Source of the DNA: an uncultured bacterium
GTDB taxonomy: Bacteria > Fermentibacterota > Fermentibacteria > Fermentibacterales > JCC-6
Length of the DNA stretch: 64,000 nt
Direction: 5' to 3'
Assembly (NCBI GenBank): GCA_964604135.1
Contig: CAZRXU010000001.1
Coordinates: 16,535 to 80,534 of the forward strand
Shown: piece after piece, positions 1-64,000 of the stretch
Position numbering within the stretch: position 1 is the first letter of the stretch
How the letters are laid out: every line of letters starts with the position of its first letter
The notes under the pieces: model-generated
Databases searched by the model: none
Told to the model about the DNA's origin: nothing
What the model saw: the letters and a program-made list of their open reading frames with translations, nothing else
Program-made: the position numbers and the translations under genes

Positions 1-24
1 GGTTTCGGCGAAGAGATGATTTAG

Positions 25-1788
25 ATGTTTTTCAAAGGTGTTCCCGCTTCACACGGTATAGCCATTGGGCCTGCTTTTCTGTTAAAAGTTGAAGAGCTGA
101 GGCACGCAAAACGATTTCTGGAATCGTTTGAGCAGGCTGAGTTTGAGGTAAAAAGATTTCAAGGTGCTGTTTCTTCCGTTCGCCATGATCTTGAAAACAT
201 TGCTGATACCATGGGGGATGTTGTAGAGGGTCGTCAGATTCTTGAATTCCTTCTGCTTCTGCTTCAGGATCCCACGATTAAAAGAGATGTTGAAAGCAGA
301 ATTCAGGATGAGCTGGTTAATGCCGAATACGCAGTAAGCGCAGCGCTGCGCTGTGTTATGGAAAAATTTGAGGTTATGGCCGATCCGTACATCCGCGAAA
401 GGATTGCAGATGTAAGAGATGTGGGTCGCAGGGTTATCGAGAAACTGACAGGTACAGAGAAGGATGTTCTCTACGAGTTGAAAGAGCCTGTGGTTCTTGT
501 GGCAAAAGATCTTGACCCGTCTGAAACCGCCGGATTGAAACCCGGGCAGATACTGGCTTTTGTTACAGATATGGGGGGAAGAACATCCCACACCACCATT
601 CTGGCCCGTGCCCTTGGCATACCTGCCGTGGTTGGTCTTCAAAGAATTACCACCGAAATTAATCCCCGTGACGTGCTCATAGTGGATGGAATACACGGGC
701 ACGTAATTGTTAATCCCACTGAAACAGAGCTTCGTTACTATGCCGGTCTCAGGAAGAAGTTTCAGAAAGCCGAGAAACTGCTTCAGGAGCAGAATCAGGA
801 GCCTGCCGTTACTGAAGACGGTGTTCGAATCGAGCTGGCGGCAAACATCGAGCTTCCATACGAGGTTGAGCTCGTGAACAAACTGGGGGCTGATGGTATA
901 GGTCTGTTCAGAACGGAGTTTCTCAGGCTTGTTCAGGAAAATGGTGAGAGCGAGGAAGACCATTTTGCCATCTATGACGAAGTGGCTTCCCGGCTGAAAC
1001 CGAAACCTGTGATAATAAGAACCTATGATTTGGGTGGAGACAAGTTCAGAACCGGTCTGAATTCCGCACCGGAAGCCAATCCCTTTCTGGGTTACCGTGC
1101 CGTAAGAATTGGTCTTGACAGACCTGAAGAGTTTTCAATTCAGCTGAGAGCTATTTTAAGAGCTTCCGTTCACGGTAACGTACGGCTGATGTTTCCAATG
1201 GTTACCCATGTGGAGCAGCTGCGCAGATTAAGATATCTGCTTGAGAAAGTAAAGGATGAATTACGCGCGGATGAAATTCCATTCGATAGCGAAATGCTTG
1301 TGGGAATAATGGTAGAGACCCCGGCAACGGTTATAGCTCTTGATCTTATGCTGCCCTACGCAGATTTTGTTTCCATTGGAACCAACGATCTCACACAGTA
1401 TTCTCTGGCGGTTGACAGGGGAAATCCCAGGGTGGCCGATCTTTACGATTCATTCCACCCGGCAGTTCTTCGTCAGATTGATACTGTGGTCAGGCAGTGC
1501 CACAGTCACGGAAAATGGGTTGGAGTGTGTGGCTCTATGGCAGGTAACCCACTGGCTGTTCCTCTGATGATCGGATTTGGGGTGGATGAGTTGAGTGTTG
1601 CACCGTCCCTCATACCTGATGTAAAGAAGATGATAGGTGTTGTTTCCACGTACGCTGCCCGTGAAATGGCTGAAAAATCCCTTTTGATTGAAACGGGCCT
1701 TGGTGTTCGGGCGCTTGTTCACTCTTACGTTATAGGAAAATATCCGGAGATTCTTCTGGATGAGAATGACTGGAAAACAGGAGGCTGA
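25..1788 (+). CDS. ptsI: Phosphoenolpyruvate-protein phosphotransferase (PTS Enzyme I)
   Basis: 587 aa ORF. PEP-utilizing enzyme phosphohistidine signature GGRTSHTTILARALGIPAVVG. N-terminal GIAIGPAFLL motif typical of EI. C-terminal TIM-barrel motifs (MVETPA, GTNDLTQY). Confidence 0.93.
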   Translation: MFFKGVPASHGIAIGPAFLLKVEELRHAKRFLESFEQAEFEVKRFQGAVSSVRHDLENIADTMGDVVEGRQILEFLLLLLQDPTIKRDVESRIQDELVNAEYAVSAALRCVMEKFEVMADPYIRERIADVRDVGRRVIEKLTGTEKDVLYELKEPVVLVAKDLDPSETAGLKPGQILAFVTDMGGRTSHTTILARALGIPAVVGLQRITTEINPRDVLIVDGIHGHVIVNPTETELRYYAGLRKKFQKAEKLLQEQNQEPAVTEDGVRIELAANIELPYEVELVNKLGADGIGLFRTEFLRLVQENGESEEDHFAIYDEVASRLKPKPVIIRTYDLGGDKFRTGLNSAPEANPFLGYRAVRIGLDRPEEFSIQLRAILRASVHGNVRLMFPMVTHVEQLRRLRYLLEKVKDELRADEIPFDSEMLVGIMVETPATVIALDLMLPYADFVSIGTNDLTQYSLAVDRGNPRVADLYDSFHPAVLRQIDTVVRQCHSHGKWVGVCGSMAGNPLAVPLMIGFGVDELSVAPSLIPDVKKMIGVVSTYAAREMAEKSLLIETGLGVRALVHSYVIGKYPEILLDENDWKTGG

Positions 1789-1793
1789 TCCAG

Positions 1794-2774
1794 ATGCACT
1801 GTATAATACCTGCCGCTGGCAAGGGAACCAGAATGAGGCCGCTTACATGGTCTCTGCCAAAACCTCTTATACCGGTTGCCGGACGACCGGTACTGGCCCA
1901 CGTGATAGATTCACTTCTCGATGCGGATGTAGACCATATCACGCTTATAACAGGCTATCTTGGAGATGCCATAGTTTCATGGGCCCGGAAGGAATATCCG
2001 GGAATAAGAATAGATTTCGCAGAACAGAAAAAACCTGATGGTCTTGCTTCTGCAGTTCTGCTGGCGGAGCCGTATGTTGAAGATGGCCCTCTGATGGTTG
2101 TTCTGGGCGATACACTTTTTTCCGCAGATCTGTCTGTTCTGCGGGGAGAAACCAGGAACATGATTGTAGCATCCCCAGTGGAAGATCCTTCAAGGTTCGG
2201 TGTGGTTGTTATGGACGGAGATGAAGTTTCAGAACTGGTGGAAAAACCCTCTGAACCTGTAAGCAATCTGGCCATAGTTGGCGTGTACTACTTCTCAGAC
2301 GGAAAAAAGATAATGCAGAGCTGCCGTTACCTGAGGCAGAAAAATATTACAACAAAAGGAGAGTACCAGCTTACAGACGCCATGCAGCTCATGCTTAAGA
2401 ACAGCGAACCATTTGGCATACTGGATATAGACGGGTGGTTTGACTGCGGTAAACCGGAGACCCTTTTAGAAACCAACCGTGTGCTTCTGGAGAGGAATGG
2501 TAGTTCCGGCTCTCCTGTTCTTGAGAATTCTGTGGTTATTGCCCCGTGCTTTTTCGGCGAAGCAACTGTTATCAGAAACTCTGTTGTGGGGCCGTGGTTT
2601 TCCGGCGGCGCTGGTGTTCAGATACAGAACTCAGTGATTACAGATACAATTGCTGGTAAGGGTTCACAGTTCAGAAATGTGATAATGAAGGAATCTGTTA
2701 CAGGGGAAAGGTCTGTTGTACAGGGCACCGCAGCCCGAATGTACACAGGTGACGATTCTTTTGCGGAGACATAG
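1794..2774 (+). CDS. Sugar-phosphate nucleotidyltransferase with C-terminal left-handed beta-helix (G1P thymidylyl/uridylyltransferase-like)
   Basis: N-terminal IIPAAGKGTRMRPLT nucleotidyltransferase motif. C-terminal hexapeptide-like repeats. 6 nt downstream of ptsI. Confidence 0.8.
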   Translation: MHCIIPAAGKGTRMRPLTWSLPKPLIPVAGRPVLAHVIDSLLDADVDHITLITGYLGDAIVSWARKEYPGIRIDFAEQKKPDGLASAVLLAEPYVEDGPLMVVLGDTLFSADLSVLRGETRNMIVASPVEDPSRFGVVVMDGDEVSELVEKPSEPVSNLAIVGVYYFSDGKKIMQSCRYLRQKNITTKGEYQLTDAMQLMLKNSEPFGILDIDGWFDCGKPETLLETNRVLLERNGSSGSPVLENSVVIAPCFFGEATVIRNSVVGPWFSGGAGVQIQNSVITDTIAGKGSQFRNVIMKESVTGERSVVQGTAARMYTGDDSFAET

Positions 2775-3786
2775 CAGGCGGATTGCTCTGTATGCATCTT
2801 CCACGGCCAACAGGGGAGGAACCGGTGTTTACACCGCAAGGTTGATTGAAGGGTTTAAGAAGGCAGGAATATCACAGGTCGTTCCAGTTGGGTTGTCTGG
2901 CTCTGGTTTCCCAGGGAAATTAATTTCGGAGCACGTGGGATTGCGCCGTGTTCTACGGAAACAGCACTTTGATCTGGCTCACCTTCCGGCGTTTGCTGGA
3001 GGGGTTCCAGGTGGTATGCCTTACGCCGTAACCGTTCACGATATGGCTTTTATGGCAGAACCCAGGTGGTTTCCTTTTCTAAAGTCACTGTACTACAGGC
3101 TTCACTTTCCCAAAGTAGCCGCAGGAGCTTCGGTTGTAATAGCAGACAGCGATTTTACTGTTTCGGAAATAAAGAAATATATGGGGCTTTCATCCACAAG
3201 AGTTTACCTTTCAGCACCTGAGAACACAGCTTCCGATGCCATGTTCAGAAAAGCATTCGGAATAGCAGGTGACTACATTCTTTCAACCAGTACAATAGAG
3301 CCCAGGAAGAATATCGATGCATTGCTTGAAGCTTGGCCGCAGATAAGGCAGGTGCACCCGAAAATGACACTGGTGGTCGCAGGCAGATGGGGTTGGGGCA
3401 AAAGAAAAACAAAAAAGGCATTGTTGAATACGCCAGGAGGCGTCAGGTGGATTGGGTCTGTGCGGGAACAGCTGCTTTCAAGTGCGTTTTCCGGTGCAGA
3501 ACTGCTTGTTTACCCTTCACTTTACGAAGGGTTCGGTTTGCCCCCTCTGGAGTCTGCTGCTTCCGGGGTTCCCTTTGTTACAGGGCCTGCGAAGACCCTT
3601 CAGGAGGTGTACGGAGCTGTGGCGGCGGCTATTTCAGGAAGAACATCTCAGTCTATTGTGGAAGCTGTTCTGAATGCTCTTGAAAAGAAGTATAACCCTG
3701 AAGATCTTCGACAGTTCGCCGGTAGATTTACATGCAGAGGTATGGCTGAGAACACATTCCAGGCTTACGGGGAGGCATTTCAGTGA
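2761..3786 (+). CDS. Glycosyltransferase family 1 (GT4-type)
   Basis: C-terminal EGFGLPPLESAASGVPFV E-x7-E-like GT4 motif. The ORF track starts at 2716 inside the upstream gene. A likely real start is a TTG near 2761 or a nearby alternative codon, so the start is uncertain. Confidence 0.75.
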   Translation: MRRHSRRIALYASSTANRGGTGVYTARLIEGFKKAGISQVVPVGLSGSGFPGKLISEHVGLRRVLRKQHFDLAHLPAFAGGVPGGMPYAVTVHDMAFMAEPRWFPFLKSLYYRLHFPKVAAGASVVIADSDFTVSEIKKYMGLSSTRVYLSAPENTASDAMFRKAFGIAGDYILSTSTIEPRKNIDALLEAWPQIRQVHPKMTLVVAGRWGWGKRKTKKALLNTPGGVRWIGSVREQLLSSAFSGAELLVYPSLYEGFGLPPLESAASGVPFVTGPAKTLQEVYGAVAAAISGRTSQSIVEAVLNALEKKYNPEDLRQFAGRFTCRGMAENTFQAYGEAFQ

Positions 3787-4850
3787 AAGTTCTTCAGGTG
3801 TATAAAGATGTTTTTCCTGAAGTTCATGGCGGCATCGAAAGGTACATTCACGATCTGTCACAGTTTCTTGTTTCCAGAGGTCACAGTGTGGAAGTTCTGG
3901 TTACAGGTGGTGGAAACAGAGAGGTGAACGGGCTGGCTGTCAAAGGTGTGTGGTCTCCTTTGCGGGTGCTTTCAAATCCTTTGGCACCGGGCTTCAGTCG
4001 GTTTCTTTCAGAAACAGGCGCAGATGTTGTTCATTTTCATCTGCCGTTGCCCACTGCCGTGCTTGCCTGGGAAGCTGTAAAAAACAAGAAACCGTATGTA
4101 GTTACCTATCACAGCGATATTGTCCGCCAGGCTTTTGTGATGCCCGTTTACGGCCCTGTTCTTAGAAGATTTCTTGCAGGGGCACACAAAGTGATTGTTT
4201 CCTCAGACAACTACACACGAACCTCGCTGTACCTGAAATACCTGCACAACACACAGACTATACCCATCGGGGCCGATCTGGAAAGGTTCAAGCCGGATGA
4301 AACGGCAGCAAAAACCTACTATCTGTTCGTGGGAAGGTTCAGAAGATACAAAGGGATTTTTGTTCTTCTGGATGCCTGGCGGATGATGGAGAACCCTCCA
4401 GATCTCATCCTGGCCGGGGGAGGCGGGCTTGTGAAGAAGGTATACGCATTTATTGAGAAACACAAACTGCCGGTTACTGTTGTAAGCGATGTTGCAGACC
4501 AAAAACTTGTTGCTCTGTACCAGGGAGCAAAAGCTCTTATTCTTCCGTCCACACAGCGCAGTGAAGCCTTTGGAATGGTGCAGGTTGAGGCAATGGCCTG
4601 TGGTACGGCGGTGATTAGCAGCAACCTTCCTACAGGTGTGTCATGGGTAAACCGTCATGGTGAAACTGGTTTGCTTTTTACCCCCGGGGATTCATCTGAT
4701 CTGTGCCGGGCTGTAGCCAGTTTCGAAGAATTGAATACCACCAGAGCCACAATGTACACTCAGGCCAGAAGAAGGGCAGAAGCTCTTTTCAACTCTGGAA
4801 CACTCCTTAAGAAGGTTGAAGAATGCCTGATAGAAGCAACCGGGATCTAA
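3783..4850 (+). CDS. Glycosyltransferase family 1 (GT4-type)
   Basis: GMVQVEAMACGTAVISS...ETGLLF GT4 C-terminal motif. 4 nt GTGA overlap with the upstream GT suggests translational coupling. Confidence 0.85.
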   Translation: MKVLQVYKDVFPEVHGGIERYIHDLSQFLVSRGHSVEVLVTGGGNREVNGLAVKGVWSPLRVLSNPLAPGFSRFLSETGADVVHFHLPLPTAVLAWEAVKNKKPYVVTYHSDIVRQAFVMPVYGPVLRRFLAGAHKVIVSSDNYTRTSLYLKYLHNTQTIPIGADLERFKPDETAAKTYYLFVGRFRRYKGIFVLLDAWRMMENPPDLILAGGGGLVKKVYAFIEKHKLPVTVVSDVADQKLVALYQGAKALILPSTQRSEAFGMVQVEAMACGTAVISSNLPTGVSWVNRHGETGLLFTPGDSSDLCRAVASFEELNTTRATMYTQARRRAEALFNSGTLLKKVEECLIEATGI

Positions 4851-5341
4851 CGGTTCTTGTGTTGTATGCCACTGCACTTGGGGTGATCGACAGCCTTATT
4901 CCAAAGCCTGTTCCGTTTATGAAACTGGGGCTTGCCAATGTTGCGGCGGTTATAGCCGTTGTAAGGTACGGGTTTATAAAAACACTGGAGTTGAATTTAC
5001 TAAGAGTTTTTGCTGTGGCCCTTATCACTGGATTGCTGGCAACGCCCACCTTCATTCTCTCGGTGGCGGGAGCTGTAACAAGTGCTGCTGCAATGGCAAC
5101 CATGAGGCTTGTTTTCAGGAACAGACTGTCTTGTGCCGGTGTGTCTATAGCTGGGGCTGTAGCATCTCTATGGATACAGCTGATTGTTGCAAGAATTGTT
5201 CTGCCGGGACTTCCGCTGCGGAATATTGTATTATTGCTCACATTGTGGGGAGTTATTTCGGGCACAGTTACAGGTCTGATTGCACAGATGGCTGTGTACA
5301 GGAGACGGAAAACTGAAGTGTTGCGCAAAGACGAGCGTTAA
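4823..5341 (+). CDS. Gx transporter family membrane protein (heptaprenyl-diphosphate-synthase-component-I-like, PF07456-like)
   Basis: Five predicted TM helices. KLGLANVAAVIAV motif resembles the Gx transporter family. Assignment is by sequence pattern only. Confidence 0.5.
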   Translation: MPDRSNRDLTVLVLYATALGVIDSLIPKPVPFMKLGLANVAAVIAVVRYGFIKTLELNLLRVFAVALITGLLATPTFILSVAGAVTSAAAMATMRLVFRNRLSCAGVSIAGAVASLWIQLIVARIVLPGLPLRNIVLLLTLWGVISGTVTGLIAQMAVYRRRKTEVLRKDER

Positions 5342-5371
5342 ATTAAGATACAGTTACAGGAAGGACAGGTT

Positions 5372-5644
5372 TTGTTAAACGGGAGATCCACAGGGTTCTG
5401 GGTTTTCATAGCTGTTGCAGGCATGATGACGGGAACGGTGTTTGGCGAGGCTGTGGGTGCCGTATTGCCAGACAATTCTGTGGCGTTGAGGCAGTTCTTC
5501 AGCGGTGGGGCCGAGTTCTCTGTGGGGCCTCTGGGCTTCGATATCTACATACTCAGGTTTCAGATTGCTGAAATCGCGGTGAAACTGAATATAATGACAT
5601 TTGCCGGTCTTCTTGCGGTGGGTGTGCTATACAAATGGTTCTGA
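5372..5644 (+). CDS. Small hypothetical membrane protein (DUF4321-like?)
   Basis: 90 aa, two hydrophobic segments, sits between the Gx transporter gene and tatA. No recognisable catalytic motif. Confidence 0.35.
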   Translation: MLNGRSTGFWVFIAVAGMMTGTVFGEAVGAVLPDNSVALRQFFSGGAEFSVGPLGFDIYILRFQIAEIAVKLNIMTFAGLLAVGVLYKWF

Positions 5645-5662
5645 CTGCACAGGAGGGTTATT

Positions 5663-5860
5663 TTGGGTCGTATTGGAACCACAGAGCTTGTGCTGATTCT
5701 TGTGGTGCTTCTTCTTCTTTTCGGGGCAAAGAGGATTCCCGACATTGCCAGGGCAGTTGGAAGATCCATGAGTCAGTTCAAGAAGGGGTTGAAAGACGTT
5801 GATATTGAGTCAGATGAAATTGGCAGGGAAGGCAAAAATAAAGAGCAGAGCGAGGAGTAA
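5663..5860 (+). CDS. tatA: Sec-independent protein translocase TatA/E
   Basis: 65 aa. N-terminal GRIGTTELVLILVVLLLLFGAKRIPDIARAVGRS is the canonical TatA TM helix plus amphipathic helix. Apparent TTG start. Confidence 0.85.
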   Translation: MGRIGTTELVLILVVLLLLFGAKRIPDIARAVGRSMSQFKKGLKDVDIESDEIGREGKNKEQSEE

Positions 5861-5866
5861 CACTTT

Positions 5867-6469
5867 ATGGCAACTGTGAGCTACAGCGCTAAGGAAATTG
5901 ACTGCAAGATTGTGTATGCAGGCCCGGGGTTGTCAGGGAAAACAACAAATGTGAAGTATATCCACGGTCAGGTTGCTTCTGATTCAAGAGGAAAGCTGAT
6001 TTCTCTTGCCGCTGGCAACGACAGAACTCTGTTCTTTGATTTCCTCCCGCTTGATTCCGGTGAGATCAACGGTTTCAAAATCCGCCTTCACCTCTACAGT
6101 GTTCCTGGTCAGGCCATGTATTCAGACAGTCGCCGCCTGATTCTTCAGGGAGTTGACGGTATTGTTTTTGTTGCGGACTCCCAGGCATCAAGAATGGATG
6201 CTAATATTGCAAGTCTCCGGGATTTGAAAGAGAATCTCCGCAATCAGAGGAGGAAGGGTGTTAGTCTTGTTCTGCAGTGCAACAAGAGAGACTTGCACGA
6301 TGCCATACCGGTGGATGAGATTGTTCGTGAACTGGGGTTGTCTCGTGTTGCGTGTCTTGAATCTGTAGCATCTGAGGGCAAAGGCGTTTTTGAAACCCTG
6401 CGCAGGGTGAGCCGGATGGTAATAGCAAGGTTGCACAGACAATTTGAAATACTGGAGGGAAGAGCCTGA
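5867..6469 (+). CDS. mglA: MglA-family Ras-like small GTPase (paralog 1)
   Basis: P-loop YAGPGLSGKTTN. Switch I RTLFFDFLPL with conserved Arg and Thr. Switch II SVPGQ (catalytic Gln). NKRD G4 motif. Near-collinear with Myxococcus MglA. Confidence 0.9.
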   Translation: MATVSYSAKEIDCKIVYAGPGLSGKTTNVKYIHGQVASDSRGKLISLAAGNDRTLFFDFLPLDSGEINGFKIRLHLYSVPGQAMYSDSRRLILQGVDGIVFVADSQASRMDANIASLRDLKENLRNQRRKGVSLVLQCNKRDLHDAIPVDEIVRELGLSRVACLESVASEGKGVFETLRRVSRMVIARLHRQFEILEGRA

Positions 6470-7899
6470 TGTCTGATTCTTTCGTTGATCTGCTGCTTGT
6501 GAGGCTGGGAAGGGAAGAAGAGAAGAAGAAAGTACTGAAGCTTCTTATAACAACTCTTGATCTTTCCGTGACAGAGGCTGAAAATGCGGTGAACAATTCG
6601 CCGTCCGTGATAAAAGAAGCTGTTCCTATGAATGAAGCCAGGGTTATACAGAAAGACCTCTATCCCTACATCGATCTGCTCCCGCGTCTTGAGGACGAGA
6701 CCGGCACTGATGAAGAACAACTGTCTGAAGTTGTTCTGGATTCTTCAGGAGGAACAGTTGAACCAGGTGAAACCGAGGTTGAACTTGAAGCTGAAACAGC
6801 AGATATACAGGATGATATACAGTATGATATGCAGGAAGAGATAGTTCAGCAAACTGTAGATGAAGAACCAATCGTTATTACTTCAGCGAGCGAGGAAATA
6901 CTCTCTACGGTAAGGTGTCACATCTGCGGAAGAACACCCACAGACGGCGAAAGACTTGCGCCGTGCAGAACCTGTGGAGAGCTAACCTGCAGAGACTGTT
7001 TCGACAGAGTAGCTCACGTATGCAGCCATTGTGCCAGTGACGGAAAGTCTATAGACAGACCAAACAAGGGTGTCAGTGAAGAAAAGAGGGATGGGCTGGA
7101 GTTTGATTCGGAAGAGCCTGCCAGTGGGGAAGCAGATGCCGGATCAACAGTTTTAAAAACAGTTGTTGCTGTTTTCCTGGTACTTGCTCTGGCCGCCGTG
7201 TTTTATTTCATTGATCCGTTGAACCTGTTCACAGAGGTTGCCGGGGATTCCACATCTCAAACTGGGCTGGCTTCTGCCGACACATCCGATACGGCAGGTC
7301 AGGATTCTGTAGGTACGGAAAGTACGGTATCGCTGGACTCGGCGGTTGTTGAAGAAGATACACTGGCGGTAATAGGTGATTCTTCTGCTGTTGAAGACTT
7401 TTACGGTCTGCAGTTTATCACCCTGCCGGACAGTTGTGTTCCAGCGGAGAATCCACTGTCTATCAGTTACCATACAAGAGCTCCCAGGGAAACAGGCGCG
7501 GATATTCCCGCAGAAGGCAGCGAGACAGTGTTCAGAGAGCTGGAACTGCTGGCTTCGGCAATTCCTGTAGTAATAGACGATGGAGCATTTCTGGTTTACG
7601 ATGATTCTACATCAGTTTTAGTCATGGTAATTCTTCATCCGGAAGAAACAGAGGTAAGAATTCGTCTCATGAGAGATGCAGCTGTCATGCTGGAGCGTAC
7701 AAATATTGACCAGCTGGTACTTATCTACAGAGAAAACCGGTATCAGGAGGTTGTTCTGTACAGCTTGGTGCACGAGACTTTCTCTGAGGTGGAGGGTGTT
7801 CTCAGTCCAAGACAGTTTCAGGGCATAATGGGCTACACAGAGAGTTGCTGGGAGTTTGTCAGCGGTCCTGTGGTCTTGTGGCTTTCCGCCATGGAATAA
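6469..7899 (+). CDS. MglA-coupled hypothetical protein: N-terminal ribosomal L7/L12 C-terminal-domain-like fold, acidic linker, 4-Cys zinc ribbon, single TM helix, C-terminal domain
   Basis: ATG overlaps the mglA stop by 1 nt (TGATG). Residues ~20-70 (KVLKLLITTLDLSVTEAENAVNNSPSVIKEAVPMNEARVIQKDL) follow the L7/L12 CTD pattern. D/E-rich linker. CHICG...CRTCG...CRDC...CSHC zinc-ribbon. TM helix VVAVFLVLALAAVFYFI. No obvious roadblock/LC7 domain. Confidence 0.7.
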   Translation: MSDSFVDLLLVRLGREEEKKKVLKLLITTLDLSVTEAENAVNNSPSVIKEAVPMNEARVIQKDLYPYIDLLPRLEDETGTDEEQLSEVVLDSSGGTVEPGETEVELEAETADIQDDIQYDMQEEIVQQTVDEEPIVITSASEEILSTVRCHICGRTPTDGERLAPCRTCGELTCRDCFDRVAHVCSHCASDGKSIDRPNKGVSEEKRDGLEFDSEEPASGEADAGSTVLKTVVAVFLVLALAAVFYFIDPLNLFTEVAGDSTSQTGLASADTSDTAGQDSVGTESTVSLDSAVVEEDTLAVIGDSSAVEDFYGLQFITLPDSCVPAENPLSISYHTRAPRETGADIPAEGSETVFRELELLASAIPVVIDDGAFLVYDDSTSVLVMVILHPEETEVRIRLMRDAAVMLERTNIDQLVLIYRENRYQEVVLYSLVHETFSEVEGVLSPRQFQGIMGYTESCWEFVSGPVVLWLSAME

Positions 7900-7933
7900 T
7901 CGTTCTTACAAGAAAATCAGGAGTTTTGTATCC

Positions 7934-10129
7934 ATGCCAGGTAATACGAAGAAAAAGCTTGTTATCATAGAATCCCCAGCTAAAGCAAAGAGCTTGAAAA
8001 GCTATCTTGGCAGCGGTTGGGATGTTGTTGCTTCATATGGTCATGTAAGAGATCTGCCCCTCAACCGTCTTGGTGTAAACATCGAAACGCTCGAACCCGT
8101 TTACACGATTCTTCCAAAGAAAAGGGCCGCAGTTGCGAAGCTTAGGAAAACCGCATTAGCGTACAGCGAAATCTATCTTGCAGCGGATCCTGACCGCGAG
8201 GGAGAGGCTATCTGCTGGCACATCTATAAGCTGCTGCAGGGTAAAGGGATTTCTTTCAAGAGAATCAGGTTCAATTCTATAACAAGAGAAGCAGTTCAGG
8301 CGGCTTCCAAAACGGCATCAGATATAGATATGAACTTGGTCGATGCACAGCAGGCGAGAAGAGTGATGGATCGTCTGGTGGGTTACAAAATAAGCCCGTA
8401 TCTGTGGAGAACAGTAGGCAAAGGGCTCAGTGCTGGAAGAGTGCAGACTGTGGCTCTGAGGTTAATAACCGAAAGGGAAACAGCCATAAGAGGCTTTGTC
8501 CCCAGAGAGTTTTGGCCCATAACTGCAGAATTCAAGCAGAACAGCTCTGCATTTCAAACAAAACTGTTCAAAATAGACGGCAAAAAGGCTGACGGCGACA
8601 GGTATTCTCCTAAAAATCGTGAAGAAGCAGACAGTGTTCTCGGTCGAGCTCGCGGTGAGGGTTATTGGAAGATCAGTTCTGTGATAGAGAAGAACAAAGC
8701 AAGAAAACCTGTTCCCCCGTTTATTACAAGCTCTCTTCAGGTTGCAGCATCAGCCAGGTTGTCCATGCCGCCATCGGTTACAATGCGGCTGGCTCAGGAT
8801 CTGTATGAAGGTTTTGAAATCGATGGGGAAACTACCGGTCTTATTACGTACATGAGAACGGATTCAGTGCGAATTGAACCAGCTGCAATTGCAGACTGCC
8901 GCAGTTATGTGGAAAACAAATGGGGTATTAAGGAACTTTCGCCTAAACCAAGACGATACAGAGCCAGCGGTGGAGCCCAGGATGCCCACGAAGCCATAAG
9001 ACCTACAGATGTGAGGCGAACACCCGAAGAGATGGCTGGCATCCTGGATGACAGACACCTTAAACTCTATTCTCTTGTATGGAAAAGGTTTGTGGCTACT
9101 CAGATGGCTGATGCTGTTGTGGCTGAAACCACAGTTCTGGTTTCTGGCCGAGAGCTGTTATTCAGGGCTGCCGGACAGAAGGTTGTCAGCCTGGGATTTG
9201 CGCTGGCAGACCCGGCACAGCTTAAAATAACCGGTAAAATCCCAGAGCTTTCAGAAGGGGCCGTTGAACTTCTGGGAGTAACAGCAGAGCAGAAATTCAC
9301 AAAGCCGCAGCCCAGGTATTCTGAAGCATCATTGGTGTCTGAAATGAAGAAGAAGGCTATAGGAAGGCCTTCTACTTATGTGTCTATTTTATCAACGCTG
9401 AAAAAAAGAACCTATGTAGAAGCCCGGGAAAAGAAACTTTTCCCCACAGAAGTGGGAATGGTTACTGCAGACCTTCTTGTTAAGCTTTTTCCTCATCTGT
9501 TTGATGTTGGTTTCACTGCCACCCTTGAGGAGCTGCTCGATCTTGTGGCTTCAGGAAAAACAAGTTACAACCAGGCTGTAAGGAAACTGTATACTCCACT
9601 TGCTGCATCCCTGGAAGAGGCCATGAGACGCCTTCCCGAGATCAAAGCATCCATGGTAAAGGAAACTGCTGAGAAGTGTCCCCTTTGCGGTAAGGTGCTT
9701 CTAGAGAAGATGGGAAAATACGGCAAATTCTTGGCATGCAGCGGATTCCCATCTTGTCGGTATACACGCCCTGTGGATGAAGATTCCGCATCCACTGTGT
9801 CGGATGTCAAATGTGCAAAGTGCGGTAAAAACATGCTTCTTAGAAACGGCAGATACGGCCGATATCTTGCCTGTTCAGATCCGGCATGCGGGTATACTCA
9901 GCCTGTTCCTGTGGGCGTGAAGTGTCCTGTCCCTGACTGCAGCGGTGAGCTTGTTGAAAGGCGGTCACGCAGGGGTAAGGTGTTTTATTCATGCAGCAGA
10001 TACCCCGACTGCGACTTTGCCATGTGGAACAAGCCTGTGGCAAGGGAGTGTCCCAGGTGTGGATTTCCTCTGCTTGAAGAGAGAAAGAAAGGTGTGTTCT
10101 GTCCCAGTTGCAAGAAGAAGATAGACTGA
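7934..10129 (+). CDS. topA: DNA topoisomerase I (type IA) with C-terminal zinc ribbons
   Basis: Toprim N-terminus KKLVIIESPAKAKSL. Active-site region ITYMRTDS. Several C-terminal C4 zinc-ribbon repeats. The track ORF starts at 7856; the internal ATG at 7934 fits the canonical N-terminus. Confidence 0.93.
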   Translation: MPGNTKKKLVIIESPAKAKSLKSYLGSGWDVVASYGHVRDLPLNRLGVNIETLEPVYTILPKKRAAVAKLRKTALAYSEIYLAADPDREGEAICWHIYKLLQGKGISFKRIRFNSITREAVQAASKTASDIDMNLVDAQQARRVMDRLVGYKISPYLWRTVGKGLSAGRVQTVALRLITERETAIRGFVPREFWPITAEFKQNSSAFQTKLFKIDGKKADGDRYSPKNREEADSVLGRARGEGYWKISSVIEKNKARKPVPPFITSSLQVAASARLSMPPSVTMRLAQDLYEGFEIDGETTGLITYMRTDSVRIEPAAIADCRSYVENKWGIKELSPKPRRYRASGGAQDAHEAIRPTDVRRTPEEMAGILDDRHLKLYSLVWKRFVATQMADAVVAETTVLVSGRELLFRAAGQKVVSLGFALADPAQLKITGKIPELSEGAVELLGVTAEQKFTKPQPRYSEASLVSEMKKKAIGRPSTYVSILSTLKKRTYVEAREKKLFPTEVGMVTADLLVKLFPHLFDVGFTATLEELLDLVASGKTSYNQAVRKLYTPLAASLEEAMRRLPEIKASMVKETAEKCPLCGKVLLEKMGKYGKFLACSGFPSCRYTRPVDEDSASTVSDVKCAKCGKNMLLRNGRYGRYLACSDPACGYTQPVPVGVKCPVPDCSGELVERRSRRGKVFYSCSRYPDCDFAMWNKPVARECPRCGFPLLEERKKGVFCPSCKKKID

Positions 10130-10998
10130 TACTGGAGTCTTTCAGAGATGAACTTTCCTACGGCAGAGGGCTTTCTCCACTCACAGTCAAGGCTTACCTT
10201 ACTCAGATGACGGATTTTGCTGTTACCGGAGGATCCTTCGCAGATGGGTTTGATGTTTCCAGGATGCGGGAGTATCTCATGAGGCGTGCCTCTGCCGGTA
10301 TGTCTCCTGGCAGCATTGCAAGAATGGTGAGCTGTTTTCACACCTTTTCCAGATGGCTTGTGGAGACCGGTCGTTCTGAAGTTGACCACGGTGAGCTGCT
10401 CAGGGCTCCAAGAGTACCCAGAAGGCTTCCAGGGTTTCTGGGCGTCAGTGAGGTTAAAAGCGTTTTGAACGCATATGATGTTTCCACCACAATAGGTGTA
10501 CGCAACAGAGCAGTGGTTGAACTTCTTTACGGTGCGGGTTTGAGGGCAGCCGAAGCTTCATCTCTTATACTTCAGAACACAAGTGTTGCCGCAGGTACTG
10601 TGAAGGTTATGGGAAAAGGCAGAAGAGAAAGAATTGTTCCAATTCCAGTTGGAACATCAGAGTATATTGAGAAATGGATTCATAGAAGAAAAGAATTTAC
10701 AGCTGGTGATGATCCTGGAACTCTTTTCATAAGTGTCAGAGGTCGGAAACTTGACCCCAGAGATATACGGCGTATTGTTTCTGCTGGTGTTAACGGTGCA
10801 GCCAGAGCTGCAGGGGCGACTCCTCACACCTTCAGGCACAGTTTTGCCACACATCTTCTTAACGAGGGAGCAGATATCAGAACGGTTCAGGAACTGCTGG
10901 GGCATGCCGGGATAGGAACAACGCAGATATATACGCATCTTACAACGGAAAAACTAAAAGGTGTTTACATGAAAACACATCCCAGGGGGAAGAAGTGA
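10108..10998 (+). CDS. Tyrosine site-specific recombinase XerC/XerD family
   Basis: N-terminal SAM-like domain. C-terminal catalytic R...HxxR...Y motifs (HTFRHSFATHLL, LLGHAGIGTTQIYTHL). Confidence 0.88.
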   Translation: MQEEDRLILESFRDELSYGRGLSPLTVKAYLTQMTDFAVTGGSFADGFDVSRMREYLMRRASAGMSPGSIARMVSCFHTFSRWLVETGRSEVDHGELLRAPRVPRRLPGFLGVSEVKSVLNAYDVSTTIGVRNRAVVELLYGAGLRAAEASSLILQNTSVAAGTVKVMGKGRRERIVPIPVGTSEYIEKWIHRRKEFTAGDDPGTLFISVRGRKLDPRDIRRIVSAGVNGAARAAGATPHTFRHSFATHLLNEGADIRTVQELLGHAGIGTTQIYTHLTTEKLKGVYMKTHPRGKK

Positions 10999-13940
10999 AT
11001 ATCAGAAGTGCATTTACCGCAGACAGGCTTGTTGCACTGGCTGCAGCCATGGCCGCTTTCATCGTTTATACTGTTACACTGGCGCCATCCGTCAGCTTCT
11101 GGGACAGTGGAGAGTACATTACCTGCTCATGGGTTGCAGGGATTCCACACCCGCCGGGAGTACCCTTCTTTGTTCTCCTGGGAAGAGTAAGCACTTTACT
11201 GTTCAGTTTCATCCCTTCCATCGCGGCAAGGGTTAACCTTATGTGCGCGATTGCGGGAACTGTAACCATTGGTTTGGTGGCGAGGCTGATTCAGAGGTGG
11301 AGCATAAGGCTGGGGTTCGAACCGTGGCTTTACAGGCCGGTCTCCGTTGCAGGAGCACTTATGGCAGCTTTCAGCTACACAGTGTGGAGAAACAACAATG
11401 CAACTGAGACCTACGCCATGGCAGCCCTTCTTTCACTTCTTATTCTGTGGGTTTTTGATCTGTGGATAGAAAGAAGACTGCACGGAAAACCGGCAGGTCG
11501 TCAGCTGCTTCTTACCGGTTACCTGATGACGCTTGCAATCGGCAACCATCTCAGTGCTCTTATAGTCACTCTTCCGATAGTGGCCATGTACGTTCTGTAC
11601 GCCATCAGGAAGAAGGCCTTCGAGTGGAGATCACCAGGGTTTCCTGTGATGTTCCTGGGCCTTATGGTTCTTGCTTTCAGTATTCATCTCTATATGCCTG
11701 TTCGTGCCATACAGAACCCCGAGATTAACGAGACAAACCCCTCTGTATGGACAGAATTCAAGGAAGCTATTGAAAGAAAGCAGTATGGTCAGGTTTCCAT
11801 ATTCAGCAGAAAAGGGCCATTTAAGGATCAGCTTGGCCTGTTCGCCGAGTACCTGTCATGGCAGGTGGGAAGACCGGAAGCATGGACAGATGCATTTGGT
11901 ACTTCTGGCGGTGTGGTCTGGGCATTCCTCTGGATGGGGATGGCCGTTCTTGCAGTTACAGGTCTTGTGGTTATGGGAAAAAGGCGTCCGGATCTTTTGG
12001 TTCTTGTAGGATTGTCTTTTATCATGGCTAGTTTCGCCTTTGTGGTGTATCTGAATTTTAAGACAGGTCCCGAGGGTACATCACTGGGTGAAGTCCGCGA
12101 GAGAGATTACTTTTTCGGAGCATCTTTTATCTTCTTTGCCGTTCTTTCAATGACAGGGCTGGGTTCGTTGTTTGCTTCGGTAAAAAGCAGGTTTGCAAAG
12201 AATGCAGCATGGGCAATGGTTGTTTTTCCCATGATATCTCTGGGAATGAACTGGCATCACTGTGACCGTTCAGGCGATTATGCTGCACGGGATTATGGTA
12301 TCAATCTGCTTCAGTCATGTCCGGAAAATGCCGTGATAATCACCAATGGAGACAACGACACCTTTCCACTGTGGTTTGCCCAGGGGGTGCTTGAAGTTCG
12401 CCGTGATGTGATTATCTCCAACTTAAGCCTTATGAATACAAGGTGGTACGTGAAGCAGCTTGTCGCGAAAGATCCTGATCTTCTCAGCTATTCACAGGAA
12501 ACAATAGACCACATGCAGCCTGTGTTCGTCTGGGGACCCAATTTCTTTCATGTTTCATCGGACGGGTTGCCTGTTACAGGCGAATATGACAGGCAGGTGC
12601 TTGACGATACATTCAATGGCCAATGGCCGTGGGTGTTGAATGACGGCAACACAAGCATTCCTGTGCCATCAATGGGAAGAGGAAACCAGGGTTCAGTTCC
12701 AATGCAGGATCTTCTGCTTATAGACATGCTTAGAAACAGAAGCATTCACGGCAGGGAAGTGATGATCGCCGGAACTGTTTCCGGGGAGAACCGAAGCTAT
12801 GTTGAGAACTACCTTCAGATGCAGGGAATTGCTTTCAGGGTAATGCACGAGCCTGTCCGTGAGTTTGTAAACACCGATCTGGGATGGACCCTTGCAGACA
12901 ACTTACTTACCACAGGCCTTGCCGACCCTTCCGTTTACAAGGATGATCAGGCGGTTCAGATCGCCAGAAACTATGTAAGTGCCTATAATCGTCTCGCATA
13001 TCAGTTCATGGCTGAGGGCAACACGGAAATGGTTGGTGTGTGCCTGGACAGGTCAGAAACTTTGTTTGCGGCAATGCCGGAGGAGTGGCTCAGCATTATG
13101 TACAGCTTCGTTCTACTGAAGGCGAGGTATATTCACGGCAAAGATGGAGCCGACGCTGCAATAGAATATATGCAGCAGGCAACAGCGCACATGGACAGTA
13201 TGGCAGTTGAATACAACAATCCGTCCGCGGCTGCTGCAGCATCTCAGCTGCTGTCTATGTCCAGCGAGTTTGATCAGGAGTCAGCGTTTGACGGAGTAAT
13301 TGATTTCATAAGTGATGGTTCTCCTGCCCAGGAATGGATACGCATAGAGAAATATCTTTCATTCGGAAACTACATTGCCGCCCGGGAACATCTGGAGAAT
13401 CTTCAGACGGATTGGGGTTCGGAATACCAGACAGTTCTCGATCTTATGGGGCAGACGGTTGACCAGTACACCATATACTGCCCTGTGACCACAGGTCTTA
13501 GCATGCTCGACACCGCACTTGCATTCGTTTTCAACCACACCGATCAGGAAAGCTCAGCACTGGAATGGAAACAGGATATAACAGCCGCATCCATAGCAGT
13601 TGAAATGGCTGGGCTTGCCGCCAGAGGAAGTGTTATGGCGGCAGTTTCACTGGGAAGCATTATGGTTCCCCAGATGAAGACAGACAGAGAAGCACAGTTG
13701 ATCACTGATCTGTGTGATAAGTTTGTTTCCAATCCTGATCACGCAAAGGAGATGGCTCTGTGGTTTCTTCTTTCCACCGAAACATTTTCATCGGAAGCAA
13801 GAGCGGTGAGTCTTGCCGACGGCGGCTACGCAGGTCTTGCCTATGCTGTTCTTGTAAACGATCTTGAAATCGGTGAAGAATATGCACTATCCCTGGATAT
13901 AACAGGGAATACCCTGGCTCATCTGCTGGAGGCGCAATGA
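10995..13940 (+). CDS. DUF2723-family (TMEM260-like) polytopic membrane protein, putative GT-C glycosyltransferase, with large C-terminal helical-repeat region
   Basis: 981 aa. N-terminal LAPSVSFWDSGEYITCSWVAGIPHPPGVPFFVLLGRV matches the DUF2723 signature. ~10 TM helices followed by ~500 aa of soluble helical repeats. Confidence 0.7.
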   Translation: MNIRSAFTADRLVALAAAMAAFIVYTVTLAPSVSFWDSGEYITCSWVAGIPHPPGVPFFVLLGRVSTLLFSFIPSIAARVNLMCAIAGTVTIGLVARLIQRWSIRLGFEPWLYRPVSVAGALMAAFSYTVWRNNNATETYAMAALLSLLILWVFDLWIERRLHGKPAGRQLLLTGYLMTLAIGNHLSALIVTLPIVAMYVLYAIRKKAFEWRSPGFPVMFLGLMVLAFSIHLYMPVRAIQNPEINETNPSVWTEFKEAIERKQYGQVSIFSRKGPFKDQLGLFAEYLSWQVGRPEAWTDAFGTSGGVVWAFLWMGMAVLAVTGLVVMGKRRPDLLVLVGLSFIMASFAFVVYLNFKTGPEGTSLGEVRERDYFFGASFIFFAVLSMTGLGSLFASVKSRFAKNAAWAMVVFPMISLGMNWHHCDRSGDYAARDYGINLLQSCPENAVIITNGDNDTFPLWFAQGVLEVRRDVIISNLSLMNTRWYVKQLVAKDPDLLSYSQETIDHMQPVFVWGPNFFHVSSDGLPVTGEYDRQVLDDTFNGQWPWVLNDGNTSIPVPSMGRGNQGSVPMQDLLLIDMLRNRSIHGREVMIAGTVSGENRSYVENYLQMQGIAFRVMHEPVREFVNTDLGWTLADNLLTTGLADPSVYKDDQAVQIARNYVSAYNRLAYQFMAEGNTEMVGVCLDRSETLFAAMPEEWLSIMYSFVLLKARYIHGKDGADAAIEYMQQATAHMDSMAVEYNNPSAAAAASQLLSMSSEFDQESAFDGVIDFISDGSPAQEWIRIEKYLSFGNYIAAREHLENLQTDWGSEYQTVLDLMGQTVDQYTIYCPVTTGLSMLDTALAFVFNHTDQESSALEWKQDITAASIAVEMAGLAARGSVMAAVSLGSIMVPQMKTDREAQLITDLCDKFVSNPDHAKEMALWFLLSTETFSSEARAVSLADGGYAGLAYAVLVNDLEIGEEYALSLDITGNTLAHLLEAQ

Positions 13941-14485
13941 ACATTAAATCAACCACGGTTATCGGTATTGTAAGGAACGGTAAAGCTGCAATGGCGGCTG
14001 ATGGTCAGGTTACACTTGGTGATACCATTATGAAGATGAGTGCCCGAAAACTGAGAAAACTCAGTGGGGGAACCGTTCTCGTTGGTTTTTCCGGTGCGGG
14101 AGCAGACGCTTTTGCGCTTGTGGAAAGGCTGGAAGAGAAACTTGAAGCTTTTCGCGGTAATCTTCCAAGGGCGTCAATGGAGCTTGCACGGGAGTGGAGA
14201 GCCGACAAGTATCTCCGGGAACTCAACGCTATGATTGCAGCTGTAGACAGCCATCATGCCCTTGTAATAGGGGGTTCCGGAGAGGTGGTTGAGTCACCTG
14301 ACGGCATAGTTTCGGTTGGTTCAGGGTCTCCCTACGCAATTGCTGCCGCAAGATCTCTTGTTAAGCACACCAGAATGGGCCCTCTGAAAATAGCAAGAGA
14401 AGCAATTGTGATAGCAAGCGAAATCTGTATTTACACTGGTGGCGCGATCATGTCGGAGGAAATATGCAAACCCGGAAAATCATGA
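13937..14485 (+). CDS. hslV: ATP-dependent protease subunit HslV
   Basis: N-terminal TTVIGIVRNGKAAMAADGQVTLG places the Thr nucleophile after Met as in HslV. Length 182 aa. Confidence 0.92.
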   Translation: MNIKSTTVIGIVRNGKAAMAADGQVTLGDTIMKMSARKLRKLSGGTVLVGFSGAGADAFALVERLEEKLEAFRGNLPRASMELAREWRADKYLRELNAMIAAVDSHHALVIGGSGEVVESPDGIVSVGSGSPYAIAAARSLVKHTRMGPLKIAREAIVIASEICIYTGGAIMSEEICKPGKS

Positions 14486-15783
14486 CACCTGCGGAAACTG
14501 TTGCCTGGCTCAACAGGTTTGTTATCGGTCAGGACAAAGCGAAAAGAACAGTCGCGATCGCTTTACGGAACAGATACAGAAGGAAGCTTGTTGAAGAACC
14601 CATGCAGTCGGAAATTTACCCGAGTAACCTGATAATGATGGGCCCAACAGGGGTAGGTAAAACAGAAATTGCCAGAAGAATGGCAAGTCTTGTGGGAGCA
14701 CCTTTCGTTAAGGTTGAAGCAACAAAGTACACGGAAACTGGTTACGTTGGCAGAGATGTTGAAGGAATAATACGCGATCTTGTGCGTTCTGCAGTCAACC
14801 TTGCCACCGGTAAGGCCAGGGAGGAGAAAAAGACTGAAGCCGAGGCAAGGGTAGAGAAGAAACTGCTGGATGCCCTTTCAAGAACCGGTATTGAGTTTGG
14901 TTCTACCGCAGAACTCGAGGGTCTTTTAAAGAATGGCAGACTGGATGATGTTGAGATAGAGCTTACAATCACAGAAAAAGCCATCGGTGTTGAGGTGTTC
15001 CCCATGATACCCGGTCAGGGATTTGACAGCCAGATAAACGACCAGATGAAAAACATGCTTGACAAGGTTATTGGAAAGCGCAGGAAGAAGATCACACTGA
15101 GTGTAGCCGATGCCAGGAACAAACTGTTCGATGACGAAATAGCCAGAATCCTTGACGGAGGCGATCACATTCAGGAAGGGCTTCGTCTAGCACAGGAAGA
15201 GGGTATTGTTTTTGTTGATGAGATCGACAAAATAATTGGTTCGGAAGGCGGAAGCGGGCCTGATGTGTCTAGGATGGGTGTTCAGAGGGACCTTCTTCCC
15301 CTGGTTGAGGGATGCACGGTTTCAACCAGATATGGTCCTGTAAAAACAGATCATATCCTGTTTATAGCAGCGGGAGCTTTTCATGGAAGCAGCCCGGCAG
15401 ACTTGATCCCGGAGCTTCAGGGAAGATTTCCACTGCGGGTTTCACTGGATCCACTTTCAGAGGAAGACCTTTTTCGTATTCTTACAGAACCGGAGGGCTG
15501 TATTCTTGATCAGTACACCAGGCTGCTTGAGGCGGACGATTTGAAACTTGTGGTGGAAGAGCAGGCAAAGAAAAACATAGCTGCAACTGCAAGGTATCTG
15601 AATGAAGAAAAGGAAGACATCGGGGCCAGGAGACTTCGCTCGGTTCTTTCATTTCTGTTCGATGAGTATCTTTTCGGCGCGCCGGATCTCATTCGGGGCA
15701 GAGTCAGGCTCACAGGAAAGAAGGCGAAGGGCAGGCTGGCGGTACTGGTTGAAAGAAAAGACGAAGAGGGTTATATTCTTTAG
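14482..15783 (+). CDS. hslU: ATP-dependent protease ATPase subunit HslU
   Basis: MTPAETVAWLNRFVIGQDKAK N-terminus. Walker A GPTGVGKTEIARR. Intermediate I-domain. ATGA overlap with the hslV stop. The track's upstream ATG at 14464 is an alternative start. Confidence 0.92.
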   Translation: MTPAETVAWLNRFVIGQDKAKRTVAIALRNRYRRKLVEEPMQSEIYPSNLIMMGPTGVGKTEIARRMASLVGAPFVKVEATKYTETGYVGRDVEGIIRDLVRSAVNLATGKAREEKKTEAEARVEKKLLDALSRTGIEFGSTAELEGLLKNGRLDDVEIELTITEKAIGVEVFPMIPGQGFDSQINDQMKNMLDKVIGKRRKKITLSVADARNKLFDDEIARILDGGDHIQEGLRLAQEEGIVFVDEIDKIIGSEGGSGPDVSRMGVQRDLLPLVEGCTVSTRYGPVKTDHILFIAAGAFHGSSPADLIPELQGRFPLRVSLDPLSEEDLFRILTEPEGCILDQYTRLLEADDLKLVVEEQAKKNIAATARYLNEEKEDIGARRLRSVLSFLFDEYLFGAPDLIRGRVRLTGKKAKGRLAVLVERKDEEGYIL

Positions 15784-15818
15784 GATTACTGCGGGTTGCT
15801 TTACGAATAGGGGGAGGG

Positions 15819-16397
15819 ATGCACAGGTCAGGTAATGAGGTTGCATACAAAATAGTCTACTACGGTCCCGGTCTTTCCGGGAAGACTACCAATCTCAGGG
15901 GTATACGCGACATCATCGCTCCTGAAAACAGAGGAAGGCTTGTAACTCTTTGCACCAGGTGCGAGAGAACAGTGTTTTTCGACTTTCTTCCTGTTAATTT
16001 CGCCAGGATCGGAGACATGAAGGTTAAGCTCCATCTGTATTCTGTACCCGGTCAGGCGTACTATGCTCTCAGCAGAAGGGTAATCCTCGATGGTATAGAC
16101 GGGGTGGTTTTCGTTGCCGACAGCCAGAAAGAGAGGGCGGAGGCGAATATCAGCACAATAGATGACCTGGAGCACAACCTGAAAAGCTACGGCCTCGACA
16201 TGTCCATGATTCCCATGGTTCTGCAGTTTAACAAGCGCGACCTTCCCGGTATAATGTCTACCGCCAGAATGAATGAAGAATTAAACAGATTCCAGTGGCC
16301 CACTGTAGAGTCGGTTGCCATTGGCGGAAGTGGTCCTGCGGAAACCCTCAAGATTATTGCTACCCAGATGGCCAAGCGCCATGCACGCACAGGCTGA
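15819..16397 (+). CDS. mglA: MglA-family Ras-like small GTPase (paralog 2)
   Basis: YYGPGLSGKTTN P-loop. RTVFFDFLPV switch I. SVPGQ switch II. NKRD motif. ~45% identical to paralog 1 by eye. Confidence 0.88.
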   Translation: MHRSGNEVAYKIVYYGPGLSGKTTNLRGIRDIIAPENRGRLVTLCTRCERTVFFDFLPVNFARIGDMKVKLHLYSVPGQAYYALSRRVILDGIDGVVFVADSQKERAEANISTIDDLEHNLKSYGLDMSMIPMVLQFNKRDLPGIMSTARMNEELNRFQWPTVESVAIGGSGPAETLKIIATQMAKRHARTG

Positions 16398-18516
16398 CAG
16401 CAGGTCAAAACTCCGCACAGCGCTGCTTCTGCTGTTTCTGGTAGCAGGCGGTTTTGTTTTCCGGAGTGTATTTGCCACATCAGTCATGCCGCCTCCTGCC
16501 AGAATGCAGGGGGAGACAACCCAGGCGTACAGATATACAAAGATGGTTTCAGACGGCGATGGTATACCTACTCTGGATACGCTGGTTATGCGCCCACAGG
16601 GTTTGATAACGGCAGAGAATTCTATTTTTGAAGAGTATATAGCAGGGGGAATACACCGGGTAACAGGTGGTGATTTTGATTCGTTCCTGCATTTGTTCTG
16701 TCTTCTGTTTCCGCTTCTGGTGGTTCCTGTAATCTTCTACTGGATGCGAAGTTCGAACTTCTCCAGTCAGGAGTCTTCCACAGGTGCAGCACTGTACGCT
16801 GTGTTTCTACCGGCACTTCTTCGGGCCAGGGGGGAAAGTTTTTACCGTGAAACAGTGGCACTGCCGCTGATAGTACTCACTTTTGCCCTTATAGATATGA
16901 GCAGCGGTAAAAAAGAGTCTTTGAAATACTCCGTTGCCGCGGCTCTGACACTGTTCCTGGCTCTGGCATCCTGGAAGGTAACAGCGTTTGTATCCTTCTT
17001 TGTTTTCGTATGGATGGCCTTCAAAAGGCCAGGGCTTCGTACTGTTATTCCGCTTGCTGCAAGTCAGTTTCTTGCCTCTGTTGTTCTAAGCCATATGCGT
17101 CACGACGGAGCTGTTCTTTCACCAGCCGTTCTTATGGCTGCTGCAGCTGTGGTTTCAGCGATGTACCGAAGCAGAATTGTTCCATGGGCAGGTCTGGCGG
17201 TTTCTTCAGCTTCCGGTTTCTTTTTCAGGTCTTCCTCGGGCGGGCACGTAGCTGCGGTGATTGCTGCAAAGCTGAAATTCCTGTTCAGTCATCCAGAAAA
17301 TCCTGCTTTGCTTTCAGATGATGCCCGGCTTTTCTGGGTAAGTGGCTACACTTCTCCGTCATCGGGGCAGATCCTTCTTCTGTTCGGCTTTGCATTTGTT
17401 GCGGCTGTTCTGGGGTGGAAGCGGTTCAGAGAGAAAACAGGGCAGTCACTGATGCTGTTCCTGATACCTCTTTCAGTTGCCGGATACCTGTTTTTTGACA
17501 GGCTCATGGTTGTTCTAGCCATCGGGATCATTCCTCTAGTGGTTGCTGCCTGCAGGAATCGCAGGTGGGCTCTTCCGGTTGTTCTTACAGTATTTGGACT
17601 GCAGACCATGTACGCCCCGGGGATAGCAGGTGTGCTTTCAAGAGCAGGTCTGGAATTTGAAGATTCGTCATCTCTTCTAACCGAGAACGAGCTTACCGGG
17701 CTTATCAGGTGGGCGAAAGACAACCACGGAACAGTGCTTTCATTCTGGCATATTTCAGGTCTGCTTTCCGCTTACGCGAACATGCCTGTGGTTACCCACA
17801 CTTTTTTTGAAAACGCAGAAAACCGGGAAACCATCATAGAGTATGCCAGAAGAAGCTTTGGAACCGAGCAGGAAATGATAGACTTCATGGAAGAAAAGGG
17901 TGCAGACTACCTGATTTACCAGGCCGACTTTGTTTTCGACAGATCACCGCAAGGTCTTGTGTATCTGGCCGGTCTTACAGAGATTCCCGATGGTTGTCTC
18001 GCCCTTCGACTTCACTACTATCCCCAGTCTCTTGAGACACTTGGAATAGTCTGGCAGGGACCTTCCGTAAGGGTGTTCGGTATAAACGAAAGCGCGGAAG
18101 AATTGCCAAGGCAGCCGCTGTGGGAAGTTCGCTACGCACCTTTTCTGCATGACAGTGAAATGGCAAACGCAGTTGTGAATTTACCTGTGGAAACGGCTAT
18201 CTATCTTGCAGATCAGGGGATGGAAACAGGTAATATCCAGAAGATATCAGCGGCACTGCTGCTGTTGTCAGGATCTCCCGATGAGGTGCCATCCGATGCT
18301 GCAGTTGGTCTTCTGCAAGAGCTTCTTATGGCTCATCTGGACGGGCACTACTCAATAGAAGATCTGGAAGATGATTTTGTAACGTACCTGCGCGTCTGGG
18401 GGCCGGATCCTCAACTTCGTTTTGACCTGGTAAGGCTGCTTCGAAACAGCAGCCTTTTTGACAGGGCACAGTATCACATGGAAATAATTGAAAGAATGGG
18501 AACGCAGAACCTATGA
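16381..18516 (+). CDS. MglA-coupled large polytopic membrane protein with C-terminal soluble domain (possible GT-C-like fold)
   Basis: Start (ATG 16381) overlaps the mglA-2 3' end by ~17 nt; the track's upstream start at 16315 lies inside mglA-2. At least 10 predicted TM helices over the first ~430 aa, then a ~280 aa soluble domain. No recognisable catalytic motif. A FWHISG stretch faintly recalls the WWDYG motif of oligosaccharyltransferases, which is weak evidence only. Confidence 0.6.
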   Translation: MHAQADSRSKLRTALLLLFLVAGGFVFRSVFATSVMPPPARMQGETTQAYRYTKMVSDGDGIPTLDTLVMRPQGLITAENSIFEEYIAGGIHRVTGGDFDSFLHLFCLLFPLLVVPVIFYWMRSSNFSSQESSTGAALYAVFLPALLRARGESFYRETVALPLIVLTFALIDMSSGKKESLKYSVAAALTLFLALASWKVTAFVSFFVFVWMAFKRPGLRTVIPLAASQFLASVVLSHMRHDGAVLSPAVLMAAAAVVSAMYRSRIVPWAGLAVSSASGFFFRSSSGGHVAAVIAAKLKFLFSHPENPALLSDDARLFWVSGYTSPSSGQILLLFGFAFVAAVLGWKRFREKTGQSLMLFLIPLSVAGYLFFDRLMVVLAIGIIPLVVAACRNRRWALPVVLTVFGLQTMYAPGIAGVLSRAGLEFEDSSSLLTENELTGLIRWAKDNHGTVLSFWHISGLLSAYANMPVVTHTFFENAENRETIIEYARRSFGTEQEMIDFMEEKGADYLIYQADFVFDRSPQGLVYLAGLTEIPDGCLALRLHYYPQSLETLGIVWQGPSVRVFGINESAEELPRQPLWEVRYAPFLHDSEMANAVVNLPVETAIYLADQGMETGNIQKISAALLLLSGSPDEVPSDAAVGLLQELLMAHLDGHYSIEDLEDDFVTYLRVWGPDPQLRFDLVRLLRNSSLFDRAQYHMEIIERMGTQNL

Positions 18517-19316
18517 AATTTACGAAAATGAGCGGTGCCGGGAATGATTTCATTATGGTTGACAACCGTGATGGCAGCCTTTCCCGTGTGCTTGGTCGTG
18601 AAAGAATTGCAGAGTTGTGCAGGAGAGGTCTTTCTGTGGGAGCGGACGGGCTTATTGAAATAAGAGAAGATCCAGTGCACGCTTTTGCCATGAAGTACTA
18701 CAATTCAGATGGTGGAGCAGCAGACATGTGCGGCAACGGAGCAAGATGTATCTGCCGGTTTGCAGCAGAGCTGGGAATGGTGGAGACCGGAGTTGAGTTT
18801 ACCTTTGCCAGCGACGCTGGAATTCATAAAGGCAGTATCACAGGAGACAGGGAAGCAAGAATCTGGATGACTGAACCGATTCTTCACTACCTGGAGAAGG
18901 CAATTGATGTTGCCGACGGTATTGTTATCACTACCGGTTTTGCAGATACAGGTGTACCTCACGCAGTTGTTTTCAGAGACAGCATTGAAGACGGTTCTTT
19001 CGAGAAGTACGCCAGTGTAATAAGATCGCTGGATGAATTCGGGCAGGAGGGCGCGAATGTAAACTGGGTCAGGGTTCAGAGAGACGGGTCAATGTCTATC
19101 AGAACATTTGAGAGGGGCGTAGAAGGTGAAACTCTTGCCTGCGGAACCGGTGCTGTTGCATGCGCTCTTGTGGCCTCTGAAAGATTTGATTCTGTAACTC
19201 TACCTGTTAGAATAGCAGTGAAGAGCGGGCTTCTTCTTACCGTGGGAGAAGACAGCAGCGGCTGGTGGCTTCAGGGTGAAGCCGGTATAATCTACAGAGC
19301 GGAGACAATTTCTTGA
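18513..19316 (+). CDS. dapF: Diaminopimelate epimerase
   Basis: MSGAGNDFIMVDNRDG N-terminus with the first catalytic Cys motif CGNGARC. Second catalytic Cys region ETLACGTGAVA. ATGA overlap with the upstream gene. Confidence 0.92.
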   Translation: MKFTKMSGAGNDFIMVDNRDGSLSRVLGRERIAELCRRGLSVGADGLIEIREDPVHAFAMKYYNSDGGAADMCGNGARCICRFAAELGMVETGVEFTFASDAGIHKGSITGDREARIWMTEPILHYLEKAIDVADGIVITTGFADTGVPHAVVFRDSIEDGSFEKYASVIRSLDEFGQEGANVNWVRVQRDGSMSIRTFERGVEGETLACGTGAVACALVASERFDSVTLPVRIAVKSGLLLTVGEDSSGWWLQGEAGIIYRAETIS

Positions 19317-19321
19317 CAAGA

Positions 19322-19397
19322 GCGGGCATAACTCAGTTGGCAGAGTGTCAGCCTCCCATGCTGAATGTCGCGGGTTCGAAACCCGTTGCCCGCTCCA
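19322..19397 (+). tRNA. tRNA-Gly (anticodon CCC)
   Basis: Manual cloverleaf. Acceptor GCGGGCA/TGCCCGC. D-arm ACTC-AGTTGGCAG-AGTG. Anticodon stem TCAGC/GCTGA with loop CTCCCAT giving anticodon CCC. T-arm GCGGG-TTCGAAA-CCCGT. Discriminator T plus encoded CCA. Confidence 0.85.
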
Positions 19398-19413
19398 GAT
19401 TATCTGTGGAATC

Positions 19414-20007
19414 ATGATGTTTCTCCTTGTGCTGCTTCTTGCAGATCCCCTGTCATCAAACGAAAGCTTGTGGCTTCTGCGTGCAGGGTGTGCAGCGGGC
19501 GGCAATCCTCCAGATATGGCTTCATACCTGTATACAAGTGTTAATACTATTTCGGATATTTCACTTGCAGTTGCAACAGATGGAATCAAAGGGGGAGATG
19601 CTTCAATGCTCGTTCCGCTTGTGGCTTCTCTTGTTTCCCGCGGGGAGACAGAGCTGGCGGAAACCTGCTGGAGTCTTCGGGGAATGGAATTGCCTGCAAC
19701 CAGAAACGATCTGCTCGATGTTCTTGCGTGGTTCGGCAGGTATGAACTGTACCATGAAATGGCGTCGAATCCCTTAATTCCATCCGACATGGAAGGGAAA
19801 ATGCACAGTGATCAGTGTGGGGCTGTCTGTGCTCTGGGATGGATGAGAACCAGAAGCGACGGGATGTTTCACGGTGATGATGCTGTTTCTCCTCTTGATA
19901 TAAAGGTGCTTTCTGCGTATTTCCCATCTATCGATGCATCTGCGGAGTACATAACCACCGCTGAACTTGAGAGTGTTTTTCAGTCTTTGGGCGGAGGTTC
20001 CCGGTGA
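19414..20007 (+). CDS. Hypothetical protein (hydrophobic N-terminus, probably exported)
   Basis: The ORF track starts at 19345 and overlaps the tRNA; the internal ATG at 19414 (MMFLLVLLL...) is a more plausible start. No recognisable domain. Confidence 0.4.
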   Translation: MMFLLVLLLADPLSSNESLWLLRAGCAAGGNPPDMASYLYTSVNTISDISLAVATDGIKGGDASMLVPLVASLVSRGETELAETCWSLRGMELPATRNDLLDVLAWFGRYELYHEMASNPLIPSDMEGKMHSDQCGAVCALGWMRTRSDGMFHGDDAVSPLDIKVLSAYFPSIDASAEYITTAELESVFQSLGGGSR

Positions 20008-20633
20008 AAATCAGCGAAGCTCAGCAGAGACACCTTGAACAGTTTTCTCAAACGATAGAGATGATAAAAAGAACACAGGGGCAGCTTCCTTTCGCTCCTG
20101 CCATGGTCTCATGGGTTCGTATTATTATTCTTCCATTCAGTATCTGGGCTGGCTGGTATGCTCACTTCACCGTTATGTTCTGGTTGTGTCTTGTGGCGGC
20201 TTCAAGCGATTACATTGATGGCTGGCTGGCGAGAAAACTTAAGAAATCCAGTACTCCGGGTAAAACACTTGATATTCTGGCAGATAAACTGTTTCTCTCT
20301 GTAATGCTGATTTTTCTTGCCCGACTCGGTGTGGCAAACACCCTGCTGGCCCTTATCCCCGCGTGGTATCACATAGCTGTGGTTCTTGGTCTGCTGGTTG
20401 TTTCCTGGAGCATAAAAATACCGGTTGTAGCTATTACCACAAGTGAAAGGCTTACAATTATTCTTAGTTACGTAATGGTTCTTACAGCCGCTGGTGTGCT
20501 TGCTTATCCGGCGAAGAGCATATTTGTGAAATTGTTGTGGGTTGCACAGATACTTACGCCGATTGCTGCTATACTTGGCGTTGTGAGTTACTTCAGGTTC
20601 AGCAGAAGACTGATACAGAGGTACCTGCAATGA
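20004..20633 (+). CDS. CDP-alcohol phosphatidyltransferase family membrane protein
   Basis: Signature D-G-x2-A-R-x8-G-x3-D-x3-D present as SDYIDGWLARKLKKSSTPGKTLDILADKL. Multiple TM helices. 4 nt overlap with the upstream gene. Confidence 0.85.
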   Translation: MKISEAQQRHLEQFSQTIEMIKRTQGQLPFAPAMVSWVRIIILPFSIWAGWYAHFTVMFWLCLVAASSDYIDGWLARKLKKSSTPGKTLDILADKLFLSVMLIFLARLGVANTLLALIPAWYHIAVVLGLLVVSWSIKIPVVAITTSERLTIILSYVMVLTAAGVLAYPAKSIFVKLLWVAQILTPIAAILGVVSYFRFSRRLIQRYLQ

Positions 20634-21298
20634 TCGCTGTTCTGCTTTTTATTGTGTGCTTCTCTCCGCTTGAACTGGAGCTGGCTGGAAAACTGCCGGA
20701 AGCAGGTGCTGCCTGGCAGGAAGACGGCAGCCTGTCAGGGCAGGTCAGGGTGATGGGAAGGCTTGTGGAGGAAGCAATATACGCAGGTGACGCCAGACGG
20801 GCATTTTTGCTGGCCGGTGAGCTGGGAAGCATCTGCAACGACGCAGATATTCAGCAGTTCTGGATGGCAAGGATTGCATGGGCTTCAGGTCTTCCTGTGT
20901 TGGCTGCGGAAGAGCTGAAGCAGATGAACCCGTCGGATCCGTGGCTTCTTCACAGAGCTCTCGGATTGTCCGCATTGTTTACAGAAAACGGTGAGGTAGC
21001 CATACGAGAGCTCACAATGTCTGTTGCCGCGGCTTCCACGGCAAGAAAGGCCTTCTGGAGCGGTATAGATCTGTGTTCCGCTTATTTGAATGCTGGAAGG
21101 TATTCTGATGCCCTGCAGCTGTCCCGTCTGATAAAAGTTCGTTACCCTGGAGATGCCATGGGCGATGTGATGTACGGGCTGTGCCTACAGGTTTCAGGGC
21201 AGTTCGGAGAGTCTTCAAGAGTATTAAATTCTATAGATATGGATAATCCGGCAGCAGTTTCTCTTGCCCGGAGTATTATGGAAGGATTTGAGCAGTGA
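20630..21298 (+). CDS. Hypothetical protein, helical/TPR-like
   Basis: ATGA overlap with the CDP-alcohol phosphatidyltransferase stop. N-terminal hydrophobic segment, alpha-helical repeat character. Track ORF 20537 start rejected because it overlaps the upstream gene. Confidence 0.45.
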   Translation: MIAVLLFIVCFSPLELELAGKLPEAGAAWQEDGSLSGQVRVMGRLVEEAIYAGDARRAFLLAGELGSICNDADIQQFWMARIAWASGLPVLAAEELKQMNPSDPWLLHRALGLSALFTENGEVAIRELTMSVAAASTARKAFWSGIDLCSAYLNAGRYSDALQLSRLIKVRYPGDAMGDVMYGLCLQVSGQFGESSRVLNSIDMDNPAAVSLARSIMEGFEQ

Positions 21299-22188
21299 AA
21301 TTTATAAGAGATCTCTTTGGTAAACGAAGAGTAACCAGGGTTTCTTCCAACTGGAGCGATTTCAATTTCCCGTCTGATGTTACGGAACCAGAAGCCGTTG
21401 GAGTGTTTTCTTCTTCAGATATTTCCTCTGCGTGGTCGGCTGTTTACATGGCCAGTGTACTTCAGAATGTGTATCCCTCTATTCCGGTTCACTTTGTGAC
21501 TCACAGCAGTGTGGCCGAGCTCGCCGGATTCCTGCCGGTAACACCGCAGATGCACATATATACCGGTGACCCTGGATCAGTTGATCCCGAGATTCCAGAG
21601 GGTGTTCTTATGTTTTCTCCTCAGCCTGAAGACAGTTTGCTGCGTTTTGTGGAAAAAGCATCTCCTCTTGCGTGTGTTTCAACACAAAAAAACCCGGCTG
21701 TGAATATAATTGTTAAAATAGGATCTGATACTGTGTTACCGCATAGCATCTACGAACTGATGAAGGTTCTCAAAATGGAAGCAGATACAGCGTGGAAACC
21801 GGTAGTGCCGGGTGTTCTGGCCGAGAAGGCTTCCTCTGTTCTGTCCCCTGTGTCTCACCGCACACTGCCGTACATTCTGGCCACTGAAGCTGCAGCAAAT
21901 GTACTGGAGAAAAAACGGGCAGAAGTTCCACTTAAGATTGTTCTTGTAGACGGAAAGACTACTGTTATTCCACCGGAGACAAGTGTCGGTCTGCTGGCGG
22001 CAATGGTTGCCGGTGCTTCCGCTATGGTCACAACGGATCGGAATCTGTGGATACATGCAAGAGCTCTGGGAATACCGGTGATAGGGCTGGACAGAAAGGG
22101 AGTATTCAGCGGATGGGGAGGCGAGCCTGCACCAGGAGACACAATGTTTCTGGAGCAGTGGGCAACCCTTATCAGAGTTGGCTGGTAA
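21295..22188 (+). CDS. Hypothetical protein, divergent GT9 (heptosyltransferase)-like C-terminal region
   Basis: C-terminal VGLLAAMVAGASAMVTTDRNLWIHARALGIPVIGL resembles the GT9 donor-binding region (GNDSGPMHLAAALGxPxVALFG). The N-terminal half is not recognisable. 4 nt overlap with the upstream gene. Confidence 0.4.
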   Translation: MKFIRDLFGKRRVTRVSSNWSDFNFPSDVTEPEAVGVFSSSDISSAWSAVYMASVLQNVYPSIPVHFVTHSSVAELAGFLPVTPQMHIYTGDPGSVDPEIPEGVLMFSPQPEDSLLRFVEKASPLACVSTQKNPAVNIIVKIGSDTVLPHSIYELMKVLKMEADTAWKPVVPGVLAEKASSVLSPVSHRTLPYILATEAAANVLEKKRAEVPLKIVLVDGKTTVIPPETSVGLLAAMVAGASAMVTTDRNLWIHARALGIPVIGLDRKGVFSGWGGEPAPGDTMFLEQWATLIRVGW

Positions 22189-22193
22189 CTTCG

Positions 22194-22595
22194 ATGAAAA
22201 AGGTAATTACATACGGAACATTCGACCTGTTTCACATAGGTCATCTTAACATGTTGAAACGGGCAAAAGCTCTGGGTGACTACCTTGTGGTGGCTGTTTC
22301 CACAGATGAATTCAACACCGGAAAACACAAACAGTGTGTTTATCCATACTCTCACAGAGCGCAGATAGTTGAAGCTATTCGTTGCGTGGACGAGGTGATA
22401 CCGGAGAACAGCTGGGAGCAGAAAATTGATGATGTCAGGAAACACTCCATAGGTATTTTTGTTATAGGGGAAGACTGGGCAGGAAAATTTGATTTTCTTA
22501 AGGAATACTGCGAAGTAGTTTACCTGCCCAGAACGAAGAGCATTTCAACAACATCCATCAGGAACACGGTAAAGAACGGTAAAACGATTATCTGA
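22194..22595 (+). CDS. tagD: Glycerol-3-phosphate cytidylyltransferase (TagD/TarD family)
   Basis: MKKVITYGTFDLFHIGHLNMLKRAKALGDYLVVAVSTDEF is the HxGH cytidylyltransferase motif of the TagD family. ~133 aa. Internal start chosen 6 nt after the upstream stop. Confidence 0.88.
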   Translation: MKKVITYGTFDLFHIGHLNMLKRAKALGDYLVVAVSTDEFNTGKHKQCVYPYSHRAQIVEAIRCVDEVIPENSWEQKIDDVRKHSIGIFVIGEDWAGKFDFLKEYCEVVYLPRTKSISTTSIRNTVKNGKTII

Positions 22596-23635
22596 TGAAA
22601 CTGCTGTTCTACATTTCAAAACTCTACTCTGTTCCAGTTGTGCAGCCTCTGGTGAACGAGGCAAAGAGCAGAGAGGTGGAAGTCGCATTTTTCGTCAGTT
22701 CAAAGGTAAAGAAAGACCTTCCCCATGAAATATCGGATCTTCCGGTATTTACAAACTTGAACAGTACCAAAGCTTTCAAGCCCAACTTTGTTTTGTGCCC
22801 GGGCAATTTCGTGGATTTCCGCTTGTCGGGAATAAAAGTTGAGCTTTTTCACGGCATTGGAGTAGAGAAGCCTTCACACTACAAAATCAGGCACTTTTTC
22901 GATATGTACCTTACCTCAGGGCCGGTTGTGACCGAAAGGTTTGCACAGATGCAGAACAGGTACAGATACTTCAGAACTGTGGAAACCGGGTGGCCGAAGA
23001 TAGATCATATTCTTAAATACAACACCACAGACCTTAAAAAGAAGTACGATATACCTGCAGGCAAAAAGGTTATTCTTTATGCTCCCACGCACAGCAGAAC
23101 CATGGAGTCTGCGACTCTGCTTCTTCCTGAGATTGAAAAAACCATGGAGCCGGATGAGATATGGCTGTGCAAGCCACACGAATTCATGAGCAGATCTCTT
23201 GTAAACGGAATTGCAGACAAACAGCAGTTTCGCCTGATCACCGATTACGATATTACCCCATATCTTCATCTGGCAGATATGATGGTTTCTGACACTTCTT
23301 CTGTGGTCTACGAATTCATGGTTCTGGACAAGCCGGTTGTAACCTTCAGAACACTGGCAAGAAAAGACAAAGGTATCAACATACAGGAGCCCCGGGAGCT
23401 GAGGGCTGCACTGGACCGATCCTTTCTGAATCCTGATGAGTTCTCGAGCAACCGGAAGCGTCATCTTGATGAGGTAAATCCCAGATTAGACGGAAACATA
23501 TCAAAGAACATCATTGATCTTCTTTCCACAGTAGACCCTGAGGAACCAGTGGGAACGAGGCGGAAACCGCTGAATCTGTACCGGAAACTTCAGATTATCT
23601 ATCACAGCCATTTCCGTAAGGGATATATGCGTTAA
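22595..23635 (+). CDS. CDP-glycerol glycerophosphotransferase (TagF/TagB family), paralog 1
   Basis: ILYAPTHS ... DMMVSDTSSVVYEFMVLDKPVV motifs typical of the TagF family. 1 nt overlap with the tagD stop. Confidence 0.85.
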   Translation: MKLLFYISKLYSVPVVQPLVNEAKSREVEVAFFVSSKVKKDLPHEISDLPVFTNLNSTKAFKPNFVLCPGNFVDFRLSGIKVELFHGIGVEKPSHYKIRHFFDMYLTSGPVVTERFAQMQNRYRYFRTVETGWPKIDHILKYNTTDLKKKYDIPAGKKVILYAPTHSRTMESATLLLPEIEKTMEPDEIWLCKPHEFMSRSLVNGIADKQQFRLITDYDITPYLHLADMMVSDTSSVVYEFMVLDKPVVTFRTLARKDKGINIQEPRELRAALDRSFLNPDEFSSNRKRHLDEVNPRLDGNISKNIIDLLSTVDPEEPVGTRRKPLNLYRKLQIIYHSHFRKGYMR

Positions 23636-23749
23636 ATATTTGTAATATGAGCTGGAACAAACGAACGCTGTCGATGCTATTACCTCAGGTGTTACCTATA
23701 CGCCATATCAAGAGTAACAGTGGATTCAAACCGCCTGGCTGGAGGAAAA

Positions 23750-24061
23750 ATGAAGAGAGCGTCAACAGCGATAGTAGCAGTACTGGTACAAGTGTTTCTG
23801 ATCCTGACCGCCTGTGGTAATGACACAACAGGGATAACGCCTCCGCATAACCCTATGGATGAAGGCCAGGAAGCTATCGATAACTACGTGCACGCCTACA
23901 ACACCTTGGATGCTGACCTTCTTACAGTAACTCTGGACAGTGGATTCCTGCACCATCTGCTGGAGGAGAACTGGGCTGACTACAACGGAGACGGAGAAAT
24001 TGACAACACCTGGGGCTACAGCCTGGAACTCTCATTTGCAGAGGGGTACTTCTCCGCATAA
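23750..24061 (+). CDS. Small lipoprotein, hypothetical
   Basis: Signal peptide with lipobox LILTAC (MKRASTAIVAVLVQVFLILTACGND). Acidic mature part. Start chosen at the internal ATG. Confidence 0.5.
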   Translation: MKRASTAIVAVLVQVFLILTACGNDTTGITPPHNPMDEGQEAIDNYVHAYNTLDADLLTVTLDSGFLHHLLEENWADYNGDGEIDNTWGYSLELSFAEGYFSA

Positions 24062-24483
24062 TACGATTGCTGCGAATTTTCTTTAGCAGGAGAGGAGCAG
24101 TATATCTGGCCCGATGACCAATCCGGGGAATCAATTGCATATCCCAGAAGCTATGTGCTGAAATTCTACAACACCGGCCAATCAGGGGTTACAGAAACAG
24201 GAAGCTTTATTCTTGTCTGCAAACCTGACAGCTCCGGAATCTGGCACCTCACACACCTGATCGATCAGGATTCCCTGTAGAGCAGAGGGGCGTGTTCATT
24301 AGAACAATTATGTCCCTCCCCGGCTTTCCCGGGGGACCGAAATAGTTCGATAACTCCGGGATTGATGTGAATACTCCCTTTCAAGAACCGCTCGTTGCGG
24401 GCTGAAAGGGAGTGACCGTGCAAGTTACAAAGTGTTTAAACATTCGGTTACTTTGGTAAATGAATGCCGCCTTCAGGCGGCTC

Positions 24484-24507
24484 AAAAAATTGCCGCTTTG
24501 AGCGGTT
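24484..24507 (-). terminator. Candidate Rho-independent terminator for the minus-strand astacin/radical-SAM operon
   Basis: On the minus strand a 5 bp stem (CCGCT-caa-AGCGG) is followed by T6, then a second GC hairpin (GCCGCC-tgaa-GGCGGC). It lies ~100 nt downstream of the last minus-strand ORF. Confidence 0.3.
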
Positions 24508-24608
24508 CTCATTTCTACAAACCTCCAGCTCTGTTTCGGGGGGTGACCTCCCACCAGATTAGGACAGTTTCATTTGCTGATGATTATCTCTTGTGACAAT
24601 ATTGCGAG

Positions 24609-24953
24609 TTATTGAATCAATTGCAATTCCACGACTATTTCCGTATAGGGGGAATCAGTCTTAACAGGAAAGGCCTGTACTGTAATAAAATCTCCTGATT
24701 GAATTCGCTCTGATCCGGAGATTGAGAGGTGAGCCCAAACATTGAGATGCCGACCTGCAGGATAATTACTGGGTACTTCAAGCAAATCTGTTACTACAGT
24801 GATTCCTGTTTTATCAGCAACGGAAAGCAAATGAGAGCAAACGGTAATTGAGGGTGCATCAAGCAGAGATACATCCCGAATTTCCACTCGACACATAGCT
24901 GTTGCTGGTAGCATAACCTGATTGCGCAGCAAAACTTTAACTTCGACTTTCAT
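24609..24953 (-). CDS. Hypothetical protein (114 aa), last gene of the astacin/rSAM minus-strand cluster
   Basis: ORF with AAAGG upstream of the ATG. No recognised motif; one CxxH-like stretch. Function unknown. Confidence 0.4.
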   Translation of the reverse strand: MKVEVKVLLRNQVMLPATAMCRVEIRDVSLLDAPSITVCSHLLSVADKTGITVVTDLLEVPSNYPAGRHLNVWAHLSISGSERIQSGDFITVQAFPVKTDSPYTEIVVELQLIQ

Positions 24954-25136
24954 ATTATCAGCCTTTCAGTTGAGCAAAGATATCTTCTTTTACCAGAAGC
25001 CTTGCAAAAAATACAACACAGGCATTTGACATCACACGAGCGGCTGCAAAACACGCTGATTCTAGTCAACAGCGCTGCTATTCCTCTCCGATCGACATGC
25101 TTTCCATCTCGTCCGTGAGGTGCTGCTGCTCAATGT

Positions 25137-26477
25137 CTATTCACTGTCAAGCTCCAAATGTACATTTTCGTTCTCAGTTACCAGCCAGCAGTGTCGATTC
25201 GAATGGAACAGTGTTTTTTTGGCAAAATTTGCTGCCTTGCATCCACCACGGCAGACAGGTAACCACTCGCATTGCCTGCAGTATCCACTAATATCACTGA
25301 TTTGCAGACTGCGAAAGTAATTGAGGAATCTGGAGTATTTCCAGATATAACTAAATTTCTGGTTTTTTACACTGTCTGCAGTTACGCCTTCGAAGTAGTG
25401 GCAGGGAAGCACCTCACCAATTGGGGTAACCGTACAATAGTTAAGTGCACCCCCGCATTCACTCGGTTGTGTTTGGTCAATTCTGTAGTGGGGTGGCTCA
25501 GAGAATGTATGCTCAAATTCAAGGGCTGCAATCTCAAAGGGCCAATTGCCCCTCTGCTGCAGCAGGTATGTGTATACTTCTTTTACTCTTTCAGGGGGAA
25601 GCTCCAGTGTGCTGTTACTCTTACCGCGTCCGTTGGGAATAAACGGAATCAGTCTGAATCTCTTTGCTCCAAGCCGTTGAACCAGTTTCAGCATATTCGG
25701 AATATCATCAACATTATGCATCGAGATTAGAGTTCCTATAGTAATCTCATGTCCTGTTCTGACCAGTATTTCAATACCCCTAATCGCTTGATTAAAAGCT
25801 ATTTCGCTGCCTCTGACTCTTGAATAAATCTCAGAAGTGGATCCATCCAGACTAACCTGGATATTTGCCTGAAGTATTTTCAGCTCATCTGCAATTACTG
25901 GTGTGATGAGAGTACCGTTTGTAGCGAGGCTTATGGCCAGATTATTCCTCCTTGCTGCATAGGCAAGCTGGAAAAAATCTTTGCGAATAAGAGGCTCGCC
26001 TCCGCTGAAGGTGATTTCGCGCACTCGCATGTCTCTCCACTCGTTCAGTAGAGCAAGCCCCTCCTGAGTTGACAATTCATTCTCATGCTTTTTCTCAGCA
26101 GAAACAACGCAGTGAAGGCACCTCAAATTACACTCATTTGTTATTTCCCAGAAGATTGAGTCAGGAGGAGGGGCATCAAACCAGCGCATCTTTTCTTTTT
26201 TTATCCAGAGAAGCCCACTGCTTTCAAAATCATTAACGAAGCTTATTGTACGGGTTCTTATCTCATCCTCAGATGACATAAAGAGATTACATAGTTTAGC
26301 TATGATCTCTTCAAGAGACCTGCTGCCGTTGCTCAATTTAAGCAGACATGCTGCAGCCGCATTTATTTCAATATTTTCTTCACTGTAGGGCGATAGGATT
26401 CTAACTTGTTCATCTCTCCCGTGAATCATCTTGAATGGAAAGAAGGGGTAGCACATTAAACACCTCCGATAGGGCAC
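25137..26477 (-). CDS. Radical SAM/SPASM-domain peptide-modifying enzyme with N-terminal PqqD-like RiPP recognition element
   Basis: CNLRCLHC CxxxCxxC radical SAM cluster motif at aa 116-123. GGEP-like FSGGEPL. C-terminal Cys-rich SPASM region (CGGALNYC...PCHY...GYCRQCEWLPVCRGGCKA). Residues ~30-90 (INAAAACLLKLSNGSRSLEEIIAKL...VNDFESSGLLW) match the PqqD/RRE pattern. GTG start. Confidence 0.85.
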   Translation of the reverse strand: MPYRRCLMCYPFFPFKMIHGRDEQVRILSPYSEENIEINAAAACLLKLSNGSRSLEEIIAKLCNLFMSSEDEIRTRTISFVNDFESSGLLWIKKEKMRWFDAPPPDSIFWEITNECNLRCLHCVVSAEKKHENELSTQEGLALLNEWRDMRVREITFSGGEPLIRKDFFQLAYAARRNNLAISLATNGTLITPVIADELKILQANIQVSLDGSTSEIYSRVRGSEIAFNQAIRGIEILVRTGHEITIGTLISMHNVDDIPNMLKLVQRLGAKRFRLIPFIPNGRGKSNSTLELPPERVKEVYTYLLQQRGNWPFEIAALEFEHTFSEPPHYRIDQTQPSECGGALNYCTVTPIGEVLPCHYFEGVTADSVKNQKFSYIWKYSRFLNYFRSLQISDISGYCRQCEWLPVCRGGCKAANFAKKTLFHSNRHCWLVTENENVHLELDSE

Positions 26478-26530
26478 TAAAACCTATATTTACGTGTCTG
26501 GATTGATGATGCGAGTATTGTCGGGGAAAC

Positions 26531-26570
26531 GGAGATTGTATCCCAGCAGAATTACAGGGATACAATCTCT
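26531..26570 (-). promoter_or_regulatory. Strong 13-14 bp inverted repeat (hairpin) in the astacin-rSAM intergenic spacer
   Basis: GGAGATTGTATCCC-agcagaattaca-GGGATACAATCTCT. No T-run follows on either strand. Likely an mRNA processing/stability element or intra-operon attenuator. Confidence 0.4.
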
Positions 26571-26657
26571 GAATCACTACAAGAGAGGAAGCTTGTTCAG
26601 GATGCTTCAACAGGCAGATTGCTCAGCTGCATGACTGAAGATCAGAAAACAGTCTTC

Positions 26658-28124
26658 TTATCTTGGATTGAAACCTCCATATCTACGGGTTCCCTCGCAT
26701 CCGCAATCCTCATTTGGATCGGCAAACTCGGTTGCTCTCCAGTTTGGATTGTAACCGTATCCCATGGGTGCAGGAGGAGCATATCCGTAGTCCATCGGAG
26801 CAGGAGGGGCATACCCGTAGCCCATGGGTGCAGGAGGGGCATACCCGTAGCCCATGGGTGCAGGAGGAGCATATCCGTAGCCCATGGGTGCAGGAGGGGC
26901 ATACCCGTAGCCCATGGGAGCAGGAGGGGCATATCCGTAGTCCATCGGTGCAGGAGGGGCATATCTGTAGCCATAACCGGGCATTCTGGAGCCAGCAAAC
27001 CTGTGACCTCTACTGAAGTAATTAGGTCGTACCTCAGGATAAACCCGGTGTCTCCATATCTCAGGTTTCATGTACGGTCCAGCCATACATCCAACTGTTG
27101 GTGCTGCCGCACAGAAAATTGGTGCAGGGGGACATCTGAGCAATGGAGCAGGGGGACATCTGTGTATCGGTGCAGGGTAACATATGGGTATCGGTGCAGG
27201 GGGACACCTGTGTATCGGTGCTGGGTAACATATGGGTATCGGTGCAGGGGGACACCTGTGTATCGGTGCAGCCATACACTGCATCACCGGTCCACCGGGA
27301 CAAACAAGTTGTGGGGGACAGAAAGTGGCAATTGCGGCGATATCACCTGCACTCAATCCGGTTCTTTGACCAATAACAGCTGTGGAGTCTGTAGGTGTAA
27401 TTGTGTCAGTGCCATCAATAGAGAAGGCCGCACGCCCGTAGTGCATAACCGAGCCGTAGTCATATGCTCCGATATCATCACCATCGGTGATATGCTGGTT
27501 GAAATTGTGTTCTCGTCCGGGAATAATCTTTGCCCAGTTGATTGTGACGAACGCATTTCGATCCTCGCGGCTGTGCTCGTGCCACAAACCAAAAGCATGA
27601 CCTATTTCGTGTATTGTGTTTCCTGTTGAGCACCCACCGGCAAGTGTGATAAACTGCTCACCCCCTTGGCGGCCTACCCAGGAGCTGCAGCCGTTGCCGG
27701 GTCTGAAGGTAACAAAATCGGGGTACTGTGCTGCATTTGCAGCAGTTCTAAGAATAAAGTTAACCTGGGTATTTGCTACCCAATGGGAAATAGCATCAGT
27801 TACTCGAGTTTGATTTGGAAGAGCGTTGTCAATTGTGTAGGGAATGAGACAGTTTGGCCATCTGTAATTGTCACCGGTGATTGCAACACCATTAGCAATT
27901 TCACCACGCATCTCCTGGCGGCGGATTTCTGTTTTTCGCTCAACCTCCTCGGCAGTGCCGAGAACAATATCTCCTTCGAAGATCGCAAGTCCGTCAACTA
28001 CGGTGTATTGAACTTCCTTTGAGTAGAAAGTAGCACCGTCAATGAATGCTGTGAGCACCACATCGGAGCTGTATTGCTCCCCATAGTCTTTAACTGTGTT
28101 TTTTCCTCTTTTCTTCTCAACCAT
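26658..28124 (-). CDS. Astacin-family (M12A) zinc metalloprotease with no signal peptide, fused to a 220 aa Cys/Pro-rich and Tyr-Gly-rich tandem-repeat tail
   Basis: Extended astacin zinc-binding motif HEIGHAFGLWHEHSREDRN (HExxHxxGxxHExxRxDRD) at aa 172-190. Mature-N-terminus-like RWPNCLIPYTID. Met-turn SVMHY. Tail: three CPPAPIPICYPAPIHR repeats, then seven GYGYAPPAPM repeats. Strong GGAGG RBS. Confidence 0.88.
   Translation of the reverse strand: MVEKKRGKNTVKDYGEQYSSDVVLTAFIDGATFYSKEVQYTVVDGLAIFEGDIVLGTAEEVERKTEIRRQEMRGEIANGVAITGDNYRWPNCLIPYTIDNALPNQTRVTDAISHWVANTQVNFILRTAANAAQYPDFVTFRPGNGCSSWVGRQGGEQFITLAGGCSTGNTIHEIGHAFGLWHEHSREDRNAFVTINWAKIIPGREHNFNQHITDGDDIGAYDYGSVMHYGRAAFSIDGTDTITPTDSTAVIGQRTGLSAGDIAAIATFCPPQLVCPGGPVMQCMAAPIHRCPPAPIPICYPAPIHRCPPAPIPICYPAPIHRCPPAPLLRCPPAPIFCAAAPTVGCMAGPYMKPEIWRHRVYPEVRPNYFSRGHRFAGSRMPGYGYRYAPPAPMDYGYAPPAPMGYGYAPPAPMGYGYAPPAPMGYGYAPPAPMGYGYAPPAPMDYGYAPPAPMGYGYNPNWRATEFADPNEDCGCEGTRRYGGFNPR
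26757..26967. repeat. Tandem 30 nt DNA repeat (~7 copies) encoding the GYGYAPPAPM repeats of the astacin tail
   Basis: Unit CCCATGGGTGCAGGAGGGGCATACCCGTAG repeated head-to-tail with a few substitutions. In frame within the minus-strand CDS. Confidence 0.9.
27120..27290. repeat. Tandem ~48 nt DNA repeat (~3 copies) encoding the CPPAPIPICYPAPIHR repeats of the astacin tail
   Basis: Unit GGTGCAGGGGGACACCTGTGTATCGGTGC(A/T)GGGTAACATATGGGTATC repeated. Confidence 0.85.
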
Positions 28125-28641
28125 TGCCTCTCCTCCCGTTGAAACAGTCTTCGTTTCGTATGGATTACAAACTACCTGCAGGGCAAAAACACGGCTCTCG
28201 CACTTTCCGAACTGTCTCCATCTATCACCTCCATTCGAGTCAATAACAGTTCTTCTCTGGTATCAATTTCCAAGAATAGTTAAATCACAGTATATAGTAT
28301 ATTGAAAGCTGCTAAAATGCCTAATCACAGACATAAAATATACAATTATTCCGGCGAAATAACATATTACCATAAAAGAGACTCATAATACGAGTAACCT
28401 CCAAGTTGCTATGAAATTCAACACAAAAATACCAGGAGTGTATCTGACAATCAGTACTGTGCAGTTACGCCACAGGATTGAATAAGAAATCGTCCGGATT
28501 TGAAGAGAGAGTAACAGATGCAACAGTGGGGACATACTGAGGAATAATACGAAATAGCAACGTAATATGATGATATACGATATTGAAGCCGATTATGTAA
28601 CTGCAAATACCAGTACTTCAGCTTCCAATGTACGTTAGATA

Positions 28642-29691
28642 TCAGATGTGCCCGGACTCAAGGAGTTTTTCGAAGCCCGTGAAAACCATTTCCGGTGTAA
28701 TGCCAAAGGTGTTGTCTTCGTATTTTTCAAGACTGCTTGCAAGATAGATGTGTTGGGGCATATGCCAGGCAACCCATTTCAAGGGGTTGGTTCCAGGGCC
28801 GAATACGGTTACGGTAGGTGTTCCCACTGCAACTGCCAGGTGGTGAACACCTCCGTTGTTTCCAATGTAGACCCTGGCGTGTTTAAGCATGGCAGCTGCT
28901 TCATTGAAAGTTGTGGGAGGAGTTATCAACGGCCTGCTTTTCATCATAGAGGCCATGTGTTCAACCTTTTTCTTTTCTCCTGGTCCCCAGAGCAGAACAA
29001 CGGTAAACCCTTGCTTTTCAATAAGCATATCTGCGACAGCTGCGAAACTGCCGAAGTTCCACTGCCTGCTTCTGATTGGAGTTACAGGAGAGAACACGGC
29101 AATGCCTTTGTCAGATATACTCTTTTTATTAAGCCAGTTCTGTATTCTGTTTTCAGACTCTGGAAGCACGTGAATGTATGTGTTGTGCGGGATCTCCTGT
29201 ATTCCAAGGGGGTGCAGCAACCCGAACTTTGCTCTGGCAGAATAGATGTTGTGGTCTTTTAACTCACGGTAGTTGTAAACCCAGTTGTGTCCCTTGAACC
29301 AGCTCCATTTCTTTGTTTTGTGCCAGCCGATACGAATTCCAGCACCACTGAACAAGGTGATCTCGGCAGCACCCGGGCCGCGAGCCTGGTCTATTACAAC
29401 ATCGTAGTGCTGTCTGCGGATATTTGAGATAAGATGGAATCTGTCAATTGTGTAAGCCAGTGTTCCAGTCTTGAGCTTGTTCATCACAACAATGTTGTCA
29501 ACACAGGCATTGTTCTCAAGTATGGTTGCGTAGGGTTTTTGAACCAGATAATCAATAACAGCATCAGGGAAAGCCGCTCTCAGCGCAGGAAGGTAGCCTG
29601 TGTTAAGAAGAACATCTCCGAACGGTTTGTACTGAATAATCAGTATCTTGCTTATCTTCAGCAATCTGCAATGAGGAATGAGTTTGTTCAC
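28642..29691 (-). CDS. Glycosyltransferase family 9 (ADP-heptose:LPS heptosyltransferase-like)
   Basis: N-terminal ILIIQYKPFGDVLLNTGYLPAL and C-terminal GNNGGVHHLAVAVGTPTVTVFGPGTNPLKW are classic GT9 motifs. Confidence 0.85.
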   Translation of the reverse strand: MNKLIPHCRLLKISKILIIQYKPFGDVLLNTGYLPALRAAFPDAVIDYLVQKPYATILENNACVDNIVVMNKLKTGTLAYTIDRFHLISNIRRQHYDVVIDQARGPGAAEITLFSGAGIRIGWHKTKKWSWFKGHNWVYNYRELKDHNIYSARAKFGLLHPLGIQEIPHNTYIHVLPESENRIQNWLNKKSISDKGIAVFSPVTPIRSRQWNFGSFAAVADMLIEKQGFTVVLLWGPGEKKKVEHMASMMKSRPLITPPTTFNEAAAMLKHARVYIGNNGGVHHLAVAVGTPTVTVFGPGTNPLKWVAWHMPQHIYLASSLEKYEDNTFGITPEMVFTGFEKLLESGHI

Positions 29692-30083
29692 TTGAGATTC
29701 AGTCCGTAATTTGTGTACTGCTTTTCTTCCACAACACGGGACTTGTACCGGGTGTTTATCTGCTTTTTCAGTGCAGCCCGTCTGTCGTTGTCGAAGTAAA
29801 CATTTCTTGCAAGTGCAATGAATTTTGCATCAAACCGCTTCTCTGCTTCAAGTCTCCGTATGTTGTCTTCTGTTTCCCATATACGCAGGTTTATTTTCTT
29901 TAATTCCAGAAAAACATCCGAGCGATTTGACAGATTGAGTTCTTTCATGTTCTCCAGCAGAAGGCTGTATTCCACCTGCACGTTGGCCAGCTTTTCTGAA
30001 TCCACTATTTTTTCAAGTTTTATTTCAAGAATAGTAATTTTGTCTACCAGTTCTCCCACGGAAACCTCTATTTTCATCTGCAT
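29688..30083 (-). CDS. Hypothetical coiled-coil protein
   Basis: 131 aa. Heptad-like charged repeats. 4 nt overlap with the downstream GT9 gene. No motif recognised. Confidence 0.45.
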   Translation of the reverse strand: MQMKIEVSVGELVDKITILEIKLEKIVDSEKLANVQVEYSLLLENMKELNLSNRSDVFLELKKINLRIWETEDNIRRLEAEKRFDAKFIALARNVYFDNDRRAALKKQINTRYKSRVVEEKQYTNYGLNLK

Positions 30084-30256
30084 TTCTCCAGTGCGTACAT
30101 GTTAATAAAGTATATCCCTGCAGGCAAATATAACACGGAGCAACAGGTGCTGCGTTTCTTGCAAAAACACGGGCATGTAGTTATAATTCATGCTGGATCC
30201 CATGTCACTGTATTTTGTAACATTCTTTAACGCAATAAGATATACTGGAGCATCTG

Positions 30257-31015
30257 ATGAAGGCAGTCATTATAGCGGCAGGATCAGGCTCTCGTCTTGA
30301 GTCTCGGCACAATGGCATTCCAAAGACACTTCTGAAAATTGGGAAAGACAGAATAGTAGATATTATTCTTAGTTCCATACAACAGTCTGGAATTACGGAT
30401 GTGGTTGTGGTTACAGGCTATAAGGCGCAGATTCTGGAAGACCATCTTACCTCTTCAGCACCGGAATCTCTTAGTATTCAATTCTGCCGCAACCCGTTGT
30501 GGAATCTTTCAAACGGTGTTTCAGTTCTAGCTGCAGAACAGGCAGTAGAGCCTGGTGAAGAGTTTGTTCTTCTTATGAGCGATCACATATTTCAGCCTGA
30601 AATGCTGAAAATAACAGCTGATACACCTCTGGAACACAACAAGGCAGTTCTTGCCGTCGATTTTAAGCTAAACGAAATTCCGGATATCGATGACGGGATG
30701 AAGGTAAAATGTGAAATAGCTGATTCCGGCAGATACCGAATAACCAGTCTGGACAAAAAGTTCACCGACTACCAGGCAGTAGATTGCGGTATGTTTAAAC
30801 TCAACTATGGTTTTTTCGATGTACTGAAACAGTCTATTCACGATGGAAAAGATTCCCTCTCGGATGCCTGCAATGTGTATGCCCTGTTGGGTAACATGAT
30901 CGGTATCGATATAGGGGATCTGCGGTGGATTGACCTGGATACACCAGAGATGTTCGGCTTTAATGATCTAATAGACAGAATTACTGCCCATATGAGAGGC
31001 GACAGTATCCGGTGA
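30257..31015 (+). CDS. LicC/IspD-like nucleotidyltransferase (probable CDP-alcohol donor synthesis)
   Basis: MKAVIIAAGSGSRLESRHNGIPKTLLKIGKDRIVDIILSSIQQSGITDVVVVTGYKAQ resembles LicC-type CTP:phospho-alcohol cytidylyltransferases. Located immediately upstream of three TagF-like genes. Confidence 0.7.
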   Translation: MKAVIIAAGSGSRLESRHNGIPKTLLKIGKDRIVDIILSSIQQSGITDVVVVTGYKAQILEDHLTSSAPESLSIQFCRNPLWNLSNGVSVLAAEQAVEPGEEFVLLMSDHIFQPEMLKITADTPLEHNKAVLAVDFKLNEIPDIDDGMKVKCEIADSGRYRITSLDKKFTDYQAVDCGMFKLNYGFFDVLKQSIHDGKDSLSDACNVYALLGNMIGIDIGDLRWIDLDTPEMFGFNDLIDRITAHMRGDSIR

Positions 31016-32073
31016 ACACTTACTATTTCGCAAATCAAATCTACCAGTTGTCTTATGCGTGGCCGATATTCAACCGTATAGGCGGGGAGTTCATTGTAAG
31101 AAAGTACAAAACACTTCTTAAGTTCAAAAGATTCCTCAGAGGCAGCGTTAAGAGCGGCAGCGGTGCATTCCTTGGAACACCTGTAGTGAAGCGAAGGAAG
31201 CTTCGTTATGTTTCCGACTTAACAGGTGTTGTTCTTTCCCAATCCAATGCATGGGTGCGTAATGACACAGACAAGTCGAGAAGCATTTTCATTGGTCACG
31301 GCACAGGAGACAAGAAGTACGGGGGAAAGGCACACACACTTCTGAACTATCAGTATGTTTTTGTTTCCGGCCCCAAACACATGGAAAAGTTCAAAGACAG
31401 CGATCTGATATTTCCGGAAAGCAGTCTGGTGAAAATAGGGAATCTCAGGTTTGATGACTACGTAAATGGTAAACTGGACAAAAATGCAATCATGAACAGA
31501 ATGGGTGTTCCAGAAACAGACAGGGCAAGAAAAACTGTTCTGTATGCTCCTACATGGGAATGGGGCAACGGAACGCTCGAGAAGTATGCAAAACCATTCA
31601 TGAAGCAGATAACCCAAGAACACAACCTCATTATCAGACCACATCACTTCGATTCCCACAGGGTGCCAAAGTTGAAACTATGGGCAAAACTCAACGGAAT
31701 AAAAAGGGTTTACTTTTCCAATTCCAACAGAATTGCTGTTAGCGATACAATGCATGATTTTGCGGTGTCAGATATTCTTATCAGTGATACCTCTTCTGTG
31801 TTGTACGAGTATCTTATCACAGGGAAGCCAATAGTTATTGCAAACACAGATTTTTCAGGTCTGCACAACATGCCGGACACCATGAATGTAATGAAAATTG
31901 CAGACTTTTTTCGCGGTTCAGAGAAGATTCTGGATGTTGTAAACAGAAACCTGGCGTCAGACACTTCAAAGTATCTGGAAATGCTTCACAACTGCTTCTA
32001 TTTCAACGACGGAAAGTCGGTTGACAGGGCGGTGGAGTTTATAAACGGCGTAGCAGGTGAACTGAAACAATGA
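31012..32073 (+). CDS. CDP-glycerol glycerophosphotransferase (TagF family), paralog 2
   Basis: VLYAPTWEWGNG ... ISDTSSVLYEYLITGKPIVIAN. 4 nt overlap with the upstream gene. Confidence 0.85.
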   Translation: MNTYYFANQIYQLSYAWPIFNRIGGEFIVRKYKTLLKFKRFLRGSVKSGSGAFLGTPVVKRRKLRYVSDLTGVVLSQSNAWVRNDTDKSRSIFIGHGTGDKKYGGKAHTLLNYQYVFVSGPKHMEKFKDSDLIFPESSLVKIGNLRFDDYVNGKLDKNAIMNRMGVPETDRARKTVLYAPTWEWGNGTLEKYAKPFMKQITQEHNLIIRPHHFDSHRVPKLKLWAKLNGIKRVYFSNSNRIAVSDTMHDFAVSDILISDTSSVLYEYLITGKPIVIANTDFSGLHNMPDTMNVMKIADFFRGSEKILDVVNRNLASDTSKYLEMLHNCFYFNDGKSVDRAVEFINGVAGELKQ

Positions 32074-33170
32074 AGAGGATTCTTTTTGATCTGAAGAAGC
32101 AGTATTACTTCAATTCACTTTACCCCCTTTACAGAGTTATGAAGCAGGATCCCCGGTACGATCTGTGGATCAGAGCGGGGAAAGACCAGCACCGGTTTCT
32201 AGGCATGTTTATGATTTCAAACAGGTCAAGAATTCAGGATGAACTTCGTTCCAGAGGGTTTCAGGTAACAGATAGAACCTCTGGGTTTGACGGGGTCGTC
32301 TGCGGAGATGCATTAAAGAAACCTGAAAAATACGGCGATGTTCCGAAGTTTCACCTCGACCACGGAGTGGGAATAAAAACACTTCGTATCAGAAACATTG
32401 TCAGACAGAAAAACGCAAGGTATCATGTTTTCCTTGAGGGGCAGTACTGGTACGATTACATAAGGAGTCTGGGGTACGAAAACAAAGCCGATTTTTATGT
32501 TACAGGTCTGCCGAAGCTCGATCCGTTTTTTCAGTCGGGTTACTACGACAATCAAGCGCTGATAACAAGGTTGGGGCTGGATCCAGGCAAAAAAACTGTA
32601 CTATTCGCACCATCGTACAAACCAAGCTGTATTGATCACATAGGAGGCAGCATTATAAAGCTGTTGCCGGAGTACAATCTGTTGGTTAAGCTTCATCCCT
32701 ATTCATGGGGAGGGAAGTATGCACCACATTCTCAGCATAGACTATATCAGGAACTGGCCGGGAAGCACAGAGAGGTGTTTCTTGTCCCATCTGAGGAATA
32801 CGATGTATATCCCTACCTGTTTCTTGCAGATACACTTATAAGTGACACTTCCAGTGTCGTAAACGAATTTCTTGCGCTGGGAAAACACGGTATTATCTAC
32901 CAGCTGCCTCAGGGTAACCCCAGGCATTCAGACGGTATGCCGGTTCTTTCAATAGCCCCTGAAGATTGGCTCAAGGATGCCTTCCCGCATGTATCCCGTC
33001 CTGATCAGCTTGAAGATGCAGTAGAGGCCGCTGTTTTTCCCACACATGCCATGAAGCAGAAACTTGAAGAATACAGGAGGTACTTCTTTACAGGGCTAGA
33101 TGGAAAGGCTTCCGAAAGGGTAAAACACTGTATAGATTCTGTTCTGCTGGAGAAGAGTCAGCATGCCTGA
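32070..33170 (+). CDS. CDP-glycerol glycerophosphotransferase (TagF family), paralog 3
   Basis: VLFAPSYKPS ... LISDTSSVVNEFLALGKHGIIY. 4 nt overlap with the upstream gene. Confidence 0.82.
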   Translation: MKRILFDLKKQYYFNSLYPLYRVMKQDPRYDLWIRAGKDQHRFLGMFMISNRSRIQDELRSRGFQVTDRTSGFDGVVCGDALKKPEKYGDVPKFHLDHGVGIKTLRIRNIVRQKNARYHVFLEGQYWYDYIRSLGYENKADFYVTGLPKLDPFFQSGYYDNQALITRLGLDPGKKTVLFAPSYKPSCIDHIGGSIIKLLPEYNLLVKLHPYSWGGKYAPHSQHRLYQELAGKHREVFLVPSEEYDVYPYLFLADTLISDTSSVVNEFLALGKHGIIYQLPQGNPRHSDGMPVLSIAPEDWLKDAFPHVSRPDQLEDAVEAAVFPTHAMKQKLEEYRRYFFTGLDGKASERVKHCIDSVLLEKSQHA

Positions 33171-34392
33171 AAACTACAAAATTGCCTACTGGCTAAGAAC
33201 AGATATCCAGCACTTCGCCCATGTTCAGCACATCTATGAAAACCTTGGCGGTGTGATACTAACAAAGAATCCAGATATTTACAGCTATCTCAGCGAGAAG
33301 TATCCTGAACTTGGAGATGATCTAGTTCTGGTAAAGAATTCAACAGAAGCAAAGAAACTGCTGAACCGGTTTGGCACAAAGATAGTGGTGTACACAGGTT
33401 TTCAGATGATTTTCTGGGGGTATTCTGTTCAGGTGTTTCACGGCTCATCCGACAAACACTACTTGCTGAACCACAGGAGGATTCTGCTTTACGACCTGCT
33501 TCTTCTTCCAGGAAACAGGCATATGGAGAGAATAGCAGGTGCATACAGACTGAAACATCCTGAAAAATTCAAAGTTGTAGGGTATCCCAAGTTTGACAAA
33601 CTGGTTAATGGAATCATTACAGAGAAGCCGCTTTTCGACAACGGAAGACCCACGATTCTGTATGCTCCTACCTGGATAACACAGGGTTCCGGCTCAAAGC
33701 TGAAGTTTTCAGAATACGGCGAGAGTTCGCTACCTTTGTGGGGAACAAAACTGATAAAGGCAATCGTACCCCGCTGGAACCTTATAATCAAGTACCACTC
33801 GCGTATATATGAAAGCCACAGGGAAATATACGACGGCATTAACAGTTGCATTGCAGACCTTAACGCCGGGGATCGCGTTAAAGTTGTAATTGACTCCAAT
33901 ATAACAGAGTATATGAACCAGGCTGATCTGATGATCTCCGATATATCGGCGGTGTGCTACGAGTGGTTCCACACAGGCAGACCAATCGTGTTTGCAAATC
34001 CTTCACCGGAACACTATCGACCTTCAGATGATCAGCTTTCAAACACTTACGCGTGGCAGGCCGGAGATGTTCTTTACGCTGAAGAAGACATAGTTCCGAT
34101 TTTGCAGCGAAACATTGCTTCAGACAGCCATGCCGATATTCGTAGGAAACTGCTTGAACACTCGTTCTACATGCCAGATGGTCACGCAGGTGACAGGCAA
34201 CTGGCAGAGATCGTTAAATTCTATGACAGTGTCGTAAGTTTTAGCAAACTGCGAATGGTGCTGCACAACATCGGTGTGTTTGCAAAGGACACTGTACGAC
34301 ACGCCAGGGAAAAACGGAACAGACCTGTTACTTCCGCCATCTCTGATGAAACCAGACCCACTGTTCCGGAGCATCAAGAATCCACCTGCTGA
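33163..34392 (+). CDS. CDP-glycerol glycerophosphotransferase (TagF family), paralog 4
   Basis: ILYAPTWITQG ... MISDISAVCYEWFHTGRPIVFAN. 8 nt overlap with the upstream gene. Confidence 0.82.
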   Translation: MPENYKIAYWLRTDIQHFAHVQHIYENLGGVILTKNPDIYSYLSEKYPELGDDLVLVKNSTEAKKLLNRFGTKIVVYTGFQMIFWGYSVQVFHGSSDKHYLLNHRRILLYDLLLLPGNRHMERIAGAYRLKHPEKFKVVGYPKFDKLVNGIITEKPLFDNGRPTILYAPTWITQGSGSKLKFSEYGESSLPLWGTKLIKAIVPRWNLIIKYHSRIYESHREIYDGINSCIADLNAGDRVKVVIDSNITEYMNQADLMISDISAVCYEWFHTGRPIVFANPSPEHYRPSDDQLSNTYAWQAGDVLYAEEDIVPILQRNIASDSHADIRRKLLEHSFYMPDGHAGDRQLAEIVKFYDSVVSFSKLRMVLHNIGVFAKDTVRHAREKRNRPVTSAISDETRPTVPEHQESTC

Positions 34393-35200
34393 TTTTGTCG
34401 TTGAGCTGTTTCAGTATGTCGGAAACGGAGTTATTTTCGTCAAAGAACACCGGTTTGTCGATTTCAAGAATATAGCTGCGGCTCTTTCTTCTTTTTATGT
34501 GCATTGTTACTACTGGAACCTTCAACCTTTTTGCAAGGATTGCCGGTGACACAGGTGTAGGTGCTTTGCGACCAAGAAACTCGGAAAGCTCACTGTCCAC
34601 CCCCCTGGTGCTCTGGTCGATAAGTATTCCCAGTGCATAGCCGCTGCGAAGCAGACGCACAATGGGGGAAGCACCTGCGTCTCTGTCCACCGTATGAATG
34701 CCCGGTTTCTGCCTGAGTTTATCCAGAACAGGGGAGGCCTGTTTTTGTGAAAGAGATCTTCCAACAACGGCGGTATTAAAACCCAGCAGTTTTATGGCTC
34801 TTGGAATAAGCTCCCAAGGGCCGAAATGGGCAGTTACCGCAATAACTCCTGTCCCCTGGGACATGGCTTCAACCATGTTTTCAGTACCATGAATTTCAAC
34901 CAGTTTTTTGAAAGTCGAATCGTTTCTGTAAGACAGATAGAAGAAGTCAAAGAAACTTGCCAGAACACTTGAGTATATTTCTGCGGCGCAGACGGTGATG
35001 CCATTATCCTTCATGACGCTGCGGGAGTGTTTTTCGATAATTTTGTTGGATGGCAGCGGCAGAATGGATAATATCCGCCCAAGAATGCGGGCATTTAGGT
35101 ATGACAGCCATCTGGGTATTACTGCAGCCCCAAGTATTACCAGCTTGAAAGCCGGAACGGTAAGGGCATGCCGAAGTGTCTTGAAGGGTAGTCTTTTCAT
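34328..35200 (-). CDS. Lipid A biosynthesis lauroyl/myristoyl acyltransferase family (LpxL/HtrB-like lysophospholipid acyltransferase)
   Basis: N-terminal TM segment, then the acyltransferase region VIAVTAHFGPWELIPRA (HX4D-type motif region). Convergent 3'-end overlap with TagF paralog 4. Start at the internal ATG (MKRLPF). Confidence 0.75.
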   Translation of the reverse strand: MKRLPFKTLRHALTVPAFKLVILGAAVIPRWLSYLNARILGRILSILPLPSNKIIEKHSRSVMKDNGITVCAAEIYSSVLASFFDFFYLSYRNDSTFKKLVEIHGTENMVEAMSQGTGVIAVTAHFGPWELIPRAIKLLGFNTAVVGRSLSQKQASPVLDKLRQKPGIHTVDRDAGASPIVRLLRSGYALGILIDQSTRGVDSELSEFLGRKAPTPVSPAILAKRLKVPVVTMHIKRRKSRSYILEIDKPVFFDENNSVSDILKQLNDKISRWILDAPEQWVWFHQRWRK

Positions 35201-35292
35201 AGTTGGTCGAGAATACGAGGTTTGAAGGTGAACTGTCAAGAAAGACAGCCATCTGATTATATTCCGCACTCACTGCGGCGGAAGGAAGAGAC

Positions 35293-37935
35293 GTGGCACA
35301 CAAGCTTATACTGGTAGATACGCTAAGCCTTCTTTACAGAGGCCATTATGCCATGATGAGAAAGCCTCTCAGAGGTTCCGATGGTACTGTTACAAGTGGT
35401 TTGAACTTCCTTCTCAACGAGCTTTACTCCCTTATAAATGCCAATCCCGACAGTTTGGTGGCTGCCGTCAGTGATGCCCCTGGCCCGTCTTTTCGCAAAC
35501 AGCTTTATCCGAAGTACAAGGCCAACAGGCCCCCTGCGCCTCCTGATCTTATAAAGCAGACTGAAATTGCCAGAGAGCTTATACCGCTTCTGGGTATTCC
35601 ATTTGTTGAACAAATGGGTCTCGAGGCTGACGATATCATCGCCGCCTATGCAGGGGAGGCGAGTGTTCCTGTTGTTGTTCTGTCACCGGACAAGGATCTT
35701 CTTCAGCTTGTAACCAGTAATGTATCTGTTCTTCGCCCGGGGAAATACGGTGGTTCTCCAACACTTGTTAAACACGGAGATGTTGCAGAAATAATTGGAG
35801 TTGATGCTGAATATGTGGCTGACTTTCTTGCTATTTCCGGAGACTCTGCAGACAACATACCGGGTGCCCGGGGAATAGGGCCCAAAGGTGCGGTGAAGCT
35901 AATTCGTCAGTTTGGTGGTGTCGAACAGATTTACGGCAGTGTCGCCGATGTAACGCCGGAATCGGTTCGCAAAAAACTTACAGATTCCAGAGAGATGGTA
36001 GAGCTGAGTTTGAAGCTTACCAAGTTGAATACTTCCCTCAGCGACGAGTTGAAACACAGAGATTTGCGTCTTACAGAGCCTGATCTGGAAAGAGCCCTGC
36101 CCATACTGCAGAAACTGGGGCTTTCAAAGGTGGCGGAGCAGATCAGTCACGGGGTATCCGGCTCTGGCGTGCAGGAACTATTTTCCTGCAGAGTAAACAT
36201 CATCGATGATCTCGATCGCCTGGATTTGCCTGGAGATGGGCCAGTGTGTATCGATACGGAAACAACATCAGCCGATCCCATGAGTGCAGAGCTTATTGGT
36301 TTCTCTGTTACTTCAGTGGAAACACAGAGCTGGTACCTTCACTTTGCAGATTCGCTGAACAGGGAACAGGTACTGAAGGATCTTGAAAAACTGTTAAATG
36401 CCAGGGGGTACATAGCTCAGAACGCCAAGTACGACAGCCATGTTCTAGGCAGATACGGAGTAACCCTTCCGGTTCCTGCAGATGACCCGTACCTGGCTGA
36501 CTACATCCTGAGACCAGAGGCAAGAAGCCACGGGCTGAAAAATATTGTTCCGGTCTGGCTTGGAAAAACAATGAAGACCTTCGATGAGGTTTCCGGGGGT
36601 ACCGGTTCTCTCACCGGTGTTCCTGTAGAAACTGTAGCCCGTTACTGCTGCGCAGACTCTGCGTCTACCATTGCACTGGCGCGCAGGATGTCGGTGGAGC
36701 TGTCAGGCGATCCGGAACTGGAAAAGCTATACCGGGAAGTGGAGCTTCCACTTTCGTCGGTTCTGGGAAATATGGAGAGCTTAGGTATAGGAATAGATAG
36801 AGATGCTCTTCGCCGTGAAGGAGAGCTGATAAGCAAAATGATATTTGAACTCATGGAAACTGCCTCTCAGCAGGCTGGGCGGCCTGTGAACCTTGCCAGC
36901 CCCGCCCGGGTGGCTTCTGTTATGTTCGATACTCTTGGTCTTACTCCTGTAAGAAAAACCGCTAAAGGAGCAAGATCAACCGGTATGACCGTGCTTTCCG
37001 CTTTGAGGAATGAACATCCGTTTGTTGAAACACTTATTGAATTCAGAGAGCTTTCAAAGCTTCTTAATACATATGTAGAGAAACTGCCAGGGTATGTAAA
37101 TCCTGTAACAGGGTTGATTCATACCAGTTTTAATCAGGCAGTTACAGCAACCGGCAGACTGAGTTCCAGCAACCCGAACCTGCAGAACATCCCAATCAGA
37201 ACCAGCAGGGGCAGAGAGATCAGAAAGTGTTTCATCCCTCCGGTGAAGGGTCATGTATTTGTATCGGCGGATTACTCGCAGATCGAACTTAGAATTCTGG
37301 CTCATCTTGCCGGAGAAGGCGTACTGCGCGGTGCATACAGAGAAAACGCAGATATTCATTCCAGAACGGCAGAGGCCGTTTTCGGCGATGCCTCTCCGGA
37401 TCACAGAAGGAAAGCCAAAGAGGTTAACTTCTCTATCATATACGGAATAAGTGCTTTTGGTCTTGCGCAGAGGCTGTCTATTTCCCGTGGAGAGGCAGCC
37501 GGTATTATTTCCAGATACTACGAAACCTATCCTGAGGTTGAGTCTTTTTACAGAAAAATGGTGGAGTATGCCGGAAGCAACGGGGAAATCAGAACGATCT
37601 TCGGCAGAAGACGGTTGTTCGGCGGAATAAATAACGCTTCAGGCAACGCAAGAAAACAGATGGAGAGAGCTGCGGTTAACACTGCTGTACAGGGTTCGGC
37701 AGCAGACATAATAAAGGTAGCAATGATCAGGGTAGAGAACCGCCTCAATAAGGAACTTCCAAAGGCAGGTCTGGTATTACAGGTGCATGATGAACTTGTT
37801 GTTTCCTGTCCTGAAGGGCAGAAGAATACAGCAGAGGAAATACTGAAACAGGAAATGCAGGGGGCAGTTCAGCTGCAGGTTCCTCTTACCGTTGAAACTG
37901 GATCCGGCTTCAACTGGCTTGAAGCTGGCCACTAA
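35293..37935 (+). CDS. polA: DNA polymerase I
   Basis: 880 aa. N-terminal 5'-3' exonuclease (LILVDTLSLLYRGHYA). Central 3'-5' exo-like domain. C-terminal pol A motifs (RRKAKEVNFSIIYGISAFGLAQ, QVHDELV). Confidence 0.95.
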   Translation: MAHKLILVDTLSLLYRGHYAMMRKPLRGSDGTVTSGLNFLLNELYSLINANPDSLVAAVSDAPGPSFRKQLYPKYKANRPPAPPDLIKQTEIARELIPLLGIPFVEQMGLEADDIIAAYAGEASVPVVVLSPDKDLLQLVTSNVSVLRPGKYGGSPTLVKHGDVAEIIGVDAEYVADFLAISGDSADNIPGARGIGPKGAVKLIRQFGGVEQIYGSVADVTPESVRKKLTDSREMVELSLKLTKLNTSLSDELKHRDLRLTEPDLERALPILQKLGLSKVAEQISHGVSGSGVQELFSCRVNIIDDLDRLDLPGDGPVCIDTETTSADPMSAELIGFSVTSVETQSWYLHFADSLNREQVLKDLEKLLNARGYIAQNAKYDSHVLGRYGVTLPVPADDPYLADYILRPEARSHGLKNIVPVWLGKTMKTFDEVSGGTGSLTGVPVETVARYCCADSASTIALARRMSVELSGDPELEKLYREVELPLSSVLGNMESLGIGIDRDALRREGELISKMIFELMETASQQAGRPVNLASPARVASVMFDTLGLTPVRKTAKGARSTGMTVLSALRNEHPFVETLIEFRELSKLLNTYVEKLPGYVNPVTGLIHTSFNQAVTATGRLSSSNPNLQNIPIRTSRGREIRKCFIPPVKGHVFVSADYSQIELRILAHLAGEGVLRGAYRENADIHSRTAEAVFGDASPDHRRKAKEVNFSIIYGISAFGLAQRLSISRGEAAGIISRYYETYPEVESFYRKMVEYAGSNGEIRTIFGRRRLFGGINNASGNARKQMERAAVNTAVQGSAADIIKVAMIRVENRLNKELPKAGLVLQVHDELVVSCPEGQKNTAEEILKQEMQGAVQLQVPLTVETGSGFNWLEAGH

Positions 37936-37944
37936 GGGAAAAAC

Positions 37945-39270
37945 ATGAAAATTGGTTTTATTGCAATGGCTGCTGTGATAGTTGTTCTGGTATCTTCCTG
38001 TGGTACAGCTGAACACATTAATGTTGTTTTGATTCTTACAGACACGGTAAGAGCGGATCATCTGAGCTGCTACGGCTACGAAAGAAGTACTTCACCTCAT
38101 ATTGACAGTCTTGCAGCTGCAGGAACCCTGTTCAAAAACTGTCAGGGACAGGCATCGTGGACTCTTCCCTGCATGGCAACAATCATGTCCGGCGTGGCTC
38201 CGGTTGTTCACGGTGCAGGTAGAAACAGTAGTGATTTACACGGGATCTCAACAGAGGTTCCATGGCTGCCGCTGGCTTTTCACCGTGAGGGATACAGAAC
38301 AGCAGCTTTTTTCAATGTGATCTTCATGAATGAAGATTTCAATTTCCACCGGGGTTTTCAGCATTTTGACTGCAGAGGTGTTTCAAGCGGAAACAGTCTT
38401 AGAAAAGCGGGCCCCACGGTGGATGATTTTATGGAATGGCTTGATACCGGTGATGCTAACAAGCCGTTTTTTGCTGCAGTACACTTCTACGACCCTCACA
38501 TTCCTTACAACGCTCCAGAACCTTACAGGTCTCTATACATAAATCCTGACTACAGCGGATATTACGGGGATTTGTGGGGTAGTGTTCCCGAAATGATGGA
38601 GGTGAATTCCGGTGAAGTTGTTCCGTCAGAAGCCGATCTTCAGAACCTCATAGCACTCTACGATGGGGAAATATCATACATGGATTCGGAAATCGGAAAG
38701 CTGCTTGCCGGGTTGCGGGTCAGAGGTTTTTCGGAAAACACCATTGTTTTGATTGTTGGAGATCACGGAGAAGAATTTTTCGATCACGGGGGCATAGAAC
38801 ACGGCCGAAACCTCTATCAGGAAACAACACATGTTCCACTGATAGCTGCAGGCCCCGGCTTTAACAGTGGGGGTGTGGTTACGCAGCGTGTTGCGCAGCT
38901 GGATATCGCGGGAACACTTGCAGAGGCAGTTGGCATTGAGTTCACAGTATGTGAACCATCACAGAACCTTCTTGAGGAAATGAATGCAGCAAGAGATATT
39001 CCTGCAAGCGGTGTTCTGTGGTACCAGCAAGGTGATCTGGTTTCAATTGTATCAGATAACAGCAAAATAATCTGGTCGGTGGAAGATGATTCAGTGGAAT
39101 CATTTAACCTTGCCACAGATCCGCTGGAGCGGGAAATACTTGAACCGGAAGAAAATCTGGTACGGGCAGCAGAGTATTATTGGGCAACACCCCCGGTAGG
39201 GGAGGCACCCCTGGTGAATTGCAGTGAAACTGCAGCCAGGGAACTGAGGAATCTGGGCTACATCAGATAG
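37945..39270 (+). CDS. Sulfatase-family (alkaline-phosphatase superfamily) lipoprotein, non-canonical active-site motif
   Basis: Signal peptide/lipobox LVSSCG. LTDTVRADHLSCYGY...SPHIDSLAAAGTLF sulfatase N-terminal domain. The position of the usual C-x-P-x-R formylglycine motif reads LPCMATIMSG, which is degenerate. Confidence 0.7.
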   Translation: MKIGFIAMAAVIVVLVSSCGTAEHINVVLILTDTVRADHLSCYGYERSTSPHIDSLAAAGTLFKNCQGQASWTLPCMATIMSGVAPVVHGAGRNSSDLHGISTEVPWLPLAFHREGYRTAAFFNVIFMNEDFNFHRGFQHFDCRGVSSGNSLRKAGPTVDDFMEWLDTGDANKPFFAAVHFYDPHIPYNAPEPYRSLYINPDYSGYYGDLWGSVPEMMEVNSGEVVPSEADLQNLIALYDGEISYMDSEIGKLLAGLRVRGFSENTIVLIVGDHGEEFFDHGGIEHGRNLYQETTHVPLIAAGPGFNSGGVVTQRVAQLDIAGTLAEAVGIEFTVCEPSQNLLEEMNAARDIPASGVLWYQQGDLVSIVSDNSKIIWSVEDDSVESFNLATDPLEREILEPEENLVRAAEYYWATPPVGEAPLVNCSETAARELRNLGYIR

Positions 39271-39739
39271 AGGTAATAACCGCCGACTGGTTTTCAGTTA
39301 CAACCAGATATGAGCCTTCCGGCATGTCAGACAGGTTAACTGTGAGGTGTCCCTGATCATCTGCAGATGCCTGAATAATCAGTCGCCCGGCTTTGTCAAG
39401 AATCAGTACTTCCGACAAGGGTACAATTCCCGTTACTGCAACACTGTTCCCTGAAACTGGATTCTGAGAAAAAGATAGAGTTTGTGCCTGCGGATTGTCT
39501 TCTTCGATTCCGGTGTACCATTCTTTGTAGATAGCATTTCTGGGGCAGTAGTTAACACAGATACCGCAGCCGTCACACAACTCTGGGTCTATGTATGCAT
39601 CACCACCAGCCATTGATATTGCACCCTGGGGGCAGGATGACAGACAGTGACCGCAGCCGTTGCATTTAGCGTCGTTAACAACGAAGATCCATCTCATAGG
39701 TGCAAGCAGTACAAAGGCCAGGGCAATGATTTTAAGCAT
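39263..39739 (-). CDS. 2x[4Fe-4S] ferredoxin-domain protein with signal peptide and T9SS (Por) C-terminal sorting-domain-like tail
   Basis: Two CxxCxxCxxxCP motifs (CNGCGHCLSSCP, CDGCGICVNYCP). N-terminal MLKIIALAFVLLAP signal. C-terminal ~70 aa beta-rich segment ending ...GSYLVVTENQSAVITSI, similar to type-A T9SS CTDs. Start chosen at the internal ATG to limit overlap with the SpoU gene. Confidence 0.6.
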   Translation of the reverse strand: MLKIIALAFVLLAPMRWIFVVNDAKCNGCGHCLSSCPQGAISMAGGDAYIDPELCDGCGICVNYCPRNAIYKEWYTGIEEDNPQAQTLSFSQNPVSGNSVAVTGIVPLSEVLILDKAGRLIIQASADDQGHLTVNLSDMPEGSYLVVTENQSAVITSI

Positions 39740-40214
39740 GTCTTTCTCCTGTAAGTCTTCTACGTTGGATTTCCCAGGCAATCATGGCTGCAGTGCTGGA
39801 TACATTGATACATCCTCGTACACCGGACTGGGGTATTACAACTTTCATCTGACACATATCAAGAACTTCCGATGAAATACCATTTGCTTCATTTCCCAGA
39901 ACAAAGGCGCAGTTAGGGGGAAAATCGGCAATGTGAAGCGGAACTGCATCGGGAGTGTTCTCGGCGGCAACAACAATTCTGTTTAATCGTATGTATTCCA
40001 CAGCTTCAGCGGCGCTGTTAAACCACCTCCATGGAACAATACCGTGAGTGCCTCTTGAAGTTCTGCCCACTTTTCTTCCACCGGGTCGTGCTGAAATCCC
40101 GGTTAGCACAACACCGGCTGGTGATACAGCTTCTGCGGTGCGGAAAACAGAGCCCACATTGAAGGCACTTCTCAGCGAATCAAGAACAAAAACGGGAAAA
40201 TTCTGTGTGAACAT
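39732..40214 (-). CDS. SpoU/TrmH-family RNA 2'-O-methyltransferase
   Basis: SPOUT motifs: LRSAFNVGSVFRTAEA, AFVLGNEANGISSEVLDMC, VIPQSG...INVSSTAAMIAWE. Confidence 0.8.
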   Translation of the reverse strand: MFTQNFPVFVLDSLRSAFNVGSVFRTAEAVSPAGVVLTGISARPGGRKVGRTSRGTHGIVPWRWFNSAAEAVEYIRLNRIVVAAENTPDAVPLHIADFPPNCAFVLGNEANGISSEVLDMCQMKVVIPQSGVRGCINVSSTAAMIAWEIQRRRLTGERHA

Positions 40215-40409
40215 GGTTCCAATCCTGTTTTGCATGGCATCTGGAAAAATTACCCGGCAGAAATATACGAAATTACACACAGGTGCAAATGCCATTGACA
40301 ACAGCCGCTGCCGTGTTTAAATAAAGAACGGGAGGCGCATTACGATGTGTATAGTTGCAGTTATTGGCGGGTGTTTACTGCAGAGGTTTCAATACACGAA
40401 GGGTCTTCG

Positions 40410-40811
40410 ATGAACAAGGTTGTGGTTCGCACCCTCACTGGCGAGACTATCAAAGGATACACGGGAGATTTTTCCAGGCACAAGCCGTCATTCCTGCTTT
40501 CCAGTGATGACGGATCTGTGCGAATAAATCAGATTATTGTACTCAAGGAGCTGAAAGCTGTATTTTTCGTTAAGGCATTTGATGGCAATTTCCTGTACAA
40601 GAAGAAGCTGTATTTCGATGAAGACAGTTCATACGGAAAGAGAGTTGTTGTTAAATTCAAAGATGGGGAAGAGTTTATAGGCAGGGTGGAAACCATGCAT
40701 TCTGACCCTGAGGATTTCGGCTTCTTTATCTTTCCTCTGGACACGGACTCAAACACAATCAGAGCATTTTTCCTGAACGGATCTATCGAGAGTATACAGC
40801 CTTACAAGTAA
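40410..40811 (+). CDS. Hypothetical protein with two tandem small beta-barrel (Sm/KOW-like) modules
   Basis: Internal repeat: VVVRTLTGETIKGYTGDF...SFLL and VVVKFKDGEEFIGRVETM...GFFIFP. Start at the internal ATG (MNKVV). Confidence 0.4.
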   Translation: MNKVVVRTLTGETIKGYTGDFSRHKPSFLLSSDDGSVRINQIIVLKELKAVFFVKAFDGNFLYKKKLYFDEDSSYGKRVVVKFKDGEEFIGRVETMHSDPEDFGFFIFPLDTDSNTIRAFFLNGSIESIQPYK

Positions 40812-41562
40812 TAGCAAGATTTCCGGAGTAGCTCAAATTTCTACCGTCAAAGTCAATCTGAACTGCGTAGATCTTAACCCCAGCTGAAATCGCAGTGTCC
40901 AGTGCATCTGCAAATTCCGGATCTGTCAGCCTGTTTGCCGCAAAACAATCAACACCTCTTACAAACACCAGAAATACCACAGCGGTATTTTTACCAGCCA
41001 GTGTCATTTCTGTGAGTTCTTTAACATGTTTCACACCTCTTGATGTAGGTGCGTCTGGAAACAGTGCTTTTTTCCCGGATTTCAATGTGCAGCCCTTTGT
41101 TTCCACCCAGATATTGTCGTTAACGAGAAAGTCAAACCTGCTGCTTCCAGAAGGGGCTTTAACTTCTGCCTGCAGCTTTTTTGCGTGTTCCACTGGGGAG
41201 TGTGGTCCGGAAAGAAGAGCAGCGGCAATTCTGCGGTGGTATCCGGTGTTAACAAGTATCCACCCTGTAGGGTCTTTTGCTGCAACCAGAGACCACTTTG
41301 TTTTGCGTTCGGAGCCTTCAGGTGCGTGGATAATTAGAACTCTGTTACCTGTGTAAAGCAGTTCTTCAAGCCTGCCCGGATCGGCTACATGAGCCATTAC
41401 AGTTTTCCCCCCGGGCAGTTCAGCTTTCATTAGAAACCTGTTTGGTCTGCTGTTAAAAACCGCTGGAACACAGCCGGATACTGAAAACAGAAATCTTGTA
41501 TTTCTTGTTCGATGCAATTTACGTCCCCTGGGAATGCTGCTGGATACCGAAACTCTGTACAT
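40783..41562 (-). CDS. sfsA: Sugar fermentation stimulation protein SfsA (nuclease-fold DNA-binding protein)
   Basis: Collinear with E. coli SfsA: RPNRFL...GRLEELL...RFDFLV...ETKGCTL...FPDAPTSRGVKHVKEL. Start codon uncertain; it is probably a non-ATG start downstream of the track start. Confidence 0.75.
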   Translation of the reverse strand: MYRVSVSSSIPRGRKLHRTRNTRFLFSVSGCVPAVFNSRPNRFLMKAELPGGKTVMAHVADPGRLEELLYTGNRVLIIHAPEGSERKTKWSLVAAKDPTGWILVNTGYHRRIAAALLSGPHSPVEHAKKLQAEVKAPSGSSRFDFLVNDNIWVETKGCTLKSGKKALFPDAPTSRGVKHVKELTEMTLAGKNTAVVFLVFVRGVDCFAANRLTDPEFADALDTAISAGVKIYAVQIDFDGRNLSYSGNLAITCKAVYSR

Positions 41563-41694
41563 GAGTAAATTTCAGGGCAATCGCAAGCGTGCCGCATGCT
41601 GATTGACTGCAAACAATATGGCATGTATAGTGTACCGCTCGACAGCGCAGGGTTTTAGCAAGAGTATTACAATATTCATCAAGAGGGAGATGCA

Positions 41695-42309
41695 ATGGTT
41701 ACAAGAATCTTTTTTGCAGTTGCAATAGCAGCGGTACTGTTTTTAGGCTGCGGAAGTGAAACACCGGGGGAAGACGCTATTGAAGCAGTAGACAGTGTTG
41801 CTGTGGAGCAGGATGTATTTATGGAGGAACCTATTCCTGTTGAAGAGGTTCCACAGGTTGATGTTGCAGTTACCCTTGAGTCAACAAACGGTGCATACAC
41901 AGCTGTAGATACTATTGACTGGTCGGAAATACTTGCACAGCAGGTTCAGTTCTCCGAATTCACAGACAACAGTGTCTGCACCATCTTCATGGCCAATTTT
42001 GAAACCGAAGAAAATCTAAGAACCGTTGAGCTTCAGCCGGGGCAGGCCGTGGTTTACTTTACGCTCACACAGCCAGCTGCTGATGTACCTATGCCGGGTG
42101 TATACGACATCACAACTTCCGGCACAGAGTTTTCAGGCACAGCTTCAGTCAGAGTTGCCGGGGGATCAACTGTTACACTTTCCCAGTCGGCTACAACAGT
42201 TGGGGAGCTGGAAATTCTTGCAGTAACACCTGATTTCGTCACTGGAACTTTTAATATAGAAGAAAGATGGACAACAATGTCGGGAGCATTCCAGGCTTCC
42301 GTACAGTAG
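41695..42309 (+). CDS. Hypothetical lipoprotein
   Basis: Signal peptide with lipobox LFLGCG. Acidic, Thr/Val-rich mature domain. Confidence 0.5.
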   Translation: MVTRIFFAVAIAAVLFLGCGSETPGEDAIEAVDSVAVEQDVFMEEPIPVEEVPQVDVAVTLESTNGAYTAVDTIDWSEILAQQVQFSEFTDNSVCTIFMANFETEENLRTVELQPGQAVVYFTLTQPAADVPMPGVYDITTSGTEFSGTASVRVAGGSTVTLSQSATTVGELEILAVTPDFVTGTFNIEERWTTMSGAFQASVQ

Positions 42310-42390
42310 GAAATCTGTTTTTCAGGCCCCGGCGATGCCGGGGCCTTTGTGCACCTTGAATAACAGCTTTCGCCGGGGGTTATTCCTGTT

Positions 42391-43542
42391 ATGGAACTTT
42401 CAAACCGGTTTGTTGCTGTTGCTTCGTTGCTGCTGGTTTTTGCTTTCATCACCCTGAAGCCGCCGACTGTAACCCGGGGTTCTTCCCACGGAGTATGGAG
42501 GGGAGAGCTTACAACGGTTACAGCAAAAGGTGGCATGATTAGAACAGGAACAGGGAACTACTGGGTTTCAAGCAGTCTGCTGGCAAAAGAAGTGTTGCGT
42601 GGAGACTCACTGCTTGTACTGGGGTACCGCAGTGGAATGTTCATCACCCCTTTTGGTATCAGATCGAAGTTGTCGGGCTCTTTTGTCTCCGGTATTCGCC
42701 GTAGTTATCAGCGCCAGCTTCAGGCTACCATTTCAGATTCCGTTGCCCGGGGTCTTACCGGAGGGTTGGTCATGGGGCTCAGGGGGATGATACCACCCAA
42801 AACAGCCAGTTTGTTCAAACAGTCGGGAACCTCGCATCTGCTGGCTCTGTCCGGGCTTCACACGGGAATTGTCGCATTGGTTCTTCTGTTTCTTGCGAAG
42901 CTTGTTTTCGGGAAAGGTTTTGTCTCCGGTTGGGCTGCAGTAACCGGGATAGTTGTTTTTACTGTTCTATCCGGGGGAAGGGCATCTACGGTACGGGCTG
43001 GAATAATGGCTTCTTCTGTGGTGCTGTGGCTCAGCTACCGTGGTGGAAAAGTGCACCTGCTTACACTGTGGTGGGTTGCGCTTGCTGTGTCTGTCATAAT
43101 CAAGCCAGGCATACTGTCAGACAGGGGGGCTCAGATGTCCTACGGGGCAGTTCTTTCGCTTATTTTATTCGGCGGCAACTTAAGGGGCAGGTTTTCGGTT
43201 GTTCTGGCTCCACTGTACGCCGGAGTTACAGTTACAGTGTGTCTCGCACCTCTTATAACTGCTGTTTACGGGGGTTTTTCATGGACAGGCCCTGTTGCCA
43301 CCGCGGTTTCGCTTCCATTCATGCTGGCCGTGATGGCGCTTGGTCTTTTGAGTTCAGCAGGAATTACTGTGGTCTGTGTTCTTTTGAACCCTGTCACTCA
43401 TCTGTGGATGAATACACTGGAGCTGTTTCAGTGTACACCGGTTACACTCTCTCCCGGTCTGATGTACCCAGTATGGGCATTCCTGCTTGTGTGTTTAAGG
43501 GTTATCTCCAGGTGGAACCGGTTCAACAGAAGGTTCAGATAA
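42391..43542 (+). CDS. comEC: ComEC/Rec2-family competence membrane protein (DUF4131 + competence domain; no beta-lactamase-like domain)
   Basis: N-terminal TM plus OB-like region. HLLALSGLHTGIVALVLLFL core competence motif. Multiple TM helices. Confidence 0.75.
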   Translation: MELSNRFVAVASLLLVFAFITLKPPTVTRGSSHGVWRGELTTVTAKGGMIRTGTGNYWVSSSLLAKEVLRGDSLLVLGYRSGMFITPFGIRSKLSGSFVSGIRRSYQRQLQATISDSVARGLTGGLVMGLRGMIPPKTASLFKQSGTSHLLALSGLHTGIVALVLLFLAKLVFGKGFVSGWAAVTGIVVFTVLSGGRASTVRAGIMASSVVLWLSYRGGKVHLLTLWWVALAVSVIIKPGILSDRGAQMSYGAVLSLILFGGNLRGRFSVVLAPLYAGVTVTVCLAPLITAVYGGFSWTGPVATAVSLPFMLAVMALGLLSSAGITVVCVLLNPVTHLWMNTLELFQCTPVTLSPGLMYPVWAFLLVCLRVISRWNRFNRRFR

Positions 43543-44455
43543 AAGTGTATCAGAAGGCAGGCTGTCTGCTTCAAAAGAAACTGAATCTTCAGGTGTTTCC
43601 TCGGCAGTTACAGTATCAACGACCATCACAACATCAACAGCGGGAAAAGAGTCTACCGCAGTGGTATAGGCCTCTACAGTGGTATCGGCTTCAACCACTT
43701 CCGGAAGGGAATCTTCCAAGGCTGTAGTTTCAGGTTCTTCAACCACCTCCGGAACGGTATCTACTGGAACGGGCGACGCAGATTCATCTCTTACAAATCT
43801 GATGAAAATTGAACCCACATTGTCTAGAGCCCCTTCAAGGTTATCAAGACCCACTGCCTCAAATTCTGCGCCAAGGGGCAGATCAATGGTCATCGTATCA
43901 CCGGGGAAAAGCGTCCACGCATCTCTCACATTACCGGGAAAATGCCCGATCAGTATTGTCAGGCCGTCGTAGTTCTGAAGGTTTTCGCCTTCGACTGCGA
44001 TTGTGTAGCTGCCTGCAGGCAGTGAGAGGAACCGGGATCTCTCAAGAATGGCAAGATGGTAAGCGCTGGACACTGTTATAGTGGGTGTTACCTCAAGAAT
44101 TACGGGAAGAAACCTAACTGTGTCTGTGGCTGATGGTGTTACCACAACAACTGTTACGCTGTCTATATATCCCGGGGATGCCTGCCATGTAACACTTCTG
44201 CCGTAAGCTTCTGACGAACCTGTGCTTGTGAACTCGCCTGAGCTGCAGGACCACACTGCCTGGGCACCGTCCGGTAGAATTGTAGAGAGATAGGCTGTTC
44301 CATCTCCCGAAGGATCGATGGACGCGAGAATTTGAACAGGATCGTTCAACTGCCCGAGACTTTCCTTAACCAGGTAGGTTAGAAGAAGAGCCACAGGAAG
44401 AAGAATCGGGAGAAGCACCGGAAGCAGCTGTTTGATTTTTCCTTTTCTTGCCATA
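43495..44455 (-). CDS. Hypothetical signal-anchored protein with Ig-like beta domain and acidic Pro/Glu/Val-rich C-terminus
   Basis: MARKGKIKQLLPVLLPILLPVALLLTYLV signal-anchor. No enzymatic motif. Convergent 48 nt overlap with comEC. Confidence 0.45.
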
Positions 44456-44498
44456 GTACGGGGAATATAGTTTCTCAAACACGGGAAAGGAAACAATC

Positions 44499-45521
44499 GT
44501 GCAGAACACAATGGAGTTTCTTATGCAGCTTCTCAGAACGAGGAGCGTTACAGGGAACACGGATATGGTACTTGAGATTGTAAAAAACCGCATGACTTCC
44601 CTGGGCCTTAAAGTTATAGTGACCAACAAAGGCTCCCTGATTGCATCTATGGAAGGGACAACAGACGATTCTGCTGTTATCAGTGCGCACCTGGATACTC
44701 TTGGAGCTGTAGTGTCAAAGATTGAGACTGGTGGAAAACTGAAGTACCATATCGTGGGTGGGTTTACTGCCAGCAGCATAGAGGGCGAATACTGCTCGGT
44801 TGAAACATTTTCAGGTAAGCTGATTCCCGGTACGATTCTTTATAAAAACACCTCGGTTCATGTACACGGCAGGGAAAAAAGCAGCGCGAAAAGATCACAC
44901 GAAGACATGTACATAAGGCTTGATGATAAAGCAGGTTCTTCTGAAGAGGTAATAAAGCTTGGTGTGAGCGTAGGAAACTACATACATTTTGAGCCAAGAG
45001 CTCAGCATCTGGACACAGGTTACGTAAAGAGCCGTCACATTGACGACAAAGCCGGAGTAGCTGTGCTTGTGGCAGCAGCAGAAAGACTTGTTAAAATGAA
45101 GGTAAAACCCCAGAGGAACATCCATTTCCTGTTTACAGTTCATGAGGAGGTTGGTCACGGTGCAGCAGGTTGGCTTCCGGAAAATGTTTCCGACTTTCTG
45201 GCTGTAGACATGGGTGTGTGCGGTGCAGACCAGACTTCAGATGAAAGAAAAGTAACCGTGTGCGCAGCAGACAGTTCCGGTCCGTACAACTATGAGCTCA
45301 CGAAACATCTCATCAACCTGTCGGAAATGAATGGTATTCCATATGTTGTGGATACTTTTCCGTTCTACGGGTCCGATGCCGGAGCTGCAATGAGAATGGG
45401 GCTTGATGCAAGGCACGCTCTCGTGGGGCCTGGTGTTGATACCTCACACTCAATTGAGAGAACACACGAAGAGGCAATCAAGGCAACAATCGATCTGGTA
45501 ACGATCTTTGCTATGGAGTAA
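44499..45521 (+). CDS. M42-family metallo-aminopeptidase (FrvX/CelM-like)
   Basis: Collinear with M42 peptidases: SAHLDTLGAVV, HIDDKAGVAVLV, HEEVGHGAAG metal-binding regions. Confidence 0.8.
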   Translation: MQNTMEFLMQLLRTRSVTGNTDMVLEIVKNRMTSLGLKVIVTNKGSLIASMEGTTDDSAVISAHLDTLGAVVSKIETGGKLKYHIVGGFTASSIEGEYCSVETFSGKLIPGTILYKNTSVHVHGREKSSAKRSHEDMYIRLDDKAGSSEEVIKLGVSVGNYIHFEPRAQHLDTGYVKSRHIDDKAGVAVLVAAAERLVKMKVKPQRNIHFLFTVHEEVGHGAAGWLPENVSDFLAVDMGVCGADQTSDERKVTVCAADSSGPYNYELTKHLINLSEMNGIPYVVDTFPFYGSDAGAAMRMGLDARHALVGPGVDTSHSIERTHEEAIKATIDLVTIFAME

Positions 45522-46056
45522 GAATCAGTCTGACGGCAGATATCACAGAGTCAGTTACATAATCGGGAAGGGGAAGGTTTTCTGTGGTTATCTTCTCGAG
45601 CTGAGTCTGTCCACGCCCGGAAAGAACCAGTACTGTTTTAAGACCAGCCCTTCTTCCAAGCTCCATATCACTTTCAGCGTCACCTATCATCCAACCACCG
45701 GAAGGCAGGTTAAGCTCGTGTCTGGCCTGGTTAATCATGCCAGTCTCGGGTTTTCTGCAACCACATTTTTCGTTGGGGCGGTGGGGGCAGTAGTAGATGG
45801 CTGCGTCGTTTACACCAGCTGCAGCAAAGGCACTTTGAAGCACATCATGGATAAGCTCAACATCTTCAGCAGTGTAGAGCCCTCTGCCTATACCCGACTG
45901 GTTTGTAACAACAATGATTCGGTGACCCGCCCTGTGAAGAGATGCAATGGCGGCTACAGCTCCGGGATATGGCCTCCACTCTGAGGGGCTTTTTACATAG
46001 TCGGCTCTGTTTTCGTTTATAACTCCGTCTCTGTCCAGAAAAATAGGAAGCTTCAT
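45511..46056 (-). CDS. gmhB: D-glycero-D-manno-heptose 1,7-bisphosphate phosphatase (HAD-IIIA)
   Basis: IFLDRDGVIN HAD motif I. VVTNQSGIGRG motif. Cys-rich zinc site CPHRPNEKCGCRKP typical of GmhB. Confidence 0.85.
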   Translation of the reverse strand: MKLPIFLDRDGVINENRADYVKSPSEWRPYPGAVAAIASLHRAGHRIIVVTNQSGIGRGLYTAEDVELIHDVLQSAFAAAGVNDAAIYYCPHRPNEKCGCRKPETGMINQARHELNLPSGGWMIGDAESDMELGRRAGLKTVLVLSGRGQTQLEKITTENLPLPDYVTDSVISAVRLILTP

Positions 46057-46991
46057 CGGGAAACTCTGGTTCTGTGGTACTCAACAAGGTCTTTAAGACC
46101 TTCCTCAAAAGGGATTTCAGCTTTCCAGTTAAGGAGGGAGTTTGCTTTTGTCGGATCAAGAGCAACTTTCAGTATTTCCTCTGCAAGCGCCGGGCCGTAC
46201 GAAGGCTTAAGATCGGTGCCCACGTATCCCCGGATGATCCTGTCAAGCTCTTCCACAGAGCTTCCCTTTCCCCAGCCAATATTGAATATCTCTCCGTCAA
46301 TGTCTGAGCGCGATAGATCCATGGCAGCCTGATTTGCTTTGGCAATATCCTTCACATGAACGTAATCACGGAGCTGCTGACCGTCTCCATTGATAACGGG
46401 GGCTTCACCGCGAAGGTACTTCACGGTAAATATCGCTGTTACACCGGCCTCGCCGAATGGGTTCTGCCTGGGGCCGTAAACATTCGGGTATCTGAGTACT
46501 ACGTAGTTAAGTTTGTAGAGGTATCTGTACAGGAAGAGGTAGTGTTCCACCGTGTGCTTGCTTATTCCGTAGTGGCAGATGGGGTTTATCGGGTGGTCTT
46601 CCCTTACGGGGATGTACTGAGGTTCGCCGTATACTGCTCCGCCTGTTGATGCGTACACAACCCTCTTTACATTGCCTTTAATAGCGGCTTCAAGAATGTT
46701 CAGCGTTCCCTTGATGTTTACATCGGCGTCAAACTGGGGTTCTCTCACAGATCTGCGGACATCCATCTGAGCAGCATGATGGCACACAATATCGAAGCCG
46801 CCGTTTTCAATGAGCCCGGCAGCATCTTCCGACCTAACATCCAGCTCGTGAAGGGTGATACCGTCTGAAATATTGTCTTTGAACCCGGTGGACAGATCGT
46901 CGAGAACATGCACGGAATGACCGGCTTCCATAAGGGTGTCTGCGATGTTGGATCCGATAAAACCTGCTCCGCCTGTGATGAGAATTTTCAA
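46053..46991 (-). CDS. NAD-dependent epimerase/dehydratase (extended SDR; GalE/WbpP-like)
   Basis: Rossmann ILITGGAGFIGSN. YxxxK ICHYGISK. TTG start with GGAGG RBS at 46991. The track's longer ORF start was rejected. 4 nt overlap with gmhB. Confidence 0.8.
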   Translation of the reverse strand: MKILITGGAGFIGSNIADTLMEAGHSVHVLDDLSTGFKDNISDGITLHELDVRSEDAAGLIENGGFDIVCHHAAQMDVRRSVREPQFDADVNIKGTLNILEAAIKGNVKRVVYASTGGAVYGEPQYIPVREDHPINPICHYGISKHTVEHYLFLYRYLYKLNYVVLRYPNVYGPRQNPFGEAGVTAIFTVKYLRGEAPVINGDGQQLRDYVHVKDIAKANQAAMDLSRSDIDGEIFNIGWGKGSSVEELDRIIRGYVGTDLKPSYGPALAEEILKVALDPTKANSLLNWKAEIPFEEGLKDLVEYHRTRVSR

Positions 46992-47107
46992 GTGTAAACC
47001 TCCGTGATTGGTTCTAAGCAATACTGCAATGGGCGAATATACCAAAGATAGACCTTGCATGTTGTTCCCTTTTATAATCACCACTACCGGCAGACAAGGA
47101 GGTTTTC

Positions 47108-48142
47108 ATGAGGGTTCTGGTTGTGTCCGGCGGAAGATCGGCCGAAAGGGAGATAAGTCTTCGATCCGCCAGGTGGGTGTTGGGAGAGCTCGAGGCGGCG
47201 GGGCACGTAGTTCTGGGGGTAACTATAAGCAGTGAAGGAATATGGACACCTGCTGAATCGTCTGGAAGCCTATCGATTGAGGCAGGCTGTTTTCCTTGGA
47301 AGCTGGTATCTAACGGGAAAGAAGTTGTTTTTGATGTGGTGTTTCCTGTTCTGCACGGTGTCTACGGTGAAGATGGTACTGTGCAGGGGATGTGTGCCAC
47401 TGCAGGATGGCCTTGTGCCGGTACTCCAGTTATGGGCTCTGCTGTTGCCATAGAGAAAAACACGCTGAAGAACCTGGCTTCAAAGGCGGGTATTCCAGTG
47501 GTTCCATGGGTGTTTATTGACGAAAGTACAGAACTTTCAGCTGAAGCATTGATAGACGATATTGCCGCTCTTGGCTTTCCACTGTTTGTAAAACCTTCCC
47601 GTCTTGGTTCAAGTGTTGGAGTGGGGAAGGCGGAAAACGCTGAAGAGCTGGCTAGAGCAATACAGCAGGCGTTAAACTACGACTCTATGATTCTTGTCGA
47701 AAAGGCGGTGGAATCTCCCAGAGAAATTGAAGTCAGCGTGATTGGTAACGGTGCTCAGGTATTCAGTTCTCTGCCGGGGGAGGTACTTCCAGAGAGAGAG
47801 TGGTACGATTACACGGCAAAGTATGTAAGCGGCGATTCAAAGCTGGCTGTTCCTGCTGATCTTTCCGATGCAGTGCAGCAGAATATCCGGATGATGGCCG
47901 TAAAGGTCTTTCGTCTGCTGGGCAGCCGGGGGTTTGCCAGGGTGGATTTTTTTGTAAATGAAAACGGTATCTGGCTTAATGAGGTAAACACTATTCCCGG
48001 TTTTACAAGTGTAAGCATGTTTCCCAAACTGTGGGCGGCAACCGGAATGAATTCTGAAAAGTTGCTAAGTTTTATTCTAGAGGAGGCTGTTTCAAGAGAT
48101 GAATACGGTTTGGGAAGGGAAAACGATGAACTGCAGTCTTGA
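47108..48142 (+). CDS. ddl: D-alanine--D-alanine ligase
   Basis: MRVLVVSGGRSAEREISLRSA N-terminus. ATP-grasp motifs (FPLFVKPSRLGSSVGV, ARVDFFV, LNEVNTIPG). Confidence 0.92.
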   Translation: MRVLVVSGGRSAEREISLRSARWVLGELEAAGHVVLGVTISSEGIWTPAESSGSLSIEAGCFPWKLVSNGKEVVFDVVFPVLHGVYGEDGTVQGMCATAGWPCAGTPVMGSAVAIEKNTLKNLASKAGIPVVPWVFIDESTELSAEALIDDIAALGFPLFVKPSRLGSSVGVGKAENAEELARAIQQALNYDSMILVEKAVESPREIEVSVIGNGAQVFSSLPGEVLPEREWYDYTAKYVSGDSKLAVPADLSDAVQQNIRMMAVKVFRLLGSRGFARVDFFVNENGIWLNEVNTIPGFTSVSMFPKLWAATGMNSEKLLSFILEEAVSRDEYGLGRENDELQS

Positions 48143-49151
48143 ACTGAGAAGCGATACTTTCTCAATACCAACCGATCCCATGAGAAATGCCATGGCGCAG
48201 GCTGAAGTAGGCGATGACGTTTTCAGGGAAGACCCTACAATAAACTCGCTGGAGCAGAGAGTAGCAGAGCTTCTTGGGAAACAGGCCGCTCTTTTTGTGC
48301 CGTCGGGAACAATGGGAAACGGGCTTGCAATCAGGTCTCTTGTTTCCCCGGGGCAACGCGTGCTCTGCGGATCGAAGAGCCATGTTTACAATTTCGAGGG
48401 TGATCAGTTCGCCCTTAACTGCGGTATTCAGATGCACAGGCTTGATGAAGAAGCCAGCGGTATGATACCGTATGAAAAGATACAGACTGCCCTTGAAATA
48501 CCCAAGAACATACACCGTGCTCCGGTAGCTGTTCTGGCACTTGAGAACACTCACAATTTTCAGGGAGGAACAATACTGCCGCAGAATGAAGTTGTGGAAG
48601 CATGTTCCCTTGCCCGTTCAAGAGGTGTCCGAACATACCTTGACGGAGCGCGTCTGTGGCATACCCATGCAGCCACAGGGATTCCACTGAATGAGCTGGT
48701 GCTGCCGTTCGATATGGTCTCGCTGTGTTTTTCCAAAGCTCTGGGTGCTCCTGTCGGTTCAATAGTTGCAGGATCTTTTGACCTTGTAGATAGAGCCAGA
48801 TGGTTCAGGAAGAGGATGGGCGGCGGAATGAGACAGGCAGGTATTCTGGGTGCTGCATGTCACTACGCTCTTGACCACAATCTGCCCAGGCTGGAGATTA
48901 CCCATGAATACGCCATGAAGCTGGCCGAAGCATTCAGATCCAGGGGCAGGTTCGGGGTTACCAGGGTGGATACTAATATTGTTATACTGAAAACACAGCA
49001 GGGTAAGGCTGCAGACCTTGCTTCAAAACTTGCTGAGCTGAACATTGCCGTTCTGGCAATAGACAGCAGTTCTGTGCGTTTTGTAACACATCTTTCTTTG
49101 GATCCTGAATGTGTGGACGAAGCTGCAGAAACAATTGAAAGGGAGTTATAG
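48126..49151 (+). CDS. ltaE: Low-specificity L-threonine aldolase (PLP-dependent beta-eliminating lyase family)
   Basis: LRSDTFSIPTDPMRNAMAQAEVGDDVF ... PSGTMGNGLAI ... FSKALGAPVGS (PLP Lys). Start at the internal ATG overlapping the ddl 3' end. Confidence 0.78.
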   Translation: MNCSLELRSDTFSIPTDPMRNAMAQAEVGDDVFREDPTINSLEQRVAELLGKQAALFVPSGTMGNGLAIRSLVSPGQRVLCGSKSHVYNFEGDQFALNCGIQMHRLDEEASGMIPYEKIQTALEIPKNIHRAPVAVLALENTHNFQGGTILPQNEVVEACSLARSRGVRTYLDGARLWHTHAATGIPLNELVLPFDMVSLCFSKALGAPVGSIVAGSFDLVDRARWFRKRMGGGMRQAGILGAACHYALDHNLPRLEITHEYAMKLAEAFRSRGRFGVTRVDTNIVILKTQQGKAADLASKLAELNIAVLAIDSSSVRFVTHLSLDPECVDEAAETIEREL

Positions 49152-50069
49152 ATGAAAGCAGGAGTGACCGGAGTTGGTCATCTCGGTTTCCATCATGCCA
49201 GAATAATGAAAATTCTGGCTGATGAAGTAATGATTCACGACACAGATCCGGTTCGTCTGCAGAAAGTTTCAGAAGAACTTGGAATTCGGGCAGCGAGTTC
49301 TGTTGAGGAGCTTGTTGAATGGGCAGATGCGCTTGACGTTTCCTGCACTACTTCCGCCCACTATGAAGTGGTGCAGACTGCTCTTAAAAAGGGTGTTCCT
49401 GTTCTTGTAGAGAAACCCATTGCAGCCACTGTGGAGCAGGGTACCGAGATGGTTGAAACAGCTGATGAAAAAGGTCTTGTGCTTGCAGTGGGGCACATAG
49501 AAAGGTTCAACCCCGCAATGATTGCAGTGAACAATGCCATACAGAAACCGATCTTCATGGAAGGTCACCGTCTGGCCGGTTTCAGTGTTCGCGCCACAGA
49601 TGTTTCGGTTGTAATGGATCTGATGATACACGACATAGACATTGTTCTGTGGAAAGCGGCATCTCCTGTAGCCGAGATCCACGCCTCCGGTGTGCCGGTG
49701 CTTACAGAGACTGTGGATATTTGCAATGCCAGAATCCTGTTCGAGAACGGTGCTGTGGCAAACCTTACTGCCAGCAGAATTTCAGCAGCGCCCAAGAGAA
49801 AACTCCGCTTCTTCCAGAAGCACGGTTACGTGTCTGTAGACTTTGCTGCCCGGGAGGTAACAGCGCTGCAGCTCAAGGGTGGTTCAATAGTTCCCGTACC
49901 GGTAACCGTTCTGGAAAGTGATGCTCTCACAGCTGAAATCAGAAGCTTTTTAAGTGCGGTTACAGACAAAACACCTGTTGCTGTGTCCGGCAGGGAGGGG
50001 CTGAAAGCCCTTACTGCAGCAGCGGCAATACTGGAGAAATCCGAGAAGAGCATTCTCAACCTTCCATGA
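49152..50069 (+). CDS. Gfo/Idh/MocA-family NAD(P)-dependent oxidoreductase
   Basis: N-terminal Rossmann GVTGVGHLGFHHA. EKP motif VLVEKP. Immediately upstream of lpxB and overlapping it by 4 nt. Confidence 0.75.
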   Translation: MKAGVTGVGHLGFHHARIMKILADEVMIHDTDPVRLQKVSEELGIRAASSVEELVEWADALDVSCTTSAHYEVVQTALKKGVPVLVEKPIAATVEQGTEMVETADEKGLVLAVGHIERFNPAMIAVNNAIQKPIFMEGHRLAGFSVRATDVSVVMDLMIHDIDIVLWKAASPVAEIHASGVPVLTETVDICNARILFENGAVANLTASRISAAPKRKLRFFQKHGYVSVDFAAREVTALQLKGGSIVPVPVTVLESDALTAEIRSFLSAVTDKTPVAVSGREGLKALTAAAAILEKSEKSILNLP

Positions 50070-51163
50070 AACTGCTTGTATCCGCAGGAGAAGCTTCAGG
50101 AGACCAGAGGGCGGCAGAGGTTCTAGCCGTCCTTAACCGGACTGAACCGGTGAATGCTTTCGGCCTGGGAGGAAACATGCTTGCCGCCGGGGGAATGAAA
50201 GTCAACCATCACTTAAGCAGTTATGCGGTTATGGGATTCGGAGAAATACTGTTTTCTCTGGGAAAATTTCTTAAACTGGAAAAAAGTCTCAAAGCTCTGT
50301 GCCTGAGGGAACAACCGGATTGTGTTCTTCTTGTGGACTACCCTGGATTCAACATGCGTTTCGGCAGGTGGGCAAAGAAGCACGGTTTTCCTGTGGTGCA
50401 CTACGTTGCTCCGCAGATGTGGGCATGGGGTGCGTGGCGCGCACGGAAACTGAAGAAGAGCACACACATCCTGCTTACACTGTTTGCCTTCGAAGTTCCT
50501 TTCTTCAGAAGCAGAGGGATAAAAGCAGTGTTTACAGGGCATCCGCTGAAAAAGCTCATACCGGTTCCCTTGCCAGGAGGTGATGCACTGGGTTTACTGC
50601 CTGGAAGCAGACATCAGGAGGTACACTATCTGCTGCCGTCAATGCTTGAGGCCTTTAAAACTCTTCGCGCAAGAGGGGTTGTAAACAAGGCACTGGTTGC
50701 TGTTTCAGCACACATTAACAGAGACATATACGCTGAAGCTGAAGCCACACAGGGTGTGGAGCTTGTCACGGGAACGAAGAAAGTACTTGCAGGTTCACGT
50801 GCTGCACTGGTGTGTTCCGGTACTGCCACACTGGAAACCGCACTCTCTGGTGTTCCGTTCGTTGTGTGCTACAGAACCGGTGCCTTTAGCTACGCACTTG
50901 CAAAGCTCCTGGTGAAGGGTGTTAAAAGAATTGGTCTTGCAAACATCATCGCCGGAACAGATGTGGCCGCAGAGCTGATACAGAACGATGTTACACCGCA
51001 GAACATCATCAGCCGTATTGAACCTCTGTTAAGCAGCAGAACTGCAGCAGAAGTTGCCCGAAAAAAGTTCCTGCTTGTTGGAGATGCCCTGGGTAACGGA
51101 GATCCTGCCGGGAACGCTGCTGCTGCAATACTGGAATTTGTTAGGGAATTCGATGAGAGATGA
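50066..51163 (+). CDS. lpxB: Lipid-A-disaccharide synthase
   Basis: MKLLVSAGEASGDQRAAEVL N-terminus typical of LpxB. GT19-like layout. 365 aa. Confidence 0.88.
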   Translation: MKLLVSAGEASGDQRAAEVLAVLNRTEPVNAFGLGGNMLAAGGMKVNHHLSSYAVMGFGEILFSLGKFLKLEKSLKALCLREQPDCVLLVDYPGFNMRFGRWAKKHGFPVVHYVAPQMWAWGAWRARKLKKSTHILLTLFAFEVPFFRSRGIKAVFTGHPLKKLIPVPLPGGDALGLLPGSRHQEVHYLLPSMLEAFKTLRARGVVNKALVAVSAHINRDIYAEAEATQGVELVTGTKKVLAGSRAALVCSGTATLETALSGVPFVVCYRTGAFSYALAKLLVKGVKRIGLANIIAGTDVAAELIQNDVTPQNIISRIEPLLSSRTAAEVARKKFLLVGDALGNGDPAGNAAAAILEFVREFDER

Positions 51164-52934
51164 AACAGCAGGCTCTGCAGCACGAATTGTTCTGAGTCTG
51201 CTTGGTAAGTCATGGAGAATTTCAAGACTGAAGCCTGTAACAGGTCTCTGGAGCAGTTCTGCTCTGTTTGCCCTGTGGCACAGTGTTCAGCTGCCACTGA
51301 TGTATACCCACAGAAAAAAGGGGGTACGGCTGCTTATAAGCCGCAGCAGAGATGGATCACTTGTTTCCGCCCTTGGCAGAAAAATGGGATTCGGGATAGT
51401 AAGGGGTTCATCCAGCAGAGGAGGGGCTTCAGCGGCCCGTGAGATAGTTAAGGTTCTTCGCGCGGGGAATCAGGTGGCAATTACTCCCGACGGCCCTAAA
51501 GGGCCCCCGGAGGCGGTAAAGAAGGGAGTTTCTCTTATTGCCCGGAGGGCTGGTGTTCCAGTGGTTCCCTGTGGTGTTTCCGCGTTTCCTGCACTTCACC
51601 TTAAAAGCTGGGACAGGTTTACAATACCGATTCCTTTTGCAAGGGTGGTTATCAGCGAAGGCAGGCCGATTATGCCTGAAAGGTGTACGCAGTACACACT
51701 GAACGCAGCTATCAACTCAGAGGCGAGGCGAGCGGAGCTTATTACAAGCCCTGCAGCGTCTGTTTCTATCGGCATCATAAAAGCAATTGCATTCCTGCTG
51801 ACTCCACTTGCAGAGCTTGTTCTTGTGTTCAGACCAGGGAGCGAGCGCAGGGAGCGTAGAGGTATCGTTCTGGAAAACACTAGCAGGCCGGTGTGGCTGC
51901 ATGGTTCAAGTCTGGGCGAGCTTAAAGGGTTGATGCCTGTCATCGATATTTTCAAGGCTGAAGTCATTCCCTTCTTCGTTACTTGCTCAACTCCTGCTGC
52001 AAGGGAATTCCTGGAAAAGGAGAAACTCCCGGGTGCTTTTCAACCACTAGACACTTCTGCAGCAGTATCACGGTTTCTGAACAACATTAAACCAAGTGCG
52101 CTTATTCTTGCTGAAACCGAATTCTGGCCGATCCTTCTGCACGAAACAATTTCAAGAGGTATTACGGCAGGAATGGTAAACGCCAGGCTATCTGCAAAGA
52201 GTGCATCACGTTACAGACTGATAAAACCCCTGTTCAGCAGAACACTCCGGTGTTTCAGAGGTATTCTTGCAAGGTCAAAGGCGGATTCCGACAGGTTCCT
52301 GAAGCTCGGTGTAACAGCCGAAACTGCAGGTGACGGTAAATCTGCAGTGAAACCTGAACCGGCAGACCCAGCGTGGATGAAGAGAATAAAAAAAGGAAGC
52401 AACGGAATTTTAGTTGCAGGCTCAACAAGGAGTGGTGAGGAGCGGGTACTGCTGGAGATGGCCAGGATAGCAGGGCTTACGCCTGTAATAGTTCCAAGAC
52501 ATGCCAGTCGCGTGGCAGCGGTTGTTGCCCTTGCAGATAAGGCAGGGTTCAAACCTGATCTCTGGTCGGAAAACCCTGCAGACTCAGCGTGCCTGATAGT
52601 CGATGTCAGGGGTATTCTTGCATCTCTCTACAGCCTTGCAGATATAGCTTTTGTAGGGGGAACACTTGCACCTGTGGGAGGGCACAACATTCTTGAACCG
52701 CTTGCCCACGGTGTTTCAGTTATCGTAGGGCCTGAACACTTTCATTTTACCGATGTTGTGAAGCATGCCACAAGGAACAATATTTGCAGGGTGTTTTCCG
52801 ATGTGGAAAGTGGTGTTTCCGCCATTGATAAACTGCTGAGCCTTAAGTCGGAAAAGATCAGTTTTGATTACGGCGGTGAACTGTTTACGGGTAAACTAAG
52901 AGAACTTCTACAGAAAATGGATATAGTGCAGTAA
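51153..52934 (+). CDS. waaA: Fusion protein: DUF374 (lysophospholipid-acyltransferase-like) domain + 3-deoxy-D-manno-octulosonic acid (Kdo) transferase WaaA/KdtA (GT30)
   Basis: N-terminal ~200 aa match DUF374 (LISRSRDGSLVSALGRKMGFGIVRGSS...ITPDGPKGP). The rest is collinear with KdtA (WLHGSSLGELKGLMPVI, AGSTRSGEE, FVGGTLAPVGGHNILEP). Start at the internal ATG overlaps the lpxB end by 11 nt. Confidence 0.82.
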   Translation: MRDETAGSAARIVLSLLGKSWRISRLKPVTGLWSSSALFALWHSVQLPLMYTHRKKGVRLLISRSRDGSLVSALGRKMGFGIVRGSSSRGGASAAREIVKVLRAGNQVAITPDGPKGPPEAVKKGVSLIARRAGVPVVPCGVSAFPALHLKSWDRFTIPIPFARVVISEGRPIMPERCTQYTLNAAINSEARRAELITSPAASVSIGIIKAIAFLLTPLAELVLVFRPGSERRERRGIVLENTSRPVWLHGSSLGELKGLMPVIDIFKAEVIPFFVTCSTPAAREFLEKEKLPGAFQPLDTSAAVSRFLNNIKPSALILAETEFWPILLHETISRGITAGMVNARLSAKSASRYRLIKPLFSRTLRCFRGILARSKADSDRFLKLGVTAETAGDGKSAVKPEPADPAWMKRIKKGSNGILVAGSTRSGEERVLLEMARIAGLTPVIVPRHASRVAAVVALADKAGFKPDLWSENPADSACLIVDVRGILASLYSLADIAFVGGTLAPVGGHNILEPLAHGVSVIVGPEHFHFTDVVKHATRNNICRVFSDVESGVSAIDKLLSLKSEKISFDYGGELFTGKLRELLQKMDIVQ

Positions 52935-52943
52935 GGTGGAACT

Positions 52944-54026
52944 ATGCGTCTTGACGAATTGCACAGAAATCTGACAGAGAGAGAAGGCTACTGGCTCTGG
53001 GGTGCCTGGTTTCTTCAGCCGGTGGCGTTTCTGTACTCTGTGGCTGCAGCATTTCACCGTTTTCTTTACGCGAAGGGCCTGCTGCCTGTTCGTTCTTTCA
53101 ATACCGTGGTGGTGAGCATAGGCAACATCGAGGTGGGAGGCGTTGGCAAAACCCCTGTAACCATCAGAATTGCCCGCAGTCTCTCCAAAATGGGAATAAG
53201 AACTGCCGTTGTATGTAAAAATATGTCACCTGGAAGCGTTCCTCCCATCGCTGTTCGTCAGGGCAACGCTTCAGGGGGCCCGTCTCTCAGTGACGAGGCT
53301 GTTCTGCTGGGCAAACTGCTGGGCAGTTCGTGTTCTGTGTACACAGCAGGAGACAAAACCGCTGCTGTGGAGCGAGCAGTGAGGGAGATGAAACCCGAAG
53401 TGGTCATAATCGACGACGGGTTTCAACACCATAAGTTGAAGAAAGACATCAATATAGTTGTTCTCAATGCCGACCATCCATTCGGCCAGGGGGGTGTTCT
53501 GCCAACTGGTACTTTAAGGGAATCTTCCAGGGCTCTGTCTCATGCTGACTACCTGTGGATTAACGGGGTTACATCAGACGCGCAGCTGTCTCTTGCCAGA
53601 AGGCTTGTTTCAGGCAGAAACTGGAAAGCACCTTTCGTTCCAAGCAGTGTTGTTCCCGGGAAACCTCAGCTGTACGACGGAACAACAGACAGAATCGGAA
53701 AGGTTGTTGCTTTCTGCGGCATAGGCAAGCCCCAGGGCTTCAGGAGCACACTGGAAAAAACAGGGTTTGAGATAGCAAAGTTCCACATATACCCAGATCA
53801 CTGGAACTACACGGAAAGCGATACAAAGCACCTTCTGGAAAGTCTTAGAAAGTCTTCAGCAGACTATCTCATCACCACAGAGAAAGATGCTGCCAGACTT
53901 GGCCCTGTTGCGGTAAAAACAATGGAACTGAGGGTTCTTCCAATAAGGCTGTCTGTGCTTGACCGGTCTGCCGAGGAAGAGCTGCTGGGCAGCATACTGG
54001 AGCTGACAGGGGGGAACCGTGACTAA
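52944..54026 (+). CDS. lpxK: Tetraacyldisaccharide 4'-kinase
   Basis: Walker A in GNIEVGGVGKTPVT. Length and position directly after waaA. Confidence 0.88.
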   Translation: MRLDELHRNLTEREGYWLWGAWFLQPVAFLYSVAAAFHRFLYAKGLLPVRSFNTVVVSIGNIEVGGVGKTPVTIRIARSLSKMGIRTAVVCKNMSPGSVPPIAVRQGNASGGPSLSDEAVLLGKLLGSSCSVYTAGDKTAAVERAVREMKPEVVIIDDGFQHHKLKKDINIVVLNADHPFGQGGVLPTGTLRESSRALSHADYLWINGVTSDAQLSLARRLVSGRNWKAPFVPSSVVPGKPQLYDGTTDRIGKVVAFCGIGKPQGFRSTLEKTGFEIAKFHIYPDHWNYTESDTKHLLESLRKSSADYLITTEKDAARLGPVAVKTMELRVLPIRLSVLDRSAEEELLGSILELTGGNRD

Positions 54027-55605
54027 AAAAACAGATGTTCTGATAATAGGCGGGGGAATGGCCGGACTTACATGTGCCCTGGAAATATCCACTAACTATT
54101 CTGTAACGGTACTCAGCAAAATAAATCTTCCTGCAGGAAGCACATTCCTGGCCCAGGGTGGGCTTGCTGCAGTTACATCTGAGGCCGACAGCTTTGAAAG
54201 CCACCTGAAAGACACTCAGAAGTCCGGTGCTGGAATGGTTGATGAGGCTGTGGCCCGTCAGATAATTTCCATGGGGCCGGAACTTGTTAATACCCTGTCA
54301 AACTTGGGTATAACTCTTGAGGGCTCCAATGGAGACGGCGGGGGAATGGAAGGGGGCCACTCTTTCAGGCGGGTGCTGCATTACTTCGACCAGACAGGCA
54401 GGTTTATCTCCGAGCACCTCGCTGAAGAGTGCAGAAAAAGAAAAAACATCACCATTGTCGAGGGAGCATTCGCCATCAATCTTATCACCGCTTCCCGGGA
54501 GGCACTGCCTCTTCTTGATATGGGCAGCGACAGATGTCTTGGTGCCTATGTGCTTATTGAAGGGGATGTTGTTACATTTCTGGCCGGTGAAACGGTTATC
54601 GCCACTGGAGGTGCAGGCAAAACGTACCGCTACACATCCAACCAGGATTCCTCAACAGGTGACGGTATAGCAATGGCATACAGAGCTGGCCTTCCTGTGA
54701 AGAACATGGAGTTTTACCAGTTTCATCCAACCTGCCTTTACCATCCAGACAAGAGGAACTTCCTTATTACAGAGGCTCTCCGAGGAGAGGGCGCAAAACT
54801 CTTGAACGAGGCTGGAAAGCGGTTCATGAAGTACTATGACCCGGAGAGAATGGAACTTGCTCCCAGGGACGTTGTTGCCAGAGCTATCGACAGTGAAATG
54901 AAACGTCTTGGCACCGATCACATGCTTCTGGATGCCACACACCTGTCACGGCAGTTCCTTGAAGAGCACTTTCCTGAGGTAACTTCAGGCGTAACCTCTG
55001 TTGGAATACAACCCTGGGAAGACCCCATTCCGGTTGTTCCTGCGGCACACTATTGTGTGGGGGGCATATCCGCAGCAACAGATGGTTCAACAGAGATGTC
55101 AGCTCTTCGCGTTATCGGCGAAGCGTCCTGCACAGGCTTTCACGGGGCCAACCGTCTTGGCAGCAACAGCCTTCTTGAAGCCGGTGTTATGGGGCTTCTG
55201 TGCGCCAGATCCTTTGAAGGCGACCTTTTTCGCCGCGTAACAGACCTTGAGGTGAGAGACTGGTCTTACGGCAGGGCGGAACCTCTTGAGGAAAGTGTTC
55301 TGGTAGATCATTCCTGGGCAAGTCTTAGAAGTGTAATGTGGGATTATGTTGGCATAGTAAAAACCGACAAGCGTCTCAGGCGGGCTCTTAAACTTCTCGA
55401 TGTGCTTGCCGATGAGGTGGAGGAAGACTACTGGACTCTTCTACCCACAGTAGAACAGCTGGAGCTTAGGAACCTCACCACAGTGGCAAGGGTTATAGTA
55501 AGAAGTGCGCTTCTGCGCAGAGAGAGTGTAGGGCTTCATTACCTTGTAGACTGTCCCCACAAATCGCACACAAGAACAGATACGGTACTGAGAATAAACC
55601 CGTAG
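54019..55605 (+). CDS. nadB: L-aspartate oxidase (FAD flavoprotein; succinate dehydrogenase/fumarate reductase flavoprotein family)
   Basis: DVLIIGGGMAGL FAD motif. RSHTVAAxGG-like FLAQGGLAA. HPT FQFHPTCL. C-terminal capping domain. 528 aa is typical NadB size. Confidence 0.8.
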   Translation: MTKKTDVLIIGGGMAGLTCALEISTNYSVTVLSKINLPAGSTFLAQGGLAAVTSEADSFESHLKDTQKSGAGMVDEAVARQIISMGPELVNTLSNLGITLEGSNGDGGGMEGGHSFRRVLHYFDQTGRFISEHLAEECRKRKNITIVEGAFAINLITASREALPLLDMGSDRCLGAYVLIEGDVVTFLAGETVIATGGAGKTYRYTSNQDSSTGDGIAMAYRAGLPVKNMEFYQFHPTCLYHPDKRNFLITEALRGEGAKLLNEAGKRFMKYYDPERMELAPRDVVARAIDSEMKRLGTDHMLLDATHLSRQFLEEHFPEVTSGVTSVGIQPWEDPIPVVPAAHYCVGGISAATDGSTEMSALRVIGEASCTGFHGANRLGSNSLLEAGVMGLLCARSFEGDLFRRVTDLEVRDWSYGRAEPLEESVLVDHSWASLRSVMWDYVGIVKTDKRLRRALKLLDVLADEVEEDYWTLLPTVEQLELRNLTTVARVIVRSALLRRESVGLHYLVDCPHKSHTRTDTVLRINP

Positions 55606-55612
55606 GGAGTTC

Positions 55613-56137
55613 ATGAAGAAGCTTCTCCCCGTATTCCTGCTCATGGCAGCCTGCGTACCGGCTCCGGTGTACCGGGGCGCAGGTGTGAACTGTCGGGGTC
55701 CAATGCCTTCCTCTTGCGGAACAGTGGATTCTTCCACCGGGGAACCTGTACCTCCGCCTACCCCCGCCACATCAGTAGAGCACCGTATTCAGGGGGAAAT
55801 AGACAGCTGGATGGGCACACCATACGTGTACGGCGGCGTTTCCCACAACGGGGTAGACTGCTCTGGATTTACACAGGCTGTGTACCGTTCCGTTGGCATT
55901 GAAATTCCCAGAAGGGCATCCAGACAGGCTGCAGCTGCAGAAACAGTGAGAAGGGAAAACCTCAAGTACGGCGATCTTGTGTTCTTCAACACTTCAGGTT
56001 CAGGAATCTCCCACTGTGGTATCTACCTTGGAAATGGTGAGTTCGTACACGCTTCCAGCAGCAGGGGAGTAGTGCGGGATCTGCTGAATCACCCATACTA
56101 TTCCACTCGGTATGTGACCGGTGGAAGGTTCCTGTAG
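55613..56137 (+). CDS. NlpC/P60-family cell-wall hydrolase lipoprotein
   Basis: Lipobox LLMAACV. GTPYVYGGVSHNGVDCSGFTQAVY catalytic Cys motif. His in GISHCGIYLG. Confidence 0.85.
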   Translation: MKKLLPVFLLMAACVPAPVYRGAGVNCRGPMPSSCGTVDSSTGEPVPPPTPATSVEHRIQGEIDSWMGTPYVYGGVSHNGVDCSGFTQAVYRSVGIEIPRRASRQAAAAETVRRENLKYGDLVFFNTSGSGISHCGIYLGNGEFVHASSSRGVVRDLLNHPYYSTRYVTGGRFL

Positions 56138-56142
56138 CGCCA

Positions 56143-57285
56143 ATGAAAATACTTGATATAAATAATCTTTACTCCCCATCCGGTGGCGGAATAAGAGTGT
56201 ATCACCACGAGAAGCTGAACTGGTGCAGCAAAAGTGGAATCGAAAATCTTCTGCTGTATCCAGCCCGGCAAAACACAACAGTTCATGTAAACGGAGGTAC
56301 CGTTCGCGGTATAAAATCTCCCGGCCTCGGAGGCAGCGGTTACAGCTTTTTCACCAGAGGAAAACCACTCAGGGAGATAATCGCCCGGTACAATCCAGAT
56401 GTAATTGAACTGGGCAGTGGCATTGTTGTTCCAGGAATGGTCAGAAATGCACTGCAAACAAAACCAGTATTCGCATACTTCCACTCAAACTGGCCTGAAA
56501 CTCTGCCAATGAGCGTTCTTGGTATCACCGGCAGATTGCAGCGAAATCTATTCAGAAAGCTAACAACCCCGCTTATGCACAGAGCCTACAGAGATCTGAA
56601 TGCTGTTATGGCAGGAAGCAATTACTCAATAGACTGCTTAAAACAGGCAGGCATAACAAGAATAAAAAAGATTCCCCTTGGTACAGATCCTGAAGTGTTC
56701 CACCCGAACAGGAGATCAACAGCACTTAGAAATGCCCTGGAAGTGCCTCCGGAAGGGAAGATAGTTCTTTACATGGGCCGTCTGGCTCCTGAAAAAGGAA
56801 TACAGGTTCTTCTTGAGGCATGTACCCCTCTGTTCAGAGAAAAACAGCTGACAGTGGTAATAGCAGGCAGTGGACACTGGAACAAAAAGGTACGCAAGGC
56901 TGCACACAGATATCCAGACAGGCTTAAACTGGTAAGCAGGGTTGAAACAAAATACCAGGCGGCAGAGCTTATGGCCAGCGCAGATGTGTTCGTTTCCGCA
57001 GGACCGCTGGAAACCTTTTCCCTCACAACACTTGAAGCCCTTGCCTGCGGAACTCCTGTTGCAGCCTGCACACAGGCAGCTGCCTCGGAACTGGTAACAC
57101 AGGCCGGGGGCAGTTCCACCTATTCTCCATGGAATTCAGGTGAAGCCCTTGCAGAAGCCATCTTTACGGCTGCATCAGCAACCCTTGAACAAAGAAAAAA
57201 ATACCGTGCCTTCGCAGAGCAGTACACCTGGAACACCTGTTTTGAAAAAGTGTTCAGGTTGTATAATTCAGAGTTGAACGCATAA
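56143..57285 (+). CDS. Glycosyltransferase family 1 (GT4-type)
   Basis: C-terminal ETFSLTTLEALACGTPVAA. N-terminal GT4 fold features. Confidence 0.8.
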   Translation: MKILDINNLYSPSGGGIRVYHHEKLNWCSKSGIENLLLYPARQNTTVHVNGGTVRGIKSPGLGGSGYSFFTRGKPLREIIARYNPDVIELGSGIVVPGMVRNALQTKPVFAYFHSNWPETLPMSVLGITGRLQRNLFRKLTTPLMHRAYRDLNAVMAGSNYSIDCLKQAGITRIKKIPLGTDPEVFHPNRRSTALRNALEVPPEGKIVLYMGRLAPEKGIQVLLEACTPLFREKQLTVVIAGSGHWNKKVRKAAHRYPDRLKLVSRVETKYQAAELMASADVFVSAGPLETFSLTTLEALACGTPVAACTQAAASELVTQAGGSSTYSPWNSGEALAEAIFTAASATLEQRKKYRAFAEQYTWNTCFEKVFRLYNSELNA

Positions 57286-57678
57286 ATAGCACTATTTCAG
57301 GCTCTCCAGCTATGGGGAACGGCAGAATCTCTTCGTGACACAGGGATCATTTCCGCAACGTCACGAAAATGATGCGGGATGAACTCACAAGGAATACTTG
57401 TTAGTTGCTCTGAAGGCTCCGGCGGATGCAGCAGAAGAAACAGCAGTGTAACACTGCCGCGGGTATTCCGGTCTGTGTATAGGAGCAAAGAAATACCCGG
57501 GTGTGGGATATTGCTTTGATTTGTGACTAAGCGATGGGTTATTGTATTCGATATCAGTAGTACTAACTAATGCAGGGAAGGAACAGTATTAGAGCGAATC
57601 AACTCAATCAATTTCACTTTCACCTTAGGCTATTGAGAGTGAAGCAGTTTTGTAAACACCTATACCAGGAGGTATACG

Positions 57679-59367
57679 ATGATAATAGTTGCATTGATAT
57701 CCGCAATTCTCTCGGCTTCCGGTGTTGCCATCACAGAGCCTGTAGACGGTGAAACCTACAACGGTGACTGGCTTACAGTTCGGGCAATTGTAGAGAATGA
57801 TAACACACTGCCTGATTCTGTGCACTACACCCTTAACGGGGGTAACGCTGTAACAGTTCCGAGGCTGAACACAGACTGGTATACTTACATGGCAAACGAC
57901 TGCCACACTGGATATTCAGAGTCTCCAGGACCTGTGGACAGTACAATTCTGTGGACTGCGCAGGTAACAGGCAGCTACCATGAATTCCCTACGCCTGTAG
58001 TTGTAGACGGTATTGTGTACTATCCACAGGATTCCACAGGTGATTCCCTGTACGCCCTGAACGCTGCAACGGGAGAAATTATCTGGAGTTACCGAACTGG
58101 CTACACCGATGACGCTGTAACCGTAAAGAACGGATACCTCTACACTTCCAGTGATTCGCTGTGGTGCCTTGATGCACTTACCGGAGAGAGGATATGGGCC
58201 AATGGTGAGGCAACAGGAGACGCAAGCACACCGGCAGTACATGGTAACGCAGTATTCAACTGCAGCAACAATTACGCAGCGAGCAACAGCACTGTGTATT
58301 CGCTCGATACTGAAACAGGAGATGTGAACTGGACCAGAGATGTATCCGGTTACGTGGCAAGCTGTCTCACCGTCTGGAACGATATGTTGTTCATGCCTAC
58401 ATACTACGGCCCTCTGTACGCCTTCAATATCAGCAACGGAGATATTATATGGCAGAACACTGATGCGCAGAATGGTTACTGGGATTCCTCTCCTGTAATA
58501 GTTGACGGGTATCTTTACATCCTGGGTAATGACAGCAGGGCAAGGGCATTTGATCCGCTTACAGGAAACATGGTGTGGGAAACAAGTATCACACCTGGAA
58601 CATACCTTTCCGCTACTCCTGCATTCCACGATAACAGATTGTACTTTGGTGATCAGGTTGATTCCTTCCACTGCCTGGAAACTGTTGCAGGAGGTTCTGT
58701 GTGGAAAGTACCGGGAGTGTTGCATGGTTCCCCCGGGGTTGCAGACGGTATGGTGTTCTACGGAGAGGGCAGCAACTACTACGACAGAACAGCACATGTC
58801 TACGCTCTGGATTGTGAAAACGGTGAGGTTGTATGGAGTTATCTTACAAACTGCGGTCCGTTCGGTATTGTTTCCAGCCCGTCAATTGTTGATGGAATTG
58901 TGTACATTGCAGGAACAGATGGGAATATGTATGCCTTCGGTACAGGGCTTAAGTATACATACCTCGACGACCTTTACGCACAGGTGGGGGCCAATGAGCT
59001 GATAGTAACATCTTTTGCAGGCGGCACTGCCGTTGCAGCGGACACAATCAGCTTCACCGTGTCCGGTACCGGTTTCACACCGGAAACGTCCCGTGTGTTC
59101 AGCATAACAGCAGGGCCAAACCCGTTTGCAGTAAGTGCCGACATCTCGTTTGAACTGCCGAACAGTGGCTATACCAGTGTCTCAATATTTGATCTTGCCG
59201 GAAGAGAAGTGGCAACACTGCTTAACGGAGAAATGGTTCAGGGAAGCCATTCTGTAAGCTGGAACGGCAGTCTGAAGAGCGGGGAAGAGGCCGCGTCAGG
59301 TCTGTACCTCGTCCGAATTGAATCAGACGGTGTTGTTGAAACAACAGGATTGTGTCTGCTGCGGTAG
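57679..59367 (+). CDS. PQQ-like beta-propeller repeat protein with T9SS (Por) C-terminal sorting domain
   Basis: Signal peptide. Repeated ...LYALNAATGEIIWSY / LWCLDALTGERIW / VYALDCENGEVVWSY PQQ-propeller blades. C-terminal ...AGPNPFAVSADISFELPNSGYTSVSIFDLAGREVATLLNGEMVQGSHSVSWNG...SGLYLVRIESDGVVETTGLCLLR is a canonical TIGR04183-type CTD. Confidence 0.85.
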   Translation: MIIVALISAILSASGVAITEPVDGETYNGDWLTVRAIVENDNTLPDSVHYTLNGGNAVTVPRLNTDWYTYMANDCHTGYSESPGPVDSTILWTAQVTGSYHEFPTPVVVDGIVYYPQDSTGDSLYALNAATGEIIWSYRTGYTDDAVTVKNGYLYTSSDSLWCLDALTGERIWANGEATGDASTPAVHGNAVFNCSNNYAASNSTVYSLDTETGDVNWTRDVSGYVASCLTVWNDMLFMPTYYGPLYAFNISNGDIIWQNTDAQNGYWDSSPVIVDGYLYILGNDSRARAFDPLTGNMVWETSITPGTYLSATPAFHDNRLYFGDQVDSFHCLETVAGGSVWKVPGVLHGSPGVADGMVFYGEGSNYYDRTAHVYALDCENGEVVWSYLTNCGPFGIVSSPSIVDGIVYIAGTDGNMYAFGTGLKYTYLDDLYAQVGANELIVTSFAGGTAVAADTISFTVSGTGFTPETSRVFSITAGPNPFAVSADISFELPNSGYTSVSIFDLAGREVATLLNGEMVQGSHSVSWNGSLKSGEEAASGLYLVRIESDGVVETTGLCLLR

Positions 59368-59496
59368 AGTTCTCTATTTAGGAAAATGCCTTGAGGAAAG
59401 CCTTCAGCAACTGTGGTATGTATAAAATACTTGACATGATGTAAGAAATAGCATACATTCTTTCTGTGTTGATAAACTCTCATTGCACAGGAGGAA

Positions 59497-59922
59497 ATGA
59501 TGCAGAACAGACACGAGAAACTTGCGGTTTTCAATCTCTCCATAATTGCAGCAGGTATCCTGCTTTTCATTCTGATATGGCAAACCATGGGAATCAGTCG
59601 AGCATACGGAGGGTTTGCTGTGTTCGCTTTCATGGCTGTTGGTCACCTGGTGTTTCTGAGGAAGAGGAAATCTCCTGAAGTTGTGGAAGATGAGCGCGAT
59701 GCATCTATCCGGATAAAGGCAAACTCTGTTGCGCTTGCCTTTATGAATACCTATTTCATCTTCGTGTCGCTTGCGGTGTACTTCACTTATTCAGACGCAG
59801 GAGTTGTTTCGGTTGATTTCTTTCCTCTGTTTGTGTACATCGGCTGGGCAGTACAGGTTTTTGCGTTTTCCGTAACAACACTTGTACAGTACAGAAGGGG
59901 AACCAGCTGTGGAACCTGCTGA
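59497..59922 (+). CDS. Hypothetical membrane protein (4 TM)
   Basis: 141 aa, four hydrophobic helices, no motif. Confidence 0.4.
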   Translation: MMQNRHEKLAVFNLSIIAAGILLFILIWQTMGISRAYGGFAVFAFMAVGHLVFLRKRKSPEVVEDERDASIRIKANSVALAFMNTYFIFVSLAVYFTYSDAGVVSVDFFPLFVYIGWAVQVFAFSVTTLVQYRRGTSCGTC

Positions 59923-60121
59923 GCTCAGGAATCAAATCAGGCGTTTGCGATTCGAACACGGAGAAATGACACAACAGAAACTGGCTGATCTGGTTCATGT
60001 AACCAGGCAAACGATCATCGCTCTTGAGGCGCACAGATACAACCCTTCTCTTCTGCTTGCTCTGAGAATTGCAAAGGTTTTCGGAGTATCTGTGGATGAT
60101 GTGTTCGAGTACAATGAATAA
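59882..60121 (+). CDS. XRE-family helix-turn-helix transcriptional regulator
   Basis: EMTQQKLADLVHVTRQTIIALEAHRYNPSLLLALRIAKVFGVSVDDVFEY is a Cro/C1 HTH. Start uncertain. Confidence 0.7.
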   Translation: MYSTEGEPAVEPAELRNQIRRLRFEHGEMTQQKLADLVHVTRQTIIALEAHRYNPSLLLALRIAKVFGVSVDDVFEYNE

Positions 60122-60199
60122 GAGAGCAGGTTGTAGGTACGATCTCCTTGTGTTTTGACTACAGTATAAGTATCTTCATTGTAGAAACAGGAGGAGCTG

Positions 60200-60442
60200 A
60201 TGCAAACTAGAATACAGAAGTGGGGAAACAGTCTTGCCGTGCGGATTCCAAAGGCATTTGTAAGTGAGATAAACATCTCGTACGGTACTTCTGTAGATAT
60301 CACTGTTGATAAAGGCAGAATTATTATAGATCCAAATGTCAGACACGAGTACAGGCTGGAAGACCTGCTCAGTGATGTCAGCAGGCAGAATCTTCATGCC
60401 GAGGTTGAAACAGATGATGCTGTGGGGCGGGAAAGCCTGTGA
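60200..60442 (+). CDS. mazE: MazE/AbrB-family type II antitoxin
   Basis: IQKWGNSLAVRIPKAF swapped-hairpin AbrB/MazE motif. 80 aa. 4 nt overlap with the downstream toxin gene. Confidence 0.82.
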   Translation: MQTRIQKWGNSLAVRIPKAFVSEINISYGTSVDITVDKGRIIIDPNVRHEYRLEDLLSDVSRQNLHAEVETDDAVGRESL

Positions 60443-60780
60443 CTGGCGGAAACTATTGTCCGAAAAGGGGAGACATTGTGTGGCTTTCCTTCAACCCGCA
60501 TGCCGGTCATGAGCAGGCGGGGAGGCGTCCTGCGCTTGTGCTTTCACTACTGTCATACAACAGGAAAGTTGGTCTGGCTCTGCACTGTCCTGTTATCAGT
60601 GAGGTAAAGGGCTATCCTTTTGAAGTGAAGATACCTTCCGGTCTTGAGGTTTCGGGCGTAGTTCTGTCTGACCAGATAAAAAGCCTCGACTGGGCAGCTC
60701 GAAAAGCAACCTTTGCCTGTACTCTGCCAGAGAAGACGATAAGAGAAGTTCTGGGGAAAGCTGGAACGCTTCTGAGGTAA
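60439..60780 (+). CDS. mazF: MazF/PemK-family type II toxin endoribonuclease
   Basis: PKRGDIVWLSFNPHAGHEQAGRRPALVLS ... MazF/PemK fold. 113 aa. Confidence 0.82.
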   Translation: MTGGNYCPKRGDIVWLSFNPHAGHEQAGRRPALVLSLLSYNRKVGLALHCPVISEVKGYPFEVKIPSGLEVSGVVLSDQIKSLDWAARKATFACTLPEKTIREVLGKAGTLLR

Positions 60781-60847
60781 ACAATTTCTGAAAACCACGG
60801 CAGCTTCTGCAGCCGGACTGTTAATAAGTTAAACAAGGAAAACCGGA

Positions 60848-61624
60848 ATGCTAAATATCAAAGAAATCGAAGCAGCTCTATCGCCAGTTATTCTAAAACA
60901 ACAGCAAGCCTGCAGTATTCATACTCTTTTCAGTTATCAATATCCAATTGGAATAGGTGTATCAAACAAGCTACATGTTTTTCTGGAGCAATTAGGAACA
61001 TATCAGTACAAATCAACAGTTACTCTTCCGATGCAAATCCGAGAGGGCACACAAGCCGCTTTCTATATTGACGAGCTGCAAGATTGCTGTTGTGTTGTAA
61101 CTCCCAGTTGTCTGAAAGAATCGAATTTCTTCGCAACGATTCTTCATGAATTTGTCCACTGTTATCAAAACAGAACATGTGAGGATAACCTGAAGACAAA
61201 ACTGAGTATTTATCAACGCGCAAAAAGTACTCAGGATTATATGTGGGAGATAAATCATCCATTCCCGTATGAAAATCTTAGCTTCCAGAAGCTTTTACAA
61301 AGCATCACAAGATATAGTCTCGATGATACTATGGATGTACTTTCTATACTATCAGCAAAACTTGAAATCTATGACTACGAGTACATGATATGGCAACTCT
61401 GGAAAGAGGGCTTTGCTCGGTATATTGAGAATGGAATCCTTCGGATGAATGATATTGAAGAAAACAACGGTGGTTCAAATATAGAATCGCCGAATAGAAC
61501 TTCTCTTTACTTTGTTGGTGACTGGATCTGGCGACAACTGGAGGCTCGAGATAGGAATTTAATTGAGGATATTGAAAAGGCATTTTCTATCTTGAAACAC
61601 AATTATGGTTTAACAATGGCGTGA
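60848..61624 (+). CDS. Hypothetical protein with HExxH motif (putative metallopeptidase-like)
   Basis: ATILHEFVHCYQ contains HEFVH. No signal peptide. Otherwise unrecognised. Confidence 0.4.
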   Translation: MLNIKEIEAALSPVILKQQQACSIHTLFSYQYPIGIGVSNKLHVFLEQLGTYQYKSTVTLPMQIREGTQAAFYIDELQDCCCVVTPSCLKESNFFATILHEFVHCYQNRTCEDNLKTKLSIYQRAKSTQDYMWEINHPFPYENLSFQKLLQSITRYSLDDTMDVLSILSAKLEIYDYEYMIWQLWKEGFARYIENGILRMNDIEENNGGSNIESPNRTSLYFVGDWIWRQLEARDRNLIEDIEKAFSILKHNYGLTMA

Positions 61625-61640
61625 ACTTATCACAGTCGCT

Positions 61641-62450
61641 TTGGATACCGAAGCTAATATCATAACTATGCAAGTTACGCCAGAAGTTCATGTTCCGTGG
61701 AGAGGTTGGATGAAACACAAAGAGCAGTGGAAACCTGGGAAGTTTGTTTACAGGCGGGGCAGGCTGGCAGCGTCGGGGGATACAGCCGAGGTATCTGCAG
61801 CGTCACGGCTGGTTACAGATCTGATCGCAGGCTGTTATCAGGAATACCTGGGGAAGTATGCAAGTGGCAGGCTGCTTGACCTTGGCTGCGGCAAAGTTCC
61901 TCTGTACGGGGCATATAAGGGCTTCATTACAGACAATACCTGCGTAGACTGGGGAAACAGTCTGCACAGCAACCCTTTTCTCGATCACCAGTGTGACCTT
62001 ACGCAGCAGCTTCCATTTTCAGACGGGGAGTACAACACAGTAATTCTTTCAGATGTGCTTGAGCATATTCCTGAACCAGGGCACCTTATGGGGGAGATAG
62101 CTCGTGTGCTTGCCCCGGGAGGCACTCTTGTAATGAATGTACCGTTCATGTACTGGCTTCACGAAGAGCCTTATGACTTCCACAGATACACTTCTTTTGC
62201 CCTGAGAAGGATGGCAGAATTGGCAGGGCTTGAAGTGGAAGAGCTCATACCCATCGGCGGGGCACTGTGTGTATTAACAGATATCTATGCAAAATATGTC
62301 ATCCGTCTGCCGCATATTGGAAGAATTCTTGCAGTTCTGGCACAGTGGTCTACAGGAATAGTTCACAGGTCGAAGATGGGCGGTAAGTTGTTCAGAGCCA
62401 CTGCGAAGAAGTTTCCTCTCGGGTACTTCATGGTTGCCATTAAGCGTTGA
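61641..62450 (+). CDS. Class I SAM-dependent methyltransferase
   Basis: Motif I LLDLGCGKVP. Post-I and motif II VLAPGGTLVMNVP. Confidence 0.75.
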   Translation: MDTEANIITMQVTPEVHVPWRGWMKHKEQWKPGKFVYRRGRLAASGDTAEVSAASRLVTDLIAGCYQEYLGKYASGRLLDLGCGKVPLYGAYKGFITDNTCVDWGNSLHSNPFLDHQCDLTQQLPFSDGEYNTVILSDVLEHIPEPGHLMGEIARVLAPGGTLVMNVPFMYWLHEEPYDFHRYTSFALRRMAELAGLEVEELIPIGGALCVLTDIYAKYVIRLPHIGRILAVLAQWSTGIVHRSKMGGKLFRATAKKFPLGYFMVAIKR

Positions 62451-62524
62451 AATTTGCACAGAACACTATAGTAGTATTATCATACCACTATACCGTAACT
62501 CTTTGTTGAAAGAAGAGCCGAACC

Positions 62525-63772
62525 GTGCAAAGGAAAAAAATGAAACACTTCGACGGAAACACAACTCTGTGGGATATAACCAGCAGCTATCCTGAAACAA
62601 TTCCTGTTTTTGTCTCCAACGGTTTTCCCCTGATGCAGCATGAAAAACAGAGGGAAAAGTTCGCTAAATCAATAACGCTTGAAACAGCGCTTATGCTAAA
62701 GCAGCTTGACTATGAAACATTCTCTAAACTGCTTCGGGAAGCCATAGAGCAGGACGACAGCTCTGTTGATGTAACCCTTGCAAACACGGAAAGAGCTGTG
62801 AGCGGTGAGGGCCTCAGCGTGGTGGGGCTGCTGCCGTGCCCTGTAAGAATTCCCCTTCTTGAAAGATTCAACGATTTTGTAAAGAAGTATTCTTCCAGTC
62901 ACGGTGTTGCTGTTAATCACCAGCTGAAAGCCGCCTCCATGGGGCTGGAGTGGGTCGAAAACAACATCAAAGGTGTAACAGATGCCTCAGATCTGCCCGA
63001 TCTTTTCATCTCGGCGGGGTTTGACATGTTCTTTGACGAGAAAATGATCGGTAAGTTCAAGAGGCAGGGTGTGTTTAAGGATACAACAACGCTTAAGAAG
63101 TTCAGCACGCTGTTTGACGGGCTTGATCTTAAAGACCCTGCAGGCCACTACGCAATGATAGGTGTGGTGCCGGCTGTGTTTCTTGTGAACACAGATGAAC
63201 TGGACGGAAGAGAGATCCCCCGTACCTGGGAAGACATCATGAAACCGGAGTTTGAGAACAGGGTGTCGCTTCCTGTAGGTGATTTTGACCTGTTCAACGG
63301 TATACTGCTCAACATCCACAAACACTACGGGGAGCAGGGCGTTACAAAACTGGGCCGCAGTCTGCTGCAGTCTATGCATCCTTCCCAGATGGTGAAGAGT
63401 GACAGGTTGAAAACACAGAGACCTATTGTTACGATCATGCCATATTTCTTCACGAAGGTTGTGAAGGAAGGAGGCCCCATGGTTGCTGTGTGGCCTGAAG
63501 ACGGAGCCATAATAAGCCCTATCTTCATGCTGGCAAAAAAGCAGAAGATAGAAACACTTCAGCCGGTGGTTGACTTCTTCGCGTCGGTTGAGGTTGGAAA
63601 GATTCTGTCACACAGCGGGTTGTTTCCAAGTGTGCATCCGGATCTTGATAACCATATATCACCGGATAACAAATTCATGTGGCTGGGTTGGGACTACATC
63701 TACAGCAACGACATAAGCGCTCTTATTGTGAAGTGCGAGGCACTGTTCAACGAAGCGACGGGAAAATCATGA
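62525..63772 (+). CDS. DUF1858-domain protein fused to a ~330 aa C-terminal domain of unknown function
   Basis: N-terminal TTLWDITSSYPETIPVFVSNGF...ITLETALMLKQLDYETFSKLLREA resembles the DUF1858 (hybrid-cluster-protein-associated) helical domain. The remainder is unassigned. Confidence 0.45.
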   Translation: MQRKKMKHFDGNTTLWDITSSYPETIPVFVSNGFPLMQHEKQREKFAKSITLETALMLKQLDYETFSKLLREAIEQDDSSVDVTLANTERAVSGEGLSVVGLLPCPVRIPLLERFNDFVKKYSSSHGVAVNHQLKAASMGLEWVENNIKGVTDASDLPDLFISAGFDMFFDEKMIGKFKRQGVFKDTTTLKKFSTLFDGLDLKDPAGHYAMIGVVPAVFLVNTDELDGREIPRTWEDIMKPEFENRVSLPVGDFDLFNGILLNIHKHYGEQGVTKLGRSLLQSMHPSQMVKSDRLKTQRPIVTIMPYFFTKVVKEGGPMVAVWPEDGAIISPIFMLAKKQKIETLQPVVDFFASVEVGKILSHSGLFPSVHPDLDNHISPDNKFMWLGWDYIYSNDISALIVKCEALFNEATGKS

Positions 63773-64000
63773 ACCTTGTAACAGTTTCCGGGCCGCCTTC
63801 ATCAGGCAAAACTTCAGTGATTCTGAAAACCATCGATTCACTGAAGAAGAGAGGCCTGAAGGTGGCGGTGGCAAAGTTTGACTGCCTGTACACAGACGAT
63901 GATGTACTGTACGAAAAGGCAGGTATTCCCGTTAAGAAAGGTCTTTCAGGTGCCTTGTGCCCGGACCACTACTTTGTAAGCAACGTTGAAGAGATCACAA
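63769..64000 (+). CDS. P-loop NTPase (MobB/HypB-like?), 5' partial, truncated by the window end
   Basis: MNLVTVSGPPSSGKTSVILKTIDSLKKRGLKVAVAKFD has a Walker A. ATGA overlap with the upstream gene. Runs off the end of the window. Confidence 0.5.
   Translation, partial: MNLVTVSGPPSSGKTSVILKTIDSLKKRGLKVAVAKFDCLYTDDDVLYEKAGIPVKKGLSGALCPDHYFVSNVEEIT

What the first reader, a model, noticed from the sequence alone, without database searches (positions are those of the whole stretch)
26745..27320. Repetitive Cys-Pro and Tyr-Gly tail of the astacin as a possible multi-core precursor
The tail contains 11 Cys in 78 aa arranged as HRCPPAPIPICYPAPI units, then seven near-identical GYGYAPPAPM decapeptides. 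These are encoded by near-perfect 30 nt and ~48 nt DNA tandem repeats, so they are recently expanded or homogenised. Tandem identical cores are characteristic of multi-core RiPP precursors. Cys-x-Pro-Pro spacing is compatible with thioether (sacti/ranthi-type) chemistry, and Tyr-Gly units with rSAM-catalysed C-C or C-O cross-links. The extreme C-terminus (EDCGCEGTRRYGGFNPR) differs from the repeats and could be a recognition or follower segment.
Basis: inference. Interest (0 to 1): 0.72.

Follow-up and report, generated by a model that had tools for sequence, protein, structure and literature searches.

The report
Protease tail written by radical-SAM enzyme
The cysteine-proline repeats at the end of this protease are very probably the target of the radical-SAM enzyme encoded next door, a pairing that recurs on four unrelated protease families in bacteria and archaea and that I could not find described, whereas the tyrosine-glycine repeats are a lineage-specific filler not tied to that enzyme.

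Summary
The 488-aa astacin (26658..28124, minus strand) ends in a Cys-Pro array with Cys every 8 residues (aa 269-346), then seven APPAPM[G/D]YGY decapeptides, then a distinct C-terminus. Both repeat blocks are DNA tandem repeats.

The gene heads a conserved three-gene cassette: astacin, then a PqqD-radical SAM-SPASM enzyme, then a 114-aa pilotin-fold protein.
- Orthologues of the rSAM in 29 of 30 species genomes sit just downstream of a protein with the same (C-x-x-x-P-x1-4)n array ending in G/S-C-x-[AP]-G-P.
- The domain in front of the array varies: astacin, thermolysin M4, subtilisin S8, papain C1, or none.
- Among astacin homologues, Cys-Pro tails pair with the rSAM (4/4), [E/D]TxKE-repeat tails pair with a microviridin-type ATP-grasp ligase (29/30), and short globular tails pair with neither (0/10).
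- Near-identical alleles differ only in unit number (17, 19, 20).

So the Cys-Pro array is very likely the rSAM substrate. The Tyr-Gly block does not track the rSAM: it is absent from M4 and Chlorobium versions and present in an rSAM-less astacin.

The chemistry is untested, and so is whether units are released or stay as a cross-linked stalk. No description was found in the searchable literature.

The parts
26658..28124 (-). Astacin (M12A, LegP-like) gene, 488 aa, with no N-terminal signal-like hydrophobic stretch
   Evidence: ORF. Pfam Astacin E 1.4e-45 and NCBIfam LegP E 3.6e-94. The sequence carries HEIGHAFGLWHEHSREDR and the Met-turn SVMHY.
27870..28124 (-). N-terminal pro-segment (aa 1 to about 85) containing AIFEGDIVLG, the FxGD 'aspartate switch' motif of astacin zymogens
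   Evidence: The motif is visible in the sequence, and E50, G51, D52 and I53 are invariant. AF2 pLDDT is 74-82 for aa 20-72. Assigning the motif to the aspartate switch rests on my own knowledge of pro-astacin structures.
27324..27863 (-). Astacin catalytic domain (aa 88-267)
   Evidence: Pfam match. The closest solved structures are hatching enzymes, BMP1, meprin and astacin.
27060..27320 (-). Cys-Pro array (aa 269-355): 10-11 C-x-x-x-P units, mostly 8 residues long, inferred to be the rSAM substrate
   Evidence: Units and spacing, DNA repeats. The same array sits upstream of rSAM orthologues in 29/30 genomes and in 4/4 Cys-tail metagenomic astacins.
27060..27092 (-). Terminal junction motif GCMAGPYMKPE (family consensus G/S-C-[LWAM]-[AP]-G-P-[YWDT])
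   Evidence: The motif closes the array in most astacin, M4 and S8 versions (a few lack a strict match). It stands alone at the C-terminus of the Thorarchaeota protein of L031.
26979..27059 (-). Non-repetitive basic/aromatic spacer (aa 356-382)
   Evidence: Read from the sequence. It is not conserved among homologues.
26745..26978 (-). Tyr-Gly-Pro decapeptide repeats (aa 383-460), seven APPAPM[G/D]YGY units. This is a lineage-specific low-complexity block.
   Evidence: TRF gives 30 nt x7.3 at 89% match. Codon differences are 55 synonymous against 10 nonsynonymous. The closest relative has ASPAPM units. The block is absent or different in most homologues.
26661..26744 (-). Conserved C-terminal module NWRATEFADP...GGFNPR (family pattern [DN]W.x.xE[YF]xDP ... 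F[DN]P-x1-4-COOH)
   Evidence: Conserved in the astacin-type proteins and, as GEYxxFP...GPF[DN]Pxxxx, in the S8-type proteins. It is absent from the M4-type.
25137..26477 (-). PqqD(RRE)-radical SAM-SPASM enzyme. The start is GTG 26477 or ATG about 26456. It carries CNLRCLHC and a full 7-Cys SPASM motif.
   Evidence: Pfam finds PqqD aa 34-90, Radical_SAM aa 111-265 and SPASM aa 341-404. All NCBIfam hits fall below their family cut-offs. Invariant Cys are listed. The closest PDB entries are PqqE, SkfB and CteB.
24609..24953 (-). 114-aa beta-sandwich protein with the fold of secretin pilotins (AspS/ExsB) but no signal peptide or lipobox. It travels with the astacin, not with the maturase type.
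24493..24505 (-). Terminator-like hairpin followed by a T-run, about 100 nt after the third gene. Only low-GC terminator-like matches lying inside the astacin and rSAM coding sequences occur between the three genes.
   Evidence: consensus scan only; weak evidence for an operon.
28296..28323 (-). Promoter-like site about 170 nt upstream of the astacin start
   Evidence: 9 of 12 matches; weak.

Best explanation
The astacin is made in the cytoplasm as a zymogen whose tail carries an array of C-x-x-x-P octapeptide units closed by a G-C-x-A-G-P motif. This array is the substrate of the PqqD-radical SAM-SPASM enzyme encoded directly downstream, which modifies the array cysteines.

Shown: the cassette, its conservation, and the strict pairing of array type with enzyme type.

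Inferred:
- That the array is the substrate.
- That the chemistry is Cys-based. Most likely each Cys is cross-linked by a thioether to a nearby carbon, as in sacti- and ranthipeptides and QhpC. The alternative is oxidation of Cys to formylglycine.
- That the modified array most likely stays in the protein as a covalently stapled, proline-rich, protease-resistant stalk of adjustable length. It would sit between the catalytic head and a C-terminal module, rather than being cut into free peptides.

The Tyr-Gly decapeptides are a separate, lineage-specific low-complexity block under protein-level selection. They are not the conserved target of the rSAM. The 114-aa pilotin-fold protein is an astacin-specific partner, perhaps a chaperone or inhibitor. 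It parallels the free-standing prodomain-like protein found in the subtilisin versions.
For: 1. Cassette conservation. Astacin with Cys-Pro tail, then rSAM, then an approximately 115-aa protein occurs in Chlorobium phaeobacteroides CP000492 and in unrelated metagenomic neighbourhoods.
2. No room for another substrate gene. The astacin-rSAM gap is only 58-76 nt in the Chlorobium-type loci, so no hidden precursor fits there. The window has no plausible small ORF in its gap.
3. rSAM-centred scan of species genomes. All 30 full-length orthologues (36-60% identity) have an upstream same-strand gene, and 29 of those genes carry the array. rSAMs at 33% identity or less do not.
4. Variable head. The upstream head is astacin, M4, S8, C1 or nothing, so the array is the only element shared by all versions.
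5. Astacin-centred scan. Cys-Pro tails have the rSAM in 4/4 and ATP-grasp in 0/4. [E/D]TxKE tails have an MvdD-type ATP-grasp in 29/30 and the rSAM in 0/30. Short globular tails have neither in 0/10.
6. Enzyme features. The rSAM has an RRE domain and a complete SPASM motif. Its nearest solved relatives are peptide-modifying enzymes: PqqE, SkfB and CteB.
7. Cellular location. None of 44 array-bearing proteases has a signal-like N-terminus, so the substrate and a cytoplasmic Fe-S enzyme can meet.
8. Stalk reading. Only Cys and Pro(+4) are conserved in the units, and Cys spacing is held at 6-9 with a mode of 8. Unit number varies among near-identical alleles. The array is internal and is followed by conserved modules. 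AF2 predicts no globular structure for the tail.
Against: - No biochemical data exist. Adjacency is not proof of a substrate relation.
- The units lack the Asp, Glu, Asn or Thr acceptors typical of known ranthi- and sactipeptides.
- One orthologous locus (L031) has only the terminal C-W-P-G-P motif, and one 37%-identity relative (L153) has no array. The minimal target could therefore be the junction motif rather than the whole array.
- The restriction of heads to proteases is explained at least as naturally by self-processing of a precursor as by a stalk.
- The stand-alone 250-aa array protein in Methanoregula looks more like a precursor than a stalk.
- The AF2 model of the full protein is poor (mean pLDDT 52), so 'disordered tail' is weak evidence.
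Confidence: 0.6

Rival explanations
1. The tail is a true multi-core RiPP precursor. After rSAM modification the fused protease, or another protease, cuts the array into many small modified peptides, which are the functional products. The protease domain serves as a built-in leader and processing enzyme.
For: - The head can be any of four protease classes, while the array and rSAM stay the same. This is expected if the job of the head is simply to cut.
- A stand-alone array protein exists (L033).
- Unit copy number varies with identical flanks.
- The ATP-grasp-type tails parallel multi-core graspetides.
- One astacin of a third tail type sits next to ABC exporters.
Against: - The units are contiguous, with no conserved flanking cleavage or recognition sites, and only C and P are conserved within them.
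- The array is followed by 84-178 aa of further conserved sequence in complete astacin-, S8- and HhH-type M4 proteins.
- No transporter or immunity gene lies in the rSAM-type cassettes examined.
- The unit sequence drifts freely between lineages.
Confidence: 0.22
2. The repeats are only a proline-rich hinge. The rSAM acts on a single site elsewhere: the terminal G-C-x-A-G-P junction, or the conserved C-terminal E-[YF]...F[DN]P module, for example a PqqE-like Glu-Tyr link.
For: - L031 has just one C-W-P-G-P motif next to an orthologous rSAM.
- PqqE is the best PDB match.
- An E-Y/F plus F[DN]P-COOH module is shared by the astacin and S8 versions.
Against: - The C-terminal module is absent from all M4 versions.
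- The full array is present in 29/30 loci. It is lost when the neighbour is an ATP-grasp rather than the rSAM.
- Cys periodicity is tightly conserved.
Confidence: 0.1
3. The Cys array is a metal- or redox-active element (a disulfide hinge like the immunoglobulin CPPCP hinge, a metal-binding site, or an Fe-S site), and the rSAM is a neighbour with an unrelated role.
For: The array resembles antibody hinge sequences (my knowledge). The astacin domain keeps its four structural Cys, which hints at an oxidising destination.
Against: - The strict array-rSAM pairing across phyla and domains argues against a chance neighbour.
- The rSAM carries a peptide-recognition (PqqD) domain.
- Single Cys spaced 8 residues apart in polyproline context are poor metal chelators (inference).
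Confidence: 0.05

Closest known systems
Ranthipeptides and sactipeptides (SCIFF/CteB; freyrasin PapA/PapB with six repeated CxxxD motifs)
   Same: Both use an RRE-radical SAM-SPASM enzyme encoded next to a Cys-rich substrate with repeated Cys motifs. CteB and SkfB are among the best PDB matches.
   Different: The known substrates are 40-60-aa peptides with an N-terminal leader and Asp, Thr or similar acceptors. Here the substrate is an 80-180-aa C-x-x-x-P array inside a 450-740-aa protease, with no obvious acceptor and no leader. All NCBIfam maturase models score far below their cut-offs.
QhpD/QhpC and anaerobic sulfatase-maturating enzyme (anSME)
   Same: Both are SPASM radical SAM enzymes that modify Cys within a protein that remains a functional protein. 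QhpD makes thioethers. anSME makes formylglycine at a C-x-P-x-R motif (my knowledge). The units here also have Pro at position +2 in many copies.
   Different: Those systems have one or a few sites rather than a periodic array. There is no Arg at +4 here, and S8-type units read C-[YR]-R-A-P. anSME is only a weak match (E 4e-6).
Repeat-motif SPASM substrates such as TvgA/TvgB (poly-cyclopropylglycine, PMC9062424) and multi-core graspetides such as plesiocin
   Same: A single maturase acts iteratively on many tandem short motifs. The ATP-grasp-type astacin tails ([E/D]TxKE)n are the direct sibling of the Cys-Pro tails.
   Different: Those are small stand-alone precursors with leaders. Here the repeats are fused behind an enzyme.
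FxSxx-COOH / zincin metallopeptidase / rSAM-SPASM peptide-processing systems (Haft & Basu 2011, as described in PMC7159879)
   Same: Both combine a metallopeptidase, a SPASM radical SAM enzyme and a motif conserved at a fixed distance from the C-terminus.
   Different: There the peptide and the peptidase are separate genes, the motif is FxSxx, there is no Cys-Pro array, and the systems are embedded in vWA-MoxR/AP-ATPase conflict systems.
Borosins (OphMA-type enzyme-core fusions)
   Same: A large catalytic domain and a RiPP-like core sit in one polypeptide (my knowledge).
   Different: In borosins the fused domain is the modifying enzyme itself. Here the fused domain is a protease, and the modifying enzyme is a separate gene.

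Membership tests
Astacin family M12A (LegP-like subfamily) | Zinc motif HExxHxxGxxHExxRxDR plus the Met-turn SxMHY | tested here: met
   The sequence carries HEIGHAFGLWHEHSREDR and GSVMHY. Pfam Astacin scores 155.7 bits (cut-off 22.5) and NCBIfam LegP 314.9 bits (cut-off 300).
Astacin family M12A (LegP-like subfamily) | N-terminal pro-segment with the FxGD aspartate switch (zymogen) | tested here: met
   AIFEGDIVLG lies at aa 47-56, and E50, G51, D52 and I53 are invariant in homologues. The functional meaning comes from my knowledge of pro-astacin.
Radical SAM / SPASM peptide maturase with RRE | CxxxCxxC SAM-cluster motif, the 7-Cys SPASM motif and an N-terminal PqqD-like recognition domain | tested here: met
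   CNLRCLHC is present. C326, G339, C344, C385, C388, C394, C398 and C415 are invariant. Pfam finds PqqD, Radical_SAM and SPASM.
Any named rSAM maturase family (MftC, PqqE, AhbD, StsB, PapB, ScmE/F, ACGX, anSME ...) | Score above the NCBIfam curated cut-off | tested here: not met
   The best hit is AhbD at 195.9 bits against a cut-off of 500. MftC scores 176.7 against 265, and PapB 97.1 against 340.
Sacti-/ranthipeptide (RiPP) precursor | Short precursor (under about 100 aa) with a leader or follower and a Cys-containing core | tested here: not met
   The Cys array lies at aa 269-355 of a 488-aa enzyme. Only the Methanoregula homologue (L033, 250 aa) is protease-free.
Sacti-/ranthipeptide (RiPP) precursor | Encoded next to its RRE-rSAM-SPASM maturase, with conserved co-occurrence | tested here: met
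   29/30 genome loci and 4/4 metagenome loci show the pairing.
Sacti-/ranthipeptide (RiPP) precursor | Thioether bonds from Cys S to an acceptor carbon | not testable with these tools
   This needs mass spectrometry or NMR of modified protein.
Multi-core RiPP precursor (cyanobactin/plesiocin style) | Repeated cores separated by conserved recognition or cleavage sequences, and release of the cores | tested here: not met
   The units abut directly, and only C and P(+4) are conserved. Release itself cannot be tested here.
Multi-core RiPP precursor (cyanobactin/plesiocin style) | Variable core copy number with conserved flanks among close relatives | tested here: met
   17, 19 and 20 units occur in alleles that are 99-100% identical elsewhere. 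An assembly artefact cannot be fully excluded.
Secretin pilotin (AspS/ExsB/YscW) for the 114-aa protein | Pilotin beta-sandwich fold | tested here: met
Secretin pilotin (AspS/ExsB/YscW) for the 114-aa protein | Lipoprotein signal peptide with a lipobox Cys, and a secretin partner | tested here: not met
   The protein starts MKVEVKVLLRNQ with no hydrophobic leader. No secretin gene lies in the cassette.

The most novel reading that the evidence does not exclude
A previously undescribed, modular class of protease-tethered RiPP arrays. Cytoplasmic zymogen proteases of at least four catalytic families carry interchangeable C-terminal repeat arrays: C-x-x-x-P, [E/D]TxKE, and possibly PTxPT. Each array is written by its own neighbouring maturase: rSAM-SPASM, MvdD-type ATP-grasp, or possibly an APH kinase. 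After activation, the protease chops its own modified tail into dozens of identical small bioactive peptides. In that case the gene would be precursor, leader and processing enzyme in one.
Probability: 0.2. Interest if true: 0.9.

Novelty: new variant of a known kind. Interest (0 to 1): 0.78.

Why it matters
Radical SAM-SPASM enzymes with an RRE domain are normally assumed to act on small leader-containing peptides. Here the only conserved candidate substrate is a periodic Cys-Pro array embedded in full-size proteases of four unrelated families, in both Bacteria and Archaea.

The same astacin scaffold pairs a different repeat type with a graspetide-type ATP-grasp ligase in hundreds of metagenomic loci. 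This points to a general and overlooked way of decorating proteases, or of making peptides from them, by RiPP-type chemistry.

It gives RiPP genome mining a new precursor class that size filters discard. It also gives enzymologists a new rSAM substrate motif. The system is directly testable, because Chlorobium phaeobacteroides DSM 266, several Methanolobus species and Methanosarcina species that carry it are cultured.

Tried and rejected
- Hidden small precursor gene. ORFs of 20 aa or more between and around the three genes show nothing credible. In Chlorobium-type loci the astacin-rSAM gap is only 58-76 nt.
- phmmer of the 95-aa array against 1.84 billion representative proteins. Of 59 weak hits, almost all are spurious ORFs over simple DNA repeats. 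Only P0270 (S8 + array + Y-rich tail + FDPNYKG) and P0287 are real. Low-complexity queries are unproductive here.
- PADLOC defence models. Nothing for the astacin or the 114-aa protein, and only generic viperin-like rSAM similarity for the rSAM.
- Named rSAM families. All are below cut-off, so the chemistry cannot be transferred by homology.
- AF2 of the full-length protein. It is poor (mean pLDDT 52), and the tail has pLDDT 32-45 with no secondary structure. It is useful only as a weak hint of a non-globular tail.
- Literature. Eight full-text searches combined astacin/LegP, subtilisin/thermolysin, radical SAM/SPASM, ATP-grasp/graspetide, and fused/repeat terms. None found a description of protease-fused Cys-Pro arrays. 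The nearest are the FxSxx-COOH systems (PMC7159879) and the graspetide survey (PMC8939145), which do not mention them. Subscription-journal papers are not covered.
- Tyr-Gly units as splicease-, PqqE- or cyclophane-type targets. Rejected as the conserved target because the block is absent from most rSAM-linked tails and present in an rSAM-less one.
- The long + strand ORFs across the repeats (for example 26619..27629, 336 aa). These are by-products of the repeat and are not genes.
Full report
**1. What is in the window**

The minus-strand ORF 26658..28124 encodes a 488-aa protein. Residues 88-267 match Pfam Astacin (E 1.4e-45), and the whole N-terminal half matches NCBIfam LegP above its cut-off.

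- The zinc motif HEIGHAFGLWHEHSREDR and the Met-turn SVMHY are present.
- Residues 47-56 read AIFEGDIVLG. FxGD is the aspartate-switch motif of astacin pro-segments (my knowledge), so the protein is probably made as a zymogen.
- There is no signal-like hydrophobic N-terminus.

The tail begins after the catalytic domain.

- Cys lie at aa 269, 275, 283... 346, which is 11 Cys in 78 aa and mostly exactly 8 residues apart. The units have the form C-x-x-x-P-x-x-x.
- The block ends in GCMAGPYMKPE, followed by a 27-aa spacer.
- Then come seven APPAPM[G/D]YGY decapeptides, then NWRATEFADPNEDCGCEGTRRYGGFNPR.
- TRF reports a 48-nt unit (x2.6, 96% match, 27148-27271) and a 30-nt unit (x7.3, 89% match, 26755-26972).

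The observation and its coordinates are therefore correct. Two refinements apply.

- C269 is invariant even in astacin homologues whose tails have no Cys, so it likely belongs to the catalytic domain.
- The decapeptide copies differ mostly at synonymous sites (55 against 10), so their amino-acid sequence is under selection.

**2. The neighbourhood**

About 180-200 nt downstream on the same strand lies a 431-446-aa protein (25137..26477). It carries a PqqD-like peptide-recognition domain, a radical SAM core (CNLRCLHC) and a complete SPASM domain. It fits no named NCBIfam family: the best hit, AhbD, scores 196 bits against a cut-off of 500. Its closest solved relatives are PqqE, SkfB and CteB.

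Next comes a 114-aa protein (24609..24953).

- It has no lipoprotein signal.
- The only strong (G+C-rich) terminator-like hairpins follow this third gene; the matches further upstream lie inside the astacin and rSAM coding sequences (weak evidence for an operon).

**3. The cassette is conserved**

The same three genes, in the same order, occur in several unrelated settings.

- Chlorobium phaeobacteroides CP000492.
- Metagenomic contigs with quite different flanking genes.
- A 94%-identical relative whose contig breaks inside the repeat.

In the Chlorobium-type loci the astacin-rSAM gap is 58-76 nt. No separate precursor gene can hide there.

**4. What tracks the rSAM**

I scanned one genome per GTDB species with a profile of rSAM orthologues.

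- All 30 full-length orthologues (36-60% identity) have a same-strand gene ending 55-475 nt upstream.
- In 29 of those genes the C-terminal region carries an array (C-x-[PAR]-[ASGKL]-P-x1-4)n with 6-23 Cys, spaced 6-9 residues with a mode of 8.
- The array almost always closes with G/S-C-[LWAM]-[AP]-G-P-[YWDT].
- More distant rSAMs (33% identity or less) have no such neighbour.

The domain in front of the array differs.

| Head | Organisms |
|---|---|
| Astacin | Chlorobiaceae, Thermodesulfobacteriota and others |
| Thermolysin M4 with FTP propeptide | Methanolobus spp., Anaerolineae, a cyanobacterium, Bacteroidales, a leptospire relative |
| Subtilisin S8 | Methanosarcina, Brocadia, Zixibacteria and others |
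| Papain C1 | Bryobacteraceae |
| None (a 250-aa protein that is almost pure CPPKP/CPPLP) | Methanoregula |

Three further look-ups added two more S8 examples and one 37%-identity relative without an array. The array is thus the only element common to all versions.

The rest of the tail varies.

- M4 versions end in a weakly HhH/DUF4332-like domain (below cut-off).
- S8 and astacin versions end in an E-[YF] ... F[DN]P-COOH module.
- The third gene follows the protease class. Astacin loci have the 114-aa protein. S8 loci have an approximately 100-106-aa paralogue of the protease's own N-terminal prodomain (33% identity, E 3e-9). M4 loci have nothing conserved.

**5. The reciprocal test**

I scanned metagenome contigs with the astacin domain. 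I classified loci that had a complete gene and at least 1 kb of downstream sequence.

| Tail type | Loci | rSAM next door | ATP-grasp next door | 114-aa homologue |
|---|---|---|---|---|
| Cys-Pro array | 4 | 4 | 0 | 4 |
| Long Cys-free repeats | 30 | 0 | 29 | 20 |
| Short or globular | 10 | 0 | 0 | 3 |

- The ligase next to Cys-free tails has an MvdD pre-ATP-grasp domain plus a RimK domain, so it is of the microviridin/graspetide type.
- The single exception among the long tails has a propeller-like tail.
- The Cys-free tails are also roughly 8-residue repeats of the form x-[E/D]-T-x-K-E-x-x. Thr, Lys and Glu/Asp are the residues that graspetide ligases cross-link.
- One astacin with a third tail type, (PTRPTxPTF)n, is followed by an APH-family kinase and preceded by ABC exporters. 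This is a single locus, so it is only a lead.

Repeat type and neighbouring enzyme type therefore co-vary on one protease scaffold. This is what is expected if the tails are the enzymes' substrates.

**6. Copy number**

Three alleles of one astacin (P0002, P0314 and the L073 protein) are 99-100% identical outside the array and carry 17, 19 and 20 Cys-Pro units. Other loci show their own young tandem repeats, for example 51 nt x4.3 at 98% in L007, or old ones, for example 24 nt at 70% in L012. The arrays expand and contract recurrently. Misassembly of repeats cannot be completely excluded.

**7. The Tyr-Gly block**

Y/G/D/P-rich segments occur between the array and the C-terminus in some astacin, S8 and C1 versions. 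Three observations separate this block from the rSAM.

- They are absent from the Chlorobium-type astacins, all M4 versions and the Methanosarcina S8 versions.
- A similar segment occurs in the Cys-free, rSAM-less astacin P0115.
- In the nearest relative of the window the unit is ASPAPM rather than APPAPM in nearly every copy, which indicates concerted evolution.

The block is real and selected. It is not the conserved partner of the rSAM.

**8. Mechanism**

Shown:
- The architecture.
- Its conservation.
- The two-way association of array and enzyme.
- The absence of secretion signals (0 of 44).
- The absence of another candidate substrate gene.

Inferred:
- The rSAM binds the tail through its RRE domain and modifies the array cysteines iteratively.
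- The chemistry is not predictable from homology. Thioether cross-links are the most common outcome for Cys substrates of RRE-SPASM enzymes. Cys-to-formylglycine is an alternative, because many units have Pro at +2 as in the sulfatase motif.

I lean toward the modified array remaining in the protein as a stapled polyproline-like stalk.
- Only C and P are conserved in the units.
- The periodicity is fixed.
- The array is internal, between the head and a conserved C-terminal module.
- The cassette has no transporter.

It is favoured by the fact that every identifiable head is a protease, and by the stand-alone Methanoregula array.

**9. Known or new**

The parts are familiar: astacin, RRE-rSAM-SPASM, and Cys-rich repeated substrates as in freyrasin and SCIFF.

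- The closest protein-level precedents are QhpD/QhpC and anSME.
- The closest system-level precedent is the FxSxx-COOH / metallopeptidase / SPASM system.
- None has a periodic C-x-x-x-P array fused to proteases.
- No curated family covers the rSAM or the tail.
- Eight full-text searches found no description.

I rate it a new variant of a known kind, with high interest. It defines a precursor or substrate class that standard RiPP mining would discard, and cultured organisms carry it.

Noticed in passing
L010 3462-6271; L077-L148 (metagenome loci): Most LegP-like astacins carry tails of roughly 8-residue x-[E/D]-T-x-K-E-x-x repeats, a GALPFAxxTPH motif and a coiled-coil end. An MvdD-type ATP-grasp ligase follows immediately in 29/30 loci, and a homologue of the window's 114-aa protein is often nearby. 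This looks like an undescribed, very abundant class of protease-fused graspetide-like arrays.
   Followed up: partly
L151 2719-4870: An astacin with (PTRPTxPTF)n repeats plus a Y/G/D-rich tail and no Cys is followed by an APH-family phosphotransferase and preceded by two ABC exporter genes. It may be a third tail-enzyme pairing. Only one locus was seen.
   Followed up: partly
L033 2411-3163 (Methanoregula MAG): A stand-alone protein of about 220-250 aa consists almost entirely of 23 CPPKP/CPPLP units, with no protease domain. It sits directly upstream of an rSAM orthologue.
   Followed up: partly
L009 7373-7693, L015 7259-7576, L023 7166-7582, L040 4797-5117, L154 5379-5678: In the subtilisin-type cassettes the gene after the rSAM encodes an approximately 100-106-aa paralogue of the protease's own N-terminal prodomain (E 3e-9). 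It may be a trans-acting foldase or inhibitor.
   Followed up: partly
L008 about 5730-6004 and the other Methanolobus loci (L016-L019, L024-L029, L034): Thermolysin-type versions end in an approximately 85-aa domain after the array, instead of the F[DN]P C-terminus. The domain has weak helix-hairpin-helix/DUF4332 similarity (E 0.0017, below cut-off).
   Followed up: partly
window 24609-24953 (-): The 114-aa protein has a confident secretin-pilotin fold (AspS/ExsB) but lacks a signal peptide and lipobox, so it is a cytoplasmic member of a fold known from outer-membrane lipoproteins.
   Followed up: partly
window 20004-23635 and 30257-34392: The cassette is inserted among genes for CDP-alcohol phosphatidyltransferase, a cytidylyltransferase-like protein and several CDP-glycerol glycerophosphotransferase-like proteins, plus a family-9 glycosyltransferase (28642-29691). 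This is a teichoic-acid-like or glycerophosphate polymer locus. The 94%-identical relative L006 shares the downstream part of this synteny.
   Followed up: no
window 26619-27629 (+), 26642-26998 (-), 26714-27016 (+), 27061-27303 (-), 27143-27376 (+): Long ORFs in other frames and on the opposite strand run across the repeats. They are by-products of the tandem repeats and should not be called as genes.
   Followed up: yes
L001 3610-7468 (Chlorobium phaeobacteroides): In Chlorobium the cassette lies next to a CHAT (caspase-like) protease and a DUF900 hydrolase gene. This neighbourhood is not conserved in the other loci.
   Followed up: no
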